This document shows positions 1-64,000 of a DNA stretch of 64,000 nucleotides, in pieces. The DNA lies in NCBI GenBank assembly GCA_964016885.1, contig OZ024747.1:38254001-38318000 (forward strand). The letters run 5' to 3'. The notes under the pieces are model-generated. The model saw only the letters and a list, made by a program, of their open reading frames with translations, did not search any database and had not been told where the DNA came from. The position numbers were made by a program, and so were the translations under genes. This stretch comes from Eledone cirrhosa. Lineage: Eukaryota. The stretch's first letter is position 1. The number at the start of each line of letters is the position of its first letter.

Positions 1-57
1 GGCCGACCGCCACAGTTTCGATTTTTCCAACCTACTAATCGTATTTATATACATATA

Positions 58-130
<73 letters not shown>

Positions 131-759
131 GGAAAAAATGAAACGGAATTTCATTTCTCACTCTTAGTATGTATACGTACATACATATATGTATACAGAC
201 GTACAATCGTATGTATATATATAATACATGCACACATATATACGTACATATATATATGTGTGCATGTATGTATATATATACATACTACTGTACGTCTGTA
301 TACATATATATATAAATATATATATAAAACAGTAACTACATTTCCTTATATCTTAGTACATGTAATGGTACAATGGTACAAATGAAGAGCAAATGAAGAG
401 CAGGAAACAATAATATCATGCGTAATCTAATACAGTAAGACTACGAATAAGTAATGTTGGCACGTTTCAAAGAAGAAATAAACGTAATGCTTTTAAATAT
501 TCCTACTAATATAATAATAGAGACTTTTACAGATATCGAGCGTAAAAAGAGTAAACTTTTTGTAAGTATGCAATATTATTATTAAATGAAAATGTATGTA
601 TGTACATGCAAATATCCATAAAACCGTACTAATTCTCATATCTGTTGAAATAGTCTTCTTCATAAACATTGATTAAGACTCGTATAGAAATTAGTATACA
701 AGTATATATGCACATGTATTCTAAGTATATATGCACATATGTATGTACCCGTAATTCCC

Positions 760-1003
<244 letters not shown>

Positions 1004-1015
1004 AAGAGAGAGATA

Positions 1016-1143
1016 GAATCGACTCCAGTATTAGACTGGGACTTTTATTTTCGATCTTGAAATGATGAAAGGCAAAGTTGACCCCGGCGGGATTTGAACT
1101 GAGAGCAGAGAGCCGAAACGAATACTACGAAGCTCTCTAACGA
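1016..1143 (-). mobile_element. Diverged tRNA-derived SINE (family S1)
   Basis: gatgaaaggcaaagttgaccccggcgggatttgaact core shared with the other S1 copies. Confidence 0.75.
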
Positions 1144-2598
1144 CTGTTTTAACAACTACTCAAGTGTTAAACCTATATGCAATGTGTGCTAATAAATATA
1201 TTATGCTCAGATATTACATCAAATCTCTATGAAAATTAGGTAAGATCTAACGATGAAAGAGATAGTATGCAACGGAATGAAGGAAGGTGCTTTTATTTAA
1301 TTCCTACCATTTGGGGTAAAGAAAATGGCCTACAAAAGCATAGTCCAAATACGGATAGTTATTATAATTCAACCGCTGTGAAATGTATGCACCCTCATTT
1401 GAGCTCAAAGGCACACAAGAAATTAATTTATGCATAGCCGAATGCTATTTTTTCAAAGCTGAATCTATATGAGTCACTACTTGGAATATTTAATTTTAGT
1501 CTATTATTCGATTGTCGTAGTTTTCTCACATTTATTATATATACATCGTGTGAAGTTGATCAAGTGATACTGAAACAACATTGGCAGTTTTACTAGTTGT
1601 GTAGTTGACGATGTGTGAAAAACACAAAAAACACTTTTCTAAGAATTGCTACAGGGTGGAGTTTATAGATATAGATATAATATATATATTTCAATCAGTG
1701 TGAATAAACACTTGGTTGTATTTGGATCCGTGTCTACTGTGAATATTAAATTAAGTTCTTTGAAGTTGTTGATAAAGGTTTTTCAGCAAATTACATAGTG
1801 TGCGATAATTCATATTCTTTGATACAATGGTCTCATGATTATATACTTAAATGCGTAAAATATATACGGGCCTATTATTTTTCAAGTCACAGATGAGGAT
1901 TTATTAACGATTGGTAATGCAGGTGATGAACAATCATTTTTTTTTTTTTATCGATAGGGATTTTTCAAAGGAAAGTAACCATCGAGCTGCGTACATTATT
2001 ATATTGATTTTTTGGTTTGTGTTTGTGATGTAGTTTTAGCGAAGTTGAAATTTTTTTAAGCCAGTGATTTGGTGATTGAAGTGTAGAATATCGATTATGT
2101 CAAATTACGTAAATTATCACAGGTGAATACTATAGATATTAGTGACACCATCGTATTATTTGTATTACAAATCATGGGGCTGTTACATGAATGAAAGTTC
2201 GTTATATATTTTTTATATTGCTTGTTATTTATGAAATTCTGTATTCAGTATGGGAGACTATAGCTAGAGAGGGGTGTGCAGGAAGGGCAAGCACAACACA
2301 TTTTAATCTGTGTATATATGTATATATATATATATACATATATATAATGCAACAATGATAAAAGTATTCATTCTGTCGGACTAAAGAAAACAAAATCTTA
2401 AATATATTTCTCCGCATTTTTTTAAGACTGAATAGTGAATCTTGTTACTCTTGAGTCTCACCTATGATGTACAGGCGAAACTCCAGAGTAACAATACTCA
2501 CTAGTCAGCCTTTAAAAAATGAATATTAAAACTCTACTTCAGAAGTGAGTACTCTTTCCTCTGAGCCACCAATCATATACGGATATATATAGATATAT

Positions 2599-3501
2599 GT
2601 GTGTCAGAAAAGTTCCAGGACTGACGTCACAAAAGATTTATTTCAAACCCAATCTTCACACTAAGAGTTTTCTCCTTCAAGGTAATCCCCCTGGAGTCTA
2701 ATGCACTTTTCCATCCTTTTCTGCCACACTTGCATGCACTCCTGGAAGGATTCTTCCTGGATCCTCCGCAGGTCCGTCGTCACGGCCTTTTTGATGTCGT
2801 CCACGTCTTCAAAACGGGTCCCCTCCGCGTCGTACTCGAAGATCCATGACTCTTCACCGGTGATGACTGTCCCTAGCAAGTCTGGATCGGTTTCAAGACG
2901 CTCGAGGATGTCCTGTCACACTTCTGGTCATCGTTCAGCAGTTTTGGCACCATCTTCGCGCAGAGTTTCCGCATGTCCAAATCTTCAGTGAGAATCTTCC
3001 AGACGTTTTCCCGATTCATGCAAGCCCATTTGCCATCAGTCGAACAGTCAGCCGACAATCGCTACGCACCATCTGCCTAACGCGCTCAACGTTGACCTCA
3101 GTCCTGGTTGTTGAGGGCCTTCTGCTCCTGGGGTCATCTTCCACGTTATCGCGTCCTTCTTTAAACCTCTTGCACCACTCAAAACCACGTGAGCGTGACA
3201 TCGTCTCATCTCCATACACTTGCTGCAGCAATCTTAGTGCTTCTGACGGAGTTTTCCCCAACCGTACCAGAAATTTCAAGTTTGTTCGTTGCTCTGTGCT
3301 CATTGCTTGACGACCTGAAACAGACGGCAAGAGGACATGTATATAAAATTATGAAGAAACAAGTTTGATCGTTGCAGGGAGCTAAGATTACAGTTACATA
3401 CTCCAGGGAGATTACTTTGAAGTGGAAAACTCTTAGTGTGAAGTTTGGGTTTGAAATAAATCTTCTGTGACATCAGTCCTGGAACCTTTCTGACACACCT
3501 C

Positions 3502-3502
<1 letters not shown>
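2599..3502 (-). mobile_element. Tc1/mariner DNA transposon, internally deleted, with ~100-bp TIRs
   Basis: 2599-2698 (gtgtgtcagaaaagttccaggactg...ctggagt) is the reverse complement of 3400-3502. The right end is followed by TA and both flanks are TA-rich. Confidence 0.92.
2661..3303 (-). pseudogene. Mariner transposase pseudogene (frameshifts, catalytic core mostly deleted)
   Basis: Fragments EQRTNLKFLVRLGKT..VYGD..WCKRFKEGR..DDPRSRRP (HTH), CAKMVPKLL (WVPxxL-like) and VITGEESWIFEYD join directly to C-terminal RFEDVDDIKKAV..CIRLQGDY. Confidence 0.9.
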
Positions 3503-3556
<54 letters not shown>

Positions 3557-3558
3557 TA

Positions 3559-3594
<36 letters not shown>

Positions 3595-3678
3595 TATGTT
3601 AATAAATATATATATTAAATATATATATATATATATATATAATATATATATAATATATATATATATATTAACATATTA

Positions 3679-3741
<63 letters not shown>

Positions 3742-4290
3742 CATATTTATACATATATATATATTAATACGTTAATTTTAAAAACTATTCTGTCGAGAGC
3801 TTAATTCGTTTTTGTGATATTTTGCAATTTTGCAATAAGCACAAATACTGAATGCATCCGCCAAGACTAGGGGTTCTCTCCCTTCTAACCCCCCACGTGG
3901 GTTCAGATAACGGTCAGTTATTTAGCTTTGCATAGAATTAAATGCCTGTTGAAAAAGTGTTCGATCATCATACCAAAAGCTTAACGTTATTTGTTTAAGC
4001 AGACAGTACCTGATTTAGGAGTTGCAGAAACCCCATATTGGATTTTACCACCGTTTCCAAAATGGTCCGGGTATAATTTTCAATCATATTTTATTATTTG
4101 TTTGAGCCGAATAGCTTGTTCGCTTCTATGGCTTTGCGGTTAATGGTTTAACCATCGTCTCAGTGTATTTGGCCTTTTAACGCATGTTGTTGTTTTAGTT
4201 CACCCGTTTCTATGAAGCGCTTGCCACACATCTTGGAAGTTGTTTTTCGTTAATTTCCAATAGCCGAAATGCGATTCTCGCTAATTTATA

Positions 4291-4348
<58 letters not shown>

Positions 4349-4597
4349 GGCGATGAATTAGTTTTGCGAGGTTTTTGATATGAAATCGTCTTGCGAAACA
4401 AATATTGTTATACTTGGGGAGGGTGATATTTGTGTAATAGTATTGACAGAATTAATAACAGAACACACTCACTGTTTGGTTGGTTTTCGCTTCTGTGTCT
4501 TTTATATCGGTTAATTTAATTAATCGGTCCTAAATGTTGCCATTGACTGACCAACGGTCAAAAATACAGATATAGACACAAACACATATATATAGTC

Positions 4598-4641
4598 TAT
4601 CAAAGTTCTTTCGTTGCACATCTGCAACATCGTCAGTGGTG
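4598..4641 (-). ncRNA. Minimal type-I hammerhead ribozyme motif
   Basis: Minus strand: CUGACGA u GUUGCA gaug UGCAAC GAAA gaac UU. Stem I is imperfect. Confidence 0.65.
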
Positions 4642-4874
4642 CTATTATGTTTCCTCCAGTTGCATTGTATGCTTACGCCATCTTTATTTAGTCTGTTAAT
4701 TTATTTATTTATTTGTTTGTTTTTTTCTTCTCTGCGCATGCGTTTGCGTGTATGTATATTGTTTTGTTTGATGTGTGTTCTTGTTTGGGTGACTCTGTAT
4801 TGGTTAATGTATTCTATCTTAGTTTACTAGTGTGTGTTTATATGTGTTTGTTGTTATTGTGCTTGTGTATGTGT

Positions 4875-4879
<5 letters not shown>

Positions 4880-4905
<26 letters not shown>

Positions 4906-6790
4906 TTGATACTTCTCTTAGCTTAGTGTTGTTTGTTTGGGTGTTGTTATTCCATTCATTTTTTTTGTTTAGCCTTGGCCTTCTAAGTTCTATTTCGCTG
5001 GCCTCTCTGATTTGCTTATCTGCTGGGTCATTTCTATGTTTAGAGATTATTCTAACTTCTATGTTGTTTATGTTACCGCTGTGTTGTTGTCTGGCATGTT
5101 CGTATAGTACTGAACCGTTTTTTCGCGCCCTTAGTTCCCCCAGTGTTGGTCTATCCTTTCACCTATGCTACGAGCTGTCTCGCCTATGTATGTTGTTGTC
5201 ATGTTTCTGCAAGTACCCTCTGTACATCTTATGCTATAGACTACGTTTCTAGTTTTACAGTTTCTCCGGGGGTTTACTCTACATATGATACATTTCCTAT
5301 TAGTACAGTGGGTTTTCTTAAAAGGGTAGGTTTTGCTGATCAGGGATATGGTTAGCTAATTTCCCTCCAGGGGTAGCGTCCACAAACATGACACTCTGGT
5401 ATCTCTGGTTGTCGTACCATGAGGTGGCTTTCCCTATCTTATGTCTAGTCCTATCTAAGCTATTCCATGATTTGCTCCTGTATAGTGAGCAAATTCCTTT
5501 CATGTCCAGTTCTATGGGGGTCTTATACTTCTCCGTGGCTCCTTCGTATACTCTGATTCTGTCTCTTTGGTTGTAGCCAGAGAACTGCATGCGGTTGATG
5601 AAGTGTTGGATGTGTATTTCCATTTCTGTTGAGTCACACATGCGGGACACGTTCTTCATCATTCGTACCAAGTCTGCGATCAGAATATTAAACTTAGCAC
5701 TACTGGACATTGCTGAGTTTTTGAGTATCAGGTATTTGGAGGCCATGGGTTTAGCATAGAGTGAGTGGAGAATTTGGGCTCTCTCGTCTATAGTGTTAAT
5801 CCAGATTTCCGTGTCTAATACAGGTAGTCTATTGTTAGGGTGTGTGGAAGGGTAGTCGATAGTTACAGTTATACTCTGGTGTATGGAATTAGCTATCTGC
5901 TGGATGCTCTCCATTGTGCTACGTTCTAAATCAAACTTGTTAGTGCTCTCTTGTGGGGATGTCCTTATTACCATGTTGATGTCGTCTACATAACGGGAGT
6001 ACATGATGAGGTCTATGGAGCTCTCATCAAGGAGATTTTGAGTCTCCTTTCCCACCATACCATAAAAAGGTTGGCAACGTCACCAGCTATGCTGACGCCA
6101 ATGACTGCTCCCTCATTTTGGGTGTAAATCTTCTCGTTGAACTTGAATATGTCCCCCTTTAGGGTAGTTTTGATACTAGCCCCTATTGCATGTGCGACCA
6201 TTTTTCTTACCTGATCATTGTTTTGGGGGGTCCGTATAGCTTTGGTCCACCCAATCCACCTTCCCATGGGAGTCTTTTTTGGCATTGAGGTTATGGTGGG
6301 GCTCTACCTCTTATGGGTCTACGGGGACAGAAACGTCTAAGGTCATGGATGTCTAGGTAGTCAGTGTCGTAGGTAAGTCTAAGTGGGAGGCCCAGTTCGC
6401 CTGGGTCGACGTCGCAGAACTTCACCTCACTCTCAGTGATCATCTCCACACATTTTTCCACAGCAAAATCAATGTTAATGTATGGGTACAGTGATACCAC
6501 ATCCATACTGCCTATTATGCAGTTGGATAGGTTCCTGTTTTTGTTGCACTCACTTCACTGATTCTGCTGAGGAGGTCCTCTGTACTGTCACATACATCTG
6601 GGGACATCTTGATTATGGGGCGTATAAACATTGTGAGGAAGTAGGGGATCCTGTAGTTGCTAGCTATATTTGCTCCGCATACAGGTATTGTTGGTGGTCC
6701 TGTTGTCGGGTTGTCGACTGTCTTGTGGTCTTTGCGGAGCCCATACAAGGGTGGTATGCCATTGTTGAACGCCTGGAAGTTGTTGGCAGT
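4880..6790 (-). pseudogene. PLE reverse transcriptase + GIY-YIG endonuclease, frameshifted
   Basis: LYGLRKDHK, MDVVSLYPYI, YTQNEGAVIG, YSRYVDD, LPVLD, then CxxxxCxxC..VVYSIRC..YIGETARS. Confidence 0.9.
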
Positions 6791-6889
6791 GCGTCTGCGT
6801 CTGCGACAAAAAAATAAACAAATAAATAAATAAATAAACAAACTAAATAAAGATGGCGTAAGCATACAATGCAACGGGAAGAAACATAA

Positions 6890-6935
6890 TATCACCACTG
6901 ACGATGTTGCAGATCTTCAACGAAAGAACTTTGAT
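6890..6935 (+). ncRNA. Minimal type-I hammerhead ribozyme motif (inverted pLTR copy)
   Basis: ctgacga t gttg..caac gaaa gaac tt tgata. Confidence 0.6.
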
Positions 6936-7130
6936 AGACTATATATATATATGTGTTTGTGTCTATATTGTATCTGTATTTTTGACCGTTGGTCAGTGAA
7001 TGGCAACATTGAGGACCGAATAAATTAAATTAACCGATATAAAAGACACAGAAGTGAAAACCAACCAAACAGTGAGTGTGTTCTGTTATTAATTCTGGAA
7101 ATACTATTACACAAATATGACCCTCCCCAA

Positions 7131-7194
<64 letters not shown>

Positions 7195-7198
<4 letters not shown>

Positions 7199-7732
7199 TT
7201 GAATTTCGTATTTCTAAAGAAATATGATATGTTTATAAATAAGCATTTAGAAAGCCATAGCTATAAATAACACACTGGCAACTAACGCCACTATTTTCGA
7301 AATCAACTGGTCCTCGTCGGGACGATCTCTCCCGCTCTTGCAACTGCCGGACTTTGAAAACAGGCGAAACTATATAGTTTTTTCGTCTGTGCAAATGAGT
7401 TGATTAACGTCATTTGCATATGAAGCTGTATACGTTTTCTCAACTTATAATAGAATAGAATTAAAATTTAGCTTCGAACATAGATGAAAGTCCGGCACTT
7501 GCAAGAGCGGGAGAGATCGTCCTGACGAGGACAAGTTGAGATCGAAATGCATCGACCAGTGTCTCCCTTGCTTCTGCTGCGCACCGCTTGGTGGCGTTAG
7601 CTGTCAATGTGTTATTCATAGCTATGGGTTTCTAAATGTTTATTTATAAACATACCGTATTTCTTTAGAAATACGAAATTCAAATACATATTTGTATACA
7701 GCTATGTTCGAAGCTAAACTCTAATTCTATTA
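7195..7732. mobile_element. Non-coding HHR-bearing element (retrozyme-like), inverted dimer, family R1
   Basis: 7195-7355 is largely the reverse complement of 7485-7688. Related to 28272-28934. Flanked by (TA)n. Confidence 0.75.
7519..7556 (+). ncRNA. Type-I hammerhead ribozyme
   Basis: gtc CTGACGA gga..tc GAA atgcat C gac: stem I gtc/gac, palindromic stem III atgcat. Confidence 0.75.
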
Positions 7733-7830
7733 TATATATATATATATACAGATTAAATATGCTGTCATATCAAATAAATAATGCACATACAAGTTCTGAA
7801 AAGGAATATTAAGTGCTTCTTTAATATAAT

Positions 7831-7926
7831 TGTTTCTACTTTTGGCACAATGCCAGCAATTATCCTAGTGTATTACTGGTACTTTATTTTATCGACCCCG
7901 TAAGGATGAAAGGCAAAGTTAACCTC
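7831..7926 (-). mobile_element. 5'-truncated SINE S1 with 18-bp TSD
   Basis: TSD gtgcttctttaatataat at 7813-7830 and 7927-7944. Confidence 0.9.
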
Positions 7927-8006
7927 GTGCTTCTTTAATATAATGTCTTTGAGATTCGCACTGTGTATGTATGCGTGTGTGTACGTGCATGTATGTGTGT
8001 GTGTGT

Positions 8007-8093
<87 letters not shown>

Positions 8094-10539
8094 AATGGAA
8101 AGTTTACGAATTGTGTAGTAAGATTGGAATTTCAAAGTATGATTTTCTATCATGTACATTACTAAAAACGCTACTTTATGTAAGTAATCGAAGTGATATA
8201 GTCAATGTTTAGAGTGTAAAGAAACCAATGCTAATATTAACCTATCATATATTTATGTTATTCAAAATCTAAATAACTTCTTAGATTTAAATTCATAACT
8301 AATTCAATATTATTAATGAATAATTTTCTCGTGCCCCATATAAATTTTAAACTGTTTTCCAAGAATTTATGAGGGCATATAGAGTACACAAATGTTATGT
8401 AACTCAAGGATAGATAGTAATTATAATTGTAATTTTATTATAGGGCCCCTTTTGTTCGGATTTATGATCAAAACAGTTCCAGCTATCACTATACTATAAT
8501 ATCGTATCAAGGACTACATTGTCTAACGTGTTTACCTTTAATACGTTACTTTGTATTTGAGAATCATTTGATTTTTATTTCTAGCAGGTCAAGTAACTTC
8601 CTAGAACGGTTGTTGTTGGTAATGATGATGATAATATTCATGCATAATATTCATGCATAATATTCACCCATAAGTATTAGGGTTATGAATGTACTGTTTT
8701 ATCGTGGTTCAATTATTTATAAAAAATGTTTCTCTAATATAGAATCTTGTCATATACATAACTATGCAATCTAATATGCAAGCACAATCAAGTACTTACT
8801 AACGTATATGTGTATGTGCATGAGTATACATATGAATTTCTAGATAGTTATAAAAAAAATTGGGAAAAAAGCAGAAACATTTTAAGGAATTACATTCTTT
8901 AGATATCTCTGTTTATGAGAAAGAAACACTGATCAAATTTGCATAGGAAATGAAAATCCATCTGAATATTGGTTTCTAGTTATATTCAGTTGCCCTTCGG
9001 AATCTTTCATTTCCTAACATACGAAATTAAACAAATTTGAACACATCATTTCTGCTTATTCCATGGTTTCTGAAGAAATGTTTTTTTTCTTTCTGTTTGT
9101 CTTTAACATATCAATCACTGTTCCAATATAAATAAAAATATAGAGTTTAACACTGATATTTTAAGACCTGACAAACTGAATAATATATGTATTAAACTCA
9201 ATAATAGATGTATTGAAAAAGTTAGTTTTTACACTTATCCATTATATGTTTATTTGCCATTTAAATGCAAAATATATTACTTCTTGGTCCTGGTTAATTA
9301 GAAAGCGATCGATTGGCAAAGAGACAACAAGGCAAAATCTATTTATTTGATTGACAGTTATAAGCCATACCATATCAACACACATTTAAACAGCAGTATT
9401 CTTCACGAAAGATGATATATTTTATATTAAAAACATTCAACACTTAATCACGTTCATCAACCGACGAACGAATTCAGATCGTCTTGCAAAATGTCAAAAT
9501 GACCGTATCAGTATTAATTGAAGAATTAAAATCTAATCGACTCTTATTCATATAAAAAATATATAAATTTGTAATAGCAATAAAGCTTCAGAATTTTCAA
9601 AAATGAAATAAATCTGATCTAATTAATTTGCTGATCTTTGATTTCTGAAGTGCGCTGTTGAATGAACCAAAGAAAATATATTTCATTATTCTGGAGGCCA
9701 TTAAAATAACTATAATGTTTTATATCTGATCGTGTTTGCACCCTAACTCTACAACTCTTCACTGCATTGCTGACTCCAATAGCAACGCACCTATCCGGAC
9801 CTGCAAATTACACTTTCCATTCTGAGCTTTATTAACCCGATCTTTTCCACAGATTTGTTTTAAAAAAAGTCTTCACTTATCTCTAATTTTGATAGATAAA
9901 CATCATAGTATGCTTCCCTATTATATTCAACTTCGATCTCCTTAGTCAATTACAGGGCCAGTATGATTGCCCCTGTAAGAGTTTTCTTTAATGTTCACGA
10001 CATATTTTTAATTAGAATAGTAATTTTTATCAAATAGAAATTATTTTGGGCTACGAAGCTTAAATATTGTAATCTCCACCTAGTTAAGTGTTCGACTATT
10101 TGCATGATCAGACTTTCAACCCTTTAATTAATAAGTATTGCTGTTAGTATTATTCCTATTGTTTTTACCCTGCTTGACAAAGATTTCCACCAGTGACGAC
10201 CCCGTCTTTTTTCAGGACTACATTATGTAACGTGCCGTTTTCCCATATAGTTGCATGGGCTTCGTGAGAGATTATGTTTCTATTACGGACCAGTTGATGG
10301 CTAGTATAACGCTCTCTGGCTGGCTGATTGTTACCAAAGACGATATTACTTGAATAAGTGGTATTACATTTCCACTCACGTCTAGTTAGTTACACTATCT
10401 CCCACGCCAATGTTACTCGTTCCATTTGTTATAGTTCTCAGCATTGAAGAACAATATATAAGTACCCACACGAAAAATAAAATAAAACACAATGTAATAT
10501 ATAGAGCAAACTAGCTTTTACAGCTTTATTAATATTTTT

Positions 10540-11310
10540 CTAAACTTTAGAATCTAAATGAACACAGTTTCCAAAGCGTTGAAAGATAAAAAAATATATG
10601 AAATCACCAAGATTCCATGCCTGGTCAAACATTTTGTCCTTTTTAAGGTTCATGCTGAAGCATGGCCTTGTTTGGCTGCACCAGCGAAAGAGTTTTTTTT
10701 TGTTCGCAGTGTTGTTGCTGGACACATTGATGTCATTACTATTGGTGATGTTGTCGTAGGTGTTGTTGTCGTTCTTCTTCGTCTAGTAATTGTTGTTGGT
10801 GTTGTTGTCATTGATTCAGTTGGTGTTGGTAGTTCTTAGTTCAGATATTGATGTTGTTGACGTTGTTGCAGCTGTTGTTCCTGTTGTTGCTTTCCCTTGT
10901 TTCCTTTTTACTGTTGTTTTTGGTGTTGTTGCTACTGGTGTTGCTAATATCGTTGTTGGTGTTATTATTTATGTTGTGGTATGTTTTGCTATCAGTAGTT
11001 GCATTATTCATAATGGTGGTGCTGGTTGGGGACGGTGTTTTTCTTCCCAACGTTTAAGCCGCTGTCACACGACAGCAGACTCAAGGTTAGGAGCATGGCT
11101 CAGCCATGTTTCTTGAAGAAAAGAAATGTAACAAAATAGTTCAAATATTCGGGCCCAAAGGCCCAAATATTGCGGGGCCGCCTTTACAAAGGCCAATGAA
11201 TGGAAACTTTTATACAGTACGTGAAATAAACTTTTAACAAATTCCACTTTGAAACAACTCAAAATAACATTCTGGAGCCGATGTGAATACGACTGTCGGA
11301 AAGGAGCAGC
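10540..11310 (-). mobile_element. L1/Tx1-like LINE copy A: 5' UTR and ORF1 N-terminus only
   Basis: RPCFSMNLKKDKMFDQAW matches RPCFNMDLSNKDEKLAQAW in ORF1 of copy D. Start context aaacATGGCTGAGCCA is shared with D. Asn-rich tract. Confidence 0.75.
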
Positions 11311-11360
11311 AAAATAATAGTAGCTATAATAACAACAACAACAATAATAATGATAATAAT

Positions 11361-14072
11361 AGTTTCCTTTATTGGCCACAAGGCCCTAAATATAGGGGAC
11401 AATACAATAAACGGAGACAGTGGGGGTTTTACATAAAAATCGAGTAAACATTAGGAAAACAATAACAATTACCAAGAAAAAGTACAACAATCAAAATTCC
11501 CCAATAGGGGGGATAATCACCCAGTGTTGATTCAAGTACCGCACCAATCCTGAACCACCCGACGCTTCGAGAGAACCCGGTAAGGGCACCCTTCTCCTCA
11601 AATTCACCAGACTACAGGCACATGGTTATAGTAGGTCCACTCACATACCATTCTCGCCACATTTACCCACCTTTCAGCAATTGTACTGGGAGGCAGACTT
11701 CTCTTTCCACACTCACCTCCCGTTCCAAGTGAAATTTGAAAAGGTTGAGGAGGGATTGGCCAAAGAGAAAGGTGTCTCTCTTCAGTCCTTTCAACCTGGT
11801 CCACCATACAACCTCTTTGGCTACTGCCACCACAGAGGAAAATTGCCTGTCCTTCCTGGCCAAAAGAAGGCGGCGGATCGAGCTTCACTATGGACTCGGC
11901 CGATAGCCGGATCCGTACTACACAAGTCAGTAATGCACGAACTCTGGACGAGTGCGTGCAGATGGTTTTGTCGCTCTGCGCGCATCTCAGGCAGGTCCGT
12001 CTGACAGCACTTCCGTGCCTGTAGAGTTTATCTCGAACCGGCAGTGCCCCCCCCCCCCCCCGGTAGCACTGCCAAGCAAGGGATTTTTGGAGGCTATTCA
12101 TAGTCCACAGCTTGAAAGAGTCCTCCAGAGAGACTGGCTAATTCGACTTCGTCGAGGCCCAAAGCCTCTCCGAGTGCCTCGTCGCACTTGCCCACCACTA
12201 ATCCTCTATAGAACACAAGAGTGGAAGTTCCACTGACCGCATTGCCCGCCTCGTAGAGTGCCTGGCAACATTGAAGATGCCAGTCACCCAGTCGCGGTCT
12301 CTTCTCGACCCAGGACTGCAGGTTAGTCAAAGAGACGTGCTGCGGAAAGGCCCGTCTGACAAACGGTGACCACACCTGTTCACTGTTTAAGCAGAATATC
12401 TGGACATGCCGCAGCCTCAGCGCATATCTGCGCATCATTAGCCGCAACAGGCCCAACGCTTCGCGTAGAGGGTGCTGGCAGAAGGTGAACCGCCTCACTA
12501 ACGGAACCCGTCCTCTCCAGAGGAATTTGAAGAGGAGCCATTGAAACCTGGTGAGGCGCGGACGTGTACAAGGCACGATGGTGAGGTGGAATGAATGACG
12601 GACGCGATGCACGCATTCGTTACCTCCACAGGACCTTTCAGTGATAGCTTCCTTGCATTTCTGGATGTGACTGGCTACCCTGCCCGTTGTCTCGTCCCAA
12701 TTCTTATTCATCTGGTGGTCTGGCCCGAATCAAAAACCCTGAGAAATTTTACCGGTTCGTCCTTTCAGCGCTGAATGATGCTGTTGGACGACATGGACTT
12801 GCCCCTCCAGGTGCCGAGTTGCAAGCCCACCGACTTTTCAGGGTTATGGTTCGCTCCCATCAATCTTTCATATTCCTCCAATAAGTTGCCGACCACCTCG
12901 ATTTCTGAGGTGTCAGACACCATCACGGTGATGTCGTCCTCATAAGCTAACACAAACTTTCCGCGTCCCAGTTCGGTCTGGATGCGCTGCAACAACTCCA
13001 ACTTCTGCAGTAAAGGCTCGAGAGTCAAAACGTACAGAAGGGATAAGAGAGTGCACTCACGACGGACTGATCGGGAGACCTGAAACGGTTCCGAGAGGTG
13101 GCCATTAACATTGACCACCGAGCAGATTCCACAGTGCATTGCAGCGATACAGATTTTGAAGAGGGGGCCGAAGTCAGCTGTCTCCAGGTATCGATGGTCA
13201 GCCCTATCGAATAACTTCGATTGATCTAAATTGATCAGAGCCCCACCGAAGCCAGATTTACACCCTACCCACTCTATAATGTATCGCATGAGGTGGAGGT
13301 TGTCGTGTAAAGATCTGGTCGGGTTGCGCAAGTTTGGGCCTCCCCAACCAAATCTTCGATGACAAGCTGTAACCTCTTCACCAACACCTTGGTCAAAATC
13401 TTAAAATCTGTGTTAAGCAAAGTTATGGGCCTGAAATTGTCTAATGTGCCCCTCTTTTTCTCGTCTTTCCTTATCAGCGTCACCACTCCCCCGCTCACAG
13501 AACTGGGAATCCTCCCGTTCTGCTGCCAGTGGCAGTAGAGCGATTCGAGGCGATCGGGGAACAAGTCTGGCATGTTTGCGTAAAGCTCGTAGGGCAGACC
13601 ATCCACACCAGGTGACTTGCGCCTCATGCAGCCGACAAGGGAATCCTGAATATCGGCTGAAGTCATCGGTCTCTCGCAGCGCCCAGAGTCGGCCGTTGAG
13701 AGTTGCGGCAAGCCATCGAGGTAGGGACTGAAGTTTGCCACTGTCTCTGACCCGCCACTTCCCCCGAACAACCTAGCAAAATGCTGGCGAAAAGCCTCCC
13801 ACATCCACCTGGGATCGCTAAATTCGTGTCCGTCTCTGTCCGTCAAAGACCGAATCGTAGTTTTATTACCACGCTGCGCCTCTGCCAAGCGGGCCCATCG
13901 AACAGCTTTGGTTCCCTCGTTTCTCAGAGCACGCGTCTTAGCTCTGACAATGCAACCTTCGTGTTTCGCATTGAAGAAATGATCTAATGCCATTCTCACC
14001 GCTTGCACGTCAGTTGCGATGCCACTACCAATAGCCTCGTCTAACGTATCTACCAATTCCCCCTCCTTTCAA
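11361..14072 (-). mobile_element. L1/Tx1-like LINE copy B, 5'-truncated; ORF2 pseudogene (RT + C-terminal Cys/His motif)
   Basis: KSPGVDGLP, NFRPITLLNTDFKIL, LINLDQSKLFDR, LAYEDDI, CLRC..TI. Ends in an (ATT)n-type tail. Confidence 0.92.
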
Positions 14073-14145
14073 TAAATGATTCATGAGAGATAAATAAAAA
14101 GACTTACGGGATTGAACAAAACGACGTCCGATCACATCAATAACC

Positions 14146-14147
14146 AA

Positions 14148-14193
<46 letters not shown>

Positions 14194-14265
14194 GCTACTA
14201 CTACTACTGCTATTACTAATACTACTACTACTTCTACTACTACTACTACTACTAATAATAATAAT
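14146..14265. repeat. (TAC)n/(TAA)n microsatellite between LINE copies B and C
   Basis: Direct reading. Confidence 0.95.
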
Positions 14266-14520
14266 GATTTCTTTATTAACCACAAGGGTTTATATAAAGT
14301 AGACATTAAGTAGCGTGCAAGACAATACAGGACGGTACATATGGACATTTCTGCGTGTAAAAAAACAAAAACGGAGAATGTAACAAAAAAAAAATAACAA
14401 TGAAAAATTCACCAATAGGGGGGAGACTTCGGAGGTACATTTGTGGAGAAAGCCCATTAAAAGGACACAGTGATGCTGACCTCCAAGGCAAGTGCCCTCT
14501 CCCAGTTTTCCACCTTTAAT

Positions 14521-17446
14521 TTACAGACACATACTCAGAGTAGGCCCATTCACTCGGGCCATTCTTGCTTCTCTCACCCATCTTTCAACAAAATGCTGGG
14601 AAGAGAGCACTTCCCTCTCTACTCTGATTTTCCTTTTCAAATGAAATTTGAAAAAGTCAATCAGGGCATCACCGAAGAGGTAAGTGCTCGTCTTCAGCCC
14701 TTTCAAACGTGTCCACCATACTATCTCTTTCGCCATGGCCCCCAGACAGATAAAAACTTCCTGCCCGTCCCGGCTAAAGGAAGAGGGCGGGGCAATCCTC
14801 ACGATGGACTCAGCTGATAGCCGGACCCGTCCTACACGCGACAGCAGGTGTTCGACATAAACCCACAAGTCAGCAATTCTCGGACACTGGACGAGTGCGT
14901 GCAGGACGGTTTCGTCTCCCTGCGCGTAACTCGGACATGCGCGGCTGACGGCACCTCCATGCCTGTAGAGTTAATCCTGAACTGGCATGTCTCCTCGGTA
15001 GCACTGCAAGGCCAGGGATTTCTGGAAGTTGTCCATAGGCCCCGGCCCGAAAGTTCTTCCGAAGAGATTGGCTAGTTGATTTTCGTCGACGCCTAGAGTT
15101 TCCTCAAGTACATCGTCGCTCTTCCCCTCCACTAATCCTCTATAGAACGCCGAGGTGGAGTTTCCACCGTTCACATTGCCCGATTGGTCGAGGGCTGCGA
15201 GCGCCTGAAGACATTCCAGTCTCCAAGCACTCTCTCTCGGTCTTCGCTTAACCCAGGACTGCAGCTCCGTCAAGGAAACGAGCTGGAGAAATACGTGTCT
15301 AGCAAACGGCGACCACACCTGATCACCGTCGAGGAAGAGGTGGAGATGTCGTAGCCTGAGCGCGTGTCTGCGCATCAACAGCCACGGTATGCCCAGCCCT
15401 CCACGTAGCGGGTGTTGACAACAGATGTACTTCCTAACCTTCGGAGCGCGTCCCTTCCACATAAAGCGAAAGAGCAAACGCTCTAGCGCAGTCAGGCAGG
15501 GCTTAGGACAAGGTACGACGGTCAGGCGGTAGCAGATGACAGACGTGATGTACGCGTTAGTCACCTCCGCTCGACCATTCAGGGATAGCTTCCTCTCCGC
15601 CCATTTCTGGGTGAGAGAAGCCACCCTGCTCGTCACCTCGTCACAGTTTTTGTCCGTCTGGAGGTCTGGACCGAACCAGACCTCTAGTAATTTAACCGGT
15701 CCGTCCGCCCAGCGCCTGACTACGCTGTTGGACGGCATGGACCTGCTTCTCCAGGTGCCGAGCTGCAGGCCCACTAACTTTTCCTGGTTGATCATTGCTC
15801 CTGTCACCGCTTCGTATTCTCTTAGTGTAGTGCCGAACGCCTCGATGTGTTTGGCGTTCGACACCACTACGGTGACATAGTCTGCATATGCTGACACGCA
15901 TCTTCCGCATCCTAGTTCGCGCATGACCCCCCTCAACGTCTCCAGTTTGTGCAGTAATGGCTCGAGAGTCAATACGTACAAGAGGGACGAAAGGGGACAT
16001 CCTTGGCCGACCGAGCCCATGATGTTGAACGGTTCCGAAAGGTGACCGTTCACTCTCACCACAGAGAAGATGTCGCTGTGCAGGACTGCCGCTAGGTAAC
16101 GATGGTCGACCCTTTCGAAAGCTTTCGACTGATCTAAATTGATCAAGGACCCTCCCGTGCCAGGTTACCTAGCTATCCTTTCTACGATGTATCGCATGAG
16201 GTAGAGGTTGTCGTGGATGGATCTGTCTGGAATGGCGCATGTCTGCGCCTCTCCCACTAGACCATCAACGACAATCGCCAACCGCTTTGCTAGCACCTTG
16301 GCCAAAATCTTGAACTCTGTGTTTTGCAGTGTTATGGGCCTGAAATTATCTGTTATCCACCTTGTTCGGATCCTTTCTCAGCAGCGCCACCGCTCCTCGG
16401 CTCACAGAGTTGGGAATACTTCCGTTCTGTTGCCAGTTTCAGTAGAGGTTCGCCAAGAGGCCTCCGTACAAGTCTGGCATTTGTACATAAAGTTCATAGG
16501 GCAGATCATCCAAACCAGGCGATTTACCCCTTGTGCAGCCAGTCATTGCCTCACGTACTTCAGCGGCTGTTATCGGCTTTTCGCAACACTCCGCCTCAGT
16601 GGCCGAGAGCCGTGGCAGTCCGTCGTGGTAGACACTAATGTTCATCCCTCGATCCGGCCCGCCACTGCCCCCGAACATTGCGCGCTGGTAAGGACGCGTT
16701 TAGCTTCCAGTAGCTGGGTCCTCGTCTATGAAGCCTATCTAAGTCAAGCACACAGATCACGAATTTGTGGGCCGTGTAGCTTACTATCTTGAATTGTGGA
16801 CAGCCTAGGCTAGACCTATCTATTTCCTTACAAAATACTCTATCTAGATATGATCTGGATGACCCTTTTCGATTTGTCCAAGTCCACATTGCCACATTCG
16901 GGAAATCCAATCAGTACCTGTCAGACAGTTCTAACGCCTGAGCAGATTGGTGAGGCTCTTGCACCCTCCTCCCCTATCCGCTAATCCCACACAGTCCCAG
17001 CGTGCATCTAAGATCCCGTTCCAGTCGCCCACTAACAATAAAGAGCGGGACGTTCCTAAAAATGTCTCCAGACGCCGGAAGAAATTAGGCCGCCCTGCTC
17101 CTGTCGGGGCATAGACGGCAACTAGCCTGAAAGCTTGCCCTTCTCCGCTGGTCACGTCCAGCACCACCAACTTACCTTCTGGGTCCAGGAAGATGGCCCG
17201 TATGGCGAGATCCAAACCTCTCCGAAAAAGCAAAGCAACTCCTTCCCCCGATCTCGGACGGCTGGGAGATGCGTACACATCGTAGCTGCCGAAGATCGGT
17301 GCGAAGGCCCGTGCTTTGGAGATTCTGGTCTCGCTGATGGCCACTACATCTATGTTTAGTGACCTGAGGTCGTTGAGCAGTTGGCCCTGCTTTCATGACG
17401 ACCCCAAGCCACGCGCATTTATGCTGCCTATTCTGAGTGAGGTCAT
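14521..17446 (-). pseudogene. LINE ORF2 (APE endonuclease + RT + C-terminal zinc motif), frameshifted
   Basis: SINARGL, AISET, VAVYAP, GDWN, YLDRVF, KSPGLDDLP, LDQSKAFERVDH, QGCPLS, AYADYV. Confidence 0.92.
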
Positions 17447-17480
17447 GTTGAAATGGAGTGGAAAAGATGGGAAAGACCAC

Positions 17481-19609
17481 TTACATTACTTCTCGCAGAG
17501 GAAGGATGGTTTCACCATCCCTTTTCACTTGATCGTCTGGTGAAGGGTCCGTTGAATCGCCCCTTCGGCTGGTCGTCGGCTCCTCTCTGAGTATATCCGA
17601 ATATACCCTCCGGTTGAGTGTCCCTCCTAGGTCTCTGAAATCACCAACTGCGTTGGGGAATTTCGTTTTAATGTTTGTGTATTGTTTCTGTGCTATTTTT
17701 ACCAGTCTTATGTTCGTTGGTGGTGTTTTGATTGGTGCTGGTATTATGTAGTCGTGCTGTGAAATGTCTGTGTGTTCAATTATGTAAGTCATTAATTTCT
17801 TGTTGTGTGTATTTATTGCTGTGCATTTGTTTTTCTGGGGGTGGGGTGAGGTTATGCTATTTTCTTGTCATTATTTCTGGGTGTGTGTGCTTTGTTGTGT
17901 TTGCGATGTTGGTGCTTGTGGTGGTGGTGTTGAAGGTGTTGTTGTTGTTGGCGGTGGTGTTGCTGCCGGTGGTGATGGTGGTGCTAGTGTGGGTGGTGAT
18001 GGTGTTGGTGGTGTTGCTGCTGTAAATCTTTTTGCAGTAGACTTTACCCTTTTTTCGTTTCTTTCCTCCCTTTTCGAAGGCGACGATGCGCTGCTTCTGC
18101 GTTTGTGCCTTCTTGCGACCTTTTGCCATCCCTCTCCCACCTCATACTCCATGTCTAATTCTGTGAGGTCGGGGAGGGGTACCAGCTCCACTATTTCACT
18201 TGTTGTTGTTGGTGATGTTTGCAGTGGAGTCTCTGTTGCAGCTGCAGTTGGTATTGCTGTTGTTGTTGTTAATACTTCCACTGATGCTGCTGTTCTTGAT
18301 TTCTGTGGCGTGGGTATGGGTGCCACGGACCTATCCTTCCTGGTTGCCGCTTGTCCTGTTGCTGGTAGCAGTGGAGCCGGTTTCGGAAGGAGGGGGGTTT
18401 TCTCCTTTCTGCAGAAGGCCCTGAGGTGAGACTTCGATCCACAGCGAAAGCATTTCGGGCGTTTGCCCTCAACACTGATGGGCAGTTGAGTGCCGTCTAT
18501 CACATCCGGGATAGCATCGATGCACTCGTGGTTGGTTTGGATTAAAATCTCAATGGAGGTGCCGACCCAATCTTCTCGTACTTTTTTCTGTACTTGCAGT
18601 ACTGTTGTTTTGTCCTCGATTCCGACGAGGACAGACGCGGCCAGCCAAGAGGGGGCCATCACGGGGTGGGGGGGCGTGGATCAGTTTGACCCTCACAATT
18701 TTTTGTCCGCAGTAGGAGGGCACCAACACCATTTCCTCACTCCTTAGGGTCACTAAGGATTGAGACTTTGCCTCCTGGGGTGTGGCAAAAAGCACGTCCA
18801 CGGTGGCATATTTCTTGCCTCGGGTCATATGCGTTTTCCGCTGCCACACATACTCTAAGTCTTTTTGTATTTGAGCCTCTGTGGCCCTTTCAACCCTACG
18901 GGATTTTGTGCTTACTGTACAGTACGTGACCGTACAGTGCTGTTGGGTTTCGAAACATTTTTCGGCTGCCTTGCAGATTGCTCTGTGTCCGGTTTTCGTC
19001 ACAATCCTCTTTGCTTCCTGTAATTCCTCATTTATGAGAGAGAATGGTTTCCAGGTTTTTTGCGATACCTGCAAACGAGATTGGTTTTTCTTTGTTGTTG
19101 TTGTTGTTGTTGTCGTTGTTAGAGCAGCTGTTACTTTTGTTGTTGCTGCTGGTACTACGACTGCCGCCGCCGCTGTTGCTGTGGTTGTTGTTGTTGTTGC
19201 TGCTGCTGCTGCTGTTGTTGTTGCTGTTGCTGCTAATGCTGTTGTTGTTTATGCTGCTGCTGATACTGTTGCGGCTGCTACTGTTGTTTTCCTTGTCACT
19301 GTTGCTGCTGCTTTTGTTATTACGGCTGCTTCTGCTATTATTCATGATGTCAGACAAATGAAATGGGTTTTCTTATTTACCGCACACCTTTACCGCACAC
19401 CTTTTCCGTCGTCGTCGTTCCACGTTTTGCACGTGATTTTGGACACTATTTTTCTTTACTGGCGTCGCTTGCGAAAGAAAAGGGAGGGAGAGAGACACAT
19501 TTAGAGAAGGGAGAGAAAGAGACAATCTTCTCTCTGGTGTAGTGACGATTGAGGAAGAAGAAGACGGAATGAGTGGGAGTGACTTGTGAAAATTCTTTTT
19601 TGTAGCCAT
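17481..19609 (-). pseudogene. LINE ORF1 with CCHC zinc knuckle and Asn/Ser- and Thr/Pro-rich tracts
   Basis: ISVEGKRPKCFRCGSKSHLRAFC (CX2CX4HX4C). Lies upstream of ORF2. Confidence 0.85.
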
Positions 19610-20124
19610 CTTTTTTTTTGGTTTAAAAGAAATATTAGGCACAGAATCCCAATAAGCGGTTATTTAACCACGAAGGGCCAAATAACGGGCAGAAAGACCC
19701 CTCTCACGAGGAGTAGGGTGTTTTTGTCTACAATTTGGTTAAAGTTTTAAACAATTTACAATTGTTATAGCGGTTAAAATTTACAATACCTTACAGAGCC
19801 GAGCCTCCGTCAACCATGGCATTTCAATAATAATAATAATAATGATTTCATTTATTGGCCAAACGGGCCGACATATAGGGGACAATACAAAAGAATGGGA
19901 CAGTGGTGTTTTACAGAAAAATCGCGTATACAATATGAATCACAATAACAAAGTAACAATAACAAAGTAACAATAAAGTAACAATAAAATTACAACAAGA
20001 AAAAAATTCCCCAATAGGGGGTATGGCCACCTAGAGTTCGCTCAGGTACCTCACCAGTCCTGAACGACGAGACGCTTCGAGAGCACCCTGGAAGGGCACC
20101 CCTCTCCTCATAAAATTTACCTAC

Positions 20125-23100
20125 CTACAGCCGCATGACTAGAGTAGGCCTACTCACACGAGCCATTCTCGCCACACTCACCCACCTTTCAGCATATGTA
20201 CTGGGGGGGGGGGGGGGGGGCAGCACTTCTCTCTCCACCCTCACCTTCCTTTCCAAGTGAAACTTGAAAAAGTTGATGATGGATTGGCTGAAGAGAAAAG
20301 TGTCTGTCTTCAGTCCTTTCAACCTCGTCCACCATACATCCTCTTTCGCTACTGCCACCAGACAGAGGAAAATTGCCTGCCCTACCTGGTCAAAAGAAGG
20401 CGGCGGGTTGATCTTCACTATGGACTCGGCCGATAGCCGGTCCGTTCTACACGCGACAATAGCTGTTCAACATAACTCCACAAGTCAGTAATGCACGGAC
20501 ACTGGACAAGTGCGTGCATAACGGTTTCGTCGCTCTGCGCGCATCTCGGGCAGGTCCGTCTGACAGCACTTCCGTGCCTGTAGAGTTTATCTCGAACCGG
20601 CAGTGCCCCCCGGTAGCACTGCCAAGCGAGGGATTTTTGGAAATTATCCATCGTCCCCGGCTCGAAAGTCCTCCGGTACAGACTGGTTAGTTCGACTTCG
20701 TTGACTCCCAGAGCCTCTCCGAGTGCGTCCTCGCACTTGCCCACATAAAATCCTCTATAGAACTCGAGACTGGAAGTTTCACTGACCGCATTGCCCGCCT
20801 GGTAGAGGGCAGTGAGTGCCTGGGAACATTCCAGATGCCAGTCACCCAGTCCCGGTCTCTTCTTGACCCAGGACTGCAGCTCAGTCAAAGAAATGAGCTG
20901 TGGAAAGGCCCGTCTGACAAACGGCGACCACACCTGTTCACTGTTTAGGCAGAATATCTGGAGATGCTGCAGCCTCAGCGCGTGCCTGCGCATCATTAGC
21001 CACGGCATGCCCCGCCCTCCACGTAGAGGGTGCTGGAAGCAGATGGAGCGCCTCACCGGCGGAACCTGACCCCTCCACAAGATGGCGAGGCGCGAACGGG
21101 GCTAAGGGACGACAGTCAGACGGTAGTAGATGACGGACGCGATTCTTATCCACCTGGAGGTGTGGCCCGAACCAAATCCCTAGCAACTTTACCGGTCCGT
21201 CCGTCCAGCGCCTAACGACGCTGTTGGACGGCATGGACTTGCCTCTCCAGGTGCCGAGTTGCGAGCCCACTAACTTTTCCGGGTTAAGTTTTGCTCCCGT
21301 CAACCTTTCATATTCTTCCAATAAGTTGCCGACCACCTCGATTTCTGAGGTGTCCGACACCATCACGGTGATGTCGTCCGCATAAGCCGACGCAGCCTTT
21401 CCGCGTCCCGGTTCGAGCGGAATACCCTGCAACAGCTCCAGGTTCCACAGTAAAGGCTCGAGAGTCAATACGTACAGAAGGGAGGAGAGAGTGCACACTT
21501 GCCGGACCGATCGGGTGACCTGAAACGGTTCCGAGAGGTGGCCATTAATGTTGACCATTGAGCAGGTGCCGCTGTGCATTGCAGCGATCCAGCTTCTGAA
21601 GACGGGGCCGAAGCCAGCCGCCTTGAGGACAGCCTCCAGGAACCGATGTTCAACCCTATCGAATGCTTTCGATTGATCTAAATTGATCAGAGCCCCACCG
21701 AAGCCAAGTTTACACCCTACCCTCTCTATGATGTACCGCATTAGGAGGAGGTTGTCGTGTATGGACCTGGTTGGGATTGCGCAAATTTGCGCCTCCCCAA
21801 CCAAATCCCCGATGACAAGCGCCAACCTCTTCGCTAACACCCTGGCCAAAATCTTAAACTCTGTGTTGAGCAGAATTATGGGCCTGAAATTGTCCAATGT
21901 GTCCCTCTTGTTCTCGTCTTTCTTTATCAGCGTCACTACGCACCGGCTCACATAACTGGAAATACTCCCCTCTTGCTGCCAGTTGCAGTAGAGGGCTTCG
22001 AGGAGATTGGAGAACAAGTCTGGCATATTTACGTAAAGCTCGTAGAGCAGACCATCCAAACCGGGGGACTTGCGCCTCATGCAGCCGACAAGGGCATCCT
22101 GAATCTCGGCTGAAGTAATTGGCCTTTCGCAGCGCCCAGCGTCAGCCGTCGAGAGTTGCGACAAGCCATCGAGGTAAGGACAGAAGTCCGTCACCATCTC
22201 TGACTTGCCACTTACCCCGAACAACCGAGCAAAATGTTGGCGAAAGGCCTCACACATCCTCTTGGAATCGCTCAGCTAGTGCCCGTCTCGGTCTGTCAAC
22301 GACCGAATCGTGGTTTTATTACCACTCTGCGCCTCTGCCACGCGGGCCCATCGAACAGCTTTAGTTCTCTCGTTTCTCAGAGCACGCGCCTTAGCTCTGA
22401 CAATGCAACCTTCGTGTTTCGCATTGAAGAAATGGTTTAATGCCATTCTCGCCGCTAGCACGTCAGTTGCAATGCCACTACCAATAGCCTCGTCTAACTT
22501 ATCTACCAACTCCCCTTCCTTTCTATTTTTATCTAACGCTACTTCTTTGCGACATTACTCTAATCTCCCTTTTGAGAGCCCCCCACCATCTATTGTTGAC
22601 GACTACCCCTGTCAACTTTTTCTTCACTAAATTGTTGACCTGGTCCCTGTAAGCCCTACGGGCCGGAAATGACATATTTAGCTTCCAGTAACCATATCCT
22701 AACCTACGCGTCTTATCTAGGTCGACCATACAGATCACAAAATTGTGATCTGAATAGGTGACCGTTTCAAAACGTGGACAGCTTACACTATTTCTGTCTA
22801 TTTTCCTAATGAATATCCTGTCTATATACGATGTAGTTGACCCTATGCGGTTAGCCCAGGTCCACACTGGCGCATTAGGGAAATCTAGTCGGTACCTGTC
22901 AGACAATTGGAACTGGCTGATCAGGTTCTTGAGGCTTTTGCACCCCCCGCTCCTATCGGATACTCCCACACAGTCCCAGCGTGCGTCTAAGATGCCGTTC
23001 CAGTCCCCCGCTAACAGTAAAGGGCGAGACGTACCCAGAAAGGCTTCCATGCGTCTAAAGAAGTCCGGCCGTCCTGACCCAGTAGGAGCATAGACGGCCA

Positions 23101-23424
23101 CCAGTCTAAAGGCAACACCTTCGTTATTGTTCACGTCCAGGACCACCAACTTCCCGTCCGGGTCCCGGAAGATCGACCTTACCTCGAGATCCAGGCCTTT
23201 CCTAAACAGCACTGCCACCCCGCCTCCCATTCCCGGCCGGCTAGCAGATGCAAAGATCTGATAGTCGACGAAATGGGGGCTTGTGCGCGCGTGTCGGAAA
23301 TCCTGGTCTCGCTGACTGCAATTACATCCATTTCTATAGACCTGAGGTCGTTGAGAAGGTGACCCTGCTTCCAGGACGATCCCAGGCCTCGAACATTTAA
23401 ACATTCTACTCTTAATACGGCCAT
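20125..23424 (-). pseudogene. LINE ORF2 (APE + RT + CPRC..H..C), frameshifted
   Basis: MAVLRVECLNVRGL, VSET, GDWN, YIDRIF, YSDH, KSPGLDGL, LDQSKAFDRVEH, AYADDI, CPRC..ETVMHALVQC. Confidence 0.93.
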
Positions 23425-23455
23425 GCTGGCAGGTTAAACAGAGAGAGAGGAAGGT

Positions 23456-25304
23456 TTACTTACCTTTCGGGCTCTTGTGAAGGTTGGGTTGTTCGACCTC
23501 CATAGTTAGTAGGGTTTCTTTTGGGAACCCCTTTAAAAGTCTTGAAGTAGGTTTTACGTTCGAGGTTCCCACGTCCCGAGGAAAGCTGTCTCGTATTTCT
23601 TTGAATATGTCGAGCAACATTCGCACCTTGTTGGCCCTGCTGACAAGCACGAAGTTTTGTATGTTTTGTTGGTGTGATTTTATTTGTTTGCGTGGCTGTG
23701 GTGGTGATGGTTTTGTTGGTGTTCTTTCGGTTGTATCTGTGTTTGTTGTGAGTGCGGTGTCTGTGGTTTCAGATGTTTGTGTGTATATTTGTTCATGCGT
23801 CTGTTTCAGTTGTTTGCGTTTGGGGGATTCTGGTGATGGTGATGGTGGTGTTGATGTTGGTGTTATTGGAGAGATGTTTGCGTGGGTGGTGTCTGCGTTT
23901 TCTATTGAGGGTGCTTTTGTGCTTTGTTGAGTTTTTTTTTTCTTTTTGTGTTTCCTTTTTTGTATTTTGGGGGATTTTGGTTTTCCCTCATTTTCACTAC
24001 TGGTAGATGAGGGGTATGTGTCTGTGTCTGTATGTATGTTTATGGTTTTATTGGTGTGTGTATTTTTGTGGGGAGGGGGAATTTGACAGCTTTCCTTGTG
24101 TCCCCACCTGGGTTGTCAATATTGGAGGGGGTCTTTCTATTGGTGTTTTTGTTGGTGGTTTTGCCGGTGCTGTTGTTGGTTGTGGTCCTCGCCCCGGCGT
24201 CGGCAGCAGTGGAGCCTTTCGACCCCTTGCCTCTTTCAGCAGTTGAGGGCAGAAGGCTCGCAAATGGGTTTTTTCCACACAAACAAAACGCTGCGGCCTT
24301 TTGCCTTCGGTCATAATGTGAATGACCGTCCAATTCTGAAGGCGGATGTGGTCCGGGATTGTCTTCACATTCTCGGGCCTGATCTGGAGCAGGATCTCCA
24401 GGTCAACCCCGGACCAGTCCTCTCTGGCCGTTATGGTCACTTCTATAGGGACGGTATCCGTCCCCTCCACAATCACCCATCCCAGACAGAAGCCACCACA
24501 TGTCAAGTCCTAGTTGGATTCTGGGAATGGGGAGACGGGCCGTTCTTTTTCCCTTGTGGGAGGGGTACATTATGATTTGCAAGGAGTCATAGCGTGTTTC
24601 ATAGCGAGGGCTTCTGACTTGAACAACACCGAAATGCTGCCGTACTGTCTGCCCCTCTCTATGTACTGCGTGTCTTCACTGATGCACCTCAGCGCGAATT
24701 CGACATCTTCTTGTGGGATTAAAGCTGCCCTTTAGGTTTGTGCTGAGATGCATCTATAATGCACCGTTCTGCGCTCCACTGCCACAATAGCTTCTACCGG
24801 GACAGTTAAATTGGCCCAGGTTTGCTCTTGCTTAATGAGCTTCCATGCCTGGGCCAACTTTTCATCTTTGTTTGAGAGGTCCATGTTGAAGCATGGCCTC
24901 TTTTTTGCTGCTGCCGCAGCGAAAGTGTTCTTTTCGTTGGGGGTGTTGTTGTCGTTGTCGTTGTTCTTGTTGGTGTTGTTGTTATCACTGTCGCTGTTAT
25001 CATTGTTGTCTTTGTTGCCACCGTTGTTCTCGGTGCAGTTGGTATTGTTGCTGTTGGTGTTGTCGCTATTTTTTTTCATGTCAGTGGTGTTGATATTGTT
25101 GTTGCATTTGTCATTTTTTTTTTTTGTTATCTGTATTTTCCTTGTCGCAGTTACTGTCATTTTTTTCAAAATTAGAGTTCTCATTGGTATCATTGGTGTC
25201 TTCGTTTACATTGTTTGTGGTGGTGTTTGTGTTATCAATTTGTGTTAATTTCGCTGTAGCGCTCCTCTCAACTTCTACGTCGCTGGGGGGCGTGGCTCAG
25301 CCAT
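23456..25304 (-). pseudogene. LINE ORF1, degenerate zinc knuckle
   Basis: TEGKRPQRFVCVEKTHLRAFC, homologous to copy C. Asn-rich N-terminus. Confidence 0.8.
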
Positions 25305-25497
25305 GTTTTTTTTTCTCCGTAAATTGTTTTAACATGTAAAAAAACTTCAATACTTTCCCCTTCACAGGCCAAAGTCTAAGGGCTTATATCCCTTACACAA
25401 CAAGAAATATTTAACAACAAATAATTTTAACAGGCAAATAAAGCGACTTACTGGGAGCGAGCAAAATACGTCCAATAATAATAATAATAATAATAAT

Positions 25498-25632
25498 TGT
25501 TTCTACTTTTGGCACAAGGCCAGCAATTATCTAGTGCATTACTGGTACTTTATTTTATCGACCCCGTAAAGATGAAAGGCAAAGTGAACCTCGGCGGGAT
25601 TTGAACTCAGATCGTAAAGGGACGTAACTATG
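25498..25632 (-). mobile_element. SINE S1 (5'-truncated) in (AAT)n
   Basis: S1 tail and core; B-box gagttcaaatcc on the minus strand. Confidence 0.9.
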
Positions 25633-25651
25633 TAATAATAATAATAATAAT

Positions 25652-25980
25652 ATTGACACGAGAGTGCAAGAAAAGGAGAAGGAGAAAATTAACCGATACC
25701 AGGACTTAAAGTGGGAGTTAAAAAGCATTTGGAACTACTATGAAGTCAAAGTGGTCCCGGTTGTCATAAGCGCACTTGGTACTATCTCAAAGAGTTTCCA
25801 AGGATGGTTAAAGAAAATTGGTCTCACCCCGATTTTTGGAACACTTCAAAAGGCATGCTTGCTGGGAACAGCAAGAAGCCTCCGATACGTCCTGAATATC
25901 TGAGGCTGCAGGTAGTGGCTTCATATTCATTTCAACAAACTTTCCAGTTAAATAACATCAATGACTGAGACTCAAAGAAC
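25652..25980 (+). mobile_element. 3' fragment of an R4/Dong-like (restriction-like endonuclease) non-LTR retrotransposon
   Basis: EKINRYQDL..ELKSIW..VVPVVISALG..LQKACLLGTARSLRYVL. Flanked by (AAT)n on both sides. Confidence 0.85.
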
Positions 25981-25986
25981 AACAAC

Positions 25987-26048
<62 letters not shown>

Positions 26049-26469
26049 CAACAATAGTAGCAACACAATGAGACGATGATTTCGTCATGAATAAACTGTG
26101 TGATCAAAATGAGATAGGTTCACATAGTTGAAAACTTTCAGATCTATTCTTGAAATTTGCTAGCAGAACGCAATTTCCATAGAATAGTACTGATTACGTT
26201 TATTATTACCATGCTATAGAACCAGAAATATTAAAACCTTCCATTTCTTTTTAAATAAAATAACTATAAAGAATTACCATTTCTTATACAGCACACCCCG
26301 CCACCACATAATAATAAAGAAGCCAATCTGAAAGAAATATAAGAAAGAGAGAAGAATATACTCGTGTAATATAACGAACATTATTTAGGAAGTGAAATGC
26401 TATTTTGAATATTTATATTCACACACACACACACACACCCACACACACACACACACATACACACGCACA

Positions 26470-26501
<32 letters not shown>

Positions 26502-26543
26502 TACACATACACACACACGCACACATATATATATATATATATA

Positions 26544-26643
26544 CAGGGTGTCCCCCAAAAATGTATAAACACTCCAACAGCATTCTAATAAATATTGCCT
26601 GCACAGGTAATCAAAATGTGTATACATTTTTGGGACACACTGT
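26544..26643. mobile_element. ~100-bp Tc1/mariner-type MITE in TA
   Basis: TIR cagggtgtcccccaaaaatgtata / tatacatttttgggacacactg. Second copy at 39594-39694. Confidence 0.85.
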
Positions 26644-26646
26644 ATA

Positions 26647-26687
<41 letters not shown>

Positions 26688-26920
26688 GGTTTCTTATATA
26701 GGCACAAGGCCAGTAATTTGAAGGAGGGGAAAGTCGATTAAATCGACCCCAGTTCGTTACTGGTGCTTTATTTTATCGACACCGTAAGGATGAAAGGCAA
26801 AGTTAACCTCGGCGGGATTTGAACATAGACCGCAAAGGGCCGTAACTCTATACTGCAAAGCATGGTTGCCGACTCTCTACCGATACTGCCAATCCACCGC
26901 CCTTACCGATACTGCCAATC
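26688..26920 (-). mobile_element. SINE S1 full length (variant tail) after (AAT)n
   Basis: tRNA-like head gggcggtggattggcagtatcggtagag and S1 core. Confidence 0.9.
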
Positions 26921-27149
26921 AAATGGTCCGTTAGGAGACGCGTGGCCCAACTTCCCACCGGAGGAAGCCACGGCAGGTTGTGCCTGGCCAAATCAGCCAA
27001 GATCATTAAATTAAAATTGGCCATAAATTTGAGATCAGAAATCCTAATAAAGTACAGACATACCAAGAAGTATACATCCTCCTCATTGGTATTGGGACAG
27101 GAACCCCGGACAAAACATAACCACCTGAACTCAACATTGGAGTAACTTC

Positions 27150-28235
27150 CACTATTAACCATATCTCATCAATTTTAATATCGTCCTCTTTACCATTATT
27201 ACATTCATTACCACTGTTATCCTTATTAACTTTATTTTTATTGCTGTTAATATTATATTGCATCCTTTATCATGTCCCCCACCACTAAACATATCACCAT
27301 GTATCCATCACTCTCAACGACACCAACACATACTGCATACCCATGAGGCACACAGACCATCAGCATCATACACTTCCCACAATTGATTTCATCACCTCTT
27401 TTTTATCACCAATTTCACAACTGTTATTTAACATCACATGTATTTCCAGCACATTTTCTATACTATAAAACATTTTTTTCTACCACCATTTAATCCCACA
27501 CGAACGCATCTAGATGCACTGCTAAGCACGTACATTCACACGTGTTTTTTGTAGTGCAAATCCTCTTTAAAGATGTTTAAACAGCTTACAAATAAGCCCC
27601 ACCCCCAATCTAGCATAACCTACCTCCGTTATATCTCCCCTCCTTCCTTGCCACTCATTCTTCCGTGACAAACTGATGACCAACAGAAAATCCCTCACCC
27701 ACCCATAGTACAGCATCGCACCTAAGTCCCATCACGAATAGCCCTACCACATCCACACCACACACAGCGCCTCCGCCTCGTCACGTAGACGCCGAAATGT
27801 CTATGATAAACCACAACACCACACCCCTGCAACTCATATCAACCATCACTCCCCACCTCCACCTCGTCATTAAGTTCATTCCCCCACCTATTACATGCTT
27901 AAAAAAGATTCCTCATAGCAAATCCACCAATCAAAACAACATAAATTGACCACTATATGAAAGCGAAATGTTAGACATTTCTATGCTTTATATGTATATT
28001 CTGTCATTACAAAAGCAGAGGTCCGACGAGCTTTTGATTCCAGAGTTGAGCCAGATCGATACAGACCGAACCTTGAGCTGATCAATAGCGAAACGCGTGT
28101 CACCAATCAATAAACGTAATAAAGACATAACAATTCGTCCTTGTATTATTATATTTACACTCTGTTTAGCTCTACACCCGTTATAGACGTGAATATAAAC
28201 ATCGAGTGCTCATCTGGGTGAACCTACAGTACGTT
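27150..28235 (+). mobile_element. Highly degenerate PLE-like 3' region with HHR and AATAAA
   Basis: C/A-rich strand, HHR motif at 28020-28104 followed by AATAAA, ends at (TA)n. No clear ORF. Confidence 0.45.
28020..28104 (+). ncRNA. Hammerhead-like motif with long stem II and U4C core variant
   Basis: ggt CCGACGA gct tttgat..atcaa t agc GAAAC gcgt GTC acc. Confidence 0.6.
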
Positions 28236-28379
28236 ATAATCTCTGGATATATATATATATATATATATATATGTATAGAAATTTCGAATTTCTAAAGAAA
28301 CATGGTTTTAGGAAGCCGTAGCTATCCAAACACCGGGGATAACGCCCTCTGGTGGTATCCAGCAGAAGCAAGGGGGACA

Positions 28380-28423
28380 ACCGTCTACGCATTTCAGGCT
28401 TGACTGGCCTTCTCCAGGACGGT
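28380..28423 (-). ncRNA. Type-I hammerhead ribozyme (A6G variant)
   Basis: Minus strand: accgtc CTGGAGA aggc cagtcaa gcct GAA atgcgt A gacggt. Confidence 0.7.
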
Positions 28424-28739
28424 CCCTCCCACCGCTTGCGACTGCTGGACTTGAAAACAGTCGAGAATATATAGTTTTCTCGCAAATGAGGTGATTAATC
28501 TCATTTGCATATGAAGCTGCATAAGTTGGCTCAACTTATAATAGAATACAAATAGAAATATGAAATATCTATACATATTTTTATAAAGCTCTGTTTGAAG
28601 CGAAATCCTATTTCTTTTCTATTATAAGTTGAGCCAACTTATGCAGCTTCATATGCAAATGAGATTAATCACCTCATTTACGAGAAAACTATATATTCTC
28701 GACTGTTTTCAAGTCCAGCAGAAGCAAGCGATGGGAGGG

Positions 28740-28783
28740 ACCGTCCTGAAGAAGGCCAGTCAAGCCTGAAATGAATAGACGGT
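28740..28783 (+). ncRNA. Type-I hammerhead ribozyme
   Basis: accgtc CTGAAGA aggc cagtcaa gcct GAA atgaat A gacggt; 6-bp stem I, 4-bp stem II. Confidence 0.85.
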
Positions 28784-28933
28784 TGTCCCTCTTGCTTCTA
28801 CTGGACACCACCAGAGGGCGTTAGCCCCGGTGTTTGCTTAGCTACGGCTTCATAAAACCGTGTTTCTTTGGAAATACGAAATTTCTATACATATTTGTAT
28901 AATGCTATGCTTGAAGCGAAATCCTATTTCTAT

Positions 28934-28964
<31 letters not shown>

Positions 28965-29059
28965 GTGTGTGTGTGCGTGTGTGTGTATATATATATAATA
29001 TATAATCTGGAATGTCTGTGGCATGTACCCATGTACAAACATACACAGACACACAGACA

Positions 29060-29120
<61 letters not shown>

Positions 29121-29231
29121 TTGGGTGTGTATGCTTGTGTATCTATGTTGGGTGCGTATGAAGATTTGTATAAGTCTATGCCCAACAAAGTCATGTTTAT
29201 AAGCTAGCGCTTGCATACACATACACACATT

Positions 29232-29274
<43 letters not shown>

Positions 29275-30105
29275 TATTCAAGTATGTACATATATTCAAC
29301 TACATTGCCTCTTCGATTGGTCCTGATATTCTGTATGGAAAGGATTGAATATAAGAGATATGACAATGTTAATGTCCATACATTCCCTATGGTCTTTGTG
29401 TTGCTCGTCAGTGTTTCCGCTATCGTCAGCACCATTCTCTTCGTTTTCCAGGCATTTTTCATCGTCATTTATATTCTTTTTGCATATTATTTTTTGTATT
29501 ATTTGGATAAAAAGAACGGCGTCTATCACAATAAAGAACATATACGAGCTACTAAAAAAAAACAAAACAATTTTTCAATATTGTTCGAAAAATTAAACAT
29601 GTTAAATGAGATTTTAGTTTGGTTTAAAATACGTCATTTCAAGCTAATATATACTTTTATTCAATTGTACAATACTGGAGATACTCACACGAATGTACCC
29701 TCTATTGGGGTGTAATGTTTAACGTTGCAACTTTGAGCAGTTCTTTATCTGGAGAATGATTGTCAGATTAATGAGCGTTAATGAGGTGAAATTAGTTTAA
29801 TACAATTGAAGATGGTTATGTGCGTTGTGTAATATTTCTGCTCTTGCTGTAATGAATGTTTGAGGTTACAACGTGGAGATACATTCATTGAACATTTGAA
29901 CTACAACCTGACATATTTATGAGAAACTAATAAAAGATAAAATAATACAATAACATACAACTTGCTTATACAGGTTTCTGGTTTAAATTTAATTAGTCTT
30001 TGTTGCCTATTGAATATAATTGTTTATATATTTATTTATTTCCATATTGTTGCGCGTGGCTGAGATGAGACTCAAAGATTCAATGGCATTATGGATGGTC
30101 TAAAA

Positions 30106-31131
30106 CACAGGTTCTCAACCCATTTAGGCCAAACGCCCCCTTTTGTTCCTCGAAATCATGAAACGCCCCCACCCCTACTCTATTTTTCTATTTTTCAATA
30201 TACTACTGATTTTGATATCAGTAGATTACTGAAAAATAAACAACATTCCAAAGATACCATTGCAGGCAGCTGAGAGTATAAATACATTCCTTGAAAGGAA
30301 ATATATAAATTTCAAAAAAGGAACATAAATGTTCTTTTTTAAGAATAAGGACCAGTTGAATTTGTTATATTCCCACCAGGCGTTACCAGCTATTTTGAAC
30401 ATTTATACAAGAGCAACTCTCTCTATCCCAAGAGTGCTCTTATCTGGAAGAAAGTGGCAATTATATCATTTCAAAGCTTTCCAATTTTCCTTTTAATGAA
30501 ACGGACATAATAAATGTTGATATCTAACTTGATGTTCCCTCTGCTTTGTGAGCTTAGAGACCACGGAGGAGAGTTTTCAGGTCCACGCGGGAGGGTATAT
30601 TTATTAGTAAATGGTAAAATATATACAACAAATGAGTAAGTGAATTGTAGTAGATGGTTTGCAGTCCAGTCAGACTGCAACTACAAATAAAAAAAATTGT
30701 TAGTTTGCTTTGTAACAATAGCATATCCAAGTTTTCGATAAATCAACTTACTTTAACTTTGACCTCATTTCAATGGGACCCTTGAGCTTCATGGAGTCTA
30801 GCTAACTATTTGACGTGAGGCTGAATTTTCCTAAGATGTAGCCAGAGATCTCCACGTGTAATTACATTGTAGCGGTTGCGAGACTTACTGTGCAGTCTGA
30901 AAACAGCATCAGACCTCCTCTCGACTAAGTATGAGCTTGGAAAAGGCTAGTAAATCTCTTAGCCTCTGCATGTAGGTGTGGAAATCGATGCTGAATTTCC
31001 TCTTGCATCCCAAAAAGGGGTTCACCTATTCAAAGCTCCAAACGCACCCCTAACGATACCTTGCTCCCAAACGCCCCCTGGAGTTCCGAAACGCCCCTCG
31101 GGCGTGCATATGCCCCCGTTGAGAACCTTTG
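30106..31131 (-). mobile_element. Deleted hAT (Buster/Charlie-like) transposon
   Basis: TIRs cacaggttctcaac / gttgagaacctttg; 8-bp TSD gtctaaaa / ggctaaaa. Minus-strand remnant FPSSYLVER..KSRNR..GDL..IQP..AQGSH resembles the hAT C-terminal dimerisation region. Confidence 0.85.
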
Positions 31132-31689
31132 GGCTAAAATGTTTGAAAATCTCTGCACTAGAGAGTAAATAAGAAGCAATGATATATGCCTATACAGGTT
31201 GTTCTATCTACAAACTTAACAGTTAAATCACGCTCAAATTTCTTCCTCTCACTATGAAGTAAAGGTCATATTCAATAATATTCTTGCTGAAATTTCTGAT
31301 CATAGTTTTAGTCAACTAAAGCCAAACTGGGGTAAAAAATACGACAACAAATAAGTGTGGGTGTAGCAATCAACAGAAGGCGATATATAATTAATCGGCT
31401 CTCATTTAAATTTGATTCAGCAAGAAAATGTATGGTCACCCAATCAGACAATCTATTTATTAAAAGGATATCACTGAGGTTAATTACTGAATTTTATTCA
31501 ACGGAAAACTATTGTTAAATTAATATACTTAATGTAGCGAGAATCATTATTCATAATTAGAAATAAGTTGACGACGAGAAAAAGATAACACTAGCTCAAT
31601 AATTAGTAATACTTTAATCATTTACACCATTATCAGAGACAATTGCAGACAATTTTTGGTATAATTACACCTCTTGGATGGTGGTTAAT

Positions 31690-31825
31690 TAGCCAAATCA
31701 GTTGAGCGTTGGATAAAATACCTTATGACATTCAGTTAGGGCGATTTAAATCGCATCAAAGTCAACTTTGCCTTTCATCCATTCAATGTCAATAAAAACG
31801 TACCCGTCAACTACTGAGGTCGATT
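31690..31825 (+). mobile_element. Old diverged SINE S1
   Basis: gtcaactttgcctttcatcc..aataaaaacgtacc core. Confidence 0.6.
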
Positions 31826-32566
31826 CTTCCTCTATATCTCTTTCTCATTTTCATTATCTCACTCTCTATCTTTCTCTGGTAGAAATCTGCGGTATTCAGA
31901 TCTGAAGAGAAGATGGGATACATCAGGCCGTAAGAAAATTCACTAGAAATGCCATATGTCAATACGATGCTCCTCCCACTCCCCCAACACTTATGGGACT
32001 ATATATGCATATTTCAAGACAGTCGTTGGTCGATGCTGAACATTTTGTAGTTCGAACACTTTTTGGAACACTGCGAAACGAACTCTTTACCATTCAGCCA
32101 CAGTGCCACATTTACGCACATATGTATCATTCCTACATAGATTCTACATACAGAAACTGATCTCGTTTAGCATTCATTCGTTTTGAGAACTAGATCTAAC
32201 TATTGATTCTACGAAATGGCTAATATATAGTTGGCTATCACTCATTAATCTTAGCACGCACAAGCATGAAAATAAAATATAAAAGATATTGTAGCACATA
32301 TAATGGACAATAGATGAAAGCAAAAACATTCAATGCTTTCCTTTCATCATTTAGTGCAAGTCTCTGTTCTTTTCTCACTTTCCTAAAAGATTCTATAGTT
32401 ATACAATGACACTTTATAGTTTTACAATGTCAATCTACGATTTAGACATCTACATAGTAATTTTGAAATGAAGGTTACAGCAGTCAGTTATAAACAGACA
32501 GGGTAACACGTGGGAATCTGACAATGCATAGAATAGGAAATCAAAGTAAGAACGTACATATACATA

Positions 32567-32600
<34 letters not shown>

Positions 32601-33161
32601 AATACCCACGTGCGTAAGTTTATAGATACACAGATACATATATTCGCATGTGGATTGCTGCACATATATTTATATGTGCATATTTACTCAGGACCCTACT
32701 CCCAAACGCCAATGAATATACAAATATAAGTGCGGGTATGTATATTTAGATAAATCTTTGGTATAAAATATCCATATACCGAATGTTAATGTTAAAGTGT
32801 AACTCCATAAAATAACGTCTACACATACATATATGTTCATGCCTGATTGAATAAATAAACAAATAAATAAATGAGAGATCCTTTTGCGATTTTGATGATA
32901 CGTATTCAATAGACATATGCACATTTATTTTAATACCCAGGCAACAGTACGCGAAGAAATTAGCCCACGCGATGATAGATGCAGTCCAACCGATAGGCTT
33001 TCTCAATTTCTGTTTATTGAATATCCTTCACAAAGTGTTGGTTCAATTGGAGAATTTATGATAGCGAAACGAACTTTTTGACGACTCAGCACACACAAAC
33101 TCAGACATATACAGACACACACACTATATATAATTTTATATTTGATCATGTGAGTATGAGC

Positions 33162-33209
<48 letters not shown>

Positions 33210-33610
33210 GCTCATACTCACATGATCAAATGTAAAATTTATTTCGTTTTTATGCGATAAATATCGATTAGGTTATAAGCACAAAACTATTTGTGACGAA
33301 ACCCCAAGGAAAGTCATACATTTCAACTGTCTTTTGACCTGCAATCACGATCAATATTAGTTGAACCACCATCCCACATGGTTTGTACAAACCAGCAGAT
33401 TTTAAGGTTATTCCTTTTTTTATATATTTATCGCAATCCTAATGTTTACTTGACCATTTGACCACGAACGATTTGTTATAAAGACACATCGCTTTCACAA
33501 TTAACATATTTTTATTATCTGTTCTAACAGCATCTGTTATAGTAATATGTCTATTTTCATTCCGGTTTACACCAACACGTTGTTTCATTTTCATTACAAG
33601 AACAACTATT

Positions 33611-33620
33611 ACTACTACTA

Positions 33621-33718
<98 letters not shown>

Positions 33719-33925
33719 GCTACTACTACTACTACAACTACTACTACTACTACTACTACCACCATCACTACTACTACTACTTCAACAATCATCATCAGCA
33801 TCATAATCACCACCATCATCATCACCATCATCAATATCATCAACAGCATCATAACCACCATCAGCATCACAATCATCACTATCATTATCATCATCATCGT
33901 CATGACAACCATCATCATCATCATG
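33611..33925. repeat. Compound (TAC)n(TGC)n(CAT)n microsatellite
   Basis: Direct reading. Confidence 0.95.
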
Positions 33926-34189
33926 AATATCCTCATCACAACCCCCCACCCCCACCCACCAAGTAGAAGGAATATATTTGCTGAGTGATATCGAGCTTAA
34001 AGTTAAGCTATCTGCAGGCATTGAAACGCGCATCTTTCGCCGGATTAGAGACTTTGACGCATTTCCATTTTTGTTAACTCAATCTGGGCTTAATTACTGT
34101 CCCTTAATTACTCTCCCGTTTCATCTATATTTTATCAATCTCTGAAAGTCAACTTGCAAAGTGAATATGCTTTGCTTAAGAGAAATAAT

Positions 34190-34378
34190 TGTTTCTACTT
34201 TTGGCACAAGTCCAGCAATTATCCCAGTGTATTACTGGTACTTTATTTCATCGACCCCCGTAATGATGAAAGGCAAAGTTAACCTCGGCGGGATTTGAAC
34301 TCAGACCGTAAAGTGCCGTAACTCTATGTTGCAAAGCATGGCGTCCGACCCTCTACGGATACTGCCAATTCACCGCCC
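34190..34378 (-). mobile_element. Full-length tRNA-derived SINE S1 (central domain resembles the Meta-SINE domain)
   Basis: A-box-like tggcagtatccg, B-box gagttcaaatcc, gcctttcat..ggggtcgat..gtaccag core. TSD taagagaaataat. Confidence 0.92.
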
Positions 34379-34521
34379 TAAGAGAAATAATAAGATCAAC
34401 TCACATGAGTTGCTTTCACCATGCTCAAAATTTTACAAGGTTCACTCCTAGTACATTGTCTAAAAATGATCCAAATATATATGTATAGATTTATCTACAT
34501 GCACACACACACACACACACG

Positions 34522-34562
<41 letters not shown>

Positions 34563-37500
34563 GTGTGTAGATGTATCTATGTGCACAAGCACACACATAT
34601 ATAGTGAACTAGACACATAGACAGGCTAACTAGAATAGGGAGTAAGTTAATTATTTAATGCGTTGACTCACTAGTTGTGAAGGGTGAGCATATGTTCGTG
34701 TGTATTTATATATACTTACATTTTACTGTATTCATGTATGTGTGTATTTGTATATAATCATTGGAGGGATAGAGTCATAAGGGATGTGTTTATATGCATT
34801 GCTGTATCCTGTATTCTCTTTTCCGTCCTAAGTCTGAACACCACTTCCGGATTCGATAAACATAATTGGTTGTGACTAATTTGATTCTGTTCGTTTTCAT
34901 TCAGATTTGGCCTTCTGGCTAGTCAAAAGAAATTTATATCATGTGCTCTTTCCAATACACTAAAATTCTATATTATCCCTTATATTAAAAATTCATGTAT
35001 CATTGCCCTTATGTCCTTAGAGATGGCTTCTAATTTAAATTAAGCGTTGAAAAGCTCGAAGAGAATATCGAATCAGTAAATTGCGTGAATACAGTAGTGT
35101 TTGATTTTAAAATCATTTGGCAGTCTGAATTTTAAAATATTGAGTTTAATTTAAAATCTAATCTACTAATGGTTAAACCTTGTACAAAATGTAATTATTG
35201 TTTTTTTTCTAAAAAGCATCTTTGTATTTAGCGAATACAATAAATAAATTAAATCTAAAGAAATTAACAAAACCTCCTCAGTCGATTAGAGTGAAACTGT
35301 CTTAATTGGTTAGCAAGTAAAGAAGACTCCATGATTGATGATTGAAATATAAAGCGATTTCTTTCCTTTAAATTTCAAACTGTTGATTACGGAAAATATA
35401 AATTAAAAAAGACAATATAAAGTAAAATACCCTTTTTTCGATTATTTCCAAACAGATGAAGACGTAATAAATCATGAGCGTTTTTACTGTGCAGGGTTCC
35501 ACATATGTTTAGTGCAGACTTAAAATACAGTTAACACGGAAAAAAAATTGATCACGAAATTCAACATTTGCGCTTAGAGCTGTTGGTTGCGTTTCCGAGT
35601 GAAATTCAACGTTGAAAATTCAAAGTATGGAAACTTTACTCAGTAAACACAAACAAATATTTGTTTAAAATATAAAACAACTGTATTGGTTTAATTCTTT
35701 ACGGATTCGGTCTTGTTTTTATGGTTTCTTTAAAATTCAAAAATTTCATCAGACTGTAATTTCGATCAACCCCCCCCCAAATCAATAATCAATCCCAGAG
35801 AAATAATTTTACATTTAGTATTTTCTGGTCAGAAACATTAATTTATATTTGAAGTGGCCTTATTTGTTACTGTCATATAAATATATTGACTCACTTAAGC
35901 AGTTGCACCAAAATATATAAATAAAATTATTAAGGCCAGTTGCTACAATGGTGCCATGGCAGATACGTGCGTTTCGTTAGCCCTGAGGACCAACTTGTAT
36001 GTGTGTCTATGTAAAATGTAAACAGAAATTACAAAGCAAGCGACACAGTATATTGAAGAAATGTAATAGTTTAACGCTATACATATTTATTTTATTATAG
36101 GAATGACTTCTGCAGGACTAGAAGTGTTTCATTCGTAAGACACTTTTAGGGCTTTCCTCATGATTCCGTACGAAAGAAATTGTTCTATTCCTGTAAGAGT
36201 CATTTCTGTAATAATATCTCGTGACATGCGGTTCAACAAAAGTGGAAAGGTTGAATAATTACTGAGATCGATAGGATCGGCTAAAACCCTTTGTTGTAAC
36301 CCTGTGATTGAAACCATTTAACATGTAAACAAATCTTGCGACAGCCGGACGATCGTAAAGCAATCGTTTCACTCTTAATACTCTAGAAAACATCACCGTA
36401 ATAATGAAGTTACTAGTATAGTCAGTCGCAATAACCTTGATCCTAATGACTTTAAGATAACATATATGTAACATTCATCATCAATACCCCAAATGGAACA
36501 AATCTAGCTGTAATCATGGCTAGCCTCTAAAGTGAGACTTCGGTATAGCTCACCATACGACTCAGTTTTCCAATATTAATAGATTGTCTTTTCCAATTAT
36601 TTTCACATAAGTTTAAACTTATGAACGATTCAACACAAAATAGTAACACTCACACACACATACTATTAATGCACACGTATAAACATTTACACGCATATGA
36701 TTCTTATTTTGGATCCATTATTGAAATTCGATCACGTTTTGGTTGTAAAAAAATTATTTCAAAAAATATGTCATTTATATTTATACTCTTGAAGGAAAAG
36801 CCAAGTCGAACAAGTTGTAATTTGAAATTAGAGTGCGGAAGGATGAAACTAAACACTGTACTGAATTTATTGCAACAAATTATTAGTCAGCCTGTTACAC
36901 CACTTATTATTCTATATTCCTATAGCTTTTAGAAATATACGGCAAGCGAAAAATATAGAAGACGCATACTGTTTATAATGATTAGGTGTGATTGCTTTCG
37001 TGCAGATTTACACAAGGGTCACAAGTGTTTTGCATCGCTTTCCATCCCCCAAATGCTACACAATGGTGGCGACAACTGAAATATATCATGTTAACAGTTG
37101 AATATGAAATATATAGGAATGTAATTACCAAATTGTTTAGAAATAAAATCAATATTGAATATAAATTCGAGCACAATCTATCAGAATAAAACAGCAATGA
37201 GCTGGCGATGTTTCAAGTCCACCCGGCGTTATATAAAAGAGCTTAACTCCAATAAATGAAACAAGCCTAATAGCTTATACGAAAAGAGTGAATATTAGAT
37301 ATATCGTTTTGAAGCATAAATCAACATCAATTTTAGCTATCAAATCTTTGGAACCAATCCAAGTTTTACACAATTCTATATTATAGCGTTTAACGAAATT
37401 ACCGTGCAATAACGGCAGATGACCGTGCCTCCCGGGAGTTGCACCAAAAGCCAAAATAACATTCCTATGCTATTCGGTGTAATAGAATCAATTTGATAAT

Positions 37501-37950
37501 CATGCCTAAAAAATGGCTGTGAGGTTAAACAATAAATCTTTGTTTGTTTAATTTATGATTAAAATAGTTTTATTATTCATTGTTAAATGCATAAAAATCA
37601 TGTACGTATACAACGCATATTTGGACAAACGAACAAGATGATTACTTTGAAGTCTTTCAACCTAATGAAAATAGTAGTCAATTCTTCCTTAAATTATACG
37701 ATATTATCTTAAATAAAGATGAACATTGAACTTTGAGTTCTTGACATACAAAAGTGGGATAGTAACATCCTTTCATCATATAATTGATCAATATAGCCTG
37801 AATTTGAACTTAGATATTTGGTGCATTAAGGACAGAGGAAGGGCAGAAAAGGGAATTACTACACGGTTTTTCGTTAGCTTATTTGTAATTATCAACACAC
37901 GAAAATTAACTCTTGACGGTCAAGTCCTCCTGCGTGTAATGCTATATAAT

Positions 37951-38147
37951 GGTTCCTGATTTAGGGGAGGGTAGAGTCGACTAAATCGATCCCAATACAT
38001 TATTGGTACATTATCTTATTAACCATGTGAGGATGAAAGTCAAAGCTAACCTCAGCGGGATTTGAACTCAGAAAGTAAACGGCAGTATCTCTAAACCATG
38101 AAGCATTTTGTCCGACGCACTACAGGTACTGCCAATCTATCACACTA
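37951..38147 (-). mobile_element. Diverged SINE S1
   Basis: S1 core; TSD tgtaatgctatataat at 37935-37950 and 38148-38163. Confidence 0.85.
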
Positions 38148-39593
38148 TGTAATGCTATATAATAGGAACGCTTCACCGTTATAAGCAGGTGTAGAAATGT
38201 AAAATTGAGAAGAGTTTCTGGTACTATCTAGGAATTTCTTCATCCCCTGCTATGTGTGGTTTAGAGTGGAAAGCCCCGAAGAAACTGATTCGCCATATGC
38301 ATTTCAATGTCTTCAAATACTTACAAGCAAAAATATAATGACACTGAATTTAGTGAAGTAGATTAGATATGCTACACCACCGACTACTTGGTATTGTATA
38401 GTCCCGTAGCTTGTAGAAATATTCGAAAATTAAAGATGTACAAGAGGCATACTGGTTATGATGATTAGGAGTGATTACTATTGAAATACTCAATATTAAA
38501 ATGGAAATGCCACTGGAAATTGCATGAAGCTTTGAACATTCAGTTACCTTTAGCCAAAACAATGCTTTTGCCGCCCTGTCCGTGGGGCGCAGCGCCAACA
38601 CCACCGCGCCCTATGCCTAGAGTACATTACCCTCCCTTTGCCCCCTCCAATTCCTCTGTGACACTAGACCCTTGACGTTCCCTTCATTTTCCGTTTTTAA
38701 ATATCTGTAGTGTTGACACTATTTGAAATAGATTTGTTTACGATTTGTTTTTTTGATTTTTATTAATAAAACATATTTCATTAAAAAAACAATATAGTGT
38801 TTATGAAAAGAGGGTAGAGATTGCCAATAATAAAACAGTATTAACAGGTATTAATGGTTTAGAAGCAAGCATTGATGAATTCAGCATGTCTCACATAGAT
38901 GTAGGTCAAGGACATGTATGGATCTTTGTAGGAGCCATTTCACAGCACTTATGTTACTTTGCCGCATATTGTAGAAACGTACAATAGCTATTTCTAATCT
39001 TGTCGAATACTTCATCACTTTCACTCACTTCTACTCACTGAATTGTTTCATTCGTTCTATCATTACTGCCTTACTGTTATTATTTTCATTTGTTTCGTTC
39101 TTTTTCAAATTTATACTAAGGCCTATTCTTTGCTATTCTTTCTGAACAGCCATTCAGAAAGATTACCTCAAGGCTTATTCATTTCTCATACACATTCTAT
39201 CATATTGTCTTTTTATTACAGTTAGCATTGAATTCTTCTGTGCTGCTTGTCTTTTATTCAATGTACAATATCAGACAGATGAAAATAGCGTGATTGTGTT
39301 TGCTTATATCTTTGAATGTTGATTCCCAAGCAACATATATATTTTTCTTAAATTAACCAAATATCCTCTCATTTTAACTGGAAAGCATCGAGAATTGGAA
39401 AATTTAACATCGCAAAATGAGTGGGATTATAGTAAAGCGAAAATATGTGAAAGTATAGGATACCCAGGACATTTGAAATCAAACATTGTTTATCAAGGAA
39501 TTATTAGTGAAACAATTATATTATACAAATATAAACAATTCGGCATCAAATATACGTCAATTACACACACGCACACACACACATACATATATA

Positions 39594-39694
39594 TATAGGT
39601 TGTCCCCAATACATGTATACACACTTCAACAGCATTCTAATAAATATTGCCTGTACAGGTAATCAAAGAGTGTCTACATTTTTGGGACACCCTG
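39594..39694. mobile_element. MITE, same family as 26544-26643
   Basis: Near-identical internal sequence aacagcattctaataaatattgcctg; right TIR gggacaccctg-TA. Confidence 0.8.
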
Positions 39695-40073
39695 TATATA
39701 TATGTTTGTATGTATGTGTCTGTGTATGTGTGTGCATGTGTGTCTGCATATGTATTGTCTCTGTGTATCATGGTAATGTTTTGCAAAGTCTACCGGAATA
39801 GTAGGACGAAGGATAATTGATGTATTTTGAAAAAATCATTTTTGCAAATATGAACATACAATCTCTGACTTCATTACCACTCGCCGGTATAGTCTAATTA
39901 CTGTGTTGAAACGAACGACGAAATTCTTTCAGCCCATAACCATCTCACTGATCTGTTTTCATTTGTTTAGATTTCAAAGAGTCTGCTTCATAGCTTCATT
40001 TGTTTCATACTCTTTCGGTAATTATTCGCTGTTTCATGACCATAATTAAGAATGCTAGATACAATACAAATAT

Positions 40074-40350
40074 GTGGAGGGGCATGTCCTAGTGAGAAGG
40101 GTGTTGGACTGATGATCATAATGTCTTGGGTTCGTATCCCGGACTGGGTAGTGTGTTGTACTATTGGGAAAGACACTTAATTCCACGTTCTTCCAGTATA
40201 CGCGGCTCAAAATGAGTACCAGCAATAGGCGGGGACATAACTTTGCGATAGACTGGCGTGCTCTCAGGTATGTTTGTACTCTTAGTAGCTCATGCCACGA
40301 AAACTGGGATAATCAGCTACCCATGATGCCTGCGTGCTTGAGACAAGCTT
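40074..40350 (+). mobile_element. tRNA-derived SINE S2 (CORE-like)
   Basis: B-box ggttcgtatcc followed by gtgttgtactattgggaaagacactt (CORE-like). Confidence 0.7.
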
Positions 40351-40649
40351 TAGACATTAGTTTGAACATAATGTTAAAGATAGAAGGCTGAGATAGTGAG
40401 AAATTAAAGTACTTCAATGTGGTAAGGTCTCAGGGCAGTATGCCATTCGGCCAAAGATTTAAAACGCTTTTATAGAGAAGTTAAGCTTAGCTGTCTCGTA
40501 TGTACCAACTGGACAGGATCTGTCGAAAGTGTTCAAAGCAATGACAATTGGGAATGATCAGCCTAATTTTCAAATTAGATCTGTATAAATACAGAGTTGG
40601 GTAACAGAGACAGCACAAATGTGTGCATAAATATACATATCCGAAAATC

Positions 40650-40693
40650 GGCTTCTGATAAGGGCCCAACTAGGTTCGAAAATCGATTAAAGG
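40650..40693 (+). ncRNA. Degenerate hammerhead (G8A, C3-A8 mismatch)
   Basis: gctt CTGATAA gggcc..ggttc GAA aatcgatt A aagg; palindromic stem III. Confidence 0.5.
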
Positions 40694-42150
40694 TATTTAT
40701 CATTTTTACAATTTATTTATAGCGAAATTCGCATTTTGTAGCATTGTATACATGCCTACATGCCCACATATTAATATATGCGTATTTATAAACACATTGG
40801 TGCAGTCTCAGTTACCCACTCTTTAATTATACAGATATAACTTCATTATAAGTTTCAGCTGGTAGCGTTATTTTTAATAGGGCCTACATAGGGTTAACCG
40901 CCAATAGTTTCAAGCAGCGTCTTTACATGCATACCCATTCTTTTCGTTACCCTCTAAGAAGGAATATGACGTCACTTTCAGCTTATATTTGGAGTCTAAA
41001 AGACAACCACACCCAATATAAGTTACACTGGGAGATCCTAGCTAGTGCTAGATCGTATAACGGAAATAAAAGACCATGTAACCTCTGCGCTGCTGAGGCC
41101 CTGGAAATACTCTACGCCACAGACCACATCTTAAAAAAAGAATCTGAGGCAATTTCGGCTTGTAAACATAAATTGCACAAAACTTTCCTGTATTACAGCC
41201 CCACGTTATACCCTAACGGATAGGACGATCTATACGTGGATATTTTACGTCTTGATGTGGGAGCTAAGTATATGTTTTGTTTATATCTTTACTTATTTGC
41301 ATAGGTAAGTATATATTACCCGTATGTTTTGTGAAGGTACGTATACCTTCTCGTACGTATATTTTATTGTTATGGCGTATAATTTTATATATTCTGGTAT
41401 ATATGGTTTGGCTATGTGTATACGGGAGTTTTGCGTCTGTGTGAGTATGTAGGTTCGTAAGTTTGGTGGGTGTGTGTATATGTGTACTTCTTGTTTTAGT
41501 TGACTTACGTCTCCGAACATTCGTGTATTTATATGTAGGTATGCGTGTGCGCTTGTTAAATACGTATTTATTTACTTATATACGTTTATATAATTATTTA
41601 TTTATTTGTACACAAGCATACACACACACACATATTTATATGTGCGTGGTTTTGTATACCCATGGTAAGGTTTTGCGTATGCTTGTGTATGTACGTATCT
41701 GTTTGCGTGTATGTATTTATTTGTTTCTATTACTTCTGTATTGTATTTATTTACTTTGTTCTTAACTCTGTAGCGGAGATTCATTTGGTCTCCTAGTTAG
41801 AATTTTAGTCTACGATTTCTGCTATACCATTTACGTGGTTTTGTCTTTGCGTGCTATTGTTCTCCACGCTCCACATATGACTTATTATCTTCGTTTTTTC
41901 GTTCATTGCCAGAGAACGTCTCTATGCACCACCTAAGAGAACATTAGTCTACGACCTCTTTTATACCATAAACGTGGTTTTGTCTTTGCGCGTAATTGTT
42001 TTTCACCGCTCCTATTAATGACGTATTATTCGTTTTTTCCCGTTCTTTGCCAGCGAACGTTACCACGAACCAAAGTATCGTCTTCCTGTCTTCCTCCGGT
42101 TGCAACGTTTTTTGAAATATCCAGTTCTGCGTTTACAGATTGACTTTGTT

Positions 42151-42201
42151 AGTTTCAGAAGATCCCGTTAAGGGTGAAAGCAGCGATTCTTTGCTTAAAC
42201 T
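42151..42201 (+). ncRNA. Hammerhead-like motif (U4A variant); duplicated at 63401-63451 on the minus strand
   Basis: agttt CAGAAGA t ccc gttaa ggg t GAA agca..tgct T aaact. Confidence 0.55.
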
Positions 42202-42315
42202 TTAAACTGTTATTTTAATAAATATTTGCTCTACGGTTCTTATATATTTATATATTTGATATATATTCTCCTTATCAAGCCCTCTTTGGATTTTAGTCTT
42301 CAATTTTATTATTAT

Positions 42316-42453
<138 letters not shown>

Positions 42454-42479
42454 CTCTCTCTCTCTCTCTCTCTCTCTCC

Positions 42480-42544
<65 letters not shown>

Positions 42545-42889
42545 CGTGTGCGTGTGTGTGTGAGTCACAGGTTCAATCAGGGGGTAACCACAGTTAGTAA
42601 GGTGGTACTCAATACGTTAATAGAGAGTAGATATCAAGTTTATTATAGGAATGGCTTATATAGAGCTATAACTGTTTCATTTCTGATGATTTCTTTCGAA
42701 TGTAAAAGTTCTTGTCCCGTAGAAGCCATTTCTATATTAACCATGATATAATAATATTAATGAAATTATTGTGTACAGTTCTCAGGTGCACTACAACTCA
42801 ACAAAGGTGCATATATAGTACATAGAATAACAAAAAAATGTCAGGAAAATGAACAGTGTACGAGTCATGAAATACATGTGTGCGTGTGT

Positions 42890-43085
42890 ATGGAGGCGGG
42901 ACATCAGGTGTAGTGCTGGCGAATCTCAGGAAGCATGGAGGTTTTAAAGGATGCAGTGCTTCGACAGCTAACAACTGATGCAGGTAGTTTCTTCATTGCT
43001 TCAGCGAGAAAAAATGCTTCTAAAAGTCATGGGAGCTGTGCTGCTTTCTGACTTTGTAGGCATGCCCACGTGTGCCAATTCATGT
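42890..43085 (-). mobile_element. CR1/L2-group LINE ORF2 3'-end fragment
   Basis: Minus strand TRGHAYKVRK..KHFFSL..LPASVVS..TASFK, the typical CR1-group C-terminal motif. Confidence 0.7.
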
Positions 43086-43157
43086 CATTCTATTGACATG
43101 GCTTTAAAGAGGCTGTTTGCATAATTGTAAACGAATGGACAGATTACACACACACAC

Positions 43158-43299
<142 letters not shown>

Positions 43300-43512
43300 C
43301 GTTTCTGAATTTGTTTAGCAAGATTCTTTATCTGAAATCGTGTGTTGAAACCGATATTGTTATACTTTGGGAGGGTCATGTTGCCAATAAGAAACACACG
43401 CACCAGTTGCTTTCACTTCAATTTAATTTATTAAATATTTATAAATTTACAAATTTATAAATTTCTGGTTGGTTGGTTGGTTCCACAACCAGATATTTGT
43501 TTATATATATAT

Positions 43513-43557
43513 AGTCATAGTTCTTTCGTCACACACTCTGTGACCTCTTCAGTGACT
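43513..43557 (-). ncRNA. Type-I hammerhead ribozyme
   Basis: Reverse complement of 44012-44056. Confidence 0.85.
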
Positions 43558-44011
43558 GGGGATTTCTTTCTTCGTTTCTGTGCCTTTCCTTTCTTCTATC
43601 CTACGCCATTTTGAAAGACGCAATGTTTAGGCAAATTACAGAGGCAGTAAGCATAAAAGAATTAAAACCAAAATTAAATAGAAAATATGAGTGGAACAGC
43701 AACATCACAACTTACAATTAAGGACAAAATGAAAACACACACACACATCGAACAAACAACTTACAATTGAAAACACACACAAAATGAAAACACACACACA
43801 CATAGAACAAACAACCAACCAACAATAAATAAATAAATAAACAAACAAATAAAAAAAAAAAAAATATAAATAGAAAAATAGAAAAATGAACACAAACACA
43901 CACAGACACCCGGATGTGGCGCATGCGCAAACTGAGCACGCAACCCACACACAAACAAAATGGCGTAGGATAGAAGAAAGGAAAGGCACAGAAACGAAGA
44001 AAGAAATCCCC

Positions 44012-44056
44012 AGTCACTGAAGAGGTCACAGAGTGTGTGACGAAAGAACTATGACT
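44012..44056 (+). ncRNA. Type-I hammerhead ribozyme
   Basis: agtca CTGAAGA g gtcaca gagtg tgtgac GAAA gaac TA tgact; perfect stem I and stem II. Confidence 0.85.
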
Positions 44057-44207
44057 ATATATATATAAACAACTATCTGGTTGTGGAACCAACCAACCAA
44101 CCAGAAATTTATAAATTTGTAAATTTATAAATATTTAATAAATTAAATTGAAGTGAAAGCAACTGGTGCGTGTGTTTCTTATTGGCAACATGACCCTCCC
44201 AAAGTAT

Positions 44208-44250
<43 letters not shown>

Positions 44251-46649
44251 ATAACAAGTTACGTCATAGGTAATCCAGTTAGAGGTGATAGGTACTCTGC
44301 GTCGTGGATAGTTTTAACGTACAGCTTTGTTTGACACAACAAGATGCTTCCATAGTTATGTAGCGAGTTAGCGGTAATTCCTATGCAGGTTATACTTGGA
44401 GTAATAATAATGAAAGAATGAAGAGTAACATGGTTCACTGTACAATAAGGGGCTTTATTTCAACTACTGACAATTGTTTCGTTGATCAGGTGAATCTAGA
44501 GGTCGCTAATCGCTTGAAGTTGCGTCACTCGATCTCCAATACATTAATTTCCTCTGCTCAACAATTCAGATTACGTACATATAAAAGTAATTCTCTCGAG
44601 GCAAGATATATATATAAAAATAGCGTATAATCAAAACAATAACATCAATAATAAAACAGATATGGTAAATAGGTATAGAAGTTACAGATATAAAAAGTAA
44701 AAAAGTAAAATATAAGATAGGTTACATTAAACAAGTAAGAAAATGAGAAAATGTAAAATATAAAGAAAGAAATAAGGATAAGTGAGAGCATGGAAGTACA
44801 GAGTATGTTTGTAGTAGTGCTGAGTAAGTGTTCTTATAAGGATTCCTTGGTGGGTTTAGTGCTAACATGAAAAACCAGATTCGAGATATACAAAGATACG
44901 TGTAAATGGCCTGATGTAGTGACAGATAAAAGAAAAAAGAACAAGCAATAAATTAAAGATTAATTGGGGGATACACGTATGAGATTTTCGGGCTCGGGGT
45001 GAAGGCATGTTTGAAAAATGTTTGTTGTAAATGTTTTGCTGATTGTTCTATCTTAATGGGGTTGATGCTGTTTCAGGGAGAGAGGGTGAAAGAGATGTTC
45101 AGAGATTTATAATCCAGTGACCAGTTGGCCGTTTCATAGCTAATAGCAGTGTGATGGTGTGTATTCTATATGCTGAACCGAACACTAATATAAGGACCTC
45201 CAAAAACTATAGAAGGTGCAGAGATAGAAAGTACTTATGGTTCAATCCAATATTCAACTCTTCTATAAAAACAAAACTACCTTCTACATTCTTTAAACTA
45301 ATAGATAAGCACTTCCCTGCACTACACAAATACCATAAAATCTTCAATAGAAAAACTCTAAAACTTTCCTACTCTACTGCAGCCAACATAGAATAACATA
45401 TACGTAAAATCAACCACAAACATATCTGTAAATAAATTAACCTACCAACATACACCATAGCACCAAATACAAAACGCAAATATAACAACATCACAACCAC
45501 AAACGCATCAGAACGCATCACAACAAAACACAAATAGGCCTAAATTGCAACCCATCCCAAATTACAAAACCGCAACGGTGAACCTGCACATAGAAAAAAC
45601 CTCAAATTGTAATTGCCACTTACCGGATAAGTGCCCATACAGAATTGATGCCTGGATTCGAGTATGGTATACCTGTGTACTGTATATTCAGGCAACTCTA
45701 CATGGCACTACATAGGTTCCACGGCTGGGGAGATCAAGATAAGGTGGTACGTCCACAGGCACTCCATGAAGAACCGTAGACTGGAGAACTCTACGACACT
45801 CGCCAATAAAATCTGGCAGCTTAAAAATAAAAAAACCTAGAATATAAGATTAGCTGGTCAAAACTATCGGTAGCAAGGGCCTACAGCAACGAAATGTAGA
45901 ACTAATCGATATTTTAAGGTACGATGGGATGCTGCTTAACAGCAAAATAGAAAGATCAATTTTCTCTAGGCATGAAATAGCTACCAGATTCACAAACTTC
46001 AAACCACCATGATTTGAACCAGCAATCCCAAAATTAGAACTGAACCAGCTAGATTTTAGCATATAGAATACACACCATCGCATTACTATTAGCTGTCAAA
46101 CGGCCAACTGATCATAAATCTCTGAACATCTCTTTCACCCTCTCTCCCTGAAACAGCATCAACCCCATTAAGATAGAACAATCAGCAAAACATTTACAAC
46201 AAACGGTTATCAAACGTCCCTTCTCTCCTAGCCCGTAATTCTCATACATGTATCCTCCAATTAATCTCTAATTTATTGCTTGTTCTTTTTTCTTTTATCT
46301 CTCACTACATCAGACCCTCTACACGTATCTATGTATATCTCGAATCTGGTTTTTTCATGTTAACACTAAACCCACCAAGGAATCCTTATAAGAACACTTA
46401 CTCAGCACTACTACAAACATACTCTGTACTTCTATGCTCTCACTTATCCTTATTTATTTCTTTATATTTTCCCTTTTCTCATTTTCTTACTTTCTTAATG
46501 TATCCTATCTTATCTTTTAATTTTTACTTTTTACATCTGTAACTTCTCTACCTATTTACCATATCTGTTTTATTATTGATGTTATTCTTTTGATTATACG
46601 GTATTCTTCTATATATGTCTTGCCTCGAGTGAATTACTTTTATATCTAC

Positions 46650-46959
46650 GTACTCTGATGTGTTGACCAGAGGTAAATAATTGTTTCTACATTTGGCACA
46701 AGGCCAGCAATTACCCAGTGCATTACTGGTACTTTATTTTATCGACCCCGAAAGGATGAAAGGCAAAGTTAACCTCGGCGGGATTTGAACTCAGAATGGC
46801 AAGGACCGTAACTCTATGCGTCAAAGCATGGCGTCCGACCCTCTACCGATACTGTCAATCCACCGCCCTAGGTAAATAATGTATTGGAGATCGAGTGACG
46901 CAACTTCAAGCGATTAGCGATCTCTAGACTCACCTGATCAACGAAACAATTGTCAGTAC
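46650..46959 (+). ncRNA. Extended-stem-II hammerhead motif interrupted by a SINE
   Basis: gtact CTGATGT gttgaccag..ctgatcaac GAA acaattgt C agtac. Homologues at 44463-44575(-), 55590-55700(+) and 62166-62276(+). Confidence 0.6.
46682..46868 (-). mobile_element. Full-length SINE S1
   Basis: TSD aggtaaataat at 46671-46681 and 46870-46880; absent from the opposite pLTR arm. Confidence 0.93.
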
Positions 46960-47034
46960 TTGAAATAAAGCCCCTTGTTGTACAGCCAACCATGTTACTC
47001 TTCATTCTTTCACTATATATATATATATATATGT

Positions 47035-49060
47035 CCTCACCAGAGTGAAATCAATCAGGTGCATATCAGAGATATAGGTCCACATATTCCCCGGATTTTT
47101 TCTAAACCTTAGATTTGTTGCAATCAATTTCGCCTTCAGCAGCGTGTCTCTCAGTAGTCTACTATTTGGGTTGGTGTTCTTAACACAGGACCATACAACT
47201 ATTTCAGTACACTGGGCAGTGACCAGCGGCTTGTTATGTGTGAGACCCTAGTGCCGAGGAGAGAGAAGAAGTCCGTCGGCTCTGCAGACCCAAAAATGTG
47301 TGCAGCCAGAGGATACCTGAAAGTTACCAAGGACCAATTCTATGCTGATTCTACTAAGGAGAGGAAGGAGAATATGGAGGTGATGAAGGAAGAACTCTGT
47401 ATCGGTTACACGGAGGCAAGAGAGGAGGCGCTGATAGAGAAGATCAGAAGTGTGGAGAGAGCGGTTGACAGGGCTGGGTGTAAGGAAAGCTGGATGATCA
47501 TCAACGAGATCACCGGGAGGAAGAGAAGGGGTTCGAATCAGATCCAGGAACCGGGCCCGAGGATAGGAAGAGGAAACGGCTGGACCATTGTATGACCCTA
47601 CTAGAAGAGCCGCGCTCCACAGCCCAGAAAACTGGGGAGATCAGGCGGCTGTTTGAAGAACTGGATATCGAGACAGGACCCTTCGCCGGAGAGGAGCTTC
47701 AGAGAGCCATGAAGAAGATCAAGGAGGGCAAGACTCTTGGAGAAGATGGAGTGGCATCAGAGATGATGAAGAGGTGTGATTTTGATGATATCATCACGGG
47801 GTTCTGTAACCATGCACTGGAGAAAGGAGTTACCCGAATCAGTGGAGGGTCAGTAACTTCGTCCCAGGACCAAAGAAGGGAACTTTCACTAACACCAACA
47901 ACAGGGCGATCTCACTGACGTCACTTGTGGGAAAGACCCTCAACAGGATGATTCTTAACAGGGTCTAGCCCGAGATGGAGAAGAAGCTCAGGGACAACCA
48001 GAACGGCTTCAGAGAGCGAAGATCAACCAACAGTCACATCCTGATGCTGAGGAGGATATTAGAGGGAGCGAGAGCAAAGAGCCTTCCTGGTGTCAAGGTT
48101 TTCATTGACTTTAGGTAGGCCTTTGATTCTGTGGACCGTCACTGCCTGTTGAAGATCATACAGGCTTATGGAATCCCCAAGAAGATAGTGGACCTGCTCT
48201 ACACCAACACCAAAGCCCTAGTCATACACCTAATGGAATGACGGAGTTCATTGAGATACTGGCTGGAGGGCTCCGAGGAGATACTTTGGCTCCTTAACTT
48301 TTTATCATCACAGAGGACTATTGTATGCGCCTTGCACTGGAGAAACACCAGGACTCTGGCTTTACTGTAGTACTGGCTCAGATCAGGGGAGTTAAGGCTA
48401 AAAAGATATCAGATGCTGAATTTGCTGACGACATAGTTCTGGTGAAAGAGGCAGAGGCGTTGATGCTGTGGTGGAGGCTGTGTGATGAGTGTGGGTCTGA
48501 GAATGAATGAGATTAAGATGAAGTACGTGGTAGAGAACATTAAGAAGCCATAGAAGATTATGAATGCAGGCGGAAAGCCGCTAGAATTGGTTGAGGACTT
48601 CCTATATCTGTAAGTAAAGATTGGAAACACAGACGGTGATGTGCTTGAGAGGAAGAGCAAAGCCTGGGTGGCGTGCCACAGTTTGAGATCGGTGTGGAAG
48701 ATGGAACTTCGTAAAGACCTAAAGATCCACCTCTTCGTTGCTGTAGTGGAGTCCGTGCTGCTGTACGGGTCTGGGACTTGGACACTGACCAAGAAACTCA
48801 CTCAGATGGTGGATGGGTGCTACATGAGAAGGCTGAGGATGACTCTGAACATTAATCAGTATACACTGACGATGAAAAACTCAGAGCTGTACGGGAGCCG
48901 CCCAAAAGTCACCTCAAAAGCGACACAGAGGAGACTGAGGTTAGCTAGACATGCTGACCGACATCCAGAGTTGACATTGCACTCAGTGTTCCCGTGGGAT
49001 CCCCTGCACATCAATAAAGATGAGGAGGGTACATTTGCTATAGGAGATATCTGTTAAGAT
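47035..49060 (+). pseudogene. RTE-clade LINE RT pseudogene, 5'-truncated
   Basis: DNQNGFR..RST, FIDF..AFDSV, GDTLAP, EFADDIVL, VESVLLYGSGTWTL, RRLRLARH. Confidence 0.9.
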
Positions 49061-49869
49061 AAAAGAGGGAAAATAATTGAAAAGCGGTGTGAGGAGACCC
49101 GGAAATTCAATCATATCCCACAGCTTTTCCACTATACTTTCTGGAGTAAACAAAAACATTCCTGACATTGGTGCGGTGCATCACTATGGTGTGCTACCAA
49201 CAATGATTTGGAACGTCGTTGTCAACAGCCCATAACGACAATGAAATACAAAGGGTAGTCGTGTCATTAATATTTCCAGTACTAATATATTATTAGTACT
49301 ACGCAAACATTGCATGATCAGGTATGCCAATGCCATTACGTTATGCCATAAGTTGTTTTTCTAAGGGATGTTTCATTATACAAATTGAATGGAGGCACAA
49401 AGCATAAAGTAAATATATTACTAAAATATCTCAGCCTCTAATACAATGTCGATATCAAAGTTAATACAAATTACAAATCTCAACGGAGGCAACATTCTAT
49501 CAAAACCCTAGAAGCGGTGAGCAGCAAGAATAAGCATTTGAATGTCATTTGTTTTAAGTATAGTTGAAATTTGTAATAAATGCATCATAGTTGTATAACG
49601 TCAAAGTTCCGTATTAAATCACAAATTACATTATATCCATTAAATTAAAGTACTATGAGGAAAAGTAAATTTTCCCCTGTATATAAAAATATACAACACT
49701 ACTGAAGCCAAACAATTGGTTGCGTGGGCAATCGTTTAACATTATCGCCGAAAATCTAATTTGAAAGCTTAATGTAAACCGAATCGAGTGTTACCCAAAT
49801 CCAAAGAGAGTTTTGATAACTAATGGACTTTTAGAACAAGCTTCTTTCTTCAATTATAGCGGACATAAT

Positions 49870-50024
49870 TGTTTCTACGTTAGGCACAAGGCCAGCAATT
49901 ACCCAGTGCATTACTTGTACTTCATTTTATCGACCCCGTAAGGATGAAACTCAGAATGTCAAGTGCCGTAACTCTATACGTCAAAGCATGGCGTCCGGCC
50001 CTCTACCAATACTGCCAATCCACC
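49870..50024 (-). mobile_element. SINE S1 with internal deletion
   Basis: TSD gcggacataat at 49859-49869 and 50025-50035. Confidence 0.9.
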
Positions 50025-50154
50025 GCGGACATAATGCTACAGAGGCAGATTATCATTGAAAAGTAAGGACAACAACAAATTACAGTCAAAGCGAAGAGTG
50101 CAGTACAAAGTGTTAGTATTGAGTTCACGCTTGAGAGTGTGTGTGTGTGGGGGG

Positions 50155-50190
50155 GTGACGTTTCGGGAATAAGCCCTTCATCAGAAGAAA
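50155..50190 (-). ncRNA. Minimal hammerhead core, stem I decayed; next to a GT-rich low-complexity tract (50290-50880)
   Basis: Minus strand CTGATGA a ggg cttatt ccc GAAAC GTC. Confidence 0.55.
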
Positions 50191-51752
50191 TGTGGGCAGG
50201 AAAAGAGTTCCGAGGCTGTGAGGGGGAGTGGTGGAAAGACACTAACAGGGGGGGGGGGTGAATTGGGGAGGACAAACATTAAAAAGAGGGTAAACAAATT
50301 AAAATGAAACAACTGGTGAAAGGATGTTAGGCGTGTGTGGGAGGAGATAGTAGAGGGCACAGGGTGACAGGGGGTCCAAGCGGGGAGGGTAGAAGGTGGT
50401 GTGTGGGGGGTTGGTGTATATATTAGTGGAGGTGTTAGTGGGATGTGTGGGTGTGGGGTGTTGGTAGTGCGGGGAGAGAGAGAGAGAAGATGTTGGGGAC
50501 AGTATCAGTGAGTTCAATGTACTGGTGTGTGTGCGTGTTTGGGCATGAGTGTGTGTGTGGTAGAGTGGGTGTTAATATTATTGAGGGGGGATGCGGGTGT
50601 GTGAGTGGGGGTTAGTGGTGGTAGTGTGGGTGTGGAGCGGGTGGTGTATCGGTCTGTACGTGGGTGTGGGTGAGTGTATGTATGCTGGTGTGTGTTTGTG
50701 TATGTGTGGTGGGGGAATGTGGGTTGGGGATGTTTAGTGTTATTAGTGGTAGGGTGGTCGGATGTGGATGTGTGGGTGGGGGTTAGTGGTGGTAGTAGGG
50801 TGTGTGAATAGTGTGAGTGAGTGTATCTATGTACTGGTTGGTGTGTGCGTGTTGAGTGTGTGAGTGCGCGTGTGATAGGGGGACGGTAGATGTTAGTAAT
50901 AATTGATTGACAGATATACGTATCTAAAATAAACGCATGAAACAATCACAGGGGATAATTTTCAAAGTGTGTAAGCACACACAGCTAGGTAGGTAACTAA
51001 TTAAAGTTTGACTAGAACTTCAAATATAGATATCTTTTAAAATGATTAATCTTCCTTGTATATATTTCATTAAAGAAATATATTTCACCATTAATAAGTA
51101 AATCACAGTAGTCAAATTCCGTATTTTCAACAAGGGCAAAGATATAACTATCTGTGTTTACACAGCAAATGCAAATATGCGAATGACCCGTAGCACGTGT
51201 TGCATTTTTTTAAATACACACATCGTACCAGCGGAAGATTAATAATTTTAAAAGGTATCTATAATTGAGGTTCTAGTTAAACTTTCATTCGTTACCTAGC
51301 TATCTGTGTGTGCTTACACACTTCACAAATTATTCCCTGTCAACGTTTTATATGTTTATTTTAGATATATATATGTCAATCAATTTCTAGTTGATATAAA
51401 ATGCTCGGATCTATTCATTGGAATCTTTGAGCATATTCTACAGTGGATATGGTGCATGTCTCTCGGGGATGACACCCTTCATTTAGTTTTGTATATATAT
51501 ATATATATATATATATAAATGAAAATATAGAAATCAATGTGAGCAAGAAGCCAACAGTATTTCATAATATATAAGTGACTATAACGTCAAAATGGAAAAA
51601 AATTAACGTAAGATGTGGTAAAATAATTCAAAGTCAATTAAAAAAAAATTAAGACAGAGATTTTATCCACAGATTTTGTGAAATCCAGGGAAAAAGCCAA
51701 TAGAGTCTTAACTTTAAATACTTATCCTTCAATTTGGAAAAGCTACAAATGG

Positions 51753-51830
51753 TGTATATAGTCTTAAAAAGACTATTTCACGAAACCTTTCAGTGGGATT
51801 AGTCACGGTTGGAATCGTTCGTCAGTAGAG
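51753..51830 (-). ncRNA. Type-I hammerhead with long stem II and 7-bp stem III
   Basis: Minus strand: ta CTGACGA acga..aacc gtg..cac..ggtt tcgt GAA atagtct tttta agactat A ta. Confidence 0.65.
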
Positions 51831-51862
51831 CTCAAACACGATAACCCTAAATACCACTGTCA

Positions 51863-51893
<31 letters not shown>

Positions 51894-52724
51894 AAGTAAT
51901 TCCGTCGGAAAAGTCCAGGAAAAAAGAGTGCTCTATGTTGGTAACAGAGCTTAATAGTTATGAAATATTACATAACTATATATATATATTTCGTTGGTTG
52001 GATGGTAAATTTAGAAGTACCATGTTCAGAACATTTAAGTTGTACATAAAAAGCCTTTAGAGATTTGGAACTTTACTTTCACGTGAAAACTGTAAAAGAA
52101 TTTACTCACAAATGGCAAACATCGAATTTTATGTACATACACTCTTAGATAAAATATATCTTATTTATCGCAATTCAAGATGGAATATGAAATTAAATTG
52201 CAAATGTTATAAATTATGGAAATTCATAACGAAATATGAATTCACTCACAGCTTTTAGGAAATACAATTGTTTTTCATGGAACCCATATTTCAGCGTGAA
52301 TAATTAAGTAATACTTAGAATCAAATTTAGGAATTCTTTCGATTTGGCAACTCTTTCTAAGTAGGTTGGCTCAATATTGTAAATGGAATTTGATTTTTAA
52401 CATCGGTGAATACATTTCACCTCTGTCTCGAACTTCCTCTAACAAGAAATAGTATATATGAATAATTTATATTAAAAATAAATGCACTCCTTTCTATGCG
52501 CAAATTTTACATGAAAGTCTGTGTTTGTTTTAAATGCTTTAATGCCAGTATATTTATTGCAGGAAAACATTAAATGAATAAGTACTCAAAACATCTGGAT
52601 TAGTGGGATTTATATAAGAAATAAGTATGCGCGCGCGTATTTTCAGGTGTGTAACGGCTTATGCTGGGGTTATAAGTATGTCGAAAATAAATACCTTACT
52701 GTGCCATATTATTGTCTATTATAA

Positions 52725-52909
52725 GGGCGGTGGATTGGCAGGATCGGTAGAGAGTCGGACGCCATGTTTTCCAGCATAGTTACGTCCCTTTACCGTCTGA
52801 GTTCAAATCCCACCGAGGTTCACTTTGCCTTTCATCCTTACGGGGTCGATAAAATAAAGTACCAGTAATGTACTGGGTATTTGCTGGCCTTGTGCCTAAA
52901 GTAGAAACA
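52725..52909 (+). mobile_element. Full-length SINE S1
   Basis: A-box tggcaggatcgg, B-box gagttcaaatcc. TSD attattgtctattataa. Confidence 0.93.
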
Positions 52910-53764
52910 ATTATTGTCTATTATAACTCTTAATATACAAGTTTATTTTAAATTTCTAGCCCATATGAGCTCGATAAAATGAGCAGGAAAATAACCTACT
53001 TGAACAAATATAATCAAGTAAAATCCCTTGAGGGAGATACCATACTCCAATGAGTGAAACCATTTAAATAATTGAAGTATAATGTGTTGCAGCAGTAAGA
53101 TATAATATAAGTAATTTAGTTAGATACACGCATGGTAATTATTTTTTCTATCTAGAAGGGATGGAATGGAAATAACTCCCCATCGGAATCTATGGGGCTA
53201 TCGAAAGTAATACAATTTTTAGATTTCGTGTTAGTCATCTTCACTGCCTTGAAAATAAAACTGAAAACAACGAGAGAAAATTAATCCTTTTAATTATCAA
53301 GAACGGTTTCTATCTAAAAGACAAAATGTGAAATTATGACATTCAGTCCTTTCCAAATTGAACCAGTTAAATTCATTCTTAATTGCTCTTTTTTTATGAA
53401 TTGCCAAGCGGGGTAGTTTGGAATACGAATCGGAGAACAGAAGTGACTGTTTATTGAATACATATTAGCTACACACTGTAAATGTATATTTCGAAAAGAA
53501 AATAGTATTTACTTAAGTTGAACTCGGGGAGATTTCGTAAATATATATATATATATTGTTTCTGAATTTGTTTAGCAAGATTCTTTATCTGAAATCGTGT
53601 GTTGAAACCGATATTGTTACACTTTGGGAGGGTCATGTTGCCAATAAGAAACACACGCACCAGTTGCTTTCACTTCAATTTATTATAATAAATTTATAAA
53701 TTTAGGAATTTATAAATTTATGGTTGGTTGGTTGGTTCCACAACCAGATAGTTGTTTATATATT

Positions 53765-53808
53765 GTCAAAGTTCTTTCGTCACACATTTTGTGATCTCTT
53801 CAGTGACT
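53765..53808 (-). ncRNA. Type-I hammerhead ribozyme (pLTR copy)
   Basis: Minus strand: gtca CTGAAGA g atcaca aaatg tgtgac GAAA gaac TT tgac. Confidence 0.7.
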
Positions 53809-53891
53809 GGGGACTCTTTTTTTTTTTTTTGTGCCTCTCCTTTGTTCTGTCCTACGCCATTTTGTTTCTGTGTGTGTGTTATGTGTGTTGT

Positions 53892-55138
53892 GGCGTTAGC
53901 ATTGCGGGCGACATAGCTAACTTATTCATGGTATGGTGGGACAGTAAACTTAAACTTAAACTTAAAGAACAATTAGAAGACCCCTTAACCCTGATAATAT
54001 ACTCTCGCTACGTTGACGATATAAACATCGTAGTTAAGACACCCCCACTAGAGAACAGTCAGGAACTAGAGAAAAACACAATGGAAAGCATCCAGCAAAT
54101 AGCTAACTCCATCCACCAGAGTATTAGAGTTACTATAGACTACCCAAGTAAACACCCCAACCATCGATTACCTGTACTAGACACAGAACTCTGGTTAGAT
54201 ACTATTAATAACAAAAGACAAATCCTCCATTCCCATTATGCCAAACCCATGACTTCCAAACATCTGATCCACCGAAACTCGGCTGCTTCGGACCATACCA
54301 AAATCAACATACTGATTGCGGATTTGGTACGGGGGATGAGAAACGTGTCCCGCATGTGCAACCCCGAAGAACTAGAGAGACACATACAACACTTCATCCA
54401 CCGTATGCAGTTTTCTGGTTACATTCAGAGAGATAGAATCAGAGTGTATAGAGGAGCCAGAACCAAATGGGAAAAAATGGTAAATAATGACACAAATGGG
54501 ACCTGCCCCTTGTATAGGAGCAAATTTTGGAATAGAATAGAAAGAACTAGGAATAAGACTAATAGAATAAACTCATGGTATGATAGCAATAAATACCAGA
54601 GTGTAATGTTAATCGATACAACCCCTAGAGGCGAATTAGCTTACAAATTTAGAAGGGCCCTAGATAAACATAAACTCAATATTAAGATAGTAGAAATACC
54701 CGGTACCTACGTAAAAACACTTATTAGCAAGACATACCCTTTCCAAAGACCCCCCCCTGTATAGATAAGAAATGTATAACCTGTAAAATAAGCCCCCATA
54801 TTAACTGTAAAACTAGAAGTGTAGTGTATAGCATAAGATGTACTGAAGGACAATGTAGAGACAAAAATATAGTGTACATAGGTGAGACAGCTCGTAGTGT
54901 AGGGGAACGGATAAATGAACACTGGCGAGACCTTCAAGATAGTAAAGAATCATCTGTACTCTACCAACATGCTAAAATAGAACATAAGTAAATTAGAGAA
55001 CATAGAAATAAAAATAGAATCTACACACAGAAAAGACGCAATGTTTAGACAAATCACAGAGTCAATAAACATAAAAGAATTACAACCAAAATTAAATAGA
55101 AAATATGAGTGGAACAGCAACATCACAACTTACAATTA
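53892..55138 (+). pseudogene. PLE RT C-terminal half + GIY-YIG endonuclease (frameshift near 54760)
   Basis: GVSIAGDIANLFM, YSRYVDD, LPVLD; CIDKKCITC..NC..VVYSIRC..YIGETARSVGERINEH..LNRKYEW. Confidence 0.92.
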
Positions 55139-55429
55139 AGGACAAAATGAAAACACACATACATAGAACAAACAACCAACCAGTAACATGTAAATAAACA
55201 AATAAAGAAACAAACACACACAGACACCCGGATGTGACGCATGCGCAGACTGAGCACACAACACACACACCAAAAGTAGAAACAATTATTTGTTATACCT
55301 TTATTCTCTACTTATAACCCTCTGAGATTTGACCACCACGTATGTATATATATACCTTATGTTGCTTTTCCTGTTAGCATTATCTCCACCCTCACATCTT
55401 TATACATACACTTACTACCACCACTATTA

Positions 55430-55917
55430 TCAACAATCGTATTCTGTACTGATATTTTTTAAACTTTTTTTTTACTTATCTTTACATCTGTAACTTCTGT
55501 ACCTCTTTATCATTATATTTCATTATTGATGTTATTGTTTTGATTCTACGTTGCATCTATATATACCATTGCCATGTGTGAAATCTCTAGTATTCTGATT
55601 ATTTGATCAGAGTGAAATACTTTATATAAGGTCGAGTGACGCAACTCCGCGTGACTAGCGGCCTTTAGACTCACCTGATCAATGAAAGAATTGTTAATAC
55701 CTGAAATAAGACCCCTTGTCGTACAGACGACCATGTTATTCTTCAATCTTTCACTATTATTACTCCAAGTATAACCTGCATAGGAATTCTCGTGATATCG
55801 CTACCTAACTATGGAAACATCATATAGAGTCAAACAAAGCTGTACGTTAAAACTATCCACAATACAGAGTACTCACAACCTCTAACTGGATTACCTATAA
55901 CGATAACTTGTTATCCC
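55430..55917 (+). mobile_element. Solo, diverged pLTR of the 44249 PLE family with extended HHR (55590-55700)
   Basis: Colinear with 46520-47012 and 62030-62491. Confidence 0.8.
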
Positions 55918-55974
55918 ATATATACACACACACACACACACGCACACACACTGACACTGACACACACACACACA

Positions 55975-56142
55975 CACTTCCAGTTGTTAGTACTATCTAT
56001 CGGTCGCAACTCCAGGTAGAAGGAGCAACGTGAAATAAAGTGTCTTGCCGAAGGACACAACGCATCGCCCGGTCCTGGAATCGAACTCACAACCTCAATA
56101 TTGTGAATCCAATTCTCTAACCACTCAGCCACACGCCTTCAC
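55975..56142 (-). mobile_element. tRNA-derived CORE-like SINE S2
   Basis: Minus strand tggctgagtggttag (A box), gagttcgattcc (B box), gttgtgtccttcggcaagacactt (CORE-like). Confidence 0.85.
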
Positions 56143-56784
56143 ACACACATATATCCAAGGGAGGTAACCCCCGCTTGGCGGTGAATTCCAATTTGAGACA
56201 AAGGAATGAATTCCTTTAGACAAACTGAATTAAGCACTCAACCAGAAGTTATCAAACAAACATAAACAATTAATCAATCAATAGAATCGTCTAATTAAAT
56301 TAATCAGTTAATCGTTAATTCTAGGAGTAAAATACAAATTTTAGTACAGCATTAACGAAGCTTTAGTTCGCGGCCAAGCTAACGAAAGCAAATTCGGAAT
56401 GTAGCTTAATCACTCGGATGGGAGAAAGTACCCCAGAGTAATAACAATACGTTTAGACAGCTTAGCAAATCAAATATAGCGATCGGCAGTCCAGCCGCAT
56501 CACCAGAGCAACGAAAATACAGGACTCAGGAAAACTTTTTAGACTGACCTGGACAAAACGGTGAGACAGAATGCAAAATATATAATGCATATGGTATAGC
56601 ACACGATATACATCACATAGAGCACACAACATCAGCGCTAGGTTTCTGCAAATTCAAGATCGACAAATTCCGCTTGCAGGGGTTTGCAAGTTCATGGTTT
56701 TTGACGACAGAACAAAGGATTTCCTTCTTCAGCAAGTATTGTGTTCTTTTGCCTCTGCGATCTCAGTAAACAGGTGGGGTAGTT

Positions 56785-56828
56785 GGCCTTGATAAGCTTC
56801 AACCAAAGCGAAACAAGTCTTGTCGGCT
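56785..56828 (+). ncRNA. Type-I hammerhead, U3-A8 compensatory core
   Basis: ggcc TTGATAA gctt caacca aagc GAA acaag t cttgt C ggct. Confidence 0.75.
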
Positions 56829-57100
56829 TATCTCCCCTGTTTGCTGAGATCAAAGTGAGTGAATTTGTCACTACTTTAAAACAATAGCTTACGGTCTTCA
56901 AGATGCTTTTAATTAAGCATAAAGTGTATTGCAAAATACATTATATATACATCCATATATATATTGCTATTTCAGAGCCCCAATTCTAATTTTTAATTTC
57001 TGCCTGACCAACAACCGCTCTGCATAATCAGCTCCTGATTATTTACTAGATTTCTATAAGAATATAACATCAATGATCTCAGTAAACAGGTGGGGTAGTT

Positions 57101-57144
57101 GGCCTTGATAAGCTTCAACCAAAGCGAAACAAGTCTTGTCGGCT
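57101..57144 (+). ncRNA. Type-I hammerhead, U3-A8 compensatory core (copy 2)
   Basis: Identical to 56785-56828. Confidence 0.75.
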
Positions 57145-57292
57145 TATCTCCCCTGTTTGCTGAGATCAAAGTGAGTGAATTTCTCACTACTTTAAAACAA
57201 TAGCTTACGGTCTTCAAAATGCTTTTAATTAAGTATAATGTGTATTGCAAAATACATTATATATACATCCATATATATATATATAAGAAAGT

Positions 57293-57561
57293 AATTGTGG
57301 TAAGGAACCAGATGGACCATAACGCACCAGAGTACTCAAAACTTAGTGTAGTAGAGTGGGAAATAGGAACAAGTATGACCTCGACAGCAGAGCTCAAGCC
57401 GTTTTGACGGCTATTTCTGAACAGTCTAGAAATAGCCGTCGAAACGGCTTGAGCTCTAACGGCGGGGTCATACTTGTTCCTATTACCCACTCTACTACAC
57501 TAAGTATTGAGTACTTTGGTGCGTTATGGTCCATCTGGTTCCTTACCACAATTCCTTCGTT
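57293..57561. repeat. Fold-back palindrome (~130-bp arms) containing the 3' half of an HHR
   Basis: Arms are reverse complements with centre at about 57420. Same family as 60431-60623. Confidence 0.88.
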
Positions 57562-57651
57562 ATATATATCTTTATATATATATATATATATGATATTATT
57601 ATAATAAAATGACAGGAGGCTGGACTTGTGTAAATCCTTGAAAGGTTTATT

Positions 57652-57709
57652 ATACTATGATCATTTCAACGACCGGATTCCGTATGAATCCGGTGATATC
57701 ATCAGGTAT
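57652..57709 (-). ncRNA. Type-I hammerhead ribozyme
   Basis: Minus strand: atac CTGATGA..accggattc atacg gaatccggt..GAA atgatcat A gtat. Confidence 0.75.
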
Positions 57710-57999
57710 TCGATATATAATAAATGAATGTAATAGATAAAATCCATGGGGTTGAAAATCAAAGACCGGAGGACGACCGACATCTAACATCTTCCACTTT
57801 TGCTGGTCGCCCTCAAGTGAGGGGGCTAAAGCTTATAGTATGCTACTACCGCTCAAATAGAAGAAAAACAGAAAGGGAGGGGAAGATAAGTCAGCGTTAA
57901 TATCATGCCACAAGAAAATAGACAGAAAGAAGGGGGGAGGAAAGGAAGAAGAAGAAGAAGAAGAAGAAGGAGAAGAAGAAGAAGAAGAAGAAGAAGAAG

Positions 58000-58030
<31 letters not shown>

Positions 58031-59899
58031 CAGGGTTAATGTCGAACTACAAGAATAAAGACAGAAATAAAGAGGAAGAAAGAGGAAGAAAAGTCGATAC
58101 TAATGTCAAATTACAGTCAGGCCAGGAATGGCGCGATAAAAATGTATTCTAAGGGACCCGTATCTTAACAGAGGTATATATAGTGGGGGTCTGCATGTTA
58201 TAATGTGTGAGCAGAAGATTGGAACGTTACATTTTTGTTTAGATTTATAGGATGAAGTTAAAAAATTTAATATTTAATATTAACATTATAAAATTAAAGA
58301 AATTAGAAAATTGAAAGTTAAACAGTTTATAATGTTTAAGGTTTTGGTTGCGAGGTTTAAGCAAAGAAAGAGTATTTTATGAAGAAACTTAAATTGTATT
58401 ATAGAGTAAAGATTATGTCCTTGTTTAGCAGTCAAACAGCATACGGCGACTACAGGCTTACGCAGGCCATCTCAACCGCATGTCAGCCACTCCGAGTGAG
58501 ATTGCCTAGCGAAAGATATGGAAATCAATTTTTCCTAGCATTCTATAGTCTACAGTCGCCACAGGCTGTATGACTGCTAAACAGGGACATATCCTTTACT
58601 CTACATCCCACTAGGATAACCTATAGATTAAAGTTTCTTCATAAAAGACTCTCTCTTTAACTAAACCTCGCAACCCAAAACCTTTAAAAAGTTTTAAACT
58701 GTTTAATTTTCAATTTTCTAATTGTTCAATTCTCAATTTTCTAACTCTTAAATTTTATAATGTTAATCTTAAATCCTTTCAACTTCATCCTATAAATCTA
58801 AACAATAATTTAACGTTCCAATTTTCTGTCGGACTGTTGGGTTGGTTTTCCTGGCGGCGTTACCGGCCTCCTGTCGCATGGGCCTACCTTCAGTGCTTGG
58901 AAGAGTAAATTTCCCCTTCTTTCGGTAAATGAAACTACTCGGAGCGGATGGATTCGCCCCAGGGGCCCGGCGCGCAACCGGTTTTTTGACTGCCATAAAG
59001 TACCTTTAAATTACAGATCTAATCATAACTATTAGATGTATGACGCCTCCCTCTACTTAAACAAATCCCCCTCCTGGATAAATTAATAGTACTGGTTTTG
59101 TACAAGGATGGCCTAACGATGAGGACTGACTTCCGGCTGGGGCATCTGAAGCCTGTTATACATTCCTAGAGTGCTCGGAAAAATTGATTTCCATATCTTT
59201 CGCTAGGCGATCTCACTCGGAGTGGCTGACATGCGGTTGAGATGGCCTGCGTAAGCCTGTAGTCGCCGTATGCTGTTTGACTGCTAAACAAAGACATAAA
59301 CTTTACTCTATAATACAATTTAACTTTCTTCATAAAATACTCTGTCTTTGCTTAAACCTCGCAACCAAAACCTTAAACATTATAAACTGTTTAACTTTCA
59401 ATTTTATAATTTCTTTAATCTTATAATATTAAATATTAAATTTGTTAACTTCATCCTATAAATCTAAACACAAATGTAACGTTCCAATCTTCTGCTCACA
59501 CATTATAACATGCAGACCTTCACTATATTTACCTCTATTAAGATACGGGTCCCTTAGCAAAAAATTTGTTCGTGCCATTCCTGGCCTGACTGTAGTTTGA
59601 CATTAGTACCGACCTTTCTTCCTCTTTCTTCCTCTTTCTTTAACCCTGACTTATTCTTCTTTTTCTTTTCCTCCCCCTTCTTTCTGTCTATTTTCTTGTG
59701 GCATGATATTAACGCTGACTTATCTTCCTCTCCCTTTCTGTTTTTCTTCTATTTGACCGGTAGTAGCACACTATAAGCTTTAGCCCCCTCACTTGAGGGC
59801 GACTGGCAAAAGTGGAAGATGCTAGATGTCGGTCGTCCTCCGGTCTTTGATTTTCAGCCCCATGGATTTTACCTATTACATTCATTTATTATATTTCGA

Positions 59900-59957
59900 A
59901 TACCTGATGATATCACCGGATTCATACGGAACCCGGTCATTGAAATGATCATAGTAT
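59900..59957 (+). ncRNA. Type-I hammerhead ribozyme
   Basis: atac CTGATGA tatc accggattc..gaacccggt catt GAA atgatcat A gtat. Confidence 0.75.
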
Positions 59958-60222
59958 AATAGATCTGTCAAGGATTTACACAACTCCAGCCTCCTGTTAT
60001 TTTATTATAATATTTAACTCCGTACTAGCACCACCAACTACAAAAACGAAGACGGTTGAACTGCTTTACGTTGAGTACTCTCCATATTATTACATTAAGA
60101 TTGACCATACTGAATTGACCAGCTCTATCCAGTGGTGAACTTTCAAACCTGAATATATATATACATACATACATATATATATATATACATATATATACAT
60201 ATATATACATATATATATATAC

Positions 60223-60271
<49 letters not shown>

Positions 60272-60300
60272 TATACATATATATATATACATATATATAC

Positions 60301-60333
<33 letters not shown>

Positions 60334-60383
60334 CATATATATACTTATATACATATATATACTTATATATATACATATATATA

Positions 60384-60430
<47 letters not shown>

Positions 60431-60433
<3 letters not shown>

Positions 60434-60623
60434 AACCAGTAAGACCCCGACAGCTGAGCTCAAGCCGTTTCGACGGCTAATTCTGAGTCCAGAATTAGCC
60501 GTCGAAACGGCTTGAGCTCAGCTGTCGGGGTCTTACTGGTTCCTATTACCCACTCTACTACCTCAAGTATTGAGTACTTTGGTGCGTTATGGTCCACCTG
60601 GTTCCTTACCACATTTCCCTCGT
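60431..60623. repeat. Fold-back palindrome, same family as 57293-57561
   Basis: aggaaccagtaagacccc..ctg agtc cag..ggggtcttactggttcct. Confidence 0.88.
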
Positions 60624-60846
60624 TATATATATATATATATACATATATATACTTATATATAATTATATATATATATACTTTTATATATATATATATATAT
60701 ATATACGTACACACACACACACATATATATATATATATTTATATATATACATACATATATATATACATATATATATATATACGTACACACACATATATAT
60801 ATATATTTATATATATATACATACATATATATACATATATATATAT

Positions 60847-60945
<99 letters not shown>

Positions 60946-60956
60946 CATATATATAC

Positions 60957-60993
<37 letters not shown>

Positions 60994-61004
60994 CATATAT
61001 ATAC

Positions 61005-61093
<89 letters not shown>

Positions 61094-61104
61094 TATATAC
61101 ATAC

Positions 61105-61626
<522 letters not shown>

Positions 61627-61691
61627 TATACATACATATATATACATATATATATATACATACATATATATACATATATATATATACATAC

Positions 61692-61814
<123 letters not shown>

Positions 61815-61822
61815 CATACATA

Positions 61823-64000
<2,178 letters not shown>

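What the first reader, a model, noticed from the sequence alone, without database searches (positions are those of the whole stretch)
28272..28934. Candidate cephalopod retrozyme: ~316-nt HHR monomer with terminal redundancy, integrated as an inverted dimer
Seen: no ORF; one type-I HHR per arm (28740-28783 canonical); the plus arm starts and ends with the same ~58 nt (gaagcgaaatcc at 28597 and 28913, period 316); a second monomer is inverted; flanks are (TA)n. Known: metazoan non-LTR retrozymes are roughly 150-400-nt HHR repeats that yield circular RNAs and are thought to be mobilised by PLEs. Inference: a non-autonomous circular-RNA retroelement copied more than once around the circle by the PLE RTs in this window, whose insertions show the same inverted architecture and TA target.
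Basis: partly seen in the sequence, partly recalled or inferred. Interest (0 to 1): 0.82.

Follow-up and report, generated by a model that had tools for sequence, protein, structure and literature searches.

The report
Ribozyme repeat spread by Penelope enzymes
This is one old, damaged copy of a 322-base ribozyme-carrying repeat found over a thousand times in this genome; its insertions carry the two-ended signature known from Penelope retrotransposons, and they were likely copied from a small circular RNA.

Summary
The locus is one of about 1,500 or more dispersed copies of a non-coding unit with a type-I hammerhead (HHR). The family monomer is 322 nt; 316 reflects a 6-nt deletion seen only in this locus's two arms. 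Copies have variable 5' ends and two fixed 3' ends about 30-40 nt apart, followed mostly by (TA)n. Head-to-head inverted arms pair one long end with one short end in 43 of 46 pairs, the known Penelope-like element (PLE) 'tail' signature. Arms and tandem passes within a locus share rare variants 5-7 times more often than different loci, and ends do not pile up at the HHR cut. So each insertion came from one monomer sequence read through the ribozyme site: likely a circle, but an uncut linear tandem is not excluded. No coding parent was found; the window's PLEs have other terminal repeats. This copy has one damaged HHR per strand and cannot excise a circle itself. A younger relative at 56759-57280 forms arrays of up to 26 units. 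No RNA data were available. Verdict: a new non-LTR-retrozyme-like, non-autonomous PLE family.

The parts
28247..28271 (.). Left (TA)n flank, next to the short ('B') end of the inverted arm
28272..28560 (-). Inverted arm, about 290 nt, ending at the upstream 3' end (site B); lacks the tail; carries the locus-specific 6-nt deletion
28379..28424 (-). Type-I HHR of the inverted arm, core A6 to G and altered stem III hexamer; likely impaired
28553..28560 (.). Head-to-head junction; about 8 nt fit both arms (microhomology)
   Evidence: read from the sequence
28555..28934 (+). Plus arm, 380 nt = about 1.2 units, ending at the downstream 3' end (site A)
28555..28618 (+). Partial second pass (terminal redundancy), 57 of 64 nt identical to 28871-28934
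28679..28680 (+). Site of the 6-nt deletion shared by both arms (family 322 nt, here 316)
28713..28806 (+). Predicted rod that extends HHR stem I
28739..28784 (+). Type-I HHR: 7-bp stem I, CUGAAGA, 4-bp stem II, GAAA, minimal stem III, cut after A28777; stem III palindrome broken in this copy
28886..28934 (+). Site B (about 28886-28901), 30-40 nt tail and site A (about 28931-28934): inferred RT start sites
28934..28964 (.). Right (TA)n flank
7198..7740 (.). Copy of an older sister family (67-80% identical), same inverted long-end/short-end layout between (TA)n
56759..57280 (+). Copy of a young, distantly related 316-nt HHR family (U3-A8 core variant), partial tandem

Best explanation
The locus is an old insertion of a 322-nt, non-coding, hammerhead-bearing repeat with the insertion pattern of Penelope-like elements, likely mobilised by a PLE enzyme in trans and likely copied from a circular RNA monomer. 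Shown: high copy number, two fixed 3' ends, variable 5' ends, long-end/short-end inverted pairs, TA-rich flanks, read-through of the HHR site, and one monomer variant per locus. Inferred steps: rare loci with two tandem HHRs are transcribed; the HHRs cut as a dimer through the palindromic stem III; the monomer is ligated to a circle; a PLE GIY-YIG endonuclease cuts both strands of TA-rich DNA; each DNA end primes reverse transcription inside the RNA, one at site A and one at site B; copying can run past one lap and then stalls more often; the two cDNAs join head to head by microhomology.
For: Copy number: 1,567 exact 19-mer matches, 2,741 candidates. 3' ends: 116 of 137 arms in 82 position-sampled loci end at site A (73) or B (43). 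Asymmetry: 43 A+B, 2 A+A, 1 B+B among 46 classable pairs, p 2e-10 (one locus counted twice; 28 further pairs had a non-A/B end). This matches the one-sided 30-40 bp PLE tail (PMC8557442, PMC3846280) and two internal RT starts on both strands (PMC11167929). Coding PLEs here show the same two-end, TA-flanked layout. One template per locus: rare variants shared at 2.8/kb between arms (27 of 61 loci) and 4.0/kb between tandem passes (17 of 55 loci) against 0.57/kb between loci. Four loci carry one rare variant in both arms and both passes. No clear pass-specific allele was seen. HHR site read through: 91 of 137 arms cross it, 4 twice; 1 of 147 5' ends and 2 of 201 3' ends lie near it; no excess of gaps there. 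Stop rate rises from 0.38 to 1.26 per 100 nt after one unit length. Only 7 direct HHR pairs at unit spacing against 424 single matches, so long linear templates are scarce. Stem II and stem I show compensatory changes between subfamilies.
Against: No RNA evidence for a circle or for cleavage. Homogeneous linear tandem transcripts would also give shared variants, and the young relative does have long genomic arrays. The stop rate rises gradually, not in a step. In the one PLE tested in vitro, uncut RNA was the main substrate and HHR cleavage was dispensable (PMC11167929). No partner PLE with matching 3' sequence was found (z 0.5-1.6). Folding stability is as high for the antisense strand, so it does not single out a circle. 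Unshared variants far outnumber shared ones (787 vs 38; 383 vs 24), and some gene conversion cannot be excluded.
Confidence: 0.6

Rival explanations
1. Same non-autonomous PLE passenger, but the template is an uncut linear transcript of a tandem locus; the HHR is incidental or only trims RNA, and no circle is needed.
For: Arms are under two units long (longest 635 nt). Dimeric loci exist. The young relative has arrays of up to 26 units, with a six-unit block duplicated at DNA level. Uncut RNA was the main PLE substrate in vitro (PMC11167929).
Against: Rare variants are shared across passes in many lineages and none is clearly pass-specific, so tandems must have been rebuilt from monomers repeatedly. 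Multi-HHR loci are rare for this family (7 vs 424). Linear copying alone shortens lineages by 5' truncation (inference).
Confidence: 0.3
2. The copies are 5'-truncated terminal-repeat (pLTR) debris of a coding PLE that was not sampled.
For: The insertion anatomy is the same as that of truncated PLEs, and most genomic minimal HHRs are attributed to truncated PLEs (PMC4209133). Only three coding PLE families were examined.
Against: In the segment maps of the fetched loci, arms that pass unit position 1 continue into the unit's own 3' end, invert, or stop at a flank; none runs into an ORF. No collinear PLE ORF beside 155 unit loci or 30 loci with the related HHR motif. No unit match in 60 coding-PLE loci.
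Confidence: 0.07
3. A DNA-level foldback or MITE-like palindrome, or a satellite, with a chance HHR-like motif.
For: The locus is palindromic and sits in TA repeats; Rfam has no hammerhead hit here.
Against: Arms are asymmetric and variably truncated; 35 of 82 position-sampled loci had no inverted pair detected. The full core is intact in 103 of 160 segments and the stems covary.
Confidence: 0.03

Closest known systems
Metazoan non-LTR retrozymes (PMC7229834; bioRxiv 10.64898/2026.07.22.740005)
   Same: Non-coding, 150-450 nt unit, GC under 50% (41-44%), type-I HHR with short palindromic helix III, predicted structured circle, coexistence with PLEs.
   Different: Mostly dispersed copies of under two units and inverted pairs, not head-to-tail arrays; fixed PLE-type 3' ends. 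Circular RNA not shown here. The young relative at 56759-57280 fits the tandem definition better.
EN+ Penelope-like elements (Neptune, Hydra, Poseidon clades; PMC8557442, PMC3846280, PMC11167929)
   Same: Partial tandem plus inverted 5'-truncated copy, one-sided 30-40 bp tail, two 3' ends downstream of the HHR, TA-rich targets.
   Different: No ORF. No sequence match to the three coding PLE families examined in this genome.
Non-autonomous Chlamys elements such as MRC1 (PMC8557442, passage)
   Same: Non-coding PLE passengers that form pLTRs and head-to-tail insertions.
   Different: Those resemble their autonomous partners at the 3' end, and most Chlamys lack canonical HHRs; here the HHR is present and the partner is unmatched.

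Membership tests
Non-LTR retrozyme | Non-coding unit of about 150-450 nt, GC under 50% | tested here: met
   322 nt, GC 0.41-0.44, no ORF
Non-LTR retrozyme | Type-I HHR in each unit | tested here: met
   Core intact in 103 of 160 segments, core plus palindrome in 87; stem covariation; no Rfam hit
Non-LTR retrozyme | Head-to-tail repeats with at least two HHR-bearing units | tested here: inconclusive
   Not met at this locus (one HHR per strand). In the family, 7 direct pairs against 424 single matches, two of the 7 with a partial first HHR. Met by the related family
Non-LTR retrozyme | Expressed, self-cleaved and circularised RNA | not testable with these tools
   No RNA holder listed; only indirect genomic evidence
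Non-autonomous PLE | Partial tandem plus inverted 5'-truncated arm | tested here: met
   Inverted pair in 69 of 138 loci
Non-autonomous PLE | 30-40 bp tail at one end only | tested here: met
   43 of 46 classable pairs are A+B
Non-autonomous PLE | AT-rich or microsatellite target | tested here: met
   TA run after 78 of 115 A ends and 33 of 59 B ends; on the free 5' side in 25 of 64 against 210 of 5000 background
Non-autonomous PLE | 3' similarity to an autonomous PLE family | tested here: inconclusive
   No match to the three families examined; other PLE families of the genome were not sampled systematically
Autonomous PLE | RT plus GIY-YIG ORF between pLTRs | tested here: not met
   No ORF in or collinear with the unit

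The most novel reading that the evidence does not exclude
These families are a fossil record of rolling-circle, target-primed reverse transcription of ribozyme circles by a dimeric PLE enzyme. Both ends of one DNA break prime on the same circle at two fixed sites. The telomerase-related RT stutters on the first 2-3 template bases and so writes new (CT)n and (CA)n microsatellites at the element ends.
Probability: 0.35. Interest if true: 0.75.

Novelty: new member of a known kind. Interest (0 to 1): 0.52.

Why it matters
That PLEs mobilise animal retrozymes, and do so from circles, is a hypothesis resting on shared HHRs, co-occurrence and pLTR similarity (PMC7229834, PMC4209133, bioRxiv 10.64898/2026.07.22.740005). 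This family adds insertion-level evidence: the PLE tail asymmetry, TA targeting and one monomer variant per locus, in a non-coding unit. A minimal ~320-nt substrate with mapped start sites, a young relative that may still be active, and long open PLE frames in the same genome make the circle model and the origin of PLE inverted ends directly testable in vitro.

Tried and rejected
Rfam scan: no hammerhead at the locus, only miRNA-family noise on TA repeats and the palindrome. Pfam: no hit for 5 of 7 frames tested, including all four PLE fragments; PLE labels therefore rest on motifs I read in longer frames, and the clade names Neptune-like and Hydra-like were not tested by a tree. The idea that the template's 5' end is the upstream HHR cut (suggested) was rejected: 8 of 59 B arms and 4 of 115 A arms exceed that bound, and 5' ends do not pile up there. 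RNAalifold on 40 mixed copies gave no usable structure; pairs were counted on a named structure instead. Search for a coding parent: none in 60 PLE loci, 84 endonuclease-downstream regions or 30 related-HHR loci. Sequencing runs: no RNA holder listed; the three runs laid were contigs of one sample and say nothing on expression. Target-site duplications were not scored because of the TA flanks. Earlier findings: three look-ups, nothing shown. Literature searches for a description of this family or of retrozyme insertion ends found none in the held library; supplements and repeat libraries such as Repbase or Dfam were not seen and may list it.

Full report
Observation. The anatomy is real. The arms 28262-28555 and 28608-28901 are 93% complementary and a direct repeat has period 316 (57 of 64 nt identical). 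Each arm has a type-I hammerhead and the flanks are (TA)n. No coding frame is present. Rfam has no hammerhead hit here, so the ribozyme call rests on a descriptor and on covariation.

The family. The unit gave 2,741 candidates in the 3.0-Gb genome, 40 scored. A 3' 19-mer has 1,567 exact matches with 0 for the control; an HHR 14-mer has 424 with 3 for the control. I fetched 155 loci and dropped 17 duplicates, leaving 138. Of these, 82 come from the first 100 19-mer matches on contig C1 and are unbiased for length apart from needing the motif. The period is 320-324 in 26 of 29 other top loci; two were not measurable and one missed the second motif. The window's 316 comes from a 6-nt deletion found in 2 of 120 segments, both arms of this locus; three other loci have different deletions nearby. 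Top copies differ from the column-wise commonest letter by about 5%, and segments within a locus differ by 8.2%, so the family is old.

Ribozyme. Across 160 segments the core is intact in 103, the palindromic stem III hexamer in 126, and both in 87. In 40 copies from this and sister subfamilies, stem II pairs in 137 of 158 cells with double changes at 3 of 4 pairs, and stem I in 249 of 280 with double changes at 2 of 7 pairs. These reflect few events, and the sister loci were chosen by a core pattern. A short palindromic helix III is described as needing a dimer to cut (PMC4209133, parts 1-2 of 4 read; PMC7229834, parts 2-4 of 6 read). Both HHRs of this locus are damaged, and each strand has only one, so the locus cannot excise a monomer. 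A read-through transcript would fold into a ~290-bp hairpin (inference). Monomers fold far more stably than shuffles as circles (z -7.0 for this copy), but so do their antisense strands (z -7.7).

Insertion pattern. Of 137 arms in the position-sampled set, 73 end at site A (unit 311-322), 43 at site B (275-300) and 21 elsewhere. Inverted head-to-head pairs occur in 69 of 138 loci. Among 46 pairs with both ends classable, 43 are A+B, 2 A+A and 1 B+B (p 2e-10); 28 more pairs had another end. Among the 77 HHR matches on C1, I count 11 inverted pairs, all head to head, and 1 direct pair. A TA run follows 78 of 115 A ends and 33 of 59 B ends, and lies on the free 5' side of 25 of 64 single-arm loci against 4% background. 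This is the PLE pattern: partial tandem, inverted truncated copy and a one-sided 30-40 bp tail (PMC8557442 and PMC3846280, passages). In vitro a PLE cut and extended both strands and started at two internal RNA sites that bound the tail (PMC11167929, parts 1-2 of 4 read). Coding PLE copies in this genome show the same two ends and TA flanks, for example at 4345-7135.

Template. Rare variants (under 5%) are shared between inverted arms at 38 per 13,506 sites (27 of 61 loci) and between tandem passes at 24 per 6,058 (17 of 55 loci), against 0.57 per kb between loci (Poisson p below 1e-12). Unshared variants are far more numerous (787 and 383), as expected from later decay. Agreement at common polymorphic columns is 0.74 and 0.80 against 0.54. 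Only two columns differed by pass, one at a ragged TA edge and one with 10 pairs. The HHR site is read through: 87 arms cross it once and 4 twice, 1 of 147 5' ends and 2 of 201 3' ends lie near it, and it shows no excess of gaps. A cut linear monomer is therefore not the usual template. The stop rate is 71 per 18,858 nt up to one unit and 35 per 2,773 nt beyond, which fits an RT meeting its own product after one lap, though the rise is gradual. Only 7 direct HHR pairs at unit spacing were found by exact pattern. A circle explains all this most simply; a homogeneous uncut linear tandem remains possible. Copying of circles into more-than-unit cDNA was proposed in PMC4209133 and PMC7229834 but not shown there.

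Partner. Two abundant coding PLE families were sampled with window fragments, and a third, related to the first, was seen in the window and in flanks. The first has a C-terminal GIY-YIG domain and its own, different HHR. The second gave no HHR in my scan. The unit matched none of 60 loci. In 84 regions downstream of endonuclease frames, the three unit hits were separate insertions behind TA runs. 3'-end alignments gave z 0.5-1.6 against PLEs, 15.5 against the sister copy and 2.8 against the young family; sister against young family gave 6.2. Of 30 loci with a related HHR motif, 27 match the unit or its sister and none has a collinear ORF. The enzyme is thus inferred from its footprint, not identified.

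Relatives in the window. 7198-7740 is an older sister copy with the same layout. 56759-57280 belongs to a young 316-nt family (top copies 97-99% identical, 1,021 candidates). It has arrays of up to 26 units, inverted arms, locus-wide shared variants and a U3-A8 core, a covariation already reported in PLE HHRs (PMC4209133).

End-matched microsatellites. (CT)n follows 11 A ends and 2 B ends, all of which finish in a T/C-rich run; (CA)n follows 7 B ends and no A end (Fisher p 5e-4). In 0 of 9 A-end (CT)n loci with a scored other side does the tract continue on the same strand, and in three loci (L027, L046, L142) the two ends carry outward-facing tracts. This suggests the tracts arose at the element ends, by RT stutter or later slippage. 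Priming by microhomology on existing tracts is not excluded without empty sites. One search found no paper on this for PLEs.

Comparison and verdict. It works like a non-LTR retrozyme and meets the structural tests for a non-autonomous PLE. Retrozyme membership lacks RNA evidence, and the tandem criterion is met only rarely. The general link is published (bioRxiv 10.64898/2026.07.22.740005, parts 1-3 of 5 read). An octopus repeat annotation paper mentions no ribozymes in its main text (PMC13282606, term search only); the host group here was not tested. I rate it a new member of a known kind, interest 0.52, for the insertion-level evidence and the testable substrate.

Noticed in passing
window 56759-57280; L266 863-9080: Young 316-nt HHR family with a U3-A8 core, arrays of up to 26 units and a six-unit block duplicated within the longest array; the best candidate here for an expressed circle.
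   Followed up: partly
window 7198-7740: Older sister-family copy with the same inverted layout, abutting a PLE through a (TA)n run; the HHR of its inverted arm is partly deleted.
   Followed up: partly
window 4345-7135 (-), 53538-55273 (+), 43298-44215: Remnants of coding PLEs with a C-terminal GIY-YIG domain (Neptune-like by my reading), with long-end/short-end inverted arms; canonical HHRs at 43552 (-) and 44017 (+). Relatives elsewhere keep open frames of 800 or more codons.
   Followed up: partly
window 40852-42310 and 62765-64000: Second PLE family (Hydra-like by my reading) with a long 3' region and no canonical HHR in my scan; the same 3' end is followed by (CT)n here and by (TA)n in L200 and L208.
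   Followed up: partly
L026, L068, L124, L154 at unit position 285/286: Another repeat, ending in a GC-rich hairpin and CTAGT-like motif (Helitron-like, recalled), recurs at the same site inside the unit.
   Followed up: no
L038 937-1104: One inverted arm ends exactly at the HHR cut position, as if primed from the 3' end of a cleaved RNA; single case.
   Followed up: no
window 57258-57588 and 58212-58828: Other palindromic repeats between TA-rich flanks; 57258-57588 recurs at 60429-60667 and in several loci; MITE-like or PLE-derived, not examined.
   Followed up: no
window 11342-23455: Several decayed LINE copies with RT and AP endonuclease frames (Pfam hits).
   Followed up: no
window 27990-28240: Repeat just left of the finding with an HHR-like but non-canonical motif; it also matches L247.
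   Followed up: no
G000:C1:143348612-143796094: Seven HHR matches on the same strand at about 58-60 kb spacing (or roughly double), suggesting a large tandem segmental duplication.
   Followed up: no
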